Assembly (NCBI GenBank): GCA_041595375.1
Contig: JBFHKL010000001.1
Location: forward strand, 1 to 63,339
Source: Saccharicrinis sp.
GTDB lineage: Bacteria; Bacteroidota; Bacteroidia; Bacteroidales; Marinilabiliaceae
Direction: 5' to 3'
DNA: 63,339 nucleotides
In this document: one piece after another, positions 1 through 63,339 of the stretch
Numbering within the stretch: position 1 is the first letter of the stretch
Layout of the letters: every line of letters begins with the position of its first letter
Program-made: the position numbers and the translations under genes
Notes under the pieces: model-generated
Database searches by the model: none
What the model was told of the DNA's origin: nothing
What the model saw: only the letters and a program-made list of their open reading frames with translations

Positions 1-286
1 AGGAGTAGATGCTAACGACAATAGATTGATTAGAACCAGAATAAAAACGGCGACAAGGAATTTTAATCGAAGACTGGAATTAGTTGCCGAAAAGGCAGGA
101 ATAGACAAAAAAATGAGCATGCATATCGCTCGGCATAGCTTTGGAAATATTTCTGGAGACAAAATACCCATCCAGATGTTACAAAAACTATACAGACATT
201 CGTCGGTTACAACCACGATACTTTATCAATCAAATTTTCTTCAAAGTGATACAGATGAAGCCCTTGATAAGGTTATTAATTTTTAG
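1..286 (+). CDS. Tyrosine recombinase/site-specific integrase, C-terminal part (5' end outside window)
   Basis: HIARHSF (HxxR) and YRHSSVTTTILY (H...catalytic Tyr) boxes of phage-integrase-family recombinases. Confidence 0.9.
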   Translation, partial: GVDANDNRLIRTRIKTATRNFNRRLELVAEKAGIDKKMSMHIARHSFGNISGDKIPIQMLQKLYRHSSVTTTILYQSNFLQSDTDEALDKVINF

Positions 287-366
287 GGCTGAAATTGAGT
301 TTTTGACCTATAAAGTGTTTCATCTATTAATCATAAATTTTGATAATCAGTATTTCAAGCATTTTA

Positions 367-388
367 GATTCAAATCCTGTCATCCCAA
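367..388 (+). mobile_element. Putative att site: degenerate copy of a tRNA 3' end (tRNA-Pro-like)
   Basis: GATTCAAATCCTGTCATCCCAA resembles the T-loop and acceptor strand GGTTCGAATCCTGTCATCCCGA; it lies 80 bp after the integrase stop and no tRNA 5' half is present. Confidence 0.6.
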
Positions 389-581
389 TTTTTTAAAAGG
401 CCTAAACACTAATATAATTTACACTCATAATTAATTTAAGAGTTAATATTCTGTGTCGATTGAAAGTGATAAAAATTAAAGCCTAAAAAATATTATTTTT
501 ACAGGCTCTTCTTTAATAATTATACAGGTTTTTTAAGGCCGTATACTAGTTTCAATCTAAGATTCTTGTGTCAATTATAAG

Positions 582-642
582 TATTTGAGCAAGATATTGG
601 TGGATTTGAGTAACCATTTTTAATAATTTTCATTAAAATTTG
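582..642 (+). promoter_or_regulatory. Putative HTCS operator/promoter (copy 1)
   Basis: TATTTGAGCA (582) and GATTTGAGTA (603) direct repeats 21 bp apart; AAAATTTG (-7-like) starts 32 bp after the second, matching the spacing of the other copies. Confidence 0.5.
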
Positions 643-658
643 TGGAAAATTAAGAGAA

Positions 659-1713
659 ATGAATAGTGTAATTATGATTGTATATATTGTTTGCATTTTA
701 CTTTTAGTGCTTTTCTTTAATCTTAATTTTTCTATAAAAGAGTTCTCATTTAGTAAATCACTTGTACTTAGTAAATATATTTTACCGACATTAGAGGATT
801 GGTGGAATTGTTGTATGACGACACCTATTTTTGATGAAAACGGGAAATTGCATGTGTTCATGTCCAACATACCCAAAATTGGGAGTTGGTTAAAAAACAG
901 TAAAATAGAAGATTTAACAGCCGATAGACTTGAAGGTCCTTAAACTTTTATAGAAACTACGTTTGCTAGTAAAACAAAAGCATATCATAACCCGCGGATA
1001 TCAGAAGTTAAAGCCTCTTATGTACTTGTTTATTTGCTCAAGAGCATGTCAATTCCAAGGGTAAATCAAAAGATTCGGTTGGCCACCTCAAAGTCATTAT
1101 ATGGTCCTTGGAAAGAAAACCTCTTTAATCCTATTCTTAAAGCTTCAGGGGGACAACTAGATGAGCCAAATATAATCCACGCTTCCAATCCTACATATTT
1201 AGTTGATGCTGATGGTAGATTTAGGAGATATTACAAGCCGATTTCCGATAAATATGCACCCAAGGAATACTGGGAAATTTCTATGGCAACCAGCGAGAAT
1301 ATAGAAGGCCCTTACGTTAATTTTTTAAAGAACGACTCAATTAGCTTTGCGAATGAAAAATTGGATATTGAAGATCCTTATGCTTTTTAATATAAAGGCA
1401 TGTATTATATGATTATTGAAGACCGAATGGATGTAAAATGCGCCTTAGAAGGAAAACCCACGCCGCAAGTTAAAAATAAACTTGGTGGTAATCATTCTGG
1501 ATTAATCCATAAATCTAAAGATGGGATAAACTTGGGAGAACCCGAAATAGGCTATAATATAAATAATTATTGTTTAATGTGGACTTAGCAAGAACTAAAA
1601 GACCTCATATTTTATGGAAAAATGGGGTATCCGAATGTCTCTTTCTTGCATTTCATGACAAAGATACATCAGCTAGTTTTTTCTAGAAGATTGATGGTTG
1701 GAAACTAGATTAA
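659..1713 (+). pseudogene. Five-bladed beta-propeller glycoside hydrolase (GH43/GH117-like) pseudogene
   Basis: ORFs 659, 1034 and 1400 share one frame, broken by TAA at 941 and 1388. A frameshift near 1580 leads to ARTKRPHILWKNG...*KIDGWKLD. Propeller motifs: LEGP, YHNPRI, LYGPW, SNPT, IEGPY, IEDPY. Confidence 0.8.
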
Positions 1714-1897
1714 AATATTGAAAAAAAACAAATTAATAATTTAATAGAATTTAAAAAATCAGATTTTAATATTTCGTTTTTAGAGATTCTTTATTTAATG
1801 ATTTTGAGTACTTTAATTCTGATAAATATTTGTGATTATTTGAAATAACAATATGTATTTTAAGCTAAACTAATATATAAAAAAGAAAAAAAACGAC

Positions 1898-3385
1898 ATG
1901 AAATTTAACAATAAACAAAGCCTAACATTTCTTATAGTTTTGGTAATGATACAGACGGGCATCACCCAACCTAAAGACAGGAATTTAAAAAATAGCCGCC
2001 CTAATATCATTTTTGTTATGACGGACGACCAAGGTATGGGCGATTTGTCATGTATGGGAAATCAGGTAGTTAAAACCCCGAATATTGATGAATTTTATAA
2101 TAAATCTACACGGTTTACAGAATACCATGTAAGCCCAACCTGTGCACCTACCCGTGCCGCTTTAATGAGTGGACGCCACGAATTTAGGGTGGGTGTTACC
2201 CATACTATTTTAGCAAGAGAAAGGATGGCTTTGGATGTTTATACCTTACCTCAAGCTTTGCAATCAGGAGGCTATGAGACCGGTATTTTTGGTAAATGGC
2301 ATTTAGGTGATGCTGATGAGTATCTGCCCGGAAACCGAGGGTTTGATGAAGTTTTGATACATGGGGCAGGTGGCATAGGTCAAGTAAATTTTGGAGATTT
2401 CCCTCCCAATAGTGAGAATTTGTACTTTGATAATGTGTTGTTGCACAACGAAACCATTGTAAAAACAAAAGGTTTTTGTACCGATGTATTTTTTGATGCG
2501 GCATTGGCGTGGACCAAAGAGAAAATAGATTCCCAACAAGCTTACTTCACCTATATTTCATTGAATGCACCCCACGCGCCCCTTGTGGCTCCTGAAAAAT
2601 ACAAAAAGAGATTTTTAGAGTTAGGTTATGATGATGGAACAGCAGGAAGGTATGGTATGATTGAGAACATAGATGATAATTTCGGCAAGCTGATGAAAAA
2701 ATTAGCGGAGTGGAATGCATTGGGAAAAACACTTGTAATTTTCACGACAGATAATGGCGCAACACATTTATCAGGAACCTTAAATGGGGAAAAAGTAAAA
2801 CACTTTAATGCCAATTTAAAAGGTGGAAAAAATTCACCTTATGAAGGCGGAAACCATGTGCCTTTCTTTTGGTATTGGAAAGGTGTGCTCTCTGAAGGTA
2901 AAGATATTAATCAGCTTGCTGCTCACATTGATATTTATCAAACTTTTGTTGAATTAGCTGGTGTGAAACTGCCTGAAAAAATACAACCGCTGGAAGGACG
3001 TTCTTTGGTTCCTTTATTGAAAAACTCTAAGTCTAAATGGGAAGATCGTTTGCTGTTCACCCATTGTGGGCGTTGGGCATCGGGTAAAATTGATGAAGCA
3101 CAATATAAATCATTTGCGGTTAGAAATCAAAAATGGCGATTTGTTAACAACGATCAATTGTATGATATAGCTTCTGATCCAGGGGAGACGATAAACGTTT
3201 TTGATGCATACCCTCAAGTTATATCAACTTTCAAAGCGCCTTATGATAATTGGTGGCAAGAGTCCATTCCTTTAATGGTGAATGAAAACCGTACGAAGGT
3301 GGATGAACACCCATTACACATTCGGTATAATAAACAATTGAAAGAACAAGGTATTCCAGATTGGAGTCCGGAACTTAATTTATAA
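1898..3385 (+). CDS. S1 (formylglycine-dependent) sulfatase
   Basis: Signal peptide; PNIIFVMTDDQG, CAPTRAALMSG (CxPxR), GKWHLG, FTTDNG. Confidence 0.95.
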   Translation: MKFNNKQSLTFLIVLVMIQTGITQPKDRNLKNSRPNIIFVMTDDQGMGDLSCMGNQVVKTPNIDEFYNKSTRFTEYHVSPTCAPTRAALMSGRHEFRVGVTHTILARERMALDVYTLPQALQSGGYETGIFGKWHLGDADEYLPGNRGFDEVLIHGAGGIGQVNFGDFPPNSENLYFDNVLLHNETIVKTKGFCTDVFFDAALAWTKEKIDSQQAYFTYISLNAPHAPLVAPEKYKKRFLELGYDDGTAGRYGMIENIDDNFGKLMKKLAEWNALGKTLVIFTTDNGATHLSGTLNGEKVKHFNANLKGGKNSPYEGGNHVPFFWYWKGVLSEGKDINQLAAHIDIYQTFVELAGVKLPEKIQPLEGRSLVPLLKNSKSKWEDRLLFTHCGRWASGKIDEAQYKSFAVRNQKWRFVNNDQLYDIASDPGETINVFDAYPQVISTFKAPYDNWWQESIPLMVNENRTKVDEHPLHIRYNKQLKEQGIPDWSPELNL

Positions 3386-3448
3386 CATTCCGATCAAATA
3401 CTACATGGTATGCCTTCTGTTTAGCTTTATTTAACATGAATTTATAAA

Positions 3449-3703
3449 ATGAACCCATTAAGATATATAGCAATTTCAATAGTGCTTTTCACTATTCTTT
3501 CGTGTATAAATGCTTCGAAGAATGTAAGATACTAGTACGAACACGCATGTCGAATATTTGCAAACTAAAGCCTACCGCAAACAAAAGAATTGATTGGAAT
3601 GTTGCCTGAATTAAAATTGATTTGGATTGATGGTGAAGGTTTTGTGACCGAAAAGTAGTCTTTTGAGTTTTATAATTTGGTATATGAATTAAATCTAAAT
3701 ATT
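3449..3703 (+). pseudogene. Internally deleted GH29 alpha-L-fucosidase remnant
   Basis: ATG 3449 gives a lipoprotein signal MNPLRYIAISIVLFTILSC then a stop. Downstream EYLQTKA/[frameshift]PQTKELIGMLPELKLIWIDGEGFVTEK*SFEFY aligns with [41 protein letters not shown] of the GH29 at 43597. Confidence 0.7.
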
Positions 3704-3965
3704 TCGTTTATTGCAATACCATTCATATTATATTGAGTTTTTTAAGAAAAAAATGAATGAGCGGTTATTATAATTCGTTTGTAAATCCTTTTCGTTAAGA
3801 AATGCATTGTTATATTTATTTTAAAGTAAGGAGATTAATGTTTAAGCTGGTTCGAAAATTAAATAAATTAAACAGTTCTATAGCTTCAATAGGTTATCAA
3901 AGTCATGTATATTAGTAGATTTAATTGTCATTTTATTACAAAAAAGCTTTAAAGGGATACAAGAT

Positions 3966-6900
3966 ATGAAAGTAAGGATAATTTATCTGTTAACGTTTTT
4001 GTACATGAGTTTTAATTATGCTCAAACAAAAAATGTCAGGTATAGTAATCAACGGATTGAGTTTTTTAAGAGTGAACAAGGGTTTTATCAAAATACCATA
4101 CATGCAATCATTTCCGATTCCAAAGGTTATTTGTGGATTGGTACCCCAAATGGGTTGGTAAAATATGATGGATATTCATTTGATTATTATTATCATAACT
4201 ATGAAGATCCAGAATCTTTAATTAATAACTATATATCACATCTTTTTACCGATTCTAAAGGTCGGTTGTGGATTGGAACAAGAGAAGGTCTGTGTTTGTA
4301 TTTAACAGATACAGAGCAGTTTATACCTATAGAAAAATCTACTAAAAAAGTGCTTTTTATAAAAGAAGATTCTAATAATAGGGTTTGGGTAGGTGATGAT
4401 AATAAGATAGAAGTATATTATTCTGGTTATGATGCTTTAGATAAAGTAGATAAAATATCTGAAATCAATTTAGAAAAGCAATTAGGAGGAAAGGCAATTA
4501 CCGATCTGGAATTTAACCCAAGTTCAGGATTGTTGGTAGCTACAAATAATAAAGTTTTCAAATTAGATTTTAATGAAAAAGAAAATTACACTTTCGGGAT
4601 TCTGGAACTACAAATAGATTCAAATATTAATAACATAAAAAAAATACTTAAGGTTGATAATTCATTATGGATTGGAACAAATTCAGGGCTTTATCAAACG
4701 TTTCAAGAAAACAGCCGATTAATTACAGTGGGGTCACATTTTAATTCAGAAAAGGAAGGTTTTAAAACACCTTATAATATTTTATCACTATATCTGGATA
4801 AAGAAAAAAAATTATGGATTGGAACTAGAAAGAATGGGGTTTTATACTACGATGCAAAGAAAACTGAATTCACCTCCTTTAAGTTTGATTCCAAGTATAG
4901 TAATGGATTAACAAGTAATCGTGTAAACTGTTTTTTTGAAGACGCTTTTGGTGTTTTATGGATTGGAACAGCTCAAGGTGGATTGAATAAATTTGATAAA
5001 AACCAAAAACCCTTTCAAAATTATTACCATAATCCGTATGATGATGAATCTATTTCCAGTAATTTGATTACAGATATAACAGAAGCGTCAGATGGCAAAA
5101 TTTGGATTTCGTTTTTTGAAAGTGCCATTTGTAGGACTAAAGAAAAATTAAATATACAAACAGGTAGTCAAATTCATTTTGAGCGTTTAGAAAAGCAATT
5201 GAGTAAATTAAAGTCTCAATGGATTTTACGTATTTATCAAGATCATAAAGGGTATTGGTGGATTGGTACCAATGAAGGTCTGTATTTGTACGATGAAAAA
5301 AAGGATATATTAAAAAACCTGCTAATTAAAGTTGAAGGCAAGTTGGTAAATCCCATTTTTTATAGATTGATAGACCAAATCAATGCAAACCAAATTATAA
5401 TAGGTGGTTCACAGGTGTTTATTTTAGATAATCCTTGGGGTCATGTTTTTGATAATACACCGCTAGAAGCTGGAAAACCACTGTTTAGTATAGGTAAGGA
5501 TAATCAAATACATGATTATTTAAAGGACGATTTTGGGAACTATTGGTTCATAACGGTAAATGGCGCTTTTAGGGTCATTTCTAAAAAAGGGTCATGGTTG
5601 GTAAAAAACCATATTGCAACTTCAACAGCAAACAATAAATTAAAAATTAGTAACAACCGTATCATGTCTATTCACAAAAGTGCCAATAAAGACATTTGGT
5701 TAGGCACATTTGGAGGTGGTTTAATGAAAATTCAATTAAATTCTTCTGGCGAACCTAAAGAAATAAAGAGCTATCATAGAAAAGAAGGACTCCGTGATGA
5801 AGCTATATACGGCATATTGGAAGATGATAAAGGACATTTATGGTTAAGTACAGATATGGGTATTGGTTGTTTTGATCCTTTAAAAGAAACATTTGATTTT
5901 TATGATGTAAACAATGGTATTTTAAGCAATAATTTTAGGCAATCGGCTTATTTAAAAACAAAAAAAGGAACCATTTTAATGGGCGGCGTTGGCGGTTTAA
6001 CAATTTTCAACCCCAATCAAATCCATAAAAACGAGATAATACCAAAGATATTAATATCTCGATTAAAAATAAACAACCAACCCATTGTAGTTGGAAAAAA
6101 GGTGAATAATAAAGTTGTGCTAGAACGCTCAATATCCGATACAAAAACACTGGTTCTGGGGTCAAATAGTAGAAATATTTCATTGGATATTATTGTACAA
6201 CACAGTGCTACTCCAAACAAAAACAAATTAGCTTATAAGTTAGAAGGCGTCAATAAAGATTGGATTGAAGTTGATGCTGGAAAAACAACTGCTACTTATA
6301 CCAATTTAAGTCCAGGTACCTATAATTTTCTATATAAAGGTGCTAATGGAGATGGAGTTTGGACCACCAATACGGAAAATTTCACCATAAAAGTTTTAGC
6401 TCCTTGGTATTTAAGATGGTGGAGTATAACCATATGGACAATATTGGTAATTCTGATGGCATATGGCGTTTTTGCCTATTTGGTTAAATTAGAAAAATTA
6501 AACCAAAAACTTAAATTCGAGCAATTGGATAAAGAACGGGTTCAGGATATGAATCAAGCCAAATTAAGATTTTTTACCAATATATCACACGATTTTAAAA
6601 CACCGCTTTCTTTAATTATTGGGCCTCTTGAAAAAATAGCTGAACAGAATATTGATTTAGGAAATCAAAAATATTTTTCAATCATTAAAAATAATATTAC
6701 AAGGCTTCAACGTCTAATCGATCAACTTATTTCTTACAGAAAGGTGGAAACGGGTCATCTAGAATTAAACTATTCAAAAATCACTTTAGGAAATTTTATA
6801 TATCCCTTAATAGAAGCTTTTGAAGAATATTCTGAAAAAACACTTCTGAATTTTTACTATAAAGTAGATGAACCCAACAAACTGATTTCTTTAGATATAG

Positions 6901-8105
6901 ATAAAACGGAGCGAATTCTGCTAAACTTATTTTCAAACGCAGTTAAATATTCCGATTCAAATAGGGAAGTTAGTATTGAGGCAGGGTTTATAACAGAAAA
7001 TGAAAACGAATCGCTTTTCATTCAAGTAACAAACACGAGTGAAGGTATTCCTTTAGATAAAATCGATAAAATATTTGATCGTTTTTATCGAGGTGTAGAT
7101 GATAAAAATGACTGGAATGGTACAGGTATTGGTCTTGCTCTTTGCAAATCATTGATAGAATTAATGGAAGGTACCATCAACGTTTCAAGTGAACTTGACA
7201 AGAAAACAATTTTTAAAATAACGTTGCCCATTGTAGATAAAGGAGTTTATCTGGAAGAGGGCGAATTATACAAATACCATAAATTAGTAACTGATTGGTT
7301 GCCCATTGAATTGGAGGGAGTTCAAGATCAAGCTGTAGATACATTGCGTCCAACCATTTTGGTGATTGATGACGAAAAGGATGTACGTTCGTTTCTGTAC
7401 GAATCTTTTAAAAATAATTACAATGTTTTACTCGCTGCAGATGGCGAAGAAGGCTTGAGAAAATTAAATGAAACGCCGCCGCAATTGGTTATTAGCGATG
7501 TTATGATGCCTAAATTGAGTGGCTATGAAGTTTGCGAAAAAATTAAATCCAGTACTGAATTTTGCCATATACCTGTAATATTATTAACAGCTATAGGCGA
7601 GAATATTAAAGAAATTCAGGGGTTGGAAATGGGAGCCGATGATTATATTGTGAAGCCATTTTCAATTAAGTATTTAGAAGTTAGGGTAAAAACACTCATT
7701 GAAAACAAACAACGCATCTTTGAGTATTTCTCCAGAAATAGTTTTCTTCCTAAAGATTCTTTAATAGCTTCTAATAAAGACAAACAGTTTTTAAAAAAAA
7801 TTAATACTTCTATAGAAAAAAACATGGCAAATTCTGCTTTTGGGGTTGAAGAGTTAGCTACCGATATTGGTATGAGCACCTCTAATTTTTTTAGAAAACT
7901 GAAAGAACTAACCGGACAAGCACCTAGCGTATATCTTAGAAACTTTCGTTTACAAAAAGCAGCTGAATTATTAACTGCCAATAAAAATTTATCTGCGGCC
8001 GATGTTATGTTCGAAATTGGTATAGAGTCAAAGTCATATTATTCTTCAGCATTTAAAAGAATTCATGGATTATCTCCTTCAGAGTTTGTGAAAAAGCATG
8101 ATTGA
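3966..8105 (+). CDS. Hybrid two-component system (HTCS) sensor-regulator
   Basis: Repeated DSKGxLWIGT propeller units, Y_Y_Y domain, TM helix, HisKA FFTNISHDFKTPL, HATPase GTGIGL, receiver SDVMMP, C-terminal AraC HTH. Confidence 0.97.
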   Translation: MKVRIIYLLTFLYMSFNYAQTKNVRYSNQRIEFFKSEQGFYQNTIHAIISDSKGYLWIGTPNGLVKYDGYSFDYYYHNYEDPESLINNYISHLFTDSKGRLWIGTREGLCLYLTDTEQFIPIEKSTKKVLFIKEDSNNRVWVGDDNKIEVYYSGYDALDKVDKISEINLEKQLGGKAITDLEFNPSSGLLVATNNKVFKLDFNEKENYTFGILELQIDSNINNIKKILKVDNSLWIGTNSGLYQTFQENSRLITVGSHFNSEKEGFKTPYNILSLYLDKEKKLWIGTRKNGVLYYDAKKTEFTSFKFDSKYSNGLTSNRVNCFFEDAFGVLWIGTAQGGLNKFDKNQKPFQNYYHNPYDDESISSNLITDITEASDGKIWISFFESAICRTKEKLNIQTGSQIHFERLEKQLSKLKSQWILRIYQDHKGYWWIGTNEGLYLYDEKKDILKNLLIKVEGKLVNPIFYRLIDQINANQIIIGGSQVFILDNPWGHVFDNTPLEAGKPLFSIGKDNQIHDYLKDDFGNYWFITVNGAFRVISKKGSWLVKNHIATSTANNKLKISNNRIMSIHKSANKDIWLGTFGGGLMKIQLNSSGEPKEIKSYHRKEGLRDEAIYGILEDDKGHLWLSTDMGIGCFDPLKETFDFYDVNNGILSNNFRQSAYLKTKKGTILMGGVGGLTIFNPNQIHKNEIIPKILISRLKINNQPIVVGKKVNNKVVLERSISDTKTLVLGSNSRNISLDIIVQHSATPNKNKLAYKLEGVNKDWIEVDAGKTTATYTNLSPGTYNFLYKGANGDGVWTTNTENFTIKVLAPWYLRWWSITIWTILVILMAYGVFAYLVKLEKLNQKLKFEQLDKERVQDMNQAKLRFFTNISHDFKTPLSLIIGPLEKIAEQNIDLGNQKYFSIIKNNITRLQRLIDQLISYRKVETGHLELNYSKITLGNFIYPLIEAFEEYSEKTLLNFYYKVDEPNKLISLDIDKTERILLNLFSNAVKYSDSNREVSIEAGFITENENESLFIQVTNTSEGIPLDKIDKIFDRFYRGVDDKNDWNGTGIGLALCKSLIELMEGTINVSSELDKKTIFKITLPIVDKGVYLEEGELYKYHKLVTDWLPIELEGVQDQAVDTLRPTILVIDDEKDVRSFLYESFKNNYNVLLAADGEEGLRKLNETPPQLVISDVMMPKLSGYEVCEKIKSSTEFCHIPVILLTAIGENIKEIQGLEMGADDYIVKPFSIKYLEVRVKTLIENKQRIFEYFSRNSFLPKDSLIASNKDKQFLKKINTSIEKNMANSAFGVEELATDIGMSTSNFFRKLKELTGQAPSVYLRNFRLQKAAELLTANKNLSAADVMFEIGIESKSYYSSAFKRIHGLSPSEFVKKHD

Positions 8106-8233
8106 TTTGAGTATCAAATTTAATTAAACTCTTTAAATACAAGGGTTTATCTGGTTTTTTTAGGCTTACTCAAATCATGCAAGCAAATAGCATGATTTGA
8201 GTAAGCCTTTTTTATAATGTTTATGCAAATTTG
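8104..8233 (+). promoter_or_regulatory. Putative HTCS operator/promoter (copy 2)
   Basis: GATTTGAGTA at 8104 and 8194, inverted copy at 8167, CAAATTTG at 8226 (variant of the Bacteroidota -7 element TAnnTTTG). Confidence 0.6.
8162..8214 (+). terminator. Perfect 19-bp inverted repeat plus T-run after the HTCS gene (overlaps the operator)
   Basis: AGGCTTACTCAAATCATGC-9 nt-GCATGATTTGAGTAAGCCT followed by Ts. Confidence 0.6.
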
Positions 8234-8549
8234 TAGAAGCCAAACTAAACGGAAGTCATCAAATTAAGTTTCATCAGTCCGATTTTATTGAATACTATGA
8301 GGTTCTTTATAATTTTGAGTATATATAGTAATTAAAAGTTACGTGTAAGTTACTTTAAATTTTATTGGATTTAAAGGTGCTGTGTGCCAATTTTAGTACT
8401 CAAAAGAATATCTAGTTTAATAGCGGAATTGATTTGAAAATTTTAGTGATTCTTCACTTAGGGTGGTATTAGATCATCGGTTATTTTAAATAATTTTTCG
8501 TAAACTTTTTACATGCAGAAAAAAAGGAAATTTAATATTAGGAATCTTA

Positions 8550-10307
8550 ATGGCAATGCTCTTTTCTTTTCAGCTTTTTGCACAAGAAAAAAAGGAAAAA
8601 AGTGAGAGTCAAGGAATGGATGAGATGTGGGGAGAAGCTTCAGTTTCTGATACCAAAATTAGGGAAGGTAGAGATAAGTTTTTTGATGAAAGCAATTTTG
8701 GTATGTTTATTCATTGGGGTTTGTTTTCAGACTTGGCTGGGAAATGGAAAGATAAGACGTATTATGGAATTGGTGAATGGTTAATGAATCCAAGAGTAGC
8801 TAATATTCCTACTAAAGAATACATGGAAGTTTCAAAAGACTTTAATCCAACAAAATTTGATGCCAAAGCTATTGCAAAATTAGCCAAAGATGCTGGCATG
8901 AAGTATGTCATCATCACCAGTAAACATCATGAAGGTTTTGCCATGTTCGATTCTAAAGCCAGTGATTTCAATATTGTTGATGCCACTCCTTTTGGGCGCG
9001 ATCCTATGAAAGAGTTATCAGCCGCATGTAATGAGCTTGGATTGGGCTTCGGATTTTATTATTGGCATTATCAAGATTGGACGACGCCTGGTGCAGCTGG
9101 TGGTCCAGAAAAAAATTCTATTGGTACTAAAGCTTCTTTTAAAGACTATTTCTATAATAAATGCAAACCCCAAGCAAAGGAAATCTGCTCTAATTACGGA
9201 GTCATAGATTTTGTGTGGTTTGATACTCTGGGGGGTATGCCAAAGGAATTTGTTGTTGAATTGGCAGATATGGTAAGGGAATTACAGCCTAATACCATGC
9301 TTTGTAGTCGAGTTGGTTATGGTTTGGGCGATTATGTAAGCCATGGAGACATGGTGGTGCCGCCAGTAAATTTAGATATTTTATGGGAAAGTTGCGATAC
9401 CAATAACGATTCATGGTCCTATGCTTGGTATGATAACAACTTTAAAAGTCCCAAGGAAATTTTACATAGATTGATTTCAACTGTAGGAAGAGGAGGTACT
9501 TACTTATTTAATATCGGACCTAGAGGCGATGGTAGTGTGCCAGAAATAGGCTCGCAGTTTTTACAACAAGCAGGACAATGGATAAAAAAATATCCACAAG
9601 TTATTTATAATGCAGGAAGTTCACCCTGGGGGCATGCTTTGCCATGGGGCGATGTTACCACACAAGGTAATTCATTGTTCCTTTCAGTTTTTGATTGGCC
9701 AAGAGATGGCAAATTGTATCTACCAGGTTTAGAATCCGATGTCCTTTCAGCAAAAATAGTGGGAGACTCCAATGATCTTAAATTCACAAAGAAAAACAAT
9801 TGGACCATTTTTGAAGTACCTTATAAAATCCCAGACTCTCCAGTTTCTGTTATAGAAGTCAAATTGAATAATAAAGCTATGGTTCAACAAACCCATGGTG
9901 TTTATCCGAATATCCCAACTACAATATTAACAGATTTCGCGAATGTTTCTAATGCTAATAAAGAATCTATTAGGTGGATGGAAAAATTTGGTGAATGGAA
10001 TAAAACAACCCAAGTGGATAAATGGGAAAAAAATGGAAAAGTTGAATGGGAAATAAATATTTTGGAACCAGGCTATTACTATTTAGAGTTAATTTATAAA
10101 GGTGAGGATCGTTTGGTTTGGAAAACAATTACTGATGAAGGTGTATTGGTGCAAAACCAACAAGCAGCCACCGAAAAATATCAAATGTACCCTATGGGGA
10201 TTATAGAGTTTAAAACCGCAGGAAAGCATACAGTAACAGTTTCTTTAGTAGAAGGAAACCCTGAAATATCTAGTTTAAAATCAATAGTATTTAAACCTAT
10301 ACCTTAA
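8550..10307 (+). CDS. GH29 alpha-L-fucosidase with C-terminal beta-sandwich/CBM-like domain; probable true start 8513 is out of frame at an A7 run
   Basis: FGMFIHWG, ITSKHHEGF, VWFD nucleophile region, NIGP; close paralog of 32780..34570. Confidence 0.92.
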   Translation: MAMLFSFQLFAQEKKEKSESQGMDEMWGEASVSDTKIREGRDKFFDESNFGMFIHWGLFSDLAGKWKDKTYYGIGEWLMNPRVANIPTKEYMEVSKDFNPTKFDAKAIAKLAKDAGMKYVIITSKHHEGFAMFDSKASDFNIVDATPFGRDPMKELSAACNELGLGFGFYYWHYQDWTTPGAAGGPEKNSIGTKASFKDYFYNKCKPQAKEICSNYGVIDFVWFDTLGGMPKEFVVELADMVRELQPNTMLCSRVGYGLGDYVSHGDMVVPPVNLDILWESCDTNNDSWSYAWYDNNFKSPKEILHRLISTVGRGGTYLFNIGPRGDGSVPEIGSQFLQQAGQWIKKYPQVIYNAGSSPWGHALPWGDVTTQGNSLFLSVFDWPRDGKLYLPGLESDVLSAKIVGDSNDLKFTKKNNWTIFEVPYKIPDSPVSVIEVKLNNKAMVQQTHGVYPNIPTTILTDFANVSNANKESIRWMEKFGEWNKTTQVDKWEKNGKVEWEINILEPGYYYLELIYKGEDRLVWKTITDEGVLVQNQQAATEKYQMYPMGIIEFKTAGKHTVTVSLVEGNPEISSLKSIVFKPIP

Positions 10308-10458
10308 ATATAAATTGGATTATAAAATTTTGGTGAATAATAAGTTAGAGTTTTAGAATGAAATGAGTAATGTATCTCACTAATTTGAAGACATGATTCA
10401 AAATCACCAAATAGATTACAAAAACCAAACTAACACTAATATTTAAATTAAATTAATT

Positions 10459-13431
10459 ATGAAACAAATTTTAACTGCTATTATTTTTATGATATCAGTA
10501 TCTGTCTTTTCTCAAAACAAGACAATTACTGGTAAAATAACTGATGGCACTGGGCTACCTCTTGCTGGTGCAAACATAATAGAAAAGGGGACATCTAACG
10601 GTGCATTAACTGATTTTGATGGTAATTTCTCTATTACAGTGGCAAATCAAAATTCTATATTAAAAATTTCCTTTATTGGATTTTTGAACCAGGAAATATC
10701 AGTTCAAGGTAAAAATGTAATTAATATTACTTTGAAAGAAGACCTTGAAGCTCTCGATGAAGTGGTAGTAATTGGTTATGGAACCGTGAAGAAAAAGGAT
10801 TTAGTAGGTTCTGTTTCTGTCGTAGATACTAAAGAAGCTTTTTTGACACCAGTGTCCAACCCACAGAATGCGCTTCAAGGTAGAGCATCGGGTGTTCAAG
10901 TAACCTCATCTAATGGGTCACCAGGCAGTGCTCCGGAAATTATAATTCGTGGTGGTAACTCTATAACAGGGGGGAATGATCCTTTGTATGTAATCGATGG
11001 GTTTGTAGGAGCTGATAACATCGCTTCATTGAACCCTAATGATATTGAATCCATGCAAGTGTTAAAAGATGCTTCTTCAACAGCCATATATGGAGCTAGA
11101 GGAACAAATGGTGTAATAATCATTACAACAAAAAAAGGTAAAATAGGTAAGCCTGTTGTAAACTTTAGAGCGTCTTCTGGTATCCAAACGTTACCAAAGG
11201 AAATTGATGTGCAATCCACTCGTGAACTGGCTACGTGGTTTAACAACATTGCTCCAGACCAAACTAATTTACCATTTGATCTAAATGATCTTCCAGCAAC
11301 TGATACCAATTGGCAAAGGGAGTTGATAAGGGAAGCTGTTTTATCTGATTATCAATTGTCTGTTAGTGGGGGTACTGAGGCAGTAAAATATTATGTATCT
11401 GGAGGTGTTCTTTCCCAAGATGGTATTGTAAAAGGTTCTGGTTTTAATAGGTACAGTTTACGTTCCAATATTGATTTTAAGTTGTCAAAGACTTTTAAAG
11501 CAGGATTAAATTTATCCCTTTCAAGAACGGATAAAGATAATAATATGGTAAGTTTTACCCAGTTGCTAAGAGAAGATCCATCAAAGCCTATTTATGATGA
11601 TGAGGGGAATTATTTTATTGGTACTAATCCTATTCTTGGATCTGAAACGGGTCACTTGTTAGCTGATGCTTTATTAGATGAAGATACGGCTACTCTAGAT
11701 AAAATTTTTATAAATACTTATGTTCAGGGAGGTTTCTTTGATAATAAGTTAACATGGAAATCTACTTTTGGAGGAGACTTTGTGTATAACAAACGTCATC
11801 GCTTTACGCCTTCCACCAATCCTAGTTATATAATGAATGACAATCAATTGGCTAGAGCAATAATTAACAGATCCAATAATCAAGAATTTTTGAATGAAAA
11901 CACCCTTAACTATACGGAAACGTTTGGCGACCATTCTTTAAATATTTTAGCTGGTGCTTCGTTCCAGACCCAGAATAGTGAAAGTGTTCAAATAACGGCG
12001 GCCGATATACCAAGTGATGGTGTAGGTGTAAATGCTATTCAATTAGCACCGGCAGAAAGCGTTGGAATAACTTCTGATTATAGTGAAATTCATCAACTTG
12101 GTGTTTTTGGTAGAGTTAATTACATATATAAAGATAGATATATTTTCAATGCATCTCTAAGAAGAGATGGTAAGTCAAGCCTAGGAATCAATGAAAAGTA
12201 TTCAAACTTCCCGTCAGCATCAATTGCATGGAAAGTGAAAGAAGAATCTTTTCTTAAAGATGTAGATGCTATTAATGACCTTAAATTAAGAGTTAATTAT
12301 GGTAGAACTGGAAATTCAGGAGTAGCTGCTTTCAACACAATTGCTAACTATAGTATTGATAACAATACAATTATTGTAAATGGCGTAGTAGTTCCAGGTG
12401 TAACCCAAGGACAGATTGCAAAGCCAGATCTAGGATGGGAGATTACCGATCAATATGATGCAGGTCTTGAATTTTCTTTATTCAATAGAAGACTTTCTGC
12501 TGAGGTTGATGTTTACTATAAAGAAACGACAGATTTATTGTTAGCTGAAAATACAGTTGATTTTACAGGTGTTACAACGCTACTAACAAATATTGGAGCA
12601 GTTAAAAACAGAGGTATTGATGTAACCTTAAATGGAAAAATAGTTAAAACAGACAATTTTAAATGGGATGTTTCCTTGAGCGTCTCTACTTTTAAAAATG
12701 AAGTTTTGGATTTAGGACAAAGTACATTTCTTTCAACTAATAATTTAGGTGCTCCAGCTACGGATGAAGCTAGTAGACTAATGGTTGGCCAGCCTGTTGG
12801 TATATTCTGGGGTGCTAAATATTTAGGATTTGACCCTTCTACTGGCGATGCCATTTTTGAAGATTTAAGTGGTCCTGATGGGGTGCCAGATGGCATATAT
12901 AGTGAAGAATACGATGATCAAATTATAGGAAATGCCAACCCCGACTTTTTCGGAGGACTACAAACTAATTTTACGTATAAAAATTTCGATTTATCCGCAT
13001 TCTTTGCATTTAGTGTCGGTAATGAAAACTATAGTGAAGAATTTTTTCGTGTAAATGAAATTAGTGCAAATAGTTTTGCTTCAATCCGTAATAATATGTG
13101 GTCCGTAAATAATACGGAAAATGCAAAGTACCCTGCTTTTAATAGTGATAATTATGACCTTTCTAGTAGTTTATATGTACAAGATGCGAGTTATTTACGA
13201 TTAAGCACATTACAATTAGGGTATAATTTACCAAAGGATTTAATTAGTGGATTTGATAAACTTAGAGTTTATTTTACGGGTACGAACCTTTTCTTAGTTA
13301 AATCTAAAGATTACGTAGGTTTTGATCCAGATGTAAGCACAGGTGTGGCTAACAAACTTCAACGAGGTTTTGATGGTATAGCCTACCCACAAAACAGATC
13401 TATTCTTATTGGAATTGATGTTAGTTTCTAA
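10459..13431 (+). CDS. susC: SusC-like TonB-dependent transporter
   Basis: EVVVIGYG, PLYVIDG, DIESMQVLKDASSTAIYGARGTNGVIIITTKKG, C-terminal Phe. Confidence 0.97.
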   Translation: MKQILTAIIFMISVSVFSQNKTITGKITDGTGLPLAGANIIEKGTSNGALTDFDGNFSITVANQNSILKISFIGFLNQEISVQGKNVINITLKEDLEALDEVVVIGYGTVKKKDLVGSVSVVDTKEAFLTPVSNPQNALQGRASGVQVTSSNGSPGSAPEIIIRGGNSITGGNDPLYVIDGFVGADNIASLNPNDIESMQVLKDASSTAIYGARGTNGVIIITTKKGKIGKPVVNFRASSGIQTLPKEIDVQSTRELATWFNNIAPDQTNLPFDLNDLPATDTNWQRELIREAVLSDYQLSVSGGTEAVKYYVSGGVLSQDGIVKGSGFNRYSLRSNIDFKLSKTFKAGLNLSLSRTDKDNNMVSFTQLLREDPSKPIYDDEGNYFIGTNPILGSETGHLLADALLDEDTATLDKIFINTYVQGGFFDNKLTWKSTFGGDFVYNKRHRFTPSTNPSYIMNDNQLARAIINRSNNQEFLNENTLNYTETFGDHSLNILAGASFQTQNSESVQITAADIPSDGVGVNAIQLAPAESVGITSDYSEIHQLGVFGRVNYIYKDRYIFNASLRRDGKSSLGINEKYSNFPSASIAWKVKEESFLKDVDAINDLKLRVNYGRTGNSGVAAFNTIANYSIDNNTIIVNGVVVPGVTQGQIAKPDLGWEITDQYDAGLEFSLFNRRLSAEVDVYYKETTDLLLAENTVDFTGVTTLLTNIGAVKNRGIDVTLNGKIVKTDNFKWDVSLSVSTFKNEVLDLGQSTFLSTNNLGAPATDEASRLMVGQPVGIFWGAKYLGFDPSTGDAIFEDLSGPDGVPDGIYSEEYDDQIIGNANPDFFGGLQTNFTYKNFDLSAFFAFSVGNENYSEEFFRVNEISANSFASIRNNMWSVNNTENAKYPAFNSDNYDLSSSLYVQDASYLRLSTLQLGYNLPKDLISGFDKLRVYFTGTNLFLVKSKDYVGFDPDVSTGVANKLQRGFDGIAYPQNRSILIGIDVSF

Positions 13432-13461
13432 TTTAAATATTAACTATTAAAACTTTAAAAA

Positions 13462-15003
13462 ATGAAAAATAAATATTTAACCAAAGTTTTGATGATTGCC
13501 ATATTTGGTTTAACCATCAGTTGTAATAATTTTTTAGATGAAGATGCAAAAGGTTTATTAACCCCTGAAACATTCTTCAAAAATGAAGCTGAGGCAACTT
13601 TAGCCTTAAACAAGTTAAATGAGGAAGTAGGTAACGCAGGATTTCTTTTCTTCTTAGGAACCGATGTGGGAGTTTCAGGTAGAGTAAGCTTAGCGGCTGC
13701 ACATAAGTTTGGTGCTTACGATTTTGATGTGAGTGATAATCGACTTCTATGGGCAACTCAATATTCCACTATTAAAGATGCTAATCTAGTCTTGGCAAGT
13801 ATTGTGAAGTCCTCTTTGTCAGATGAGGTAAAAGGAAAGGTAACTGCTCAGGTACTTTTCTTTAGAGCCTTTCAGTATATAAATCTAGCTACTACTTATG
13901 GAGATGTACCTTATGTTGTCGATGAGTTGACTAACGTTGAAGAAGTTTCCTTAATCGGGCAAACAGATGATACTGTAGTTATTTCAGATATGATTCAAGA
14001 TTTGGATACAGCTATTAAATCTGGGTATTTATCTACGGGTACTTGGGGGGATAATGATGGAAGACCTACAGTTTGGGCTGCACGCATGTTAAAGGCGCAT
14101 GCTCATATTTGGTTGAAACAATGGGATGAAGCTCGTACAGAACTTATTGAAGTAACCACCAAATCTCCGCATCAATTACATGCTGATTACGCAGATAAAT
14201 ATAGAGAAGGACATGAAATTCATTCAGAGATTATTTTTGGCAAACAATATCTGCAGGATATATTAGGTAATATTAATACAGTAGCGCGCCCTAATCTTGC
14301 TGGAGATGCAAAGGCAAAGGCCTCTTTCGCAGAAGTTGGTGTTTCTAATGGGTCTGCACCTTTTACATTAAGAAAGAGTTTTGCCAATACTTATGATAAT
14401 AATGATAAAAGAAAAATTTATAATGTATGGGATAATTATACATTGATAGGTACAACAAAAGTCGTTCAATTCGCATGGACATATATGCCAAAACTTATGA
14501 GTGGACCTGTTCCTATTAGTGATCCTTTATTTGCAGTAGAAGAACCTGCAAATAATTCAAGTCAACCAAGCCGTATATTTTTATTAGCAGATGCCTATTT
14601 ATTACTTGCCGAAGCTGAGTTTATGATAAACGGATCTTCTCAAGCAGCTCTAAATGCCATCAATGCAATAAGAAAAAGAACAGGTTTACTAGACTACAGC
14701 TCTATAACAATTCAAGATATACGTAATGAACGTGCATGGGAGTTGTGTGGAGAAGGTTATTGGGGCAGAAAAAGAGATCTTATCCGATGGGGAATATTAG
14801 ATTCTACAATACTTGCCTTGCCAGCTGCTGAATTGGCTGCGGGAGCAACTGCAGAGGCTATAAAACGTGCGCAAGCAGAGGCTGATATTATTGCAAATGC
14901 TCCAGCAGGTAGATATACGCAATATCCAGTACCACTTGATGACCTTATTCAAAGTCAAACTATTGGTGGTAAATTGGTTCAAAACCCTTTATGGATAGAT
15001 TAG
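13462..15003 (+). CDS. susD: SusD/RagB-like glycan-binding lipoprotein
   Basis: Lipobox TISC, FLDE, YGDVP, ADAYLLLAEA, ERAWELCGEG; directly follows susC. Confidence 0.95.
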   Translation: MKNKYLTKVLMIAIFGLTISCNNFLDEDAKGLLTPETFFKNEAEATLALNKLNEEVGNAGFLFFLGTDVGVSGRVSLAAAHKFGAYDFDVSDNRLLWATQYSTIKDANLVLASIVKSSLSDEVKGKVTAQVLFFRAFQYINLATTYGDVPYVVDELTNVEEVSLIGQTDDTVVISDMIQDLDTAIKSGYLSTGTWGDNDGRPTVWAARMLKAHAHIWLKQWDEARTELIEVTTKSPHQLHADYADKYREGHEIHSEIIFGKQYLQDILGNINTVARPNLAGDAKAKASFAEVGVSNGSAPFTLRKSFANTYDNNDKRKIYNVWDNYTLIGTTKVVQFAWTYMPKLMSGPVPISDPLFAVEEPANNSSQPSRIFLLADAYLLLAEAEFMINGSSQAALNAINAIRKRTGLLDYSSITIQDIRNERAWELCGEGYWGRKRDLIRWGILDSTILALPAAELAAGATAEAIKRAQAEADIIANAPAGRYTQYPVPLDDLIQSQTIGGKLVQNPLWID

Positions 15004-15046
15004 GAAGTTTCAATCTTTAAAATTATTAATGATATAGTTATGAATG

Positions 15047-15089
15047 AATAAATGCGTTGAATTTTTAAGTGTTCAACGCATTTATTTTT
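15047..15089 (+). terminator. Intrinsic terminator/stabilising hairpin after susD
   Basis: 15-bp inverted repeat AATAAATGCGTTGAA/TTCAACGCATTTATT plus Ts. Confidence 0.75.
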
Positions 15090-15241
15090 ATAATTCTAAA
15101 ATTGTTTAAATGCCTAATGTTATAACTATTTAGTATACTAAGATTAATTATTTTGACACGTAATGATTCTTTTTTATATAGTAATAGCTACAGTTTAATT
15201 AATGGTTTTATTTGAATGATTCCACTATAATTTTTCACACA

Positions 15242-16735
15242 ATGAATAAATTACAATTAACCTTAGTCATTTTTTTGCTCTCGCATAGTATTATTTTTAG
15301 CCAGTCGGAAAGTGAAGAAATAAAACAAATTGAGCCCAATTGGGAATCCATGTCGGTAAACTATAAAGTTCCCGAGTGGTTAGTGGATGGTAAACTTGGG
15401 GTATGGTTTCACTGGGGTGTTCCTTCAGCTGTTTATGAGGATCGTCCACGGGACGGGTCTTGGTATGGCAGAAACATGTACGGAGGGGGAAAGAAAATGG
15501 CTCAGGAATTATCAGAGTGGCATATCAAAAGATATGGGCCTTTGGAGGAATTTGGTTATGAAAAACTAGTTCCCTTATTTAAAGCCGAAAATTGGGATCC
15601 AGATGCCTTAGTTGCTTTTGTGAAAGATAACGGTGCGCGTTTTATAATGCCCGTAGCAACTCACCATGATAATTTTGACATGTATGATTCTTCACATCCT
15701 TGGAATTCTGTGGGCATGGGACCCCATCGTGATGTGCTTGCCGAATGGAAAGCGGCCGCAAATAAGCATGGATTAAAGTTTGGTGTTTCAACACATCTAT
15801 ACTGGTCTCCTGGTTGGTGGGCGACTGCCCGTAAATATCAAAAAGAAGGTACTTTAGAATGGAAACTATTCAATATGGATTACGATCCTAAAAACTTTGC
15901 TAGTCAGGACAGTTGGAACCAACATTGGTATGCGCGTTGTTGGGAGATCATTGAAAAATATAATCCAGACATGTTCAATAACGATGCGCCTTTTCCTAAC
16001 GAAGATGGTGGTAAAGGCCTTGGGGTTAAACTTTTTTCAAATTATCTAAACCGAGATCTTAAGAAAAATAATGGAAAACAAACGGTGGTACTCTCATTAA
16101 AAGACAAAAATCTAGATCGTTCAGCTTTTACATATAACCTAGAAAGAGGTGGTGCTAATGAAATTAAACCACAACCTTGGCTATGGGCAACAGATCTTTC
16201 AGGTGATTGGTTTTATAATAAAAATTCTCCTGAGAAAATGAGCATCCCAGTTATGGTAAGTAATGCGATAGATGCCATAAGCAAAAACGGTATTGTTATG
16301 CTCAATATAGGTTTGAAAGGCGATGGAACTATACCAGAAAGACAACAAAGGTATTTAACTGCTTTTGGTGATTTTCTTAAGATTAATGGCGAAGGTGTGT
16401 ATGGTAGTCGTCCATGGAAGACTTTTGGAGAAGGTTTGCTAATAACTAAAGATGGTCGTCAAGGAGAAAACCATCTGGACTATTCCCAAGAAGATATTCG
16501 TTTTACAACCAAAGATGGATTTCTTTACGCATTTGTGCTTGCTCCACCTACGAAGAATATAGTTGTAAAAACTTTGGCAGATGGAGGCTTGCTTGATGAT
16601 AAGATTATAAAAATTCAATTAATGGGAAGTGATGAGAAGATTAAATGGACACGCACTAAAGAGGCACTTACCATTGTGTTGCCAAAAGAAATGCCAGGTA
16701 AAATCGTTAACGGATTTAAGATAACAATCAAATAG
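15242..16735 (+). CDS. GH29 alpha-L-fucosidase
   Basis: PNWESM...PEW, KLGVWFHWG, ATHHDNF, VMLNIG, GSRPW; start moved to the ATG of the MNKLQ signal peptide. Confidence 0.92.
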   Translation: MNKLQLTLVIFLLSHSIIFSQSESEEIKQIEPNWESMSVNYKVPEWLVDGKLGVWFHWGVPSAVYEDRPRDGSWYGRNMYGGGKKMAQELSEWHIKRYGPLEEFGYEKLVPLFKAENWDPDALVAFVKDNGARFIMPVATHHDNFDMYDSSHPWNSVGMGPHRDVLAEWKAAANKHGLKFGVSTHLYWSPGWWATARKYQKEGTLEWKLFNMDYDPKNFASQDSWNQHWYARCWEIIEKYNPDMFNNDAPFPNEDGGKGLGVKLFSNYLNRDLKKNNGKQTVVLSLKDKNLDRSAFTYNLERGGANEIKPQPWLWATDLSGDWFYNKNSPEKMSIPVMVSNAIDAISKNGIVMLNIGLKGDGTIPERQQRYLTAFGDFLKINGEGVYGSRPWKTFGEGLLITKDGRQGENHLDYSQEDIRFTTKDGFLYAFVLAPPTKNIVVKTLADGGLLDDKIIKIQLMGSDEKIKWTRTKEALTIVLPKEMPGKIVNGFKITIK

Positions 16736-16886
16736 TCAATCGGTTATGCTTATGTCTGATAAAAGAATCAGTTTTCCGTAAGCAATCATAAATAATTGTC
16801 TCCTTGAGCGCAGAGGAAAGGCTCGATCTGACATGAATTTTTTAATTATAATTGATTACGGATATTCAACTAAAGAATTTCTAAAA

Positions 16887-18665
16887 ATGAAAAAATCACA
16901 AAATACATTCAAAGTATTAGCCTTTCTTTTATTGGTAATACCAATAATATCATGGGCTCAAAATAGACCCAATGTAATTATTGTAATGACCGATGATCAG
17001 GGATTGGGGGATCTCTCTTGTATGGGAAATCCATATATCAAAACCCCAAATATCGATAAATTTTATACCGATGCGGTGCGTTTTACAAATTATCATGTAT
17101 CTACTACGTGTGCCCCTACTCGTGGCTCATTAATGACTGGCAGGCATACCAATCGTGTAAATGTATTTCATACCATTACGGGACGTTCGTTGCTTTTTGA
17201 AGATGAAGTGATACTTCCCCAAATTTTTGCTCAAAATGGCTACACAAATGGCATGTTTGGAAAATGGCATTTGGGGGATAATTATCCTTATCGTCCAGAA
17301 GATAGAGGATTCCATGAAGTAGTTCGCCATGGTGGAGGAGGAATTACCCAAGGACCTGACTATTGGGGGAATGATTATTTTGACGATACCTATTGGCACA
17401 ACGGGCAACCCCAAAGATACAATGGTTATTGTACTGATGTATTCTTTTCAGAAGCACTAAAATTTATTGAAATCAATAAAGATAAACCTTTTTTCTGTTA
17501 CATAGCTACCAATGCACCCCATGCGCCCTTAAACCTGCCAGAAAAATATTTTAATATTTATAAAGGAAATAACAATATTGAAGAGCATTTCCAAAGGTTT
17601 TATGGAATGATTACAAACATCGATGATAATTTTAAATTGCTGGAAAAGAAATTAGATGCTTTGAATTTAACAGATAATACTATTCTCATTTTTACAACCG
17701 ATAATGGTACCGCAGGGGGAAATAGAATATTTGATGCCGGATTGAAAGGTAGTAAAGGAAGTGTATATGAAGGTGGGCACCGGGTTCCATTATTTATTCG
17801 CTGGCCTAACGGAAAACTTACTGGTGGTAAAAATATAGACGAATTGGTAGCACATTACGATTTGTTGCCAACTTTTGTTGATTTGTTTGGTTTTGATTTC
17901 AACCCCGTTAAACCACTCGATGGAATGAGTTTGAAACCTTTGTTGTACGATACGAATCCGAATTGGGAAAATCGTATTCTATACATGGACACACAAAGGA
18001 TGCAAAACCTTATAAAGTATAGAACCTATACAGTTATGGATGAAAACTGGCGTTTGATAAATGGAAATGAATTGTACAATATGAATAATGACCTTAGCCA
18101 AACAAAAAATATCATAGAACAAAATCCAGAAGTGGCTGAACGTTTAAAAGTAGGGTATGAAAATTGGTGGCAATCCATCATGTCGGAAGGACCAAACGAA
18201 AGATATGGATACATAAAAGTTGGTTCGCCCAAAGAAAATCCTAGTAGAATTTCTGCCCACGATATGTTTACAGGGAGGCATTATGGTTCCTGGCATCAAG
18301 ACGGAGCAGTTAAAGGCGTTCCAGCTAGTGGAAGATGGAAAATTGAATTTGTTGAAGATGGAAAATATGCTATTTCGCTTCGTAGGTTTCCTAGAGAGAG
18401 TGGATTAGCTATTAATGAAACTTTTCCAGCGCAGGAAAAAAGAGTGGAATTGGGCAAAACGATGCCAGCAGCTGTGAAAACAGATTTTATTGAAGCCTAC
18501 TTGTATGTTGCCAATTTAGAGAAAGCAATAAAGATAGAGCCAGGGCAGGCAGAAGTAACCTTTATAGGAAATATTCCAGCCGGGAAATACGATATGGAAG
18601 CACAACTCACTGATAAAGACGGTAGGGTGCACCCGGCTTATTATGTTTATATAGAAAAATTATAA
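16887..18665 (+). CDS. S1 sulfatase with extra C-terminal domain
   Basis: PNVIIVMTDDQG, CAPTRGSLMTG, GKWHLG; start at the MKKSQ signal peptide. Confidence 0.95.
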   Translation: MKKSQNTFKVLAFLLLVIPIISWAQNRPNVIIVMTDDQGLGDLSCMGNPYIKTPNIDKFYTDAVRFTNYHVSTTCAPTRGSLMTGRHTNRVNVFHTITGRSLLFEDEVILPQIFAQNGYTNGMFGKWHLGDNYPYRPEDRGFHEVVRHGGGGITQGPDYWGNDYFDDTYWHNGQPQRYNGYCTDVFFSEALKFIEINKDKPFFCYIATNAPHAPLNLPEKYFNIYKGNNNIEEHFQRFYGMITNIDDNFKLLEKKLDALNLTDNTILIFTTDNGTAGGNRIFDAGLKGSKGSVYEGGHRVPLFIRWPNGKLTGGKNIDELVAHYDLLPTFVDLFGFDFNPVKPLDGMSLKPLLYDTNPNWENRILYMDTQRMQNLIKYRTYTVMDENWRLINGNELYNMNNDLSQTKNIIEQNPEVAERLKVGYENWWQSIMSEGPNERYGYIKVGSPKENPSRISAHDMFTGRHYGSWHQDGAVKGVPASGRWKIEFVEDGKYAISLRRFPRESGLAINETFPAQEKRVELGKTMPAAVKTDFIEAYLYVANLEKAIKIEPGQAEVTFIGNIPAGKYDMEAQLTDKDGRVHPAYYVYIEKL

Positions 18666-18677
18666 TTTTTTGGAACT

Positions 18678-20534
18678 ATGAAAAAATTAAATATAGACAA
18701 AATGTTAAATAAAACCTTACTCTTTTTAACAGTTCTAAGTTTATTCCAACTTGGTTGTCAAAATAAAAAAAATGTAGATGAAACGATTGATTATGTTACA
18801 GAAACAGTAGGGGACGTTGATTTTGGGAAAACAAAAATGTTGGACTATACTCCCGAAATTAGGGAGAACATGAAGCAATTGTATGAGGATAAGTTTGGCA
18901 TGTTTGTTCATTTTGGACCCTATGCACAACTCGCAGGAGATTGGAAGGGCAAAAAAGGTGCTGCGGAATGGATTATGAGACGTAGTTTTATACCTGTTGC
19001 CGAATATGAAAAAGAAGCTGCTGGGAAATTTAGACCTGAAAAATTCAATGCCAAGGAATGGGTGGATATTGCTGAAAATGCAGGGATGAAATTTATTGTA
19101 CTCACAGCAAAGCATCATGATGGATTCGCTATGTATAAATCCAAACACCCTTATAATTTGGTTGATTTTACAGGGTTTAACCGTGATATTTTAAAAGAGT
19201 TAGCCGAAGAATGTAAAGAAAGAGACATGAAGTTAGGCTTTTATTATTCACAGGATCAAGATTGGCATGAAAAAGGTGGTGCCGGTAATGATTGGGATTT
19301 TGGGAGTGTCATAAAACCAGCCGATGAATTTGACGCCTATTTCAAAGAAAAGGCGGTAATGCAAATACAGGAGCTAACTACAAATTATGGCGATATTTTT
19401 ATGGTTTGGTTTGATACCCCTTTTCAAATTACTGATGAACAAAGCCAAATGATGATGGATGTTGTTAAAGAAAACCAACCGGGAGCATTAGTGAATGCAC
19501 GACTAGGTAATGGTTACGGACATTTTGATGTATCGATTGATAACGGTACAACACCAAGCGTTAGTAAATCAACCTGGTTGCCAGATTTAAAAGTGCCGTG
19601 GCAAACGCATGAGTCGGTTACAAAAGATGGATGGGGCTATACCTCACGTGGCGCCGAACTGGATCGTTCTGAAGATTATTCAGATTTTATTTATAGTCTT
19701 TGCCGAATTGTTGGCAATGGAGGTGTGTATTTGTTAAACGTGGCACCTCGCCCTGATGGAACCATTCCAGAATCACAAGTAAACAGTATTAATGCTATTG
19801 GAGAATGGCTAAAAGTAAATGGGGAAGCCATTTATGGAGCCGACCCAAGTCCATTAAAGTTTCCGCCTTATGCCATAACTAGTAAACCGGGTAAAGTATA
19901 TCTTCATGTGAAAGATTGGGAAGACAACCAAATAGCATTGAATGGATTATTATCCAAAGTCTCTAACGCTTATTGTTTAAGTGATGCTTCAAAGCAACCC
20001 ATGACTTTTACCCAAAAAAATGAAAAATTGACTGTGACAGTACCAAAGACATTAAAACAACCCAGAGTTACAGTAGTGGTATTGGAAATTGAGGATAAAG
20101 AAGCTAAGGTAATCGATGAGAAGATTCAACAAGACAAGGACGGAAGTATTAAACTACCGGTTTCAAAATGCGAATTTGCGATTAGAAGAATCAGTTATGA
20201 TTATGACAAACAAGTGACGGTACGTTGGGGCGAAAACACCAAGCAAGGTTTAATTTGGACCGTAAATATAACTCAGCCAGGTACTTTCAAAGTGATTAGT
20301 GAAGATAATGGAAACGAAGATTTTATTTACACACTGGTTACACCAAAGAATTCGTTGGATTTGAATGCCAAAGGAACTATTGGTAAAATGACCAAAAAGA
20401 AACAAGAAGGAAGTATTCAGTTAGACCAAGCGGGTATTTACCAAATTAAGGTTTATCCAAAGGTTATCACAACCAAAGCAACTAAGCAAAGCTATATGTT
20501 TAAAGGATTAGAGTTGGTTCCATTAAAGTTATAG
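18678..20534 (+). CDS. GH29 alpha-L-fucosidase lipoprotein with C-terminal beta-sandwich
   Basis: Lipobox QLGC, KFGMFVHFG, TAKHHDGF, VWFD, LLNVAP. Confidence 0.93.
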   Translation: MKKLNIDKMLNKTLLFLTVLSLFQLGCQNKKNVDETIDYVTETVGDVDFGKTKMLDYTPEIRENMKQLYEDKFGMFVHFGPYAQLAGDWKGKKGAAEWIMRRSFIPVAEYEKEAAGKFRPEKFNAKEWVDIAENAGMKFIVLTAKHHDGFAMYKSKHPYNLVDFTGFNRDILKELAEECKERDMKLGFYYSQDQDWHEKGGAGNDWDFGSVIKPADEFDAYFKEKAVMQIQELTTNYGDIFMVWFDTPFQITDEQSQMMMDVVKENQPGALVNARLGNGYGHFDVSIDNGTTPSVSKSTWLPDLKVPWQTHESVTKDGWGYTSRGAELDRSEDYSDFIYSLCRIVGNGGVYLLNVAPRPDGTIPESQVNSINAIGEWLKVNGEAIYGADPSPLKFPPYAITSKPGKVYLHVKDWEDNQIALNGLLSKVSNAYCLSDASKQPMTFTQKNEKLTVTVPKTLKQPRVTVVVLEIEDKEAKVIDEKIQQDKDGSIKLPVSKCEFAIRRISYDYDKQVTVRWGENTKQGLIWTVNITQPGTFKVISEDNGNEDFIYTLVTPKNSLDLNAKGTIGKMTKKKQEGSIQLDQAGIYQIKVYPKVITTKATKQSYMFKGLELVPLKL

Positions 20535-20566
20535 TTGTAAAAATAAACGTACTGAAATGTTGAAAA

Positions 20567-22159
20567 ATGAATTTAACTATGGGGACAAATTTTAAAATTT
20601 TTATTTTGGAAATAATTGTCCTTGTCAATTTTAACTCTTTTGCACAAGAACATTTGGCTTCTCAAAGAGTAATTCATGCAGATTGGGCACCAAAAGTGAT
20701 CCAACTTCGCCCCGATGATATCACAACAATTATGGGATTCAGAGCACAACTTACTGGCAACCTGAATCATTTAGACCGACCAACACCAGCGGTTGTCAAT
20801 AACGCGTTTATCCGAGGCTTTTATAACGAAAATGATGTTATGACTTGGGAGGTAGAAGCACCTTTTACTGCCAATTATACCATTGCCCTTTTATATACTG
20901 CAAGCAAAGAAATCCTTTCGGGTAGCACTATAGAAATAAGTTCGGGAAAAACCAAAATTGTTGAAAAAGCCCTAGTGCCTAATTGGAATACCAGACCAGG
21001 AGTTTTGCGACATTTTTTGAAACAAAACTTACCGCTACACAAGGGGATTAATAAAATTAGTTTTCGATTAGTCGGTTTTTCAAAAGTTAAATTGAATGCC
21101 GAAAATGCTGAAGTTGATGCTGCTGCTAATTTAAAACCAAGTCCTTTTGCACTCTGGTCTATAGAGTTAGTACAGCCCAATACGCTTATTGCCATAAAAG
21201 AACGTGCCCAATCGATGAAAGCTGATGTACAATGGATGGTTGACGGCAAATATGGTTTGTTTGTCCATTTTTCCTCGCTTTCAAAACCATTTAATGGAGG
21301 ACCAAGTTTAGGAAATCAATATCAAAATTTAGTAGATAAATTTGATGTTGATGCCTTTGTGGCCTCGGTTGTAGAGACGGGTGCTTCTTGGGTAACCTTT
21401 ACATGTGCTCATGGGACACAACATTGGCCTGGGCCAAGCGAGACCATCGATAAATTAAAACCAGGATTTACGTGCAAACGCGATTTGATACGCGAATTAA
21501 TTGATGGATTAAAAAAATACAACATCAAATTGATGCTGTATTACAATCCCAACAGCGGAATGGAAGATTTGTATGGAAATATTTATGGCAATAGTGGTAC
21601 TCCAGACGCAACGGGATATTTTAATTTTTTGGAATCTCATTTTAGAGAAGTAAGCCTTCGATATGGAAAAGATTTAGCTACAACCGCAGGCTATATTGAT
21701 GATTGCGGATGGAAAGTCTATCAATATGATGCTCCTTGGGAGAAATTAGCGAAAGCAATAAAATCAGGAAATCCAAATGCTCTAATTGGTTTTAGCCAAA
21801 ATATATTTCCAAATCTTACTCCTTTTAGTGATCTTGTGGTTTCGGATGGATCGGGCAGAGTACCAGAAATTCAGCCTGATTTTTTGTTTGAAAAAGGCGG
21901 ACAATTAGAAGGACAATATCCTGCCAGCTGGTTTTATATGGACGGCTGGTCTAGCAGAACTGGTAATGGCGTTTTTACGGCCAAACCAAAATTTTCAGCA
22001 GAACAATATATCGAAATTTTTAAAAATGCCGAAAAAGCCAAAATGCCTATAACAATTAATTTAGCGATGACTCCAGACGTAACCAAAGAGCATCCTTTCT
22101 TTAATCCAGAATGTATTGAAATTATGAAACAAGTCCGTAAAGCAGTTAAAGGATATTAA
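20567..22159 (+). CDS. Divergent GH29/GH107-like TIM-barrel glycosidase with N-terminal CBM-like domain
   Basis: KYGLFVHF, FDVDAFV, RDLIREL, LMLYY, SLRYGK, AIKSGNPNALIGF; lacks KHHDGF and DxTFGH. Confidence 0.6.
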   Translation: MNLTMGTNFKIFILEIIVLVNFNSFAQEHLASQRVIHADWAPKVIQLRPDDITTIMGFRAQLTGNLNHLDRPTPAVVNNAFIRGFYNENDVMTWEVEAPFTANYTIALLYTASKEILSGSTIEISSGKTKIVEKALVPNWNTRPGVLRHFLKQNLPLHKGINKISFRLVGFSKVKLNAENAEVDAAANLKPSPFALWSIELVQPNTLIAIKERAQSMKADVQWMVDGKYGLFVHFSSLSKPFNGGPSLGNQYQNLVDKFDVDAFVASVVETGASWVTFTCAHGTQHWPGPSETIDKLKPGFTCKRDLIRELIDGLKKYNIKLMLYYNPNSGMEDLYGNIYGNSGTPDATGYFNFLESHFREVSLRYGKDLATTAGYIDDCGWKVYQYDAPWEKLAKAIKSGNPNALIGFSQNIFPNLTPFSDLVVSDGSGRVPEIQPDFLFEKGGQLEGQYPASWFYMDGWSSRTGNGVFTAKPKFSAEQYIEIFKNAEKAKMPITINLAMTPDVTKEHPFFNPECIEIMKQVRKAVKGY

Positions 22160-22187
22160 AACTCAAATTTAGCTAACAATAACAAAA

Positions 22188-23357
22188 ATGAAAAAAACAA
22201 AAGTTCTGATAACGCTATTATTCTGTGTGATTTTGACAGGATTTAACGCTGCTGTTTCACAAACATTATATAAAAACAGTGATGGAAGTACCTTTGTGGC
22301 CAAAGATTTTTATCCAAAATTTAGTTGGGAAACAACGCCGCAGTATTTTATGTTTCAAGATTTGAGGCGCTTGTTAACTCCTGATGAAGTTGCATTTATT
22401 GCCCGACGTACCGATTTTATTTGTATCGAAAAATCACATGCAAAAGGACAATTAGGAGCTGCTGAATTAGGGGCTAAAGAGGAGGCTAAAGCGTTTAAAA
22501 AAGCGAATCCGAATATTAAAGTGCTGTTTTATTTTAACGCTGCCTATGCTTGGACCTATACATCGTACACCAAAGATTTTTCTGAGAAAGGCTTAAGTAA
22601 ACACCCTGAACTAAAAAAGTTTTTGATTACTAATGCAAAAACAGGAAAGTTAGCAGAACACTTTGGCGCTTATTGTTATGATTTATTAAATCCTGAATTC
22701 CGTGACTGGTGGGTGGAAACGGTTGCCAAAGGAGTAAGAGAATCGGGTTGTGATGGGGTCTTTATCGATCAAATGCATGGAAATAGTAAGTTTCGTCCAA
22801 ATGACAAACCCGAAATTGAAATTGCTATGGGGCAAATGATGAAAGCACTTAAAGAGAAATTAGGCGCAGAAAAAATACTATTGGGCAATAACGCTAATAA
22901 TGAAGACGCGAGATTTGTGTATCCTGTTTGTGATGCTGTAATGTTTGAAAACTATTCAGAGACTCGATTTACTAAAGAAAGTTTGCTTAAGGAGTGGGGA
23001 GATATGCTAAAAAATGCGAAAGAAGGAAAAATATCCGTTTTCCGTCTGGGTGTTGATGGAGCAGGAAGAGGAAACATCAAACCGAATATGCCTGAGCTGT
23101 CCAAAGAAAAGTTAGAGTTTGCCCAGGCTTGTTATTTAATTGGTGCAGAACCTTACTCGTATTTTATGTACAGTTGGGGATGGAAATTGAATACAGGGCC
23201 TTTGGTAGATTATCCTGAATTGCAAAAGCCTTTGGGAGCACCAAAAGGAGCCTATAAAAGAATTAAACCTGATGCTTGGGAGTTTACTCGTGAATTTGAA
23301 CATGCTAGTGTTTGGGTGAATACAGAAACAAGAGAAGCTAAAATTTCATGGAAATAA
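22188..23357 (+). CDS. GH168 endo-fucanase
   Basis: FYPKFSWETTP, FICIEKSH, VLFYFN, DGVFIDQMHG, MFEN, KPLGAPKG, FTREFEHASVWV, as in FunA-type GH168 proteins. Confidence 0.85.
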   Translation: MKKTKVLITLLFCVILTGFNAAVSQTLYKNSDGSTFVAKDFYPKFSWETTPQYFMFQDLRRLLTPDEVAFIARRTDFICIEKSHAKGQLGAAELGAKEEAKAFKKANPNIKVLFYFNAAYAWTYTSYTKDFSEKGLSKHPELKKFLITNAKTGKLAEHFGAYCYDLLNPEFRDWWVETVAKGVRESGCDGVFIDQMHGNSKFRPNDKPEIEIAMGQMMKALKEKLGAEKILLGNNANNEDARFVYPVCDAVMFENYSETRFTKESLLKEWGDMLKNAKEGKISVFRLGVDGAGRGNIKPNMPELSKEKLEFAQACYLIGAEPYSYFMYSWGWKLNTGPLVDYPELQKPLGAPKGAYKRIKPDAWEFTREFEHASVWVNTETREAKISWK

Positions 23358-23387
23358 TAATAAACTAACTAAAGTAAAATATATACA

Positions 23388-26042
23388 ATGACTATAAAAT
23401 ACAGACTTATTTCTTTTGTGCATCACTTGCTAATGGTGATGATTTTTAATGCCACTTTTTTTGTCGTTGCTCAAGATGTAACGAACACTGATAGAGCAAC
23501 AAAAACCTTACGCCTTTGGTATGACAAACCTACACCAGATAATGATAAAGGTTGGGTAAATCGTTCAATCCCAATGGGGAATGGTTATATGGGGGTTAAT
23601 GTTTTTGGAGGTATCACCACCGAGAGAATCCAAATTACAGAGAATAGTCTATACGATTGGGGAGAAGACAGCGGACTTAAACGTAGAGGACTGAACAATT
23701 TTGCGGAGGTTTATATCGATTTCAACCACAAGAACACCAAAGGATACAAACAAGAACTAAACCTAAATAAAGGTGTTTCGTATGTGGAATTTGAAGAAGA
23801 GGGAGTAAAATATTCAAGAGAATACTTTACCAGTTATCCCGATAAAGTGATGGCGATTCGTTTAAGTGCATCTAAAAAAGGAAAAGTATCCTTTACACTT
23901 CGCCCTAAGATTCCTTTTTTAGGAGTTGGAAAATCAGGCGCTGTTTCAGCTAAAGGGGATGTCATTACGCTTTCGGGAATGATGAATTATTACAAGATAA
24001 AGTTTGAAGGGCAGTTCAAGGTCATTCCACAAGGAGGTACTATGAAAGCAACAAATAACGGAACGATTACGGTTGCTGATGCAAACAGTGCTGTCATTTT
24101 GATAGCCATTGGAACCAATTATAAGCTCGATTCTCAAGTTTTTTTGACCGAAGATCCCGCTAAAAAGTTAGCTGGTTTTCCTGATCCTCATGATAAGGTA
24201 TCAAATTATTTAAAAGTAGCTTCGGCTAAGCCGTATGACAAATTGTTGGCCAATCATTTGGCTGATTATAAGATACTTTATAACCGTGTAAATTTTGACC
24301 TGGGTGCAGCTGAACCCACAATCCCTACTAATGAATTGGTAGATGGGTATCCTACGGGTAAATCAAGTAAATATCTGGAAGAACTTGCGTTTCAGTATGG
24401 ACGTTATATGCTTATTTGCTCTTCCAGAAAGGGGACGCTTCCACCACATTTACAAGGAATTTGGAATGTATATGAGAAAGCTCCATGGTCGTCTCAATAT
24501 TTGCACGATACCAATGTACAAATGGCGTATGCGCCTGTTTTCTCGGCTAATTTACCCGAGTTATTTGAGTCGTATGTCGATTATTTTAAAACCTTTGAAC
24601 CCAGACAACGTTTATATGCTACGGAGTACATTAAGCAATATAACAAAACACAATTAGATTCTAAAGGAAATAATGGTTGGTCAGGACCATTCTGGAGCAG
24701 TCCTTACACGGTTCCAGGCAAATCACCAGTTGCTGGTTTTGGTACCGGTTCTTGGATTGGACTGCTGTTTTGGGATTATTACGATTTCACTCGTAATGAG
24801 TCGTTGTTAGCAAATAAAGTGTATCCAGTACTTTATGAGCAAGCTAATTTTGTGTCTCGATTCGTAACAAATACCAATGGCGTGTTATTAGCCAATCCCT
24901 CTTCAAGTCCAGAACAAAAAATCCGAAACACGGTGGGTACTACTTTTGACCAACAGATGTTTTATGAGAATCATCACAATACGGTAAAAGCCGCTGAAAT
25001 ATTAAAGAGATCCGATAGCAGATTAGCAACCTATAAAAGTCAATTACCTCTTTTAGATCCTATTCAGATTGGAAAATCAGGACAGATTAAAGAATTCCGA
25101 CAAGAGAATTATTTTGACGACATGGGGGATCCCAACCATCGTCATGCTTCCATGTTGTTAGGGTTATATCCAGGGCAATTGATAAATGACAAAACACCAG
25201 CTTGGCTCGATGCAGCCAAAGTGAGCTTGTTGAAACGAGATCATAAAACCAATATTGGATGGGCACGTGCGGAGCGAATTGCCATGTGGGCTCGAGTACA
25301 TGATGGAGATGAGGCCTATTCCTACTACAAAGAATTATTGGGAGAAAACTACATGCACAACCTGTTCAACGATCATCGTGGCGACCCGTTGTTCCAAGCC
25401 GATGCGAATTATGGTGCCACTGCTGGTGTAGCCGAGATGTTGTTACAGAGTCATGATTATGTAATAGCGCCACTTACTGCTTTGCCAAAGGAATGGTCAA
25501 CAGGTAGCTATAGCGGACTCTTGGCACGTGGTAATTTTGAAGTTTCGGCAAAGTGGTCCAAGGGACAAGCTGATGCGTTTACGGTATTGTCTAAATCAGG
25601 AGGAACTTTAGCATTTAGGTATCCAAATGTTGCTAAAGCAATGATTAAAACAGCCGAAGGTAAGAAAGTTGATTTTAAAGCTAAGGATAGTGACCATATC
25701 AGTATCAAAACCGTAGCTGGGCAAACGTATGTAATTAATGCCATTCCTGAATATGTACCTGTGATGGCACCCTCAAAATTAAAAGTGGAGAGTAATTTGG
25801 CAGAGAATCAAATTCAGCTTTCTTGGAGCGAAAGTAATGATGCCGTTTCTTACAATGTTTATCGTGCCGTGGGTAACGCAGCAGACTATGAACAACTAGC
25901 TTCGAAAGTGAAAGAGACTAATTTTGTTTATAAAGCTACTGATTTAAAACAAACAAGCCAGATGACATTCAAGGTCACTACAGTACGTGCCGATGGAAGA
26001 GAGAGTAAAGAGGGAGCTACCACAATTTGGTTGTTGCCGTAA
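23388..26042 (+). CDS. GH95 alpha-L-fucosidase with C-terminal FN3 domain
   Basis: LWYDKP, PMGNGYMG, FQYGRY, LQGIWN, HRHAS, FQADANYG, EMLLQSH, GLLARG. Confidence 0.93.
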   Translation: MTIKYRLISFVHHLLMVMIFNATFFVVAQDVTNTDRATKTLRLWYDKPTPDNDKGWVNRSIPMGNGYMGVNVFGGITTERIQITENSLYDWGEDSGLKRRGLNNFAEVYIDFNHKNTKGYKQELNLNKGVSYVEFEEEGVKYSREYFTSYPDKVMAIRLSASKKGKVSFTLRPKIPFLGVGKSGAVSAKGDVITLSGMMNYYKIKFEGQFKVIPQGGTMKATNNGTITVADANSAVILIAIGTNYKLDSQVFLTEDPAKKLAGFPDPHDKVSNYLKVASAKPYDKLLANHLADYKILYNRVNFDLGAAEPTIPTNELVDGYPTGKSSKYLEELAFQYGRYMLICSSRKGTLPPHLQGIWNVYEKAPWSSQYLHDTNVQMAYAPVFSANLPELFESYVDYFKTFEPRQRLYATEYIKQYNKTQLDSKGNNGWSGPFWSSPYTVPGKSPVAGFGTGSWIGLLFWDYYDFTRNESLLANKVYPVLYEQANFVSRFVTNTNGVLLANPSSSPEQKIRNTVGTTFDQQMFYENHHNTVKAAEILKRSDSRLATYKSQLPLLDPIQIGKSGQIKEFRQENYFDDMGDPNHRHASMLLGLYPGQLINDKTPAWLDAAKVSLLKRDHKTNIGWARAERIAMWARVHDGDEAYSYYKELLGENYMHNLFNDHRGDPLFQADANYGATAGVAEMLLQSHDYVIAPLTALPKEWSTGSYSGLLARGNFEVSAKWSKGQADAFTVLSKSGGTLAFRYPNVAKAMIKTAEGKKVDFKAKDSDHISIKTVAGQTYVINAIPEYVPVMAPSKLKVESNLAENQIQLSWSESNDAVSYNVYRAVGNAADYEQLASKVKETNFVYKATDLKQTSQMTFKVTTVRADGRESKEGATTIWLLP

Positions 26043-26139
26043 ATAGGAGACTAACATTAACTAAATATACGACTCGGATAAAGTATTTTAATTGAGTTTA
26101 TTGCAAAACTTTTAACATAAATCAAATCATTTTATTTTC

Positions 26140-28509
26140 ATGAAAAAAACTTTTAAATGTTTATTATTCCTTTTCGGAACTCTAATTGCAACGGCTCAAA
26201 CACAGGAAATTTATGTTAGCACGAAGGGTTCAGATTCTAATATAGGAAGTAAAAATAAGCCTTTGGCATCATTTGCAGCCGCTCAAAACAAAGCACGTAC
26301 TTATGCTGGTAAGGAAACCGTTACGGTTTATTTTGCTGATGGTACCTACTATCTCCCAGAAACTGTTGTTTTTACTTCAAAGGATAATGGTTCTAAAGAG
26401 CACCCCATTACCTATCGGGCCCAAAATGAAGGTAAAGCGATTTTGAGCGGTGGTACCAAGCTTAAGCTCAATTGGAAAGCCTATCGCGATGGGATTTTTC
26501 AGGCGCAAACGCCAAAGGGGGTGATTATCGACCAAGTATTTATTGATGGATTAAACCAACGTATGGCTCGTTATCCTAACTATGATGCTAGTAAAAAAAC
26601 AGACGCTTATCAAGGCTATGCCGCTGATGCTTTTTCTAAAGAGAGAGCTGCTGGTTGGAAAAATCCTAAAGGAGGGTACATTCATGCGATGCATTCCAAA
26701 CGTTGGGGAGGATATCATTATAGAATTACAGGAAAAGATGCCAAAGGAGAAGTCCTTTACGAAGGTGGTTGGCAAAACAATCGCCAGTTAGGCATGCATC
26801 CAGAATTTCGTATGGTTGAAAATATTTTTGAAGAATTAGATGCAGAAGGAGAGTGGTTTCATGATGAAAAGACACAAACCTTATACTACAAACCTGAAAA
26901 AAATATCGATTTAAATACCGCTCAAGTTGAAGTAGTTCGATTAAAATTACTGATAGATTTTCAAGGTTCCATAACTAATCCTGTAAAGCATATTGGATTA
27001 CAAGGTTTTGTAGTAAAACATGCCGCCAGAACTTTTATGGAGACCAAGGAACCAATGGTGCGTTCGGATTGGGCTATTTTTAGAGGCGGAGCCTTTATGT
27101 TGACAGGTACTGAAGATATCCAAATTGTAGATTGTGAATTCGATCAAGTAGGTGGAAACGCCATTTTTGTGAATAAGTATAATCGTCGAACCTTGATAAA
27201 AGGGAATCACATTCACCATTCAGGAGCGAGTGGTGTGTGTTTTGTAGGGGATCCCAATGCTTTGCGTAATCCTTTGTTTGAATATGGGGAAACCAATGAG
27301 GTTTCAAAAATTGATACCACTCCTGGACCTAAAACGGACAATTATCCCGCTTTGGGAGTTGTAGAAGACTGTTTGATTCATGATATTGGAACGGTGGAAC
27401 GCCAACCAGCGGGTGTTCAAATTGAGATGGCTATGGAAATCACAGTAAGAGATTGTTCGATTTACGACTGTGCTCGTTCCGGAATTAATGTTGGTGATGG
27501 TGCTTTTGGAGGTCATTTAATAGAGCGTTGTGATGTGTTTAATACCGTATTGGAAACACACGACCATGGTTCATTTAATTCTTGGGGACGCGACAGATAT
27601 TGGCGTCTTAAAAATTTTGACATCAATAAATATCCAAAATTACCTTTTGCTGATGCTATCAAAACAACAGTAATTCGTAACAGTCGTTGGCGTTGTGACC
27701 ATGGTTGGGATATTGATTTAGATGATGGCTCAACGAACTATGATATTTATAATAATTTAATGTTATCAGGAGGTTTAAAACTCCGTGAGGGCTATCGAAG
27801 ACGCGCTTGGAATAATATAACGGTAAACAATACTTTGCACCCGCATGTTTGGTACAACCAAAGTGAAGATGAGGTGTTTTCAAATATTTTTATGTTTAAA
27901 TATCAAGGTGTCAATGTTCCTAAGCAAAATATTACTGGGAAGCGAGTGGATAGTAATTTATTATTTGATGCCGAGTTAACACAATTATTCGGTTGGGACG
28001 AACATTCCATTGTAGCCGATCCTCAGTTTATCGATCCAACTAATGGAGATTTTAGGGTAAAAGAAGGATCTCCAGCATTTAAAATCGGATTTAAAAACTT
28101 TCCAATGGATCAATTTGGAGTAAAAAAAGCCAGTCTTAAAAAGATAGCAAAAACACCTATTATACCTGCCTTAGGTGTCTCAGAGGAATTGAAGAAAAAG
28201 AATAAGTCGAAAAAAAAGGTAGAAGAAAAAACATGGATGGGAGCTAGTATCAGTAGCTTGTCAGGTATGGAATTTTCAGCTTATGGAGTGGCCAAGGAAG
28301 ATGGTGGAGTGGCATTAAAAAAAGTACCTAAAAATTCCCAAGCAGCCCAAATAGGTTTTGTGGAAGAAGATCTTATTTTGAGTGTAAACGGAAGAAAAGT
28401 GGCAAATGAAAACCAATTCATAAAGCTGATGAACGGAATAAAATCGGGTTTGGTTAAGTTTAAAGTAGTTCGGGAACAGAAAGAAATCGATATTCAATAC
28501 AGTTTGTAA
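26140..28509 (+). CDS. GH141-like right-handed beta-helix protein with C-terminal PDZ domain
   Basis: IYVSTKGSD, ARYPN, ELDAEGEWF, HDHGSFNSWG, DIDLDDGS; PDZ-like tail (NSQAAQIGF, DLILSVNG). Confidence 0.75.
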   Translation: MKKTFKCLLFLFGTLIATAQTQEIYVSTKGSDSNIGSKNKPLASFAAAQNKARTYAGKETVTVYFADGTYYLPETVVFTSKDNGSKEHPITYRAQNEGKAILSGGTKLKLNWKAYRDGIFQAQTPKGVIIDQVFIDGLNQRMARYPNYDASKKTDAYQGYAADAFSKERAAGWKNPKGGYIHAMHSKRWGGYHYRITGKDAKGEVLYEGGWQNNRQLGMHPEFRMVENIFEELDAEGEWFHDEKTQTLYYKPEKNIDLNTAQVEVVRLKLLIDFQGSITNPVKHIGLQGFVVKHAARTFMETKEPMVRSDWAIFRGGAFMLTGTEDIQIVDCEFDQVGGNAIFVNKYNRRTLIKGNHIHHSGASGVCFVGDPNALRNPLFEYGETNEVSKIDTTPGPKTDNYPALGVVEDCLIHDIGTVERQPAGVQIEMAMEITVRDCSIYDCARSGINVGDGAFGGHLIERCDVFNTVLETHDHGSFNSWGRDRYWRLKNFDINKYPKLPFADAIKTTVIRNSRWRCDHGWDIDLDDGSTNYDIYNNLMLSGGLKLREGYRRRAWNNITVNNTLHPHVWYNQSEDEVFSNIFMFKYQGVNVPKQNITGKRVDSNLLFDAELTQLFGWDEHSIVADPQFIDPTNGDFRVKEGSPAFKIGFKNFPMDQFGVKKASLKKIAKTPIIPALGVSEELKKKNKSKKKVEEKTWMGASISSLSGMEFSAYGVAKEDGGVALKKVPKNSQAAQIGFVEEDLILSVNGRKVANENQFIKLMNGIKSGLVKFKVVREQKEIDIQYSL

Positions 28510-28598
28510 AAATCAAACAACATTTACATTCGATTCCTAAGTTGAAAAAAAGTTGAAATAACGAACAAATAAAAATGAATAAGAAAAAAGTACAGATT

Positions 28599-28779
28599 TA
28601 CGCTGCCCCTAAAAAGTTAGACACTATTTGGGGGTATTTTTATGGAAAGAAAAGTCAAGTATGATTATGCATTTAAGCTTGAATGTGTAGAATTAGTTAT
28701 CAACGAGCATTATTCTTGTGAATCTGTAGGTAATAAAAAGGGGGATAGTAAGTCAAATGTTGAAAAATCACTGTTCTAA
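28599..28779 (+). mobile_element. IS3-family left end with truncated transposase OrfA
   Basis: CTGCCCCTAAAAAGTTAGACAC resembles an IS3/IS150 terminal repeat; ATG 28642 encodes MERKVKYDYAFKLECVELV...SLF* (45 aa, HTH start); no orfB or right end. Confidence 0.75.
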
Positions 28780-28862
28780 ACAGCTTGAATGGTTAGTAAG
28801 GTCATAAATAATTATAAATCATTGAAAATCAGTTATACTTAACAATCAAATAAAAATGAAAT

Positions 28863-31800
28863 ATGATTAAAAAACTACCAAGAAACATTAATCCAATTTT
28901 ACTATTTCAAATGCTACTGGCCTGTAGCTTCGTTTTACATAGTAATTTAGGTTACTCTCAGGTTTACTTTGATGAATCTGCGCCCTATTTAGTGAAATCA
29001 ATAGAAGGAGCTGCAACTTGGACTAAGGACGTTTCAACTGGTGATTTTATTTATAATAACGGAGGTACAGTATATACTCAGCGTGCTATGCTTTATTCTG
29101 CTGCTGCCTATCAATCGAACGATGGGTTTAAGTTGACTATTGAATATACCACTGGATCCATTGATGATACTGCTGCACATAATTTTTCATTTGGTCTTAT
29201 TAGCGACGAGACTGATTTAGCTGCTTATTCAGGCTTCAATCCCTTCAAGACAGAAACATCAGTTTATAGTATTGGAGCCAACCTTACCACCGATGACGAT
29301 ATAACAGCCAGAGGATTAAATTTTACAAACGGTACGTCACGGCTTACCTTAGATCAGTCAGGTTCAAGAGCTCAATTTGCAACAAGAGCTACTACTAAAG
29401 TTACTATTGAGATTGGTATTGGAGGCTATTGGTCGTATCGTATTAACGATGTTTATGAGGCATCAGGAGTTTTAGTAAATGGAATTGATTTGACCAAAAG
29501 TTATCAGGTTGCCATTTATGGTCAAGATGATAATGGAGGCGGAAAGTCCATTCAATCTATTAAATTAGAAAAAAGATATGCTGCGGGTGAACGTGCACCG
29601 CATTTGAAAGGAACTTGGAATTCAGAGATAGATGTTGATTTATTAGATGATAGGATAAAGAATCTTAAAACACTAGATCGTATTGGAGTTACTTTTACAA
29701 ATGGAGCCGTATTATCTGCACAACATTATGCGCCCCATAAATTATTTGATATGCTCGCAGGAGGAGATGCTGTAGCTCCAGCCTGGGGCAATTTAAATTC
29801 AGATACTCCTCAAAATGATAAAATGTTGACCGATATTTTAAAAATAAAAGCGGCTGGATTTAATGTGAAAGCCTATACAAATTCGGAAAATTTTGTGGGG
29901 ACAAATGAAGCTTCACTTCAACCGTTTGTTGATAGTTGGATAGCCTATTGCGATACAAATCCCGAGATTCAGGCTTTTATCAATAGCCAGCCTTATCATA
30001 CTGGTATATGGAATGTCACTACCCAACAATACGAAGATGCAACAGCTACTTATCCATTGCGAAAATACATGTTTTGTTATGCTGAATATTTTCTGAAAGA
30101 CTACGCATTGCGTTATGGTAAGTATTTTGATTCCTGGATTTTTGATTCGGGTAATACGATGGAAAGCAATGGCGATAATGCAAAAAGTGGTCTATTGGAG
30201 GAGCAAAGGATTTACCAAGCTTTTGCCAATGCGGTACATGCAGGTAATCCTGAAATACCTATAGCTTTTAATAACGGTAGAAGTACTGTAAATTATAATG
30301 CATTTCCTTATGCAATTCCTACTCGATTTGATGATTTTACCTTTGGTCACGCTTTTGGAGGAAATAACGATCACGCTAGTAAAACGGGTGGTCAATTTGC
30401 TAACAATTACAATTATATTAGTCGTATGACGGCAACTGATGGGGCAGTACATTCTGGCGGAAATTGGACTTGGGACGACAAAATAGTAGGAAATTTTCAT
30501 TCTAAGTTATCCACTACGGCTTGGAAATATGGTGCTACGCAAGCATGGGAACAAGATGATTTTAATCAGTGGAATTTAGAGGCGATGAAAGCAGGTGGTT
30601 CTATGACATGGGGTGGTTCCTATAATAGAGATGTAACAGCTATTTATGATTGGGTGTATGTTTTATTAGTAGGCATGGATAATTATTTGGCAGCAAACGA
30701 AAATCCAGGAGCACCCAACTGGGCAAGAGCGCATACTATTTTACCTGAGGCTTTTACAGGACAGTCTTATTCACACAAATTAAGAGAAGGAATTGATTTT
30801 TGGGATCCAGAAGGAGATGCCATGGCGCTTATTGCTTTAGATAATTTTCCTTCGTGGTTATCAATTTCCAAAATAGCCGATGGGGTTTGGGAATTAAGTG
30901 GTACACCCACTGAGACTACAAATTCGAGTTACGAATTTAATTTGCAAGCAAGTGATGCTTCAGGCGGAACTAATAGAATAGTAAATCTAAATGTTTTGGA
31001 CTCTAATGCTATTCAAGTTTCTGGGGTTGCTATTTCAAAAAACAATGCTTATTTAATTAAAGATGAAACTCTAATACTTAGCGCTGTCGTAAGTCCGATA
31101 AATGCAGTTAATAAAAACATAATTTGGAGCAGTAGTGCACCTACTATTGCTATTGTTGATTCAAATGGATCAGTTAAAGGGCTGGCTGTGGGTAACGCAA
31201 TCATATCGGCTACTACAGAGGATGGTGGTTTTGTTAGTAGCTGTATGCTAACAGTTGTCGATGGGACAAATTTTAATCTTGCTCTAATGGGAACAGCTAC
31301 TCAGTCATCGACAGATTTTGGAGCAGTTGCCAGCCGAGCAATTGATGGGAATACGGATGGTACTTTTGGTAATGGTTCTGTAACACATACTTTAACAGAA
31401 GTAAATCCATGGTGGCAAGTTGATTTAGGTTATGAAACAACTATAGGCACAATTAAGCTTTTTAATAGACTGGGCTCTAATTACACTAGATTATCTAATT
31501 ACACTCTTAGTATCTATAACGCAAGTGGAGTTCCAGTATATTCGGAAACCTTTGCTGAAGCCCCGAATTTAACTACATCCATCAATGTTGGGGGAGTGAG
31601 GGGACAAATTGTAAAAATCCAGTTAAACAACACAAATCCGTTATCATTGGCAGAAGTAGAAGTTTATAAAGAATCTAATTTATCAGTAAATAAAATCACT
31701 GAAAAAAATATAATATTTTATCCAAATCCAGCAAAGGATGTTTTGAATTATGATTTAAAAGAGGGGGGTAGATTTACTCATTTGGTAATTTATTCTATAT

Positions 31801-31934
31801 CGGGTCAGCAAATCGCAAGCTATAAAATCGACAACTCGACAGGTCAAATCAGTCTCAAAGGAATCGAAAGAGGGGGCTATATTTTAAAAGCTTTTGGAGA
31901 TTCAACTATAGTATCCAAGTTTATTAAAGAGTAG
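28863..31934 (+). CDS. GH107 endo-fucoidanase: unknown N-terminal domain, GH107, cadherin/Ig-like, Big_2, F-type lectin (CBM47-like), T9SS CTD
   Basis: LRYGKYFDSWIFD, AGNPEIPIAFN, DDFTFGH (Asp/His pair typical of GH107), DFWDPEGD, NPWWQVDLG, YPNPAK...KFIKE. Confidence 0.88.
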   Translation: MIKKLPRNINPILLFQMLLACSFVLHSNLGYSQVYFDESAPYLVKSIEGAATWTKDVSTGDFIYNNGGTVYTQRAMLYSAAAYQSNDGFKLTIEYTTGSIDDTAAHNFSFGLISDETDLAAYSGFNPFKTETSVYSIGANLTTDDDITARGLNFTNGTSRLTLDQSGSRAQFATRATTKVTIEIGIGGYWSYRINDVYEASGVLVNGIDLTKSYQVAIYGQDDNGGGKSIQSIKLEKRYAAGERAPHLKGTWNSEIDVDLLDDRIKNLKTLDRIGVTFTNGAVLSAQHYAPHKLFDMLAGGDAVAPAWGNLNSDTPQNDKMLTDILKIKAAGFNVKAYTNSENFVGTNEASLQPFVDSWIAYCDTNPEIQAFINSQPYHTGIWNVTTQQYEDATATYPLRKYMFCYAEYFLKDYALRYGKYFDSWIFDSGNTMESNGDNAKSGLLEEQRIYQAFANAVHAGNPEIPIAFNNGRSTVNYNAFPYAIPTRFDDFTFGHAFGGNNDHASKTGGQFANNYNYISRMTATDGAVHSGGNWTWDDKIVGNFHSKLSTTAWKYGATQAWEQDDFNQWNLEAMKAGGSMTWGGSYNRDVTAIYDWVYVLLVGMDNYLAANENPGAPNWARAHTILPEAFTGQSYSHKLREGIDFWDPEGDAMALIALDNFPSWLSISKIADGVWELSGTPTETTNSSYEFNLQASDASGGTNRIVNLNVLDSNAIQVSGVAISKNNAYLIKDETLILSAVVSPINAVNKNIIWSSSAPTIAIVDSNGSVKGLAVGNAIISATTEDGGFVSSCMLTVVDGTNFNLALMGTATQSSTDFGAVASRAIDGNTDGTFGNGSVTHTLTEVNPWWQVDLGYETTIGTIKLFNRLGSNYTRLSNYTLSIYNASGVPVYSETFAEAPNLTTSINVGGVRGQIVKIQLNNTNPLSLAEVEVYKESNLSVNKITEKNIIFYPNPAKDVLNYDLKEGGRFTHLVIYSISGQQIASYKIDNSTGQISLKGIERGGYILKAFGDSTIVSKFIKE

Positions 31935-32121
31935 TAAAAAAAACAATAAATTAGGATTGAAAAAAGTGTTTAAAGTTCAAATACAAAAGATTAATATTTA
32001 CAATAACCGATTTTGATATTTCAATTTCGGTTTTTTTGTACTTTATTTTGGGAGTAAAAGTATTCCCCGATGGCGTAGGCTTGTTTACTAACTCGTATCC
32101 ACAATAATTGATAAGTACCAC

Positions 32122-32154
32122 AAAACTACAACGAAAAAAAAAGGTTGTAGTTTT
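32122..32154. repeat. 11-bp inverted repeat hairpin
   Basis: AAAACTACAAC-11 nt-GTTGTAGTTTT. Confidence 0.6.
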
Positions 32155-32173
32155 AACTAGAAAATAATGTACC

Positions 32174-32210
32174 AACCCTGCTAGAGTTTAAAACTCTAGC
32201 AGGGTTTTTT
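32174..32210 (+). terminator. 33-bp near-perfect palindrome plus T-run (terminator/REP-like)
   Basis: AACCCTGCTAGAGTTT-A-AAACTCTAGCAGGGTT then TTTT. Confidence 0.7.
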
Positions 32211-32498
32211 GCGTAAAAAAGCAAACCAGATATTTTGGTTTCTTTTTATTTTGAGGGTAATAGTATTTCTTTCATTAGCTCAAATTCTCCTTATGGTGAT
32301 AATCTTTTTTATTTGTTGAGCCGCCTGTTGGCTGACAGTGCTTTGTTCCAAAGTGTAATTTAGGTTTGATATTCTTAAAACAGAAAATTTTATCAGGATT
32401 AAATTCCCTTCAAAGTGGAATACTTTCCTTGTGTAATAATCGTATTTCTCTAAAAATAGCAATTTCTTTCAGTGATTTTGTTTAAAAAATCAATGGTT

Positions 32499-32630
32499 GA
32501 TTTGAGTAATCAACATGGGTTAACCCCTATAAAATAAGGAGTTGTTGTTGCTTCAATCAACCCGATTGAATTCAGCAATAAAAAAGCACGATAGCAGTAA
32601 GGGCATTTGGCTTTTGTTGATTCATATTTG
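32499..32630 (+). promoter_or_regulatory. Putative HTCS operator/promoter (copy 3)
   Basis: GATTTGAGTA 32499, GAATTCAGCA 32568, GATAGCAGTA 32590, CATATTTG 32623; extended similarity to 41798-41928. Confidence 0.7.
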
Positions 32631-32779
32631 TATTCATCGATTGAACTTATAGGAGTTATGTTTGATTATGAAGTTATAGGATGGAATATAAATAGTGAAA
32701 ACGAATTAGATCCAAAAGTGAATTTCAATATTCCATTTTGTATAACTAGAAACTAATTCGTTTAAAAAGAATAATAATT

Positions 32780-34570
32780 ATGTTTAAAAAAAGAAAACAA
32801 CATCTATCGCTATTAGCAGCAATGCTTTTTGCGCTTTCTGCTTTTTCTCAAGAAACAGGAGACAATCAACAAAGTATGGATAAGATGTGGGGTGAAGCTT
32901 CCGTTTCTGGTGATGCTTTGAAAAACGGAAAGGCAAAACTTTTTGATGAAAGCAATTTTGGAATGTTTATTCACTGGGGGTTGTTCTCAAAATTGGCAGG
33001 GCAATGGAAAGGGAAAACCTATTATGGAATTGGAGAATGGATTATGAATCCAAGAGTTGCCAATATTCCTCCAAAAGAATATATGGAAATAGCTAAAGAT
33101 TTTAATCCAACAGATTTTGATGCCAAAGCTATTGCGCAATTGGCAAAGGATGCAGGAATGAAATATATAATCATCACGAGTAAGCATCATGAAGGTTTTG
33201 CAATGTTTGATTCAAAGGCTGATGCATTTAATATTTTAAAAGCCACTCCTTTTAAGCGTGACCCAATGAAAGAACTGTCTCAGGCATGTCACGATTTAGG
33301 ATTGGGATTTGGTTTTTATTATTCGCATAATCAAGATTGGACGACACCAGGAGGTACAGGCGGGCCTAAAAAGAATGCAAATGGTACCTCTGCTAGTTTT
33401 GAAGATTACTTCTATAAAAAATGTAAACCTCAGATAAAAGAAATTTGTTCGAACTATGGAGACATCGATTTTATTTGGTTTGACACTCCTGGAGGGATGA
33501 AAAAAGAATTAGTGATGGAGTTGGCCGACTTGGTAAAGGAATTACAACCTAATGCCATGTTGTGTAGCCGTGTGGGGTATGGATTAGGAGATTATGTGAG
33601 TCATGGCGATATGGAAGTGCCTCATAAAAACTTAGATATTTTATGGGAAAGCTGTGATACTAACAATGATTCATGGTCGTATGCTTGGTATGATAATAAC
33701 TTCAAAGGGCCTAAAGAAATTCTAAGCCGATTGATTTCAACCATCGGTCGTGGAGGAACGTATTTATTCAATATTGGTCCTGATGGAAAAGGAAAGGTTC
33801 CCGAAACTGGTGTTCAATTTTTAGAGGATGCAGGAAAATGGATTAAAAAGTATCCTCAAGTGATTTATGGTGCCGGTAGTTCGCCATGGGGTCATGCCCA
33901 AGCTTGGGGTGATGTCACGACACAAGGAAATTCCTTATTCCTTTCAGTGTTCAACTGGCCACAAGACGGAAATTTATATTTACCAGGTTTAGAAACTGAA
34001 ATTGCTTCTGCTAAAATTTTAGGTAATGATGCAAAGGAGTTGGAATTTGAGAAAAAAAACAATTGGACCGTATTTCATGTTCCTTACAAAGTACCAGAAA
34101 ATCCTGTTTCGGTTATAGAAGTGAAATTAAAAACGAAACCTAAAGTAGATACAACTCAAGCCATTTACCCAAACATAGCTTCTGATTTGTTAACAGAATT
34201 TGCTGAGGTGAAAGGAGCTGAGAAAAAATCAATCCGTTGGATGGAGAAATTTGGCGAGTGGAAACGAACGACACAAATTAGCCAATGGAAAAAGAATGGG
34301 ACTGCTACTTGGACTGTCAATGTTTTGGAACCTAGAAAATATTATTTGCATCTAAATTATTCCGGCTCGGGACGTTTGGTTTGGAAAACGACTACAGATG
34401 AGGGAGTTATGGTTCAAAACCAGCAAGCGGCTACTGAGAAATATGAGAGCTATCCGATGGGGATTTTAGAATTTAAAACCCCAGGAAAACATACCGTTAG
34501 CGTTTCATTAGTGGAAGGAAATTCAGAAACATCCAGTTTGAAATCGGTGATTATTGAGCCAATACATTAA
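32780..34570 (+). CDS. GH29 alpha-L-fucosidase with C-terminal CBM-like domain (paralog of 8550)
   Basis: Intact signal peptide, FGMFIHWG, SKHHEGF, YYSHNQDW, IWFD. Confidence 0.95.
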   Translation: MFKKRKQHLSLLAAMLFALSAFSQETGDNQQSMDKMWGEASVSGDALKNGKAKLFDESNFGMFIHWGLFSKLAGQWKGKTYYGIGEWIMNPRVANIPPKEYMEIAKDFNPTDFDAKAIAQLAKDAGMKYIIITSKHHEGFAMFDSKADAFNILKATPFKRDPMKELSQACHDLGLGFGFYYSHNQDWTTPGGTGGPKKNANGTSASFEDYFYKKCKPQIKEICSNYGDIDFIWFDTPGGMKKELVMELADLVKELQPNAMLCSRVGYGLGDYVSHGDMEVPHKNLDILWESCDTNNDSWSYAWYDNNFKGPKEILSRLISTIGRGGTYLFNIGPDGKGKVPETGVQFLEDAGKWIKKYPQVIYGAGSSPWGHAQAWGDVTTQGNSLFLSVFNWPQDGNLYLPGLETEIASAKILGNDAKELEFEKKNNWTVFHVPYKVPENPVSVIEVKLKTKPKVDTTQAIYPNIASDLLTEFAEVKGAEKKSIRWMEKFGEWKRTTQISQWKKNGTATWTVNVLEPRKYYLHLNYSGSGRLVWKTTTDEGVMVQNQQAATEKYESYPMGILEFKTPGKHTVSVSLVEGNSETSSLKSVIIEPIH

Positions 34571-34612
34571 TACAGAAATAACTAGTATCATAAAAACAAT
34601 AAAACATTAAAA

Positions 34613-36415
34613 ATGACTAATTCAAACCAATTTATAGGACTTATAGCGCTACTGACAGTTTTGATTTTCAGTACGACGGTGAGTTCTCAAAATAAAAACA
34701 AAAAACCAAATGTCATCATAGTAATTACTGATGATCAAGGTTATGGAGATTTAGGACATACAGGAAATACCATTATTAAAACGCCAACAATAGATCAGTT
34801 TGCAATACAAGGGGTGAGTTTAACCAACTATCATGTAGGAACAACTTGTGCACCTACTAGAGCAGGTTTGATGACAGGAAGAAACTGCAATAGAAATGGA
34901 GTATGGCACACTATTATGGGAGCTTCTATGCTAAATAGAGAGGAAGTAACCATGGCGGATGTGTTTAAAAACAATGGGTATAAAACGGGAATGTTTGGGA
35001 AATGGCATTTAGGTGATAACCATCCTTTTAGTCCAAATGATAGAGGTTTTGAAGAAGCCTTTTATCATGGAGGTGGAGGTGTAGGTCAAACACCTGATTA
35101 CTGGAATAATGATTATTTTGACGATACCTATTTAAGAAATGGAACTCATGAAAAAGTGGCGGGATATTGTACCGATGTTTGGTTTCAAGAAGCAACAAAA
35201 TTTATTGAGAGTAAAAAAGGCAGTCCGTTTTTATGTTATTTGAGTTTGAATGCGCCTCATTCACCCTATAACGTACCCAAAGAGTATTATGACCTTTATA
35301 AAGATGAAAGCAGTTTGATAGAATCTCAAAAGCGTTTTTATGGGATGATTACCAATATAGATGACAATTTTGCAAAACTCTTAAAAAAATTAGACGATTT
35401 AAAAATTGCTGATAATACCATCATCATTTTCACTACAGATAACGGAACATCTAATGGTTATAAAGTTGATGAAAAGACGGGTCAGGTACATGGTTATAAT
35501 GCGGGAATGAAAGGAACAAAATCTAGTGAATACGATGGTGGACACCGAGTTCCATTTATCATTAGATGGCCTAATGGGAAATTGACTTCAGGAAAGTCAT
35601 TACCTGAATTGACAGCTCATGTAGATATGCTTCCTACACTATGTTCGTTAGCCGAAATCAAATTTAAGTCGGATAAAGTAATGGATGGTACAGACATCAG
35701 TGGGTATTTAACAGGGAAATCCAAGCTAAAAGAACGAATGTTAGTTACTGATACACAACGTATTTCTTGGCCTGAAAAAGGAAAAAATAGTTGCGTGATG
35801 GATGGTTCATGGCGATTGATTAATGGAAAAGAGTTGTATGATACAAAAAATGACCCAGGGCAAACTAAAAACTTGGCTCAAAATTTTCCTGAGCGTGTGG
35901 CTAAAATGAATGCTTTTTATGCTAGCTGGTGGGATAGTGTTATCAAAGAAACCAAATATTCGACTATTGATTTAGGGGTAGATGAGCATGAGGTAATTAC
36001 ATGTCATGATGCTAGAACAATTGATTATTTGCCACCATGGAATCAGGAAATGATTAGAGAAGGGAATCCAATGAAACCAGCACCATTCTTTGTGAATTTT
36101 GTAAAATCAGGAAGTTATAAAATTAAATTAGGTCGTTGGCCTGAAGAAAGTGGTGTGGCTTTAGGAGCTGAAATCTATGACCAAAGACCAGCTACACTTA
36201 ATTATGAGTCTCGTGGTAAAGGAAAAGCAATGAAGTTTAAAAAAGCCTTTATTAAAATTGGGGATAAAGAAATGAATGTTGCGGTAAACAATAAGCTTCA
36301 AACAGCCGACTTAGAACTAACCATTGAAAAAGGAAAAACCGAACTATTGGCATGGTTTGAATTGGAAAATGGAGAATTAACAAATGCATTTTATATAAAC
36401 GTTGAAAAAAAATAA
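34613..36415 (+). CDS. S1 sulfatase with extra C-terminal domain (related to 16887)
   Basis: PNVIIVITDDQG, CAPTRAGLMTG, GKWHLG, PDYWNNDYFDD. Confidence 0.95.
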   Translation: MTNSNQFIGLIALLTVLIFSTTVSSQNKNKKPNVIIVITDDQGYGDLGHTGNTIIKTPTIDQFAIQGVSLTNYHVGTTCAPTRAGLMTGRNCNRNGVWHTIMGASMLNREEVTMADVFKNNGYKTGMFGKWHLGDNHPFSPNDRGFEEAFYHGGGGVGQTPDYWNNDYFDDTYLRNGTHEKVAGYCTDVWFQEATKFIESKKGSPFLCYLSLNAPHSPYNVPKEYYDLYKDESSLIESQKRFYGMITNIDDNFAKLLKKLDDLKIADNTIIIFTTDNGTSNGYKVDEKTGQVHGYNAGMKGTKSSEYDGGHRVPFIIRWPNGKLTSGKSLPELTAHVDMLPTLCSLAEIKFKSDKVMDGTDISGYLTGKSKLKERMLVTDTQRISWPEKGKNSCVMDGSWRLINGKELYDTKNDPGQTKNLAQNFPERVAKMNAFYASWWDSVIKETKYSTIDLGVDEHEVITCHDARTIDYLPPWNQEMIREGNPMKPAPFFVNFVKSGSYKIKLGRWPEESGVALGAEIYDQRPATLNYESRGKGKAMKFKKAFIKIGDKEMNVAVNNKLQTADLELTIEKGKTELLAWFELENGELTNAFYINVEKK

Positions 36416-36419
36416 AAAG

Positions 36420-36767
36420 ATGAAAAAAATTATTACAGTAGTTGCTTTAATGTTAATAGCATTTTCAGCAAAATCACAAAACAAAAAAGGGAGTATTAAT
36501 AAAGATTGCTTTTTACAAAATGCAGTTTCCACATTTAACTTATCTGAAGACAGTAAAAGTAAATTAAATGAACTACTGAAAGGGAAAGAGGAGGCGATTA
36601 CTGCTATTCGTATTAAAGCTAAAGCAAACGAAATTTCTGGTGATGAAGTCAAAAGCAAGATGAGAGCAGTTAACCAAGGATACTTTGGTGAACTAGCAAC
36701 TCTGGTGGGTAAAAACAAAAAAGAAGTCATGACTTTTGAGAAAGAAGTTCGAAAAACATGTAGATAA
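36420..36767 (+). CDS. Small secreted, basic, helical hypothetical protein
   Basis: Signal peptide MKKIITVVALMLIAFSAKSQ; fits tightly between operon genes. Confidence 0.8.
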   Translation: MKKIITVVALMLIAFSAKSQNKKGSINKDCFLQNAVSTFNLSEDSKSKLNELLKGKEEAITAIRIKAKANEISGDEVKSKMRAVNQGYFGELATLVGKNKKEVMTFEKEVRKTCR

Positions 36768-36815
36768 AAGGCATACACGCAATTTCAAATTGTTGAATAT
36801 TTTATTCTAAAAAAA

Positions 36816-37949
36816 ATGAGAACGATATTGTTAAATAACATGAGCTATTCAATTTCAAGAAAAATGGTTTTGAGTTTTCTTTCGTTAGTTGCATTTGCGG
36901 CACAAGCGCAACAAATGGGAACTAAAGTGGATTACAAAATTGAATTTTCAAAACTGGATAGCAATAACAATGGTGCGCTTGAAAGAGATGAGGTAGTGCA
37001 AACCTGGGCGCAACTTAGAACCCATGATGCCGACAAAAATAACAAACTCTCATTAGAAGAATTTTCAAAATATGATATTCCTTATTTGAAAACCAAAGGA
37101 GCTATTAATTTGAATGTAAAATATAAGTCAACCAAAGAAGAGGATTTGTACTTGGATATTTATTATCCATCAACAAAATCAGATACTAAAGGATATCCTA
37201 TTATGCTGTACACCCATGGAGGTGGTTGGTTTACTGGCAGCAAGGAAAATATTGCTAGATCACCAGTTAATGAACCTTTTTTAGCATTAGTAGAACAGGG
37301 GTTTGCAGTAGTATCCATCAATTATAGTTTGACTAAGCTAAAGTCGGTTTTGATGAAAGATTGCGTGGTTGATGCTATGGATGCGGTACGATACTTATCT
37401 AAAAATCAAATAGCATTAGGGGTAGATGCTAATCGTGTCTATGTTTTAGGAGATTCAGCAGGTGGACATCTGGCACAAATGATTACACTGGCTAACCCAA
37501 ATGATTTTAAAGGAGATAAAAATTTGTTTGGCAATCCATATAAAGTAATTGCAGGCGTTTCATGGTACGGTCCTTCTGATTTTACTGAAAAAAAATTCTT
37601 TGAAACCAATGACCCTTCTAAAGAAGCCGATCGTTTTAGTTCCAGAATTACCAAAACAGAAAAAAATCCCGATAAAATCGCTGCGATGTACAAAGAGATG
37701 AGTCCGCTGTTTTATTTGACTAAAAACAGTCCGCCTTTATTTATGATGGCTGCTGATAATGATACGACCATACCTGTTATACATGCCTACCACATGAAAG
37801 AAAAAGCGGATAGTATTCAGGCTAATGTGGAGATGCTTATTGTGAAAAATGCAGGACACAATTGGCGAAAAGCAGGAGGGAACATTGAACCAACGCTAGA
37901 AGTTATTACCCAAAAGACTGTGGACTTCTTCCTAAAACACAAACAATAA
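36816..37949 (+). CDS. Alpha/beta-hydrolase esterase (HSL/BD-FAE-like) with N-terminal EF-hand pair
   Basis: HGGGW, GDSAGG, DNDTTIP, NAGH; EF loops DSNNNGALERDE and DADKNNKLSLEE. Confidence 0.88.
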   Translation: MRTILLNNMSYSISRKMVLSFLSLVAFAAQAQQMGTKVDYKIEFSKLDSNNNGALERDEVVQTWAQLRTHDADKNNKLSLEEFSKYDIPYLKTKGAINLNVKYKSTKEEDLYLDIYYPSTKSDTKGYPIMLYTHGGGWFTGSKENIARSPVNEPFLALVEQGFAVVSINYSLTKLKSVLMKDCVVDAMDAVRYLSKNQIALGVDANRVYVLGDSAGGHLAQMITLANPNDFKGDKNLFGNPYKVIAGVSWYGPSDFTEKKFFETNDPSKEADRFSSRITKTEKNPDKIAAMYKEMSPLFYLTKNSPPLFMMAADNDTTIPVIHAYHMKEKADSIQANVEMLIVKNAGHNWRKAGGNIEPTLEVITQKTVDFFLKHKQ

Positions 37950-38024
37950 ATCAAGTTTCAATAAGAAACAAAAAGCAATTTTAAATTCAATTATTAACAA
38001 TTATTAACATTCAATTTTTACATT

Positions 38025-38975
38025 ATGAAAAACAATTACTTAAACAATGGATTAAAAAACGGGCTTAAAGCTTTAGCGTTTTTATGTGTATTCGGATACA
38101 CAAATATGAGCGCACAAACTAGTGCTACAAAAGTTCTAACTGTCGCAGCAAGTGCTACTTGGCCTGGTTATGATCATACTGCTGGTGTTGTAAAATTTAC
38201 AACTGATGAAATAACACAAGATGGTGCCACTTTTAAATTACAAATATCAGTAACTGCTATTTCTGGTGGTGCTGCAGCTGGAATTTCAGCTGATGCAAAT
38301 GGTTGGGGACCAACTAATTCAACTGATACTAGTGTAAGAGCTTCTTTTGATGATATAGGTGATGAGAATGCCACCATAAGTTCAATCGAGGTGGTTGATT
38401 TTAACGGAGGTACTAATTCTTATGACGTATCTAGTATTTCGGGTCTTAAATTCCAATCTGTAGATATTTCTTTTGCAAACAATGCTTCTGATAGAGTAGG
38501 AATTGGAGCTAACGGGGGTACTGTTTTAGAACTTGAAAGATTAAGTGCTAGTCCGTATACTATTCCATTTGATGGTGATTTTGTTAATAATGCTGGTACA
38601 ACATTTAATTTAGCCACACCTAACGCGACTTCGTTCAATATTTCAGTTCTAGATAATAGTAATAATCAAGCTAATAGATTTGCTGTTGGAGGCATAACAA
38701 TTGCTTATACATTTACTCCTATAACCCTTGGAGTTAATGATTTTGGAACTGCTTCAAAAAGCGGATTAATTGTGAGTCCAAATCCTGCAGTGGATACAGT
38801 AGCATTGAATATGACTGTAAAATCAGCTGAAATTGTTGCCATGACAGGTAGAACTGTACAAACTTTTAATGGTGAAACAGCAAGTTTAGATGTTTCTGGT
38901 TTGGTATCAGGTATGTATATTTTAAAAGCTATCAATCTAGAAGGTCAAGTGTTTACTGCAAAAATTATTAAATAA
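38025..38975 (+). CDS. T9SS-secreted protein with a single uncharacterised beta-rich domain
   Basis: Signal peptide, S/T/G/A-rich domain, CTD (SPNPA...SGMYILK...KIIK). Confidence 0.85.
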   Translation: MKNNYLNNGLKNGLKALAFLCVFGYTNMSAQTSATKVLTVAASATWPGYDHTAGVVKFTTDEITQDGATFKLQISVTAISGGAAAGISADANGWGPTNSTDTSVRASFDDIGDENATISSIEVVDFNGGTNSYDVSSISGLKFQSVDISFANNASDRVGIGANGGTVLELERLSASPYTIPFDGDFVNNAGTTFNLATPNATSFNISVLDNSNNQANRFAVGGITIAYTFTPITLGVNDFGTASKSGLIVSPNPAVDTVALNMTVKSAEIVAMTGRTVQTFNGETASLDVSGLVSGMYILKAINLEGQVFTAKIIK

Positions 38976-39006
38976 TATAATTTTTAGGCTTTAGCATAAA
39001 AAAAAT

Positions 39007-39064
39007 CATTAAGAAATTAATAGCATTAAGTTTTATGAGCTTAACCAATCTTAATTTCTTAATG
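39007..39064. terminator. Long hairpin after the T9SS protein gene
   Basis: CATTAAGAAATTAA/TTAATTTCTTAATG 14-bp inverted repeat with an inner stem. Confidence 0.45.
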
Positions 39065-39193
39065 TATTATAAAAATATAGCCAACCACTATATTTAAAAT
39101 AGTAAAATGAGTTGAATAGATGCTTTTCATTTATAGTCTCTTTATTAGAAACTTATTTTTCTAAGCCAATTAAACCAACCGCTAACTATATCC

Positions 39194-41599
39194 ATGAAAA
39201 ATATATTAATCAGATTTATAAAACCTGTATATGCTTTACAATTCAGTATAGTTTGTATGCTTTTGGTAACAATCCAAGGGTACGCTCAAGTTCCAGACCC
39301 TAATCAAGGATTGCGGGCAGCTTGGATGCGAGGAGCATTGGGGATGCTATGGTTGCCCGAACGTACTTTTAACGGCAATATTGAAGGGATAAGGATAGAT
39401 GATTTTTTAACCCAAATTAAGGACATCAGAACCGTTGATTATGTCCAAATTCCGTTAACAAGTCCCAATATCTTTTCTCCTACGCATGTTGCACCACATG
39501 CAATTATTGAAAGTTTATGGCGTGGAGATACGGACTCAAATGGAAAACCAAGAAACTTGGTGGTGCCAAGAGCTTCCGTTGATGACCCTTTTTTAAGTTG
39601 GCTTAAAGCACTTAGAGCAGCGGGTTTAAAAACAGAGGTCTATGTGAATTCATATAATTTATTAGCACGTGTTGAAGGAACTAGTCAGCCAGATTTCCCA
39701 GATGTATCTACACGCTGGATGGAGTGGTGCGATACAAATGGTGAGGCTCAGGCCTTTATTAATAGTAAATCGTATCACAATGGTCCTGGGCGACGTAAAT
39801 ATATGTTCTGTTATGCAGAGTTTATTCTTAAAGAATATGCTGAACGTTATGGAGATTTAATTGATGCTTGGTGTTTTGATTCTGCGGATAATATCATGAA
39901 AAACGAATGTGGAGACAATCCCGCTTCAGAAAATCTAGAGCATCAAAGAATTTATCAGGCATTTGCAGATGCAGTACATACAGGGAATTCTAATGCAGCA
40001 GTAGCCTTTAATAATAGTGTTGGCGAAAGGCTAGGAAATCCATTTACTACTGCTACTTATTTTGATGATTATACCTTTGGACATCCTTTTGGAGGAGCAG
40101 GTAATATGGTAGAGAATGCTACTTTGTATAGTTATAATCATCATGTAGTGGAGTTTATGCAAACCAATAATGGCTACGCTTTTAGAGACGATACTAGAAA
40201 TTGGAATAACAATGTGGTCGCTCATTTCTTTCCGAAACAAAGCACAACATCATGGAATGCAGGCAATACTCCATGCTTAACTGATGAACAATTTGTAGAA
40301 TGGAATGCTACAGGGATTATCAACGGAGGAGCAATCACTTGGGGAACGCCTCTAGTTCGAACAAATTTGGAAAATTCTCCTGTTCTGACGCTACAGTCTT
40401 ATGCACTTACTCAGTTGAGCAAAACGGATACCTATTTTAAACAATATCAATCTCCAGGAGCACCTAATTGGTCTAGACAATATACTATTTTATCAGAAGC
40501 ACATGTTGGGAAATTGTATTCGTTTAATTTGATAGAAGGTACTGATATTTGGGATCCAGAAGGTGATGCGATAACTTCAATTGTAGCTCAAGGTAGTTTT
40601 CCGTCTTGGTTAACAATTACTAAAACATCGCCAGGTGTATGGACATTGAGTGGTACTCCAACAGAAACTGCGGATACCAATTATGAATTTAGTTTACAGG
40701 TAAGTGATTCTTCTGGTGGAAATAACAGAGCCGTAAAACTAAAAGTAATAAAAGATGTGGTGCCAGAACCAACTAAAATTGATGTCCAAATCAAAGCTGC
40801 TGCCAATACTAATTATGGCATAAATCAAATAGCGACCATGTATTCAGAAGTTCAAACAGCACCTGATGGAAAAGCAACTTATAGGTTAGCTATTGAAGTT
40901 ACTCCACCCTTAGGCAAAGCAGTAATTTCTGGAATTTCAGGTGGTCCTTCAACCGAGACTTCTTGGGGTTTGGGCGATGGCTTCAATAGCAATAACGATG
41001 ATATCTTTAACGGAAACGAGAATGAATGGGTACAAAGTATAAAAAACATCAAAATCATTGATTTTAATGCAAATGGAGGAACACTTACAGCAAATAATTT
41101 TAGTCCTTATTTTAAAGCAATAACTATTGAAAACGGACAATCAACTAATGATAATGTATCACTTTCAATAGGAACAACAACTGCTAATCCAGGTAAAATG
41201 GGAAGTCAAACTCAGGTTTTGGATTTGGTCTTAGTATTTGGTAGTCAGAATATTAAAGATTTTGCTATTGGTGTGGGAAATGCATTAGACACTAACAAAT
41301 GGTCGGTGCAAGGAATCACAGTAGAAGTGACTTATGATGGAAATATACTTGCTAATGCACAGTTTAATAAAAATGAAGTGCAAGGTTTACTATTGTTTCC
41401 AAATCCTACAGATGGTTTTATAACAATAAATAAGTTGATTCATGCAGTGCAAATTATAGATATGAGTGGTCAGGTAGTGAAAATGTATGCTACTGAAACG
41501 GTTACCTTAGATGTTTCGGATTTAAAAACAGGAATTTATCTTTTAAAAGGGATTAATAACGAAGAAAATATAGTTGTAAAAACATTTATCAAAAAATAA
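39194..41599 (+). CDS. GH107 endo-fucoidanase: GH107, cadherin/Ig-like, unknown domain, T9SS CTD
   Basis: LRAAWMRGALG, RYGDLIDAWCFD, AVAFNN, DDYTFGH, IWDPEGD, FPNPT...FIKK. Confidence 0.9.
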   Translation: MKNILIRFIKPVYALQFSIVCMLLVTIQGYAQVPDPNQGLRAAWMRGALGMLWLPERTFNGNIEGIRIDDFLTQIKDIRTVDYVQIPLTSPNIFSPTHVAPHAIIESLWRGDTDSNGKPRNLVVPRASVDDPFLSWLKALRAAGLKTEVYVNSYNLLARVEGTSQPDFPDVSTRWMEWCDTNGEAQAFINSKSYHNGPGRRKYMFCYAEFILKEYAERYGDLIDAWCFDSADNIMKNECGDNPASENLEHQRIYQAFADAVHTGNSNAAVAFNNSVGERLGNPFTTATYFDDYTFGHPFGGAGNMVENATLYSYNHHVVEFMQTNNGYAFRDDTRNWNNNVVAHFFPKQSTTSWNAGNTPCLTDEQFVEWNATGIINGGAITWGTPLVRTNLENSPVLTLQSYALTQLSKTDTYFKQYQSPGAPNWSRQYTILSEAHVGKLYSFNLIEGTDIWDPEGDAITSIVAQGSFPSWLTITKTSPGVWTLSGTPTETADTNYEFSLQVSDSSGGNNRAVKLKVIKDVVPEPTKIDVQIKAAANTNYGINQIATMYSEVQTAPDGKATYRLAIEVTPPLGKAVISGISGGPSTETSWGLGDGFNSNNDDIFNGNENEWVQSIKNIKIIDFNANGGTLTANNFSPYFKAITIENGQSTNDNVSLSIGTTTANPGKMGSQTQVLDLVLVFGSQNIKDFAIGVGNALDTNKWSVQGITVEVTYDGNILANAQFNKNEVQGLLLFPNPTDGFITINKLIHAVQIIDMSGQVVKMYATETVTLDVSDLKTGIYLLKGINNEENIVVKTFIKK

Positions 41600-41797
41600 T
41601 GGATAGGGGTATTTTATACATAGTGAGTTTAAGTGATAAGTAAACCAGCTATCAAAAGTCTTTTCAATCACTGTAAATTGCTATAGCACTATGTGGTAAA
41701 AACCTTTTTTACTTAACAGTTAGTTTTATTGTTTTTTGAGTTTTCTTTAAAGGAATATAAGATTTTGCCTTTATTACGTGCTGAATATGTAGTGATT

Positions 41798-41928
41798 GAT
41801 TATAGTAAACATGGCTTGTTACCCCTTGTAAATAAAGAAATATTTTTACTCAAATCAATCTGATTGAATTCAGCAATAAAAAAGAACGTTAGGAGTAAGT
41901 CTGTTTAGGTGTTCTGGTTGCATATTTG
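41798..41928 (+). promoter_or_regulatory. Putative HTCS operator/promoter (copy 4)
   Basis: GATTATAGTA 41798, inverted TACTCAAATC 41847, GAATTCAGCA 41866, GTTAGGAGTA 41888, CATATTTG 41921. Confidence 0.7.
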
Positions 41929-42046
41929 TGTAGTATCAAAAAATATTTTTTTTATTGGATTAGATAAGAGGGAGTGACAAATAATATACAGTAAGTCAAT
42001 ATAAATAGTTAATAAGTTTAAAACGGTTAATCAGGTAAATAATAAA

Positions 42047-43504
42047 ATGAAAAAATCAAATTTAGTTTTTGTTCTCATTGGTTTTATTTTTTTAATAGGA
42101 CAACAATCAAAGGCACAATCGAAAGATAAAAGGCCTAACATCATTTTTATTTTTGCTGATGATTGGAGCTATGCTGATTTAAGTGCTCATGGTAGTACTT
42201 GGATTAAAACACCACATATTGACCAAATGATAAAAGAGGGAATGGATTTCGCCGACTTTACAGTGGATAGCCCTGTGTGTTCTCCTAGTAGAGTTGCGGT
42301 GATGACAGGTCAATTTCCAGCGAGACAAAGCATTCACCAACATTTTCAAGGTTGGAAAGCTCACGAAAAAAGAGGGATGCCTGATTGGATGGATCCAAAA
42401 GGAATGTCGTTTCCAAGAGAGTTCCAAAAAGCGGGTTATGTGACCGCTCATTTTGGTAAATGGCATTTGGGTTCAGCTCCTGATATGCCAAATGAAAAAG
42501 CTTACGGATACGATGAGTATGCTACTTTTAATGGTTCCAAAAAAATTAATATCGCTAAAGCAGGTTCAGTAGGCGTTGATTATGCCGAGAATTTTATTAA
42601 AAAGAATAAAGACAAACCTTTCTTTATTAATTTATGGCTACATGAAGCGCATACTGCTCATTATCCTCTTAAGAAATTTATGGATGAGTTTAATAATTTG
42701 GATGAAAAACAACAGGTTTATGCATCGGTAATTGCTGAAGGAGATGAGGCTGTAGGAAGAATTATGAAATTATTAAAAGAGCTAAATCTTGATGAAAATA
42801 CCTTAGTAGTCTTCTCTACAGATAATGGTCCTGAATGGGCAGGTACAGAGAAAGATAAAATTCATAAACCAGAGAAAGGGGATGACGATGATGGCGACGA
42901 TAAAGGACCCGTTGGTCTTGGAAAATATTATTCTGTGGGAGAAACAGGAGGATTGAAAGGTCAAAAAAGATCTTTATTCGCAGGTGGTGTTCGTGTGCCT
43001 TTCGTAGCCAAATGGCCTGCTGTGATTCCAAAGGGTGTAGAGAACAAAACAGCATCGGTAACCGCTGTAGATTTATTGCCTACTTTTTTTGAAGCTGCCG
43101 GAATCAAAATGCCAAAGGATTTCAAACCAGATGGTGAAAGTATTATGGCTGCTTTGAAAGGAAAATCATTTGAAAGAACTAAACCTATTTTTTGGGAATG
43201 GAGAGGTGGGGACCATCAATTATACACTTGGCCTACTTTAGGTGTTAGAAACGGAGATTACAAATTGGTTGTTGATGTTACAGGAAAAAAGTATGAGTTA
43301 TACGATATCAAAAAAGATTGGAAAGAACAAAATAATCTTGCTGAAACCAACCCTAAAAAAGTAACTGAACTGTTGAACTTAGTGGGATACTGGAAAAAAA
43401 CACTTCCAGAAAAGCCAAATGAAGATTGCTTTACAGCGGCACGAAAAAAGGAAAGTACATCTCCAAAAAAAGATAAGGTTAAGAAAGTAAAAGATAAAGC
43501 TTAA
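42047..43504 (+). CDS. S1 sulfatase
   Basis: PNIIFIFADD, CSPSRVAVMTG, GKWHLG, STDNG. Confidence 0.95.
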   Translation: MKKSNLVFVLIGFIFLIGQQSKAQSKDKRPNIIFIFADDWSYADLSAHGSTWIKTPHIDQMIKEGMDFADFTVDSPVCSPSRVAVMTGQFPARQSIHQHFQGWKAHEKRGMPDWMDPKGMSFPREFQKAGYVTAHFGKWHLGSAPDMPNEKAYGYDEYATFNGSKKINIAKAGSVGVDYAENFIKKNKDKPFFINLWLHEAHTAHYPLKKFMDEFNNLDEKQQVYASVIAEGDEAVGRIMKLLKELNLDENTLVVFSTDNGPEWAGTEKDKIHKPEKGDDDDGDDKGPVGLGKYYSVGETGGLKGQKRSLFAGGVRVPFVAKWPAVIPKGVENKTASVTAVDLLPTFFEAAGIKMPKDFKPDGESIMAALKGKSFERTKPIFWEWRGGDHQLYTWPTLGVRNGDYKLVVDVTGKKYELYDIKKDWKEQNNLAETNPKKVTELLNLVGYWKKTLPEKPNEDCFTAARKKESTSPKKDKVKKVKDKA

Positions 43505-43596
43505 GATAGGCACACTAAGAGATATTATAAAAACGCTCTTTTTACCATAAAAAATATTTCACTCCAAAACAATTGAGGAAATCAAGAACATTTAAA

Positions 43597-45060
43597 ATGA
43601 AAAAAACAATCCAAATTTTGTTAGCAACACTACTAATTAGTTGTAACGCTAAGAAAGAGCTTTCGTATGAGCAAATGAATACTTCAAAAAAACAATCTAT
43701 GGAAGCATTTAACGATGCTAAATATGGGATGTTTATTCATTGGGGATTGTATGCTATACCAGGAGGTATTTGGAAAGGAAAAAAGATGGAGGAGCTAAAA
43801 GGACCTAAAGTAGCAGAGTGGATACAATTTGGAGCCGAAATCCCAAGAGCAGAGTATGCTCAATTAGCAACACAGTTCAACCCCACACAATTTGATGCCG
43901 AAGCCCTCGCTAAACTAGCTAAAGACGCAGGTATGAAATATTTGGTTGTTACGTCAAAACATCATGATGGCTTTGCTATGTATGACTCTAAGGTGAGCCA
44001 ATACGACATAGTAGATGCAAGTCCTTACAAAAAAGATGTGGTGAAACAATTATATGATGCTTGTAAAAAACAAGGAATTGATTTTGGTTTATACTATTCT
44101 CATAATATTGATTGGATGGATGGTAATGATTGTGGATATACTGAATTAGTGAAAACAGGGCTTGAAATGAATGAGAAAGCCAAGCGTAAAGCAGGTGCGA
44201 ATATGTGGGATCCAAGTCCCAATACGTTTACCGAATATTTGAATAACAAGGCCTATCCTCAAGTAAACGAAATCTTGACAAAATTCCCTGATTTGAAAAC
44301 CTTATGGTACGATATGGGCCATTTTGTGACTCCTGAACAAAGTTTGAAGTTTTATAAAATAGCCTATGACAAACAACCTAAAATGTTGGTCAACTCGAGA
44401 GTAGGAAACGGTTTAGGTGATTTTGATATTCCGGGAGATAATGTTATTCCTCAAAAACATTTGGAGATTACAAAACCTTGGCAAACGGTGGGAACTACGA
44501 ATAATTCTTGGGGATACAATTCGTATGACCACGACTGGAAATCCGTAAAAGAATTGTTGTTTTGGCTGACTGAAATAGTGAGCAAAGGTGGGAATTATAT
44601 GTTGAATATTGGTCCTGATGCTACTGGTAATGTGCCTGATGAATCCGTAAATAATTTATTAGAAGTGGGGAAATGGCTAAAACTAAATGGAGAAGCGATT
44701 TACAATACCCGAAAATGGAAACTAACACATGAAGGTCCTACGAATATAGAAATGAAAGGCACCCATGATAGAGCAAATAAAGGCGATTTTAAGTTTCAGT
44801 TTAGCCCTCAAGATTTTTGGTTTACACAAAAAGACAATCATTTATTTGTTATGGCTTTAGAATATGCAACTGCTCCTGTTGTCATTAAAAGTTTGACCAA
44901 AGAAAATACTGGTAAAATTAAAAATGTTAGTCAATTAGGAAGCCAATCACCAGTGCAATGGAAACAGACGACTAATGGACTGGAAGTGACATTGGATCAA
45001 AAAAATTACAATGTTAATGGCTATGCGCTTAAAATTGAATTTTCAGAAAAATTCAAATAG
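43597..45060 (+). CDS. GH29 alpha-L-fucosidase lipoprotein
   Basis: Lipobox [30 protein letters not shown]. Confidence 0.95.
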
Positions 45061-45069
45061 TTATCGTTC

Positions 45070-45933
45070 ATGAAAAACGCAAACAGAAGAGATTTTATCA
45101 AAGCAATAAGTGCATTTGGTTTGGCTACTCTAGTGCCTCTAGATATACTAGGAGCAACAGGTCATGAAGGATGTAGTATTTGCAAAGAAGCTTGGAATCG
45201 TTTGAGTAAAATGAATGAAACGAGATACCAATTTAGATATATAGAGCCTAGTAGTTTACCCAATGTATTCCTTTATGGAGATTCCATTTCAATTGGATAT
45301 ACAGAGTATGTAAGAGCTGCTCTAGAAGGAAAGGCAAATGTGTATCGATTGCATGTAAATGGAGGTTCAAGTCACAACCTTATTCCGAAGATGGAAGCCT
45401 TTAGAAAAGCGTTGTTTCAACCTAGTTTACAAGGAGGATGGAATTTTGATTGGGATGTCATTCATTTCAATGTGGGATTACACGATTTGAAATATGTGGC
45501 AAATAAAGTAAATCTTGATAAAGTAAATGGAAAATTAGTATCTACACTTGAAGTGTATGAGAAAAAACTTCGTGAAAATATTAACTATCTAAAAACGACA
45601 TACCCAAAAGCCAAACTCATATTTGCTTTGACTACCGTTGTGCCTGAAGGAGAAGCAGGTAGATTTGAAGGAAGTGAATCTAATAATAACAAGGTAGCGC
45701 TGAAAGTATTGAAAGACTATCCAGAGATTACAATTAACAATTTGCATGAGGTTTCAATTCCAATAATAAAAGAATACCAAGATAAATCAGGGAGCGTTCA
45801 CTATCTACCGGAGGGTTATAGATTACTTGGGATTGCCGTGGCAAAACAAATAGCCAAGGTGTTAAAAGTGAAAGCAGGAGATTGTCCCTCAGCTATGATA
45901 ATTGAAGGAAAATTTAAAGAATACGAAAAATAA
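45070..45933 (+). CDS. SGNH/GDSL hydrolase with twin-arginine signal
   Basis: NRRDFIK Tat motif; LYGDSIS, HFNVGLHD, SVHY. Confidence 0.85.
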   Translation: MKNANRRDFIKAISAFGLATLVPLDILGATGHEGCSICKEAWNRLSKMNETRYQFRYIEPSSLPNVFLYGDSISIGYTEYVRAALEGKANVYRLHVNGGSSHNLIPKMEAFRKALFQPSLQGGWNFDWDVIHFNVGLHDLKYVANKVNLDKVNGKLVSTLEVYEKKLRENINYLKTTYPKAKLIFALTTVVPEGEAGRFEGSESNNNKVALKVLKDYPEITINNLHEVSIPIIKEYQDKSGSVHYLPEGYRLLGIAVAKQIAKVLKVKAGDCPSAMIIEGKFKEYEK

Positions 45934-45943
45934 AAATTAAAAC

Positions 45944-47446
45944 ATGATGTACAATAATAGAAAGATAATCTGTTTAGTCATAAGCATTTTTTCATTACTC
46001 ATTCATTCTTGTGAGGCACAAAAAAAGATAGAAAAGAAGCCTAATATCATTTTCTTTTTTACGGATGACCAAACCTATGATTCGATGAAACATTTTGGCA
46101 ATCCCGATACTAAAACACCCAATTTAGATCAATTGGCAGAAAGAGGAGTGTCTTTTTTTAGGCATTATAATACGACTGCTATTTGTATGGCTAGTAGAGC
46201 CCAAGTAATGACTGGTTTATATGAATATAAAACAGGATGTAATTTTGATCGAGGTCCTTTAGGAACCAAACAATGGTCTACGTCCTTTCCTATCTTACTT
46301 AAAAAAGCAGGATATAGAGTTGGTTTTGGGGGAAAATTCGGTTTTTCAATTGCTGACTCTGGTACTGAAGAAGGAAAAGAGGGTGAAGCGGCTAAAAAAG
46401 ATTTTGATTTCTGGGTAGGTAGTCCAGGTCAAACCTCTTATGTTACCAAAGAAAATAAATCTTTAGCTAAATATGCCGATAAATATCCGCATTCTACTAG
46501 AGCGTATGGAGCAGCAGCCAATGATTTTATTAATGAATCAGTAAGTAAAAAGCAACCATTTTGTATGAGTGTTTTCTTTAAAGCGCCTCATAAACCAGCG
46601 AACCCTGACCCAGTTTTTGACACGGTTTACAAAAATACAGTCTTTAGAAAGTTACCTAATTTTGGTAGAGAAGCGGGAAAACACCTTGCCCAACAATCTA
46701 GAATGGGCAGACAGTACGGTCGATTTACGGAATGGGGTTATGATAAAGAAGACACCTACCAAGAAGAATTACGTAAATACCACCAATTGATTTATGGAGT
46801 GGATTATTCGATAGGAATGATTTTAGCCGAATTAAAAAAATTAAAAATTGATGACAACACCATCATCGTTTTTGCATCTGACAATGGCTACTTTATTGGT
46901 TCTCACGGATTAGGTTCTAAAGAGTTGCCTTATGAAGAGAGTGCCCGTGCTCCTCTGATTATTGTTGATCCTCGTATGGATAAAAAATTTAGAGGTACTC
47001 AAACCAGTTCATTGTCTGCAAATGTGGATATACCAGCTACTATTCTGGATTTTGCAGGTGTGAAAACGCCTTCTGTTTATGATGGAAAGAGTTTAAGCCC
47101 CATATTGAGCAATACTAAATTTGAATCAAGGACATCACTTCCTATTGTTCAGGTATGGGGGCCAAAAGCCACTCATTGTTTAACCGTAATGCAAAAACAA
47201 TACAAGTATATTTATTGGAACTATAAAGACGAAGCAAAAGGGATTTATCCTACCGAAGAATTATTTGATATCATCAATGATCCTTATGAAATGACAAACT
47301 TGGCTAATCAACCTAAATATAAACCACAATTAAATGAAATGAGAAAGCTTTATGACAAACAATTGCAACATTGGAACGAACAAGGGGTCAAAAATCATGG
47401 ATATGATAAAGCGGCGGCTTCGTTAATCAGAACAGTGAATGATTAA
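45944..47446 (+). CDS. S1 sulfatase lipoprotein (CxAxR variant)
   Basis: Lipobox IHSC, PNIIFFFTDDQ, CMASRAQVMTG, ASDNG. Confidence 0.93.
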   Translation: MMYNNRKIICLVISIFSLLIHSCEAQKKIEKKPNIIFFFTDDQTYDSMKHFGNPDTKTPNLDQLAERGVSFFRHYNTTAICMASRAQVMTGLYEYKTGCNFDRGPLGTKQWSTSFPILLKKAGYRVGFGGKFGFSIADSGTEEGKEGEAAKKDFDFWVGSPGQTSYVTKENKSLAKYADKYPHSTRAYGAAANDFINESVSKKQPFCMSVFFKAPHKPANPDPVFDTVYKNTVFRKLPNFGREAGKHLAQQSRMGRQYGRFTEWGYDKEDTYQEELRKYHQLIYGVDYSIGMILAELKKLKIDDNTIIVFASDNGYFIGSHGLGSKELPYEESARAPLIIVDPRMDKKFRGTQTSSLSANVDIPATILDFAGVKTPSVYDGKSLSPILSNTKFESRTSLPIVQVWGPKATHCLTVMQKQYKYIYWNYKDEAKGIYPTEELFDIINDPYEMTNLANQPKYKPQLNEMRKLYDKQLQHWNEQGVKNHGYDKAAASLIRTVND

Positions 47447-47477
47447 AAAATTAAACTAAAAACCAACTAATATAAAT

Positions 47478-50400
47478 ATGAAAAAAATTATTACAGTTTT
47501 AATTATTATGATATCGGTTACAGCCTTTTCTCAGCAAATGACTGTAACGGGTAGAGTTAAGGATGATAAAGGAGAAGCACTCTTTGGTGCGACTTTGCAA
47601 ATCAAAAAGAAAGGTACAGGAACTATCACTGACATAGATGGACGTTTTTCCATCGCAGCAAGTACGGGTGATATTATTACGGTTTCTTATTTAGGAACGG
47701 AAACTAAAAACATTATTGTAGAGCAAGCAAACGTAATACACATAACACTTAAATCATTAGATCAAGAATTAGATGAGGTTGTTGTAGTAGGATATGGTAC
47801 AGTAAAGAAAAGTGATTTAACGAGCTCGGTTTCTACCATTAAGGCCGAAGATATTACTAAAACAGGAACAATATCGCTAGATCAAGCATTAGCAGGTAGA
47901 GCCGCTGGGGTTATTGTAACTACAAACTCAGGTGCTCCTGGAGCAGGAGCTTCTATTACAATTAGGGGTATGAGTACGATTACAAATAGTGAACCCTTGT
48001 ATGTTATTGATGGTATTCCAATGGAAAATAATAGCTTAGATGCATTGTCTGCAGATAGCAATGGAGGAAATAATTTGAGTCCTTTATCTTTAATTAGCCC
48101 AGAGGATATTGAATCCATTGAGATTTTGAAAGACGCTTCAGCAGCGGCTATTTATGGTTCTCGAGGTTCAAATGGAGTTGTGTTGGTAACCACTAAGACA
48201 GGAAAAGTGGGTAAAGGGGTAATTTCCGTATCTAGAGATTATTCATTAGGTTCCATTCCTCATGTGAGCCGTTTACTTGATGCTAATGAATTTGTCATTC
48301 TTAAAAATGAATTAAATTTGAATAGCAATAGCGGTTCAGTGGATCCTCAATTGTTAGCGGATGCACAAGCAGGAAGATTAACCACTACCGATTGGTTAAA
48401 AACGGTAACACACCCTTCAACTACTGCAAATACGAACATTAGTTTTAGTGGGGGGACAAAAGATTTACGTTATTTACTTTCAACAAATTTTTTGAATAGT
48501 GAGGGTATGATTCAATCTACTGATTTCTCACGTATTCAAACAAGATTAAATCTAGATGCTGATGTTAGCAAAGTTGTTAAAGTAGGTACTAGAATTACTT
48601 ATTCTTATGTTGATAGTGATTCACAGTCAACTAATGTAGGTCAAAATGCTGACGGTTTTGGGGTTGGAAATATTATTAGAAGGGTACAGGAAGCTGATCC
48701 TTCAAAAAATATTTATGAAGTAATTCCTGCAGATCCAAATGATCCAGATGATCCAGACGCGGTAGATCTTCAAATAAACCCATTAGACTATTTGAATAAC
48801 AATAAGTGGAATACTAAAGAGTATCAATTTTTAGGAAATATCTATCTTACTTTACAATTTAGTAAAGGATTTTACTTTAAAACTTCTTTTAATTATCAAA
48901 ATAGGTTTTCAAAACAACGTTTTTATCAAAATAGAGAGGTAAGACCAGGGGTACTTACAGCTTTCGGAGGTTGGGCTAAAACCGGCGATACGCAAAACGA
49001 GAGTATATCGAATACCAATGAGTTGCATTTTGATAAAAAATTTGGAAAACATGCCTTTAATACCGTTATTGGTCAATCTACAGAATATAGATCTACCGAA
49101 AGTGTAAGGACAGATAATAGAGGTTTTCCTAATGATTTACTTACAATATATGCGCCAAACACAGCTACAACCTATTTTGCGGATAATATAATTTTTGGAG
49201 AAAATAGTTTGCTTTCTTATTTCGGACGTATTAATTATACTTTGAATAATAAGTATTTATTCACAGTAACGGGGCGTTATGATGGGTCTTCTAAGTTTGC
49301 AGCAAATAATAAGTGGGCATTTTTTCCAGCTGGAGCTTTTGCTTATAAATTATCAGAAGAGAAATTCATAAAAAATATACGTGAAATTTCTCAAGCTAAA
49401 TTTCGTGTAAGTTATGGTAAAACAGGAAATCAAGCCATAACAGATTACCAATCTTTAAGTGTTTTAACTCCAGATCAATATGTGATTGGTGATGGAGTTG
49501 GAGGTGAAGGCATAACCACTGTTTATTATTCAGATCAAATTCCTAATCCTAATTTAAAATGGGAATCTACTTTACAATTTGATGCAGGTCTTGATTTGGG
49601 ATTCTTTAAAAATAGAGTCACCGTAACGACTGACTATTATGTTAAAAACACCACCGATCTTTTGTTTAAAACAAATAAAGTAGCTTCACAATCTGGGCAA
49701 TCTAATTTTGTTAGAAATTTAGGGTCTATTAAATCTACAGGTTTTGAATTAGCACTTGGATTAGACATTTTTAGAAAGAAAAATTTCTCATGGTTATTTA
49801 ATGGTAATTTCTCTGTTGGAAAAGCGGTTATTAATGATTTAGCTACTGATATTGCAGCAGGTCCCACTTTATCTGGGGTAGCAGGTACTGGTACACAAAT
49901 TTTGAAGAATGGTGAAAAAGTGGGGACATTTTATGGTTATAAAAGGGCAGGTATTGCTCAGTTTAGTGACTTTCAAGAGTTTCAAGGTTTGACAAGTCAA
50001 GAACAAATAGACCTATATAATTCTAATAGATCAGGTAGTTATACTTTTATTCCACGTGCTGATGGAGCATTGTTATATAATGAAGCAAATCCTTCTCCAG
50101 GCAAGCAATTGTTTTATGACCCAAATGGTGACGGAACTATTACGGATGCTGATAAACAAGTTATTGGTAACGCCCAAGCTGATGTCATGTTTGGTATCAA
50201 AAATGATTTTCGTATTGGTAATGTAGATTTAAGTTTCTTTTTTGATGCTCAATTGGGGCAGGAGATTGCTAATATCACAAATGTTAGATTGATGACATTT
50301 ACAGGTTCTCGTAATGCATTAGGTGTCGTTAAAGATTCTTGGAGTCCAGAAAACCAAAATACAGATTTTCCAAAATTAGGATCTGTTGTACGTCAATTTA

Positions 50401-50666
50401 CTGATTTGTATGTTGAAAATGGTTCTTTTGTACGTTTGCAAAATGTAACCGTTGGTTATAATTTTCCTAAACAACTGCTGGGTAAAATTGGGCTTAATTC
50501 ATTGAGATTAAATGCTTCATTGAATAACATCTACACCTTTACAAAATATTCAGGTTTTAGTCCTGATGTTAGCACTTTTGGAAAAGAGAATCTTTCGTTA
50601 GGTCATGATTCATCTGGATACCCTAATATAAGAAGACTTATTTTTGGAGTAAAAGCTTCGTTTTAA
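47478..50666 (+). CDS. susC: SusC-like TonB-dependent transporter
   Basis: EVVVVGYG, PLYVIDG, DIESIEILKDASAAAIYGSRGSNGV, C-terminal Phe. Confidence 0.97.
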   Translation: MKKIITVLIIMISVTAFSQQMTVTGRVKDDKGEALFGATLQIKKKGTGTITDIDGRFSIAASTGDIITVSYLGTETKNIIVEQANVIHITLKSLDQELDEVVVVGYGTVKKSDLTSSVSTIKAEDITKTGTISLDQALAGRAAGVIVTTNSGAPGAGASITIRGMSTITNSEPLYVIDGIPMENNSLDALSADSNGGNNLSPLSLISPEDIESIEILKDASAAAIYGSRGSNGVVLVTTKTGKVGKGVISVSRDYSLGSIPHVSRLLDANEFVILKNELNLNSNSGSVDPQLLADAQAGRLTTTDWLKTVTHPSTTANTNISFSGGTKDLRYLLSTNFLNSEGMIQSTDFSRIQTRLNLDADVSKVVKVGTRITYSYVDSDSQSTNVGQNADGFGVGNIIRRVQEADPSKNIYEVIPADPNDPDDPDAVDLQINPLDYLNNNKWNTKEYQFLGNIYLTLQFSKGFYFKTSFNYQNRFSKQRFYQNREVRPGVLTAFGGWAKTGDTQNESISNTNELHFDKKFGKHAFNTVIGQSTEYRSTESVRTDNRGFPNDLLTIYAPNTATTYFADNIIFGENSLLSYFGRINYTLNNKYLFTVTGRYDGSSKFAANNKWAFFPAGAFAYKLSEEKFIKNIREISQAKFRVSYGKTGNQAITDYQSLSVLTPDQYVIGDGVGGEGITTVYYSDQIPNPNLKWESTLQFDAGLDLGFFKNRVTVTTDYYVKNTTDLLFKTNKVASQSGQSNFVRNLGSIKSTGFELALGLDIFRKKNFSWLFNGNFSVGKAVINDLATDIAAGPTLSGVAGTGTQILKNGEKVGTFYGYKRAGIAQFSDFQEFQGLTSQEQIDLYNSNRSGSYTFIPRADGALLYNEANPSPGKQLFYDPNGDGTITDADKQVIGNAQADVMFGIKNDFRIGNVDLSFFFDAQLGQEIANITNVRLMTFTGSRNALGVVKDSWSPENQNTDFPKLGSVVRQFTDLYVENGSFVRLQNVTVGYNFPKQLLGKIGLNSLRLNASLNNIYTFTKYSGFSPDVSTFGKENLSLGHDSSGYPNIRRLIFGVKASF

Positions 50667-50689
50667 TTAACTGTATAAAATTAAAAATC

Positions 50690-52381
50690 ATGAAATATAT
50701 ATATAAATTAGGTTTAGTAGTTCTGGCATTGATGCCAGTATCTTGTTCAGATTTTTTAGAAGAAGATCCTAGAATGGTAGTTTCGGCTACTAATTTTTAT
50801 AAGACTGAATCTGACTGCCGTAATGCAACAGATGCTATCTATCAAGCATTTCAAAACGGACAATCCTTTTCAATTTATGGTGCCTATTGGCCAACTATTG
50901 ATGTGGGTACTGATGACATTGTAGCTAGAGATAATAATAATACGGATGAATTTATGACGCATACGATTGTTCCAGAAATGATTTTTTTGACAAATCGTAA
51001 TCAATATCAATATTTTTGGAAGGCAATATCACGAGCGAATGATGTTATAAAATATGTGCCAAATGCGCCTATTTCTGATGCCAAAAAAAATGTCATGATT
51101 GGTGAAGCGCATGCTTTAAGAGCTTTTGCGTATTATAATTTAGTAAGAGTGTGGGGTGACATGCCTAAGGTGGTTAACTCTGTTGAATCCACAACCGATT
51201 TTGATTTGCCTCGTTCTAGTGTAGATGAGATCTATAATGAGATTATTATCCCTGATTTAAAATTTGCCGAGGATAATTGTCTTAGCACATTGCATAGGGG
51301 GCGAATTACAAAATGGACGGCTAAATTAATTCTTGCCGAAGTGTATTTAACGCGTGCAGGTTGGAGAAGAACCTCACAGGGTGAAAAGGTGCAAGGAGAT
51401 GCCTCTAATTGGGCATTGGCAAGAGACAAGGCAAAGGAGATTATTGACGGTTCACCACATTCCTTAATCACAACTCCCGTTGTTGATGGTATGCATACCA
51501 CCCCAGCTTGTGGTGTGCCTTGGATAGAAAGCAAACCCTATAGTGTAGAATCAATGTTTGAATTTGGGGCTATATCTCTAGGACAAACGGGTTCATGGTT
51601 GTCAAAAGCGGCTTCAAATAGTAATACTGGAGCTGGGTATTGGGGAGCAAGAAATAATACTAAACCTACTGGCTATACTAATACTATAGCTGAATTAAGC
51701 TGGCCCGCTAATATTGCTGGTAAGCTTTCAAGTAGTGGAGGTTTCGTTCCTTCAGCTGATTTATATGTGGCCTTTGACGAAGCAGGGGATCAAAGAAGGG
51801 ATTGGCTAATAGTGACAAAATACACAACTCCGGCTGGTGCAACTATTCTTTCTCAACCCACTATAAGAAAATATATGGATATCGATTTTTTTCTAGGGAA
51901 TAGTAGTGCAACCTTTCAATATACCAATAATAATTTTATAGTTTACCGATTTGCCGATGCATTGTTAATTTATGCTGAAGCTCAAAATGAGGCAGATGGT
52001 GCTCCAAATGCTGATGCTTATACTGCTTTGAATAGAATTAGAAGAAGAGCTTTTGGAGTTACAAATACCTCAAAAGATTTATCAGGGTTGACACAAGCTA
52101 CTTTTAGAGCAGCAGTTTTAAAAGAACGCCGTTTAGAATTAGCAGGCGAAATTAAACGCCGTTTTGATTTAATAAGAACTGACGGATTTGCAGCTGTAAA
52201 TGATGGATCATTAGTAAAAGTTTGGGCAAGTTCTTATAATGGAAATTTTAGTGTTAATACCAATCATGGAAATGTAAAATGGCCAGATCGCGAATGGTTA
52301 TTACCAATTCCTTTAACTGAAATGAATTTAAATATTTCAAATGGTTGGGTACAGAATAAAGGGTATGCCCCAAATGAATAA
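50690..52381 (+). CDS. susD: SusD/RagB-like lipoprotein
   Basis: Lipobox PVSC, LRAFAYYNLVRVWGDMP, RFADALLIYAEA, ERRLELAGE. Confidence 0.95.
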   Translation: MKYIYKLGLVVLALMPVSCSDFLEEDPRMVVSATNFYKTESDCRNATDAIYQAFQNGQSFSIYGAYWPTIDVGTDDIVARDNNNTDEFMTHTIVPEMIFLTNRNQYQYFWKAISRANDVIKYVPNAPISDAKKNVMIGEAHALRAFAYYNLVRVWGDMPKVVNSVESTTDFDLPRSSVDEIYNEIIIPDLKFAEDNCLSTLHRGRITKWTAKLILAEVYLTRAGWRRTSQGEKVQGDASNWALARDKAKEIIDGSPHSLITTPVVDGMHTTPACGVPWIESKPYSVESMFEFGAISLGQTGSWLSKAASNSNTGAGYWGARNNTKPTGYTNTIAELSWPANIAGKLSSSGGFVPSADLYVAFDEAGDQRRDWLIVTKYTTPAGATILSQPTIRKYMDIDFFLGNSSATFQYTNNNFIVYRFADALLIYAEAQNEADGAPNADAYTALNRIRRRAFGVTNTSKDLSGLTQATFRAAVLKERRLELAGEIKRRFDLIRTDGFAAVNDGSLVKVWASSYNGNFSVNTNHGNVKWPDREWLLPIPLTEMNLNISNGWVQNKGYAPNE

Positions 52382-52397
52382 AATTCTATAAAAGTCA

Positions 52398-52439
52398 TAG
52401 GGTGTAATTGTGAAAAAGAAATTACACCCTACTTTTTTT
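52398..52439 (+). terminator. Intrinsic terminator after the second susD
   Basis: TAGGGTGTAATT/AATTACACCCTA 12-bp inverted repeat plus T7. Confidence 0.8.
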
Positions 52440-52634
52440 AAAGATTAGTTTATATATAACGATACTCTTGTTATTAACGAATATGGAGGTGAAAGTCTTC
52501 GTATTGGATAAAAAAACATTGCTACTATTCAATTGATGGGATGCAATAAAAAATTAATTGAAACCAAAGTAATGAAGCGGTTATCATTAGATTCAAAAAT
52601 AGAATTAAAATAATTCATAAAAAAAAAGTAAAAA

Positions 52635-54224
52635 ATGAAACTTCTTTTGCATGTATTCCTTGCATTGTTTAGTGTGGGAACGATTGCTCAGACAAAAAAT
52701 AGCAATAACAAAAAACCGAATATCATCTATATTTTGACTGATGATTTAGGAATTGGGGACCTAAGTTTTTATAACGAAAACAGTAAAATAGTGACACCTA
52801 ATATAGACAAAATGGGTGCGGAAGGTATGAAATTTACCGATGCTCACACCTCTTCTTCTGTATGCACTCCTACAAGATATAGTATCATAACGGGGCGTTA
52901 CAACTGGAGAACACCACTAAAGAGTTTTGTATTATGGGGAGATTCACCAATGTTAATAAAAGAGAACCGATTGACGGTGGCTCAATTATTGAAAAATAAT
53001 GGCTATCAAACAGCCACTATTGGTAAATGGCACATGGGGCTAAATTGGTCTATGAAAGAGGGTAGCAAAGAATATGAGTATTTTTCTAATATAAAAGACA
53101 GATTCAACCCCGATCAAATAGATTATTCTAAACCATTGAAAAAAGGAGCTGTCAATTTAGGATTTGATTATTCGTATATGATTTCAGCTTCTTTAAATAT
53201 GCCTCCGTTTGTGTATATTGAAAATGATAAAGTAGTAAAGGAGCCTTTAAAAATATCAGAAGGATTAAGAAAAGATAATCCTTATGCGTATTGGATAAAA
53301 GGGGATATATCGGATGATTTTGACCACGAACAGGTATTGCCTGTTTTTGTGAAAAAAGCTCAAGCATATATCGCAGAAAAAGCTAAAGAGGATAAACCAT
53401 TTTTTCTTTACCTTCCTTTGGCAGCACCACATAACCCTATATTGCCTATAGCGCCTTGGAAAGGAAAAAGTAATATTAATCCGTATGCAGATTTTGTTGT
53501 CATGATTGATGATTTGATGGGGGATTTATTTAAAACAATTAAAGACAGTGGTATTGAAGAAAATACAATTGTAATTTTCACAAGTGACAATGGATGTGCT
53601 GCAAATGCTAACATTGGGGTATTGAAAGAGAAAGGACATAACCCAAGTTATATCTATAGCGGTATAAAAGGAAGTATCCTTGAAGGTGGACATCGTGTAC
53701 CATTTTTAGTAAAATGGCCCAAAGGGATTAAACCAAATTCTATTTGCAACGAAACCATTTGCACAACAGACTTTATGGCAACCTGTGCGGAGTTGGTAAA
53801 CTATAAACTGAAAGATAATGAAGCAGAAGACAGTTATAGTATGATGCCATTATTGAATCAGAAGAAAGGCTTTCAAAGAGAAGAAACCATTCATCATGAT
53901 AAAGCTGGTGTATTCGCCATCAGAAAAGGGGATTGGAAATTAGTAGTAGAACCTACTAAAGCAGATTCTGGGACAAGTAAAAAGAAAAAAGCTAAAGGAG
54001 GTAGTGACACATTCGAAAACATTCTTTACAATCTTAAAAATGATAGTAAGGAAATTAAAAATGTAGCCAATGAAAATCCGGATAAAGTAAATGAATTAAA
54101 AGCATTACTAATCAAACAAATTGTGGAAGGTAGAAGTACTCCTGGTAAAGCTCAAAAAAATGATGAAATTTCATTTACTTGGGAACAAGCAACTTTTGCA
54201 TTAAACCCTACTGATAAACATTGA
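52635..54224 (+). CDS. S1 sulfatase
   Basis: PNIIYILTDDLG, CTPTRYSIITG, GKWHMG, TSDNG. Confidence 0.95.
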   Translation: MKLLLHVFLALFSVGTIAQTKNSNNKKPNIIYILTDDLGIGDLSFYNENSKIVTPNIDKMGAEGMKFTDAHTSSSVCTPTRYSIITGRYNWRTPLKSFVLWGDSPMLIKENRLTVAQLLKNNGYQTATIGKWHMGLNWSMKEGSKEYEYFSNIKDRFNPDQIDYSKPLKKGAVNLGFDYSYMISASLNMPPFVYIENDKVVKEPLKISEGLRKDNPYAYWIKGDISDDFDHEQVLPVFVKKAQAYIAEKAKEDKPFFLYLPLAAPHNPILPIAPWKGKSNINPYADFVVMIDDLMGDLFKTIKDSGIEENTIVIFTSDNGCAANANIGVLKEKGHNPSYIYSGIKGSILEGGHRVPFLVKWPKGIKPNSICNETICTTDFMATCAELVNYKLKDNEAEDSYSMMPLLNQKKGFQREETIHHDKAGVFAIRKGDWKLVVEPTKADSGTSKKKKAKGGSDTFENILYNLKNDSKEIKNVANENPDKVNELKALLIKQIVEGRSTPGKAQKNDEISFTWEQATFALNPTDKH

Positions 54225-54244
54225 TACTATTAATAACCGAATTT

Positions 54245-56383
54245 ATGAAACATCGATTGATTATAATTTTGACAATCCTTTATGGATGTCTAAATAGTGC
54301 AGCACAAACAACAGCTGATTTTTACGTTTCTACCAAAGGTTCTGACAACTGGTCGGGTACGTTAGCAAGTCCCAATGCTCAAGGAACAGATGGACCTTTT
54401 GCTTCTTTGGAGCGAGCTAGAGATGCTGTACGAATTTTGAAAAAAAAGAAAACGCAAAACATTTTGGTGCAAATTCGTGAAGGCCTTTATAAATTGAATA
54501 AAACAGTTGTATTTGGTTTGGAAGATTCCGCTGCAGGAAACGCAACGATAACCTATGCAGCTTATCCTAATGAAAAACCAATATTTAGCTCCGGCAAAGA
54601 GATTTCAGGTTGGGAGAAAGTAACTACGGATATTCCAGGTTTGCCTACGGAAGCCAAAGGGAATATATGGGTAGCCAATGTATCGGATAAATTTCTAACG
54701 CTGTATGATGACAAAGGAATGTTGCCACGCGCGCAATCTGAACCTTTTAAACCTTTAAAAGAAAGTACTAAAAACAAAATTTATTTTCCAAAAGGGAAAA
54801 TGAAAAATTACTCAAATGTTACGGATGTTGAACTTATTGTACGTCCAGCTCACGATTGGATTTTAAACATCCTGCCTTTGGCTTCAGTTGATGAAAATAA
54901 AGGGGTTGCCAATACTACTATTGACGCTACTTATGTGATGCAGAAAAATAATGTATGGGTAGAAAATGTAATAGAAGAATTGAATGCACCTGGTGAATGG
55001 GTATTAAATTCTAAAGAAGGCAAGGTCTATCTTTGGAAAAGAGGGGATTTCCCAATAGTAGCACCAACATTGATGGAGTTCATTCGTGTGGAAGGAAAGA
55101 TTGACAAAAAAGGTTCTAAAGATGTACCCGTTCGAAATTTAAAGTTTGATGGACTGACTTTTAAACACGGTGAACGTTATATCATTGCTAAAGAGGATGC
55201 TGGTTTACAGCACGATTGGGATTTTTTGGATAAAGGCAATGCATTGGTACGTTTTCGCGGAGCAGAGAACTGTGTGGTCAATCAATGTCATTTCATGGAT
55301 AGTGGCAGTGGTGCGATTCGTGTGGATTTGTATGGCATAGATAATAAAATTACCAACAACCATATTGAGCATATGGGTGGTGGCGGAATTCTATTGTGCG
55401 GATTTGGTCCTGGTACCAAAGATGTGAACAAAAAGAATCTAGTTTACAACAATAACATTCACCATGTAGGCGAAATTTATTGGCATTCACCAGGAATATT
55501 CCTTTGGCAAAGTGGAGAAAACAGAGTCGCTAATAATTTAATTCATCACACTAATTATACTGGTTTAATTGTAAGCGGTGGAATTTTAAGATTATTCAAA
55601 CGTGGAAATGGTCGTGAACTGATGCGAACTTTGCGTTGGGATGAGATGAGCAATTTACCTAAAAAACCAGAACAAGAGGATATCAAACCGTATTTGCACA
55701 GTCGAAACAATTTAATTGAATACAATGAAATTCATAACGCTATGCAAAAGCTGGGAGATGGAAATGGAATTTATATTAGAGGTGCTGGTCTAGGAAATGT
55801 AATTCGTCGCAATTTTATTCATGATCTTGTCACTCCAACGGGTAAACAAGGCGGAATGAGAACTGATGGAGGTCAAATGGACGTTTTAATTACTGAAAAT
55901 ATTATTTATAAATGTACTTCACAAGGAATGACCTTAAAATTAAACAATCGTTTTGAGAATAATATTATTGCCGATGTAATTGCACCTCCTCGTGGTGTTT
56001 ATCTAAAAATTGTGGAAGGTCCAATGACGGGAGCATCTAATAAAAAGAACATATTTTATTCCTCTACAAACAACTGTGTTTTTATTCCAGAACACATCCC
56101 TGGAAAATCAAATGCAGGTGAAGATATGGAAGGGAAGCAGCCCGCCCGAATGAAAGATGTGGATTCTGATAACAACATTTATTTTTGTAAAACTGACAGT
56201 AGTAAAGGAGACAACACCCTAAAATACCTCCATACGGAAGGCGTAGATAAGAATAGTAAGGCTGTTGATCCTTTATTTGTAAATCCTGAAAAAGGAGATT
56301 TTAGATTCAAACCCGATTCACCAGCACTCAAAATGGGAATCGTACCTATTGATATGTCGCTAATAGGTTTACGTCCTAACTAA
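54245..56383 (+). CDS. GH141-like right-handed beta-helix glycosidase
   Basis: ADFYVSTKGSDNWSG, GPFASLERA, ELNAPGEW, LGDGNGIY, RTDGG; start moved to the ATG of MKHRL. Confidence 0.8.
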   Translation: MKHRLIIILTILYGCLNSAAQTTADFYVSTKGSDNWSGTLASPNAQGTDGPFASLERARDAVRILKKKKTQNILVQIREGLYKLNKTVVFGLEDSAAGNATITYAAYPNEKPIFSSGKEISGWEKVTTDIPGLPTEAKGNIWVANVSDKFLTLYDDKGMLPRAQSEPFKPLKESTKNKIYFPKGKMKNYSNVTDVELIVRPAHDWILNILPLASVDENKGVANTTIDATYVMQKNNVWVENVIEELNAPGEWVLNSKEGKVYLWKRGDFPIVAPTLMEFIRVEGKIDKKGSKDVPVRNLKFDGLTFKHGERYIIAKEDAGLQHDWDFLDKGNALVRFRGAENCVVNQCHFMDSGSGAIRVDLYGIDNKITNNHIEHMGGGGILLCGFGPGTKDVNKKNLVYNNNIHHVGEIYWHSPGIFLWQSGENRVANNLIHHTNYTGLIVSGGILRLFKRGNGRELMRTLRWDEMSNLPKKPEQEDIKPYLHSRNNLIEYNEIHNAMQKLGDGNGIYIRGAGLGNVIRRNFIHDLVTPTGKQGGMRTDGGQMDVLITENIIYKCTSQGMTLKLNNRFENNIIADVIAPPRGVYLKIVEGPMTGASNKKNIFYSSTNNCVFIPEHIPGKSNAGEDMEGKQPARMKDVDSDNNIYFCKTDSSKGDNTLKYLHTEGVDKNSKAVDPLFVNPEKGDFRFKPDSPALKMGIVPIDMSLIGLRPN

Positions 56384-56431
56384 TTATAGGAATAACATGA
56401 AAATAATTTTTAAACAGAAATAATATAAAAA

Positions 56432-58600
56432 ATGAAAAATCGATTAATCCTATTTTTGGCACTAATTTTTGGATGTCTCATAAGCACCGCCCAAACAGCT
56501 GATTTTTATGTGTCCACCCAGGGTTCAGACAACTGGTCTGGAAAATTGGCGAGTCCCAATGCACAAGGTACTGACGGTCCTTTTGCCACCTTAGAAAAGG
56601 CACGAGATGCGGTTCGTATGTTGAAAAAAAGCAAGTCACAAGATATTGTAGTGTTGATTCGGGAAGGAGTTTATAAACTGAATAAAACAGTAGTGTTTGG
56701 TTTAGAAGATTCAGGAGAGGGAAAATCAACGATCACTTATGCTGCTTATCCAAATGAAAAACCAGTTTTTAGTTCTGGAAAAGAGATTAAAGGTTGGGAA
56801 AAAGTAACTACGGATATTCCAGGTTTACCTGCAGTAGCAAAAGGAAATGTTTGGGTAGCCAAAGTTTCGGATAAATTTTTGACTTTGTATGATGACGAAG
56901 GAATGTTACCACGAGCGCAATCCAAAGGAATAATAACTGAATTAGAAAAAAGCAGTAAAAACCGTCTTCATTTTCCTGATGGATTTTTGAAAAATTGGTC
57001 AAATGTAACCGATGCAGAAATTAAAGTACGTCCCCATCATGCGTGGATTGTAAATATGCTACCCGTGGTATCTGTCAACGAAAAAACGAATAATGCTACT
57101 ACCGCCATAGATGCTACTTATGCGATGAATAGACTTCATTTCTTGCCAGAAACAGAGAATTGTTGGGTCGAAAATGTAATGGAAGCACTTGATAAAAAAG
57201 GGGAATGGGTATTAAATACCAAAGAAGGCAAGGTATATCTTTGGCCACGTAATGAATCTGCAGTTGTCGCTCCAACACTCTTTGAACTCATTCGAGTAGA
57301 AGGAAAAATTAATAAAGAAGGAGCTAAGGATATTCCTGTTCGCAATCTTGTTTTTAAAGGACTTACATTTAAACATGGAGAACGTTACACTGTAAAACCG
57401 GATGATGCCGGCTTGCAACATGACTGGGATTTTCTTGATAAAGACAATGCTTTAGTTCGTTTTCGCGGAGCTGAGAATTGTATGATTGATCAATGTCACT
57501 TCTTGGATAGTGGTAGTGGCGCAATTCGTGTGGATTTGCACGGAATAAATAATACCATTTCAAATAACCATATCGAACACTTAGGAGGTGCGGGTATTGT
57601 GCTTTGTGGTTATGGACCAGGAACTAAAGATGTAAACAAAAAGAATACGGTTTATAACAACAATATTCATAATATAGGAGAAATTTATTGGCATTCGGCG
57701 GGTATTTTAGTTTGGCAAAGTGGTGAGAACCGTATTGCTAACAACTTAATACACCATACGGATTATACTGCCATTATTCTATCGGGATGTATGACTGATT
57801 TTTTTGCCAAAGGGCCTAATGGTCGCGAGTTAACTCGAACAATTCGTCGTGATGAAGTTCCTAAATTTTCAAAAGATGTAACACTTCAGGATGTTATGCC
57901 TTATTTGCATACCCACGATAATATTGTAGAATACAACGAAATGCATCATACCATGCAAAGACTGGGAGATGGAAATTCAGTTTATATACGAGGAGCAGGT
58001 AGAGGTAATATTATTCGTCGCAATTACATACACGATATGGATGCCGATATGATAATGCAAGCGGCTATTCGTACGGATGGAGGACAAACAGGAACTTTGA
58101 TTGCTGAAAATTTAATTTATAACTGCACCTCCCAAGGAATTTTGACAAAATTAGATAATAGAGTAGAAAATAATATTGTAGCTAATATCATTGCTCCTCC
58201 TCGTGGCTATTATTTGTCATTGCGGGAAGGGCCATTGACAGGAGGAACTATTAAACGTAATATTTTATACTGTGTTAGTGAAATGGGAAGTTTTATTGAT
58301 GAATTGCCTCCAGGAAAAGATGGGGCTTCTGAAGACCGAAGAGGTCGTGCCATTGCAAGTGCAAAGGATGCCGATACCGATTATAATATTTATTTCTGTA
58401 AAGCAAATCAGGAAAAGGGTAAAGAACTTATCGAAAAAAATCAAAAGGATGGTGTGGATAAGAATAGTAAATCAGTAGATCCAGTATTTGTTGATCCTGA
58501 AAATGGTGATTTTAGATTCAAAACAGGTTCCCCTGCACTTGAAATGGGTATTATTCCAATCGATTTATCAAAGATTGGTCTATACAACACGAAAAATTAG
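56432..58600 (+). CDS. GH141-like right-handed beta-helix glycosidase (tandem paralog)
   Basis: Same motifs, colinear with the 54245 protein over its full length. Confidence 0.8.
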   Translation: MKNRLILFLALIFGCLISTAQTADFYVSTQGSDNWSGKLASPNAQGTDGPFATLEKARDAVRMLKKSKSQDIVVLIREGVYKLNKTVVFGLEDSGEGKSTITYAAYPNEKPVFSSGKEIKGWEKVTTDIPGLPAVAKGNVWVAKVSDKFLTLYDDEGMLPRAQSKGIITELEKSSKNRLHFPDGFLKNWSNVTDAEIKVRPHHAWIVNMLPVVSVNEKTNNATTAIDATYAMNRLHFLPETENCWVENVMEALDKKGEWVLNTKEGKVYLWPRNESAVVAPTLFELIRVEGKINKEGAKDIPVRNLVFKGLTFKHGERYTVKPDDAGLQHDWDFLDKDNALVRFRGAENCMIDQCHFLDSGSGAIRVDLHGINNTISNNHIEHLGGAGIVLCGYGPGTKDVNKKNTVYNNNIHNIGEIYWHSAGILVWQSGENRIANNLIHHTDYTAIILSGCMTDFFAKGPNGRELTRTIRRDEVPKFSKDVTLQDVMPYLHTHDNIVEYNEMHHTMQRLGDGNSVYIRGAGRGNIIRRNYIHDMDADMIMQAAIRTDGGQTGTLIAENLIYNCTSQGILTKLDNRVENNIVANIIAPPRGYYLSLREGPLTGGTIKRNILYCVSEMGSFIDELPPGKDGASEDRRGRAIASAKDADTDYNIYFCKANQEKGKELIEKNQKDGVDKNSKSVDPVFVDPENGDFRFKTGSPALEMGIIPIDLSKIGLYNTKN

Positions 58601-58644
58601 TTTATTGAGAGCATACATCTTATTTAAATAACGTATAATTAAAT

Positions 58645-59048
58645 TTTAAAACCTCAAAAGCAGATGGGTCTTACTTAAATCAAATTAATAAACAGGAAAA
58701 GCAGGATCTGCTTATCATAGATGACTTTGGACTTAAAGCCTTGGGTGTCATATACAGGCATTCTTTTATGGAAATTATTGAAAATAGGCACGGAGGACAC
58801 AGTATTGTAATTGCTTCAAGGTTACCTATATAAGCATGGTACGAAAGATTAAGTACAAACCAGCGCAGCAGCCATTTTAGACAGCCTTTTTCATAATGCA
58901 TACAAAATAGATATTAAAGGGAGAGTCAATGAGTAAAAAAATGAAAAGTAAAAAAACTTACATTTAACCAAAAATAAATCGATTTTGAGTACTTAGTTTG
59001 CAATGCTCACTTTCATCCGTCGCAATTAGCTCAGTTTGTCCGCACCAT
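58645..59048 (+). mobile_element. istB: IS21-family remnant: degraded istB 3' half and right end
   Basis: Translates to SKADGSY...DLLIIDDFGL (Walker B)...MEIIENRH...IASRLPI*AWYE, then shifted AILDSLFHNAYKIDIKG/ESM; followed by repeats GCTCACTTTCATCCG and GCTCAGTTTGTCCG. Confidence 0.85.
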
Positions 59049-59126
59049 CGGGTTTTGATTAAAATCTTCTTTATTCGAAAATTGCTTAAAGTTTTGAGCT
59101 TTCAATAATAAAGTGCCAAACAAACA

Positions 59127-59169
59127 AAAGCATATCAAAAATATTGATGAAATAAATTTGACATGCTTT
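59127..59169 (-). terminator. Possible terminator downstream of fbp
   Basis: AAAGCATATCAAA/TTTGACATGCTTT (1 mismatch), T-rich tail on the minus strand. Confidence 0.4.
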
Positions 59170-59259
59170 GGTATTCCAGTAATGAGTTTAGAATTTAAAT
59201 TTCTTGGTACGTATTTTATGGATTAACAAATTTTGACTAATATAAAAAATGTGATCAAT

Positions 59260-60261
59260 TTAATTAATCAAAAACGAATGTAATTTTTCAATCATTTTGG
59301 AACTCCCACAAAAAAACGGCACACGTTCATGTATGTTTTTTGGTTTTAGTTCTAAAATTCGATTGTATCCGTCAGTCGCTACACCTCCAGCTTGCTCTGC
59401 AATAAATGCTATAGGGTTGCATTCGTAAAGGAGCCTAAGTTTTCCAGTTTTATTAACGGTACTATTTGGATATAAATAAATACCGCCTTTAATCATGTTT
59501 CTGTGAAAATCTGATACCATAGAGCCTATATATCGGGATGTGTATGGACGGTCGTCTTCAATCTGTTGACAGAATTTTAAATAGTTTTTAACCCCTTGAG
59601 GAAAGTGTACATAGTTGCCCTCGTTTATTGAGTAAATATTTCCAGTGTTAGGTATTTTCATATTAGGATGTGATAGGTAAAATGAACCAATCGCAGGATT
59701 CAATGTAAAACCATTTACACCATTTCCTGTAGTGAAAACTAACATTGTTGAAGTGCCATAAATTACATAACCAGCCGCGACTTGATTTTCTCCAGATTGT
59801 AAAAAATCCTTTTCTTCAACAGGTGTTCCTGCTGAGGTAACCCTTCTATAAATTGAGAAAATAGTTCCTACAGATACATTTACATCAATATTTGAAGAAC
59901 CATCTAAAGGATCCATTAAGACCACATAATGACTGTTGTTTTGCTTGTCATTTCCGCCAACGGTTATAAATTCATCATTCTCTTCTGAAACAATGCCGCA
60001 AACAATATCTCTGTTTTTTAAGGCTTGTATAAAGGTTTTATTTGCAAATACATCTAATTTCTGCTGTTGTTCTCCTTGTATATTTACATCGCCAGAACTG
60101 CCAAATAAGTCTACCAGCCCCGCTTTGTTAACTTCATGATTAACAACTTTTGCGGCTAACCGTATGCCATTTAAAAGGCTGGATAACTCACCCGTAGAAT
60201 ACGAAAAAGAGAGTTGATTTTCAATAATAAATTCACCCAATGTTGGCTTTCGAGTATTCAT
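59260..60261 (-). CDS. fbp: Class 1 fructose-1,6-bisphosphatase
   Basis: [39 protein letters not shown]. Confidence 0.97.
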
Positions 60262-60347
60262 ATTGACTTATCTTTTAGTTCTAATTATTGTCCTGATAAA
60301 TATTTTGGAAAAAGAAGGCTCTTGTCATTTTTGCGTAAAGAGGGTTA

Positions 60348-61502
60348 TTACATTGCCGCTTTATAAATTGCTATGGTATCATCAATGTTAACATCTTTAG
60401 GATTGCCACCCGTACAAACGTCTTCAAGCGCATTTTGAGCCATGATTTCGAAATCTTCTTCTTTAACTCCTAATTCTTTTAAGCCTGAAGGTATTCCAAC
60501 TGACCTAGATAATTTTTTTATAGCTTCAATTGCTGCATTAGCACCTTCTTCATCACTCATTTCTAAAACACTAACTCCCATTGCTCGTGCTACTTTTTTA
60601 AGTTTATGAGCACATGCTGGAATATTGAACTTTTCAACATGAGGTAATAAAACCGCGTTAGCCACTCCGTGTGGTAAATCGTACAGACCTCCTAACTGAT
60701 GAGCCATTGAATGAACAAATCCTAAACCAGCATTTGAAAATGCTTGACCAGCAATAAATTGTCCCCAAGCCATTTTACTTCTGGCTTCTATATTAGAACC
60801 ATCTTTTACAGCTTGTTCCAAACTGCTTGAAATTAGTTTTATTGCTTCTAATGCTAATGCATCAGACCACCCAAACGCCCCCTTAGTTACATATGTTTCA
60901 ATAGCATGGGTTAAGGCATCCATCCCTGTAGCAGCTGTTAAATCGGCAGGTTTTCCTAACATTAACTCGGGATCGTTAACAGCTATAGATACTAAACAAT
61001 TTTTATCAACCATCACCATTTTAATATGACGCTTAACATCTGTAATAACATAATTTATAGTTACTTCACTTGCTGTGCCAGCTGTAGTGTTAATTGCAAT
61101 AATTGGTAATGATTTATTTTTAGATTTATGGATTCCTTCAAAATCCTCAATATTACCTCCATTAGCTGCTAAAATGCCAATAGCCTTACCACAATCTTGA
61201 GGAGAACCGCCTCCAAGGGTTAAAATTAAATCGCACGAATTGTCTTTTAATAATTTCAATCCTTCATTTACATTTTCAACTGTTGGATTCGGTTGAACAT
61301 TATCAAATACTACAACTTCTATCCCTGAAGCTTTTAAAACTTCCAGTACTTGGTTAGCAACACCAATTTTTACTAATATTTTATCAGTAACAAAAAGTGC
61401 TTTTTTATATGGGAGTTCTTTTAATTCATCACCTAAATCTTTTAATGCACCCGGACCAATTAAACTTAATGGGGGTAAATAAATTCTTCTACTTTGTAAC
61501 AT
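60348..61502 (-). CDS. fucO: Iron-containing alcohol dehydrogenase, probable lactaldehyde reductase
   Basis: GGGSPQD, TTAGTASE, GMDALTHAIE, HSMAHQLG...PHG; fucO assignment from fucose-gene context. Confidence 0.8.
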   Translation of the reverse strand: MLQSRRIYLPPLSLIGPGALKDLGDELKELPYKKALFVTDKILVKIGVANQVLEVLKASGIEVVVFDNVQPNPTVENVNEGLKLLKDNSCDLILTLGGGSPQDCGKAIGILAANGGNIEDFEGIHKSKNKSLPIIAINTTAGTASEVTINYVITDVKRHIKMVMVDKNCLVSIAVNDPELMLGKPADLTAATGMDALTHAIETYVTKGAFGWSDALALEAIKLISSSLEQAVKDGSNIEARSKMAWGQFIAGQAFSNAGLGFVHSMAHQLGGLYDLPHGVANAVLLPHVEKFNIPACAHKLKKVARAMGVSVLEMSDEEGANAAIEAIKKLSRSVGIPSGLKELGVKEEDFEIMAQNALEDVCTGGNPKDVNIDDTIAIYKAAM

Positions 61503-61513
61503 TATTTTATTAT

Positions 61514-62833
61514 TTATTTGTTAATATATTCTTTCATTAATAATGCCGCACCCAAGGCACTGGCATTTTCTCCTTTTGGAAATAGAATTTTTTGTTTTGG
61601 CATCATCTGGGTTAAATATTCCACGAAAATATCGTTCTTATTAAAGCCTCCTGAAAGGTAAACGTTTTTTAGATTATGATTTGAGTCCAGAATGCGTTCT
61701 ATGCCTAGATGGACACGACTGCTTATTTCAAAAATTAATTGGTAATAAGCGTGTTCATAACTCGCAAAATTTTTGAGTTGTTCCAGATTTCCAATAAAAT
61801 CTGAGGGAATTTCGTTTCGGAAAAACACAGCTTCAGATTTGTTGAGAATATCTGTGCAAATCGCTTGGTTTAAATTGAGCTCTAAATAATGGTGTTTGTC
61901 AACATTATAATATTTGCTTAATTCTATAGCATTCACTTCATGCACGCGACCCAAAAATTGCATAGATGATTTTATTTGTTTTTTGTCCGGTGTCATAAAA
62001 CAAAGACAATCATTTTCTAATTGATTAGCTGTTAAGGTTTCTTTGCTAAACGGATTCATACAGATAATCCAAGTCCCGGTGGAAAGTAAAACAAATTCGC
62101 TATCTGAGTTCTCATGGTTTTCCAATAAAGGAATTATAGATGATGAACTATCATGCAAGCCTTTACCTATAAATATTTTTTGACCATTTACTATAGATAA
62201 AGTGGCATTTTTTCCTGGTTTTGGTTCTGGTAAATGGATGCCTTCATCAATTAACCAATTGTGATATTGCATATTATCAAAGTCCCAAATGGCCGTATGA
62301 GCACCAACCGACGTGAAATCAGCAGTTAGTTTATTAGAAAATAAATAACTTAGATATTGTGGGTAGTGCAAAATCGCAACAGTCTTATTCCAAAAATGAG
62401 GTTTGGTATGCTTTAGCCAATACATCTGTAAGCCTGCATTTAGCATACCATAGGCAGGGGATGCTGTTTTTCTAGAGAATTCTTTAACGCCGCCTTGAGA
62501 TTCATAAAACGGGTTAAAATCAAATTCTAGGGGCTTTAAATAGTTGTATAGAGGTGTAATTCTATTTCTGTCTCTACCTAGATAAACTAAGCTGGCACCA
62601 TGCGTAGAGAAGTTTATTGCATTAATTGTATACTTGTTTTTTTTCTGTATGGTTTTAATTTCAGTTTGTATCCAAGTTTCAATAGATTCTATATCATCAC
62701 AAGGGTAATTGTCATCATCTCTAACTTCTTCAAATCGAATGGAGTTTGTATAAACAACTGTAAAATTTTTATCGAATAAGAGTATTTTTTTATTGGTTTT
62801 TCCAATATCAAAAACGGCTATAACCTTTTTCAT
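61514..62833 (-). CDS. FGGY-family sugar kinase, probable L-fuculokinase
   Basis: FDIGKTNKK, GLHDSS, LSTGTW, LSGGF, ASALGAA; directly downstream of fucI. Confidence 0.8.
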   Translation of the reverse strand: MKKVIAVFDIGKTNKKILLFDKNFTVVYTNSIRFEEVRDDDNYPCDDIESIETWIQTEIKTIQKKNKYTINAINFSTHGASLVYLGRDRNRITPLYNYLKPLEFDFNPFYESQGGVKEFSRKTASPAYGMLNAGLQMYWLKHTKPHFWNKTVAILHYPQYLSYLFSNKLTADFTSVGAHTAIWDFDNMQYHNWLIDEGIHLPEPKPGKNATLSIVNGQKIFIGKGLHDSSSSIIPLLENHENSDSEFVLLSTGTWIICMNPFSKETLTANQLENDCLCFMTPDKKQIKSSMQFLGRVHEVNAIELSKYYNVDKHHYLELNLNQAICTDILNKSEAVFFRNEIPSDFIGNLEQLKNFASYEHAYYQLIFEISSRVHLGIERILDSNHNLKNVYLSGGFNKNDIFVEYLTQMMPKQKILFPKGENASALGAALLMKEYINK

Positions 62834-62970
62834 GTATTTAAATTTGTTTGAGATTAAGCCCTCTTTAAATTTTTACAATTAAAGAGATGGCTCGCTCACG
62901 CTAAACATCAAAAATTCAGAATAAAAACTAACTTTAAATAATTTTGATAATTTGATCTTAATTGGTCTAT

Positions 62971-63339
62971 TTATTCTTTGAACCCATATAATGGTCCGTA
63001 ATTCTTACAAGCTCTATAATCTGCTCCTTCTAGGTTTTCACCAAAAGCCGACCATGCGCTGGGTCTGAACACATCACTCTCATCAACATTATGCATGTTA
63101 ACAGGAATACGCAACATGGCAGCAAGAGAAATTAAATCGGCTCCAATATGTCCGTGCGAAATCGCCCCATGGTTTGCTCCCCATTTAGCCATTACGGTAT
63201 AAACGTCTTTAAAAAATCCTTTACCAGTAGTTCTTGGTACAAACCATGTTGTTGGCCAAGTTGGATTGGTACGTTCATCTAAAACGTAGTGAACATCTTC
63301 TGGTAATTCAACACTCCATCCTTCAACAATTTGAAGTAC
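62971..63339 (-). CDS. fucI: L-fucose isomerase, C-terminal part (5' end outside window)
   Basis: Open frame from the window end: [17 protein letters not shown]...[14 protein letters not shown]...[28 protein letters not shown]...DYRAC. Confidence 0.95.

What the first reader, a model, noticed from the sequence alone, without database searches (positions are those of the whole stretch)
20567..22159. Unclassified GH29/GH107-like enzyme: candidate new fucanase family
Seen: signal peptide, a ~170-aa beta-sandwich (WEVEAPFTANYTIALLY...LHKGINKISF), then a barrel. The barrel starts GH29-like (KYGLFVHF, FDVDAFV, RDLIREL, LYY) and continues GH107-like (SLRYGK, AIKSGNPNALIGF). It has CAHGTQH in place of GH29 KHHDGF, GYIDD in place of WxD, and SDLVVSD where the two GH107s here carry DxTFGH with the catalytic His. 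Known: GH29 and GH107 form clan GH-R. Inference: a clan-related enzyme with a different acid/base residue, sitting between GH29 and GH168 genes in a fucoidan operon.
Basis: partly seen in the sequence, partly recalled or inferred. Interest (0 to 1): 0.8.

Follow-up and report, generated by a model that had tools for sequence, protein, structure and literature searches.

The report
Ortholog of crystallised fucoidan fucosidase FucWf4
This gene encodes a protein 75% identical over its whole length to FucWf4, an already studied and crystallised seaweed-fucoidan fucosidase, so it likely trims terminal fucose from fucoidan fragments and is an ordinary new member of a known, if unusual, branch of GH29 enzymes rather than a new family.

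Summary
The ORF (20567-22159, 530 aa), all 11 quoted motifs and the fucoidan-locus setting are real. It is not unclassified. It is 75% identical over 520 aa to Wenyingzhuangia fucanilytica ANW96106.1. That protein is FucWf4, listed as releasing terminal alpha-1,3/1,4 fucose from sulfated fuco-oligosaccharides and solved as PDB 9PNJ/9PNK, 'GH29-like fucosidase FucWf4', the latter with fucose (Z 56, rmsd 1.3 A). Its structural reading holds: Asp378 aligns with the clan nucleophile, and Asp427 aligns with the GH107 catalytic His. Asp427 is Asp in 83 of 86 close homologs and Glu in 109 of 127 wider ones, so it is the likely acid/base (inferred). An Asp acid/base has GH29 precedent (AlfC, human FucA1). 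The N-terminal sandwich has a CBM6/CBM35 fold. What stays open: FucWf4 sits in a large, mostly unstudied lineage (366 clusters at E<=1e-30) that forms a third group beside GH29 and GH107, resembles both, and lacks GH29's Glu-Trp loop. Verdict: new member of a known kind, low interest.

The parts
20567..22159 (+). FucWf4-type GH29-like alpha-L-fucosidase gene, 530 aa (an alternative start at Met5 gives 526 aa)
20567..20644 (+). Likely Sec signal peptide, residues 1-26, predicted cleavage A26|Q27; no lipobox Cys; no T9SS tail on the protein
   Evidence: hydropathy; NCBIfam; SignalP not run
20663..21175 (+). N-terminal jelly-roll of CBM6/CBM35 fold, residues about 33-203; sugar binding untested
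   Evidence: 9PNJ Z 25.3; CBM35 of 3ZM8 Z 13.7, rmsd 2.6, 121 aligned; CBM6 8J3X Z 12.8. E 4e-5 to GH31/CITase proteins
21215..22156 (+). (beta/alpha)8 catalytic barrel, residues about 217-530, with no C-terminal sandwich
21266..21268 (+). His234, equivalent of GH29 His34 (fucose O4), 82 of 86
21410..21412 (+). His282, equivalent of GH29 His129 (fucose O2), 84 of 86; the His128 position is Ala281
21698..21700 (+). Asp378, inferred catalytic nucleophile (end of beta4); 84 of 86 close and 127 of 127 wide homologs
21845..21847 (+). Asp427, inferred general acid/base; Asp 83 and Glu 2 of 86; Glu 109 and Asp 16 of 127; aligns with the GH107 catalytic His
18678..20534 (+). Upstream classical GH29 (lipoprotein-type N-terminus), 32 bp before the target
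22188..23357 (+). Downstream GH168 endo-fucanase, 28 bp after the target. In W. fucanilytica the GH168 FWf5 is AXE80_07365, the locus tag next to AXE80_07370
23388..26042 (+). GH95 fucosidase of the same co-oriented run
10459..18665 (+). SusC, SusD, GH29 and sulfatase genes of the same fucoidan utilisation locus

Best explanation
The gene encodes an ortholog (75% identical, full length) of W. fucanilytica FucWf4 and is likely a periplasmic, retaining exo-alpha-L-fucosidase that removes terminal alpha-1,3/1,4-linked fucose from sulfated fucoidan oligosaccharides. Steps: (1) shown: it lies in a run of SusC/D, sulfatase, GH29, GH168, GH95, GH141 and GH107 genes. (2) Inferred: endo-fucanases cut fucoidan and SusC/D import the fragments. 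(3) Inferred: the signal peptide, with no lipobox or T9SS tail, puts the enzyme in the periplasm, where it alternates with sulfatases. (4) Inferred from alignment: Asp378 attacks fucose C1 to form a fucosyl-enzyme, and Asp427 protonates the leaving group and then activates water. His234, His282, Tyr325, Tyr376, Phe232 and Trp461 hold the fucose as in GH29. The missing His128 and Glu-Trp loop are likely replaced by other residues. (5) Untested: the CBM6/35-fold domain binds substrate or shapes the positive subsites.
For: Identity: 389/520 to P0014, which is ANW96106.1 / AXE80_07370. The PDB chain is the His-tagged form of it. Foldseek titles: 9PNJ 'GH29-like fucosidase FucWf4', 9PNK 'in complex with fucose', released 2025-11-05; Z 56.0, rmsd 1.3 A, 488 aligned. 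Supplement of PMC11189522, row 222: ANW96106.1, FucWf4, non-clustered, active on alpha-1,3/4 terminal L-fucose in sulfated fuco-oligosaccharides (main text). F232, H234, H282, Y325, Y376, D378, D427 and W461 are identical in the target and FucWf4. Context: 18 of 19 close-clade loci have a GH29/95/141/168/107 neighbour within 8 kb, and 19 of 19 when sulfatases are counted. An Asp acid/base is known in AlfC and FucA1.
Against: The primary assay paper (Silchenko 2022) is not held, so the activity comes from a secondary table. That table does not list pNP-fucoside for FucWf4 although it does for FucWf1-3. No paper on 9PNJ/9PNK was found. I could not see the coordinates, so the catalytic geometry is unmeasured. 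Three GH29 fucose-binding residues (His128, Glu66, Trp67) have no counterpart by alignment. A 25% sequence difference could shift linkage or sulfate preference.
Confidence: 0.85

Rival explanations
1. The protein, and FucWf4, would be mainly an endo- or oligosaccharide-releasing fucanase, or an enzyme that removes a sulfated or branch fucose. The -1 site would be open at O3 because the GH29 Glu-Trp loop is missing, and the exo activity would be a side activity.
For: An EW pair occurs in the beta1 loop of 12 of 214 family barrels, against 20 of 23 parsed GH29s (of 32); the loop is about 23 against about 46 residues. The barrel is as near GH107 MfFcnA (Z 24.4) as most GH29s (Z 22-26.7). pNP-fucoside is not listed. 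It carries a CBM-fold domain. GH141 was long assumed exo and proved endo in this same bacterium (PMC12786026, passages).
Against: The only listed activity of the ortholog is release of terminal fucose. The depositors call it a fucosidase and solved it with fucose. It has no T9SS or lipoprotein anchor, unlike the window's GH107s. Profiles are much closer to GH29 (E 5e-26) than to GH107 (E 9e-12).
Confidence: 0.1
2. The acid/base would be another residue (D379, D459, or one on a mobile loop, as proposed for AlfC), with D427 only structural.
For: D459 is conserved too (83 of 86; E62/D48 of 127). Acid/base residues align poorly across GH29A (PMC10154630, passage). The GH29 profile alignments did not place D427 cleanly.
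Against: D379 varies (65 of 86; 54 of 127). Position 427 is a carboxylate in 125 of 127 wide homologs and aligns with the GH107 catalytic His. It also matches the D-x4-E spacing seen in GH29 sequences in the supplement (DFGTPE, DFKAPE).
Confidence: 0.12
3. The gene would be a non-catalytic or degenerate GH29 derivative that only binds fucan.
For: It has lost three canonical fucose-binding residues and scores weakly on Pfam, over part of its length only.
Against: Both catalytic carboxylates are nearly invariant, and the ortholog is listed as active.
Confidence: 0.02

Closest known systems
FucWf4 of Wenyingzhuangia fucanilytica CZ1127 (ANW96106.1, AXE80_07370; PDB 9PNJ, 9PNK)
   Same: 75% identity over 520 aa, same two-domain layout (rmsd 1.3 A over 488 residues), identical predicted active-site residues, GH168 gene next door.
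   Different: 25% of residues, mostly in the signal peptide, the N-terminal domain and surface loops; GYIDDC against GYIDDG. This protein has not been assayed.
Classical GH29 alpha-L-fucosidases (GH29A/B: TmFuc, BT2970, AlfB, AlfC, TfFuc1)
   Same: Barrel (Z up to 26.7, rmsd 2.8 A, 277 aligned); Asp nucleophile; His34, His129, Tyr171 and C6-pocket aromatics kept; Pfam PF01120 above cut-off.
   Different: 14-21% identity; no His128 and no Glu-Trp loop; N-terminal CBM6/35-fold domain and no C-terminal sandwich; separate clade in the tree; non-clustered in the published GH29 network.
GH107 endo-fucanases (MfFcnA 6DLH/6DMS, P5AFcnA 6M8N)
   Same: Barrel (Z 24.4, rmsd 3.0 A, 287 aligned); nucleophile Asp and beta6 motif in register; RYG and GNPNA segments.
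   Different: Asp427 in place of the catalytic His; about 15% identity; no T9SS/Ig modules; the ortholog is exo-acting.
CBM6/CBM35 modules (3ZM8, 2VZP, 8J3X)
   Same: Jelly-roll fold, Z 12-13.7.
   Different: 15-17% identity; Cry domain III and GH115 sandwiches score about the same, so the fold shows no ligand.

Membership tests
FucWf4-type GH29-like fucosidases (proposed subfamily GH29C) | Full-length high identity to FucWf4 | tested here: met
   389/520 identical; accession link
FucWf4-type GH29-like fucosidases (proposed subfamily GH29C) | Same fold and domain order as 9PNJ/9PNK | tested here: met
   Z 56.0, rmsd 1.3 A, 488 aligned; TM 0.90/0.97
FucWf4-type GH29-like fucosidases (proposed subfamily GH29C) | FucWf4 is the enzyme on which GH29C was proposed | tested here: inconclusive
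   PMC11796335 says GH29C was suggested in Silchenko 2022 without naming the enzyme; FucWf4 is that paper's non-clustered GH29. The explicit statement in the 2022 abstract is recalled; paper not held
FucWf4-type GH29-like fucosidases (proposed subfamily GH29C) | Release of terminal fucose from sulfated fuco-oligosaccharides | not testable with these tools
   needs assay; listed for the ortholog only
GH29 (broad, CAZy) | Scores above the family profile cut-off | tested here: met
   Pfam PF01120 41.9 bits against 25.2, residues 257-400 only; dbCAN not available
GH29 (broad, CAZy) | (beta/alpha)8 barrel with Asp nucleophile at the end of beta4 | tested here: met
   D378 follows strand 372-377 and aligns with WxD
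GH29 (broad, CAZy) | Carboxylate acid/base (Glu or Asp) after beta6 | tested here: met
   by alignment only: D427, carboxylate in 125 of 127; Asp precedent
GH29A/B (classical subfamilies) | His-His pair plus Glu-Trp loop binding fucose O2/O3/O4 | tested here: not met
   A281 at the His128 position; EW segment falls in a gap
GH29A/B (classical subfamilies) | Groups with classical GH29 sequences | tested here: not met
   separate clade, support 0.995 against 1.0 (15 GH29 rows from the window and loci, no known GH29B); non-clustered in the published network
GH107 | His acid/base in the DxTFGH motif | tested here: not met
   Asp427 at that position; His294 role from PMC11943901 passages
GH107 | Family-level sequence similarity | tested here: not met
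   no phmmer hit at E<=10; profile E 0.015; separate clade
GH174 / GH187 | Similarity to Fun174A or Fun187A | not testable with these tools
   no dbCAN and no reference sequences fetched; made unlikely by the 75% match to FucWf4
CBM35 / CBM6 | Jelly-roll fold | tested here: met
CBM35 / CBM6 | Family profile score and carbohydrate binding | tested here: inconclusive
   no Pfam hit for the target domain; 14 of 40 homologs touch CBM_35 at E<=1, best 7.6e-4; binding not testable

The most novel reading that the evidence does not exclude
FucWf4 and this protein are the Asp-bearing, fucoidan-specialised tip of a large third lineage of the GH29/GH107 clan: 366 clusters at 50% identity with E<=1e-30, mostly Glu acid/base, often with an N-terminal CBM6/35-fold domain, and lacking the Glu-Trp loop. 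It merits its own family and links exo GH29 to endo GH107 (Glu to Asp or His at one position). Some members, such as the 35% paralog that sits beside it in 5 of 19 loci, would cut sulfated, branched or internal fucose linkages that no known fucosidase handles.
Probability: 0.3. Interest if true: 0.5.

Novelty: new member of a known kind. Interest (0 to 1): 0.2.

Why it matters
For this gene, little: it adds one more ortholog of a characterised, crystallised enzyme and fits the standard fucoidan pathway. The useful residue is a testable catalytic pair (D378/D427; FucWf4 D368/D417), for which I found no paper in the held library. There is also a map of a large uncharacterised sister lineage that Pfam lumps with GH29. 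Fucoidan breakdown limits marine carbon turnover and defined fucoidan-trimming enzymes are wanted as tools, so the paralogs and Glu-type members are better targets than this protein.

Tried and rejected
New family with no characterised member: rejected. GH107 membership: rejected. NCBIfam gave nothing useful. Literature on the structure: '9PNJ' 0 papers, 'AXE80_07370' 0 (10), 'ANW96106' 0 in main texts (32), 'GH29-like'+fucoidan+fucosidase 0 (58), 'FucWf4' 1 (57), 'FucWf5' 1 (21). Subscription papers are mostly not held, so a structure paper may exist. Silchenko 2022 and Vickers 2018 were not held. The idea that the bridging signal is only profile depth was tested: nine subsamples of 6-13 sequences (Neff 2.3-3.2) still hit GH107 at E 6e-7 to 4e-11, while the GH29 profile (Neff 3.7) gave E 0.25. 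The GH107 side had only 4 sequences. The tree used 61 selected rows, left out GH29B, GH151 and GH168, and has no root, so it gives no order of events. Cry-toxin domain III hits of the N-terminal domain are a shared jelly-roll fold at 8-13% identity and were dismissed. Earlier scan findings: none. No expression data or complex prediction was run.

Full report
Observation. An AlphaFold2 model on an 86-row alignment (mean pLDDT 90.6, pTM 0.88) shows an N-terminal helix (likely signal peptide, hydropathy), a beta-sandwich at about 33-203 and a TIM barrel at about 217-530. The window holds SusC/SusD pairs, six sulfatases, five classical GH29s, one GH95, three beta-helix (GH141-type) proteins and a hybrid two-component sensor. 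The next gene is a GH168 (E 5e-148 to 8YA6). The genes at 28863 and 39194 are GH107s. The description is accurate.

Identity. The PDB sequence search gave one full-length hit, 9PNJ/9PNK, at E 5.7e-271; the other 12 hits had E 2e-7 or weaker and were partial. The chain is a His-tagged form of P0014, which is ANW96106.1 / AXE80_07370 of Wenyingzhuangia fucanilytica and is 389/520 identical to the target. Foldseek names the entries 'Crystal structure of the GH29-like fucosidase FucWf4' and the same 'in complex with fucose', released 2025-11-05. The structural match is Z 56.0, rmsd 1.3 A over 488 residues. The supplement of PMC11189522 lists ANW96106.1 as FucWf4, non-clustered in the GH29 network, active on alpha-1,3/4-linked terminal fucose in sulfated fuco-oligosaccharides, citing Silchenko 2022 (section 6). 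pNP-fucoside is listed there for FucWf1-3 but not FucWf4. PMC11796335 says that the same 2022 paper suggested a subfamily GH29C. That FucWf4 is its founding member is my inference plus recall of the abstract; the paper is not held. In W. fucanilytica the adjacent locus tag AXE80_07365 is the GH168 FWf5, matching the gene order here.

Active site, by alignment only. Against the GH29 residue table in PMC11796335, profile alignments map F232 to Phe32, H234 to His34, H282 to His129, Y325 to Tyr171, Y376 to Trp222, D378 to the nucleophile and W461 to the C6-pocket aromatic. The TmFuc numbering of Tyr171 within its YY pair is recalled. The His128 position is Ala281, and the Glu66-Trp67 loop falls in a gap. 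An EW pair occurs in that loop in 12 of 214 family barrels against 20 of 23 parsed GH29s (32 examined). SDLVVSD aligns in register with GH107 DDYTFGH, which puts D427 opposite the catalytic His (His294 role from passages of PMC11943901). The GH29 profiles aligned less cleanly at this spot. In 86 close homologs D378 is kept in 84 and D427 in 83. In 127 wider homologs with a near-complete barrel (of 147 new representatives), D378 is kept in 127 and position 427 is Glu in 109 and Asp in 16, while D379 is kept in only 54. So D378/D427 is the likely catalytic pair. An Asp acid/base is known in AlfC and human FucA1. The N-terminal domain, folded alone, matches CBM35 and CBM6 modules at Z 12-13.7, with Cry domain III and GH115 sandwiches at similar scores. 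That fixes the fold but not a ligand.

Distribution. 89 homologs were found among 7998 scored candidates, in Bacteroidota, Planctomycetota and Verrucomicrobiota. Of 43 genome loci, 18 of 19 close-clade loci and 18 of 23 distant ones have a GH29/95/141/168/107 neighbour within 8 kb, labelled by BLASTP to the window's proteins; L043 was left out as too weak. Five of the 19 close loci carry a second paralog at about 35% identity. Among 60 relatives of the window's genome only one, in the same genus (1 of 22), had a match at E<=1e-30. That patchiness fits a mobile specialist locus. The window's genome (83% complete) has one strong copy.

Place in the clan. The profile finds 366 clusters at E<=1e-30 and 1323 at E<=1e-10 among 1.84 billion representatives; the weaker bands may include ordinary GH29s. 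Nineteen of 20 sampled members pass the Pfam PF01120 cut-off, mostly with low scores. A 61-row tree gives three groups: classical GH29 (support 1.0), GH107 (1.0) and this lineage (0.995). The Asp-type clade (1.0) is nested among Glu-type members. The lineage profile hits GH29 at E 5e-26 and GH107 at E 9e-12, while GH29 against GH107 gives E 0.25; shallow subsamples keep the GH107 signal. Structures agree: Z 26.7 to AlfB, 24.4 to MfFcnA. It rests on 4 GH107 and 32 GH29 sequences without known GH29B, and the tree is unrooted. A common origin of GH29, GH107, GH151 and GH168 is already in print (PMC12534559).

Mechanism. Most likely (0.85) it is a periplasmic retaining exo-alpha-L-fucosidase that works with sulfatases on imported fucoidan fragments. 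Orthology, fold and context are shown. Localisation, catalytic roles and activity of this protein are inferred. An endo or sulfated-fucose activity (0.1) is not excluded, given the missing loop, but the ortholog's listed activity and its fucose complex speak against it.

Papers seen. PMC11189522: passages, section 6 and supplement searches (supplementary file 1 was unreadable). PMC11796335: passages and section 16. PMC10154630, PMC10778895, PMC11943901, PMC12786026, PMC11685898, PMC12534559, PMC13380512: passages. PMC13668718: abstract and passages. Silchenko 2022 and Vickers 2018: not seen. No paper describing 9PNJ/9PNK was found, but most subscription journals are not held.

Verdict. New member of a known kind; interest 0.2. 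The boldest reading left open is that the wider lineage is a separate family bridging GH29 and GH107, with untested specificities (probability 0.3, interest 0.5).

Noticed in passing
window 8550-10307 and 32780-34570: Two FucWf1-like GH29 paralogs, 75% identical. The first has non-conservative changes at three positions near the active site where the second copy and FucWf1 agree (YYW for YYS, DTL for DTP, DMV for DME), suggesting a decaying or re-specialised duplicate, or sequence errors.
   Followed up: partly
window 39194-41599: GH107 very close to MfFcnA (E 2e-296) with a T9SS tail and an unannotated region of about 200 aa (residues 520-730).
   Followed up: partly
window 28863-31934: GH107 with an unannotated N-terminal region of about 240 aa, Ig domains, a fucolectin-like module (E 5e-24 to 3LE0) and a T9SS tail.
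   Followed up: partly
window 38025-38975: 316-aa T9SS-secreted protein with no Pfam domain besides the tail; it resembles by eye the unannotated region of the neighbouring GH107.
   Followed up: no
window 45070-45933: SGNH-like protein with a twin-arginine-type N-terminus between a GH29 and a sulfatase; candidate fucoidan deacetylase (Pfam E 6e-4 only).
   Followed up: no
L009:6368-7924, L013:3908-5476, L015:1213-2922, L018:4216-5781, L019:3374-4960: A second paralog at about 35% identity (GY[MV]DGA; FSE[LM]xVTD in four of the five) lies within 8 kb of the FucWf4-type gene in 5 of 19 loci, which suggests a second specificity.
   Followed up: partly
L019:7827-11255, L026:7080-9377, L028:4851-9431: Fusions of the FucWf4-type module to DUF5060/collagen-binding domains, to a BD-FAE esterase and to a beta-helix enzyme.
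   Followed up: partly
L027:2424-5419: Two tandem distant members (25-27% identity; one with the Glu-type QDYFAGE motif) right after susC/susD and near an Asp-type member in Arenibacter echinorum.
   Followed up: partly
window 59260-62833: Minus-strand FGGY kinase, iron alcohol dehydrogenase and fructose-bisphosphatase, probably part of fucose catabolism.
   Followed up: no
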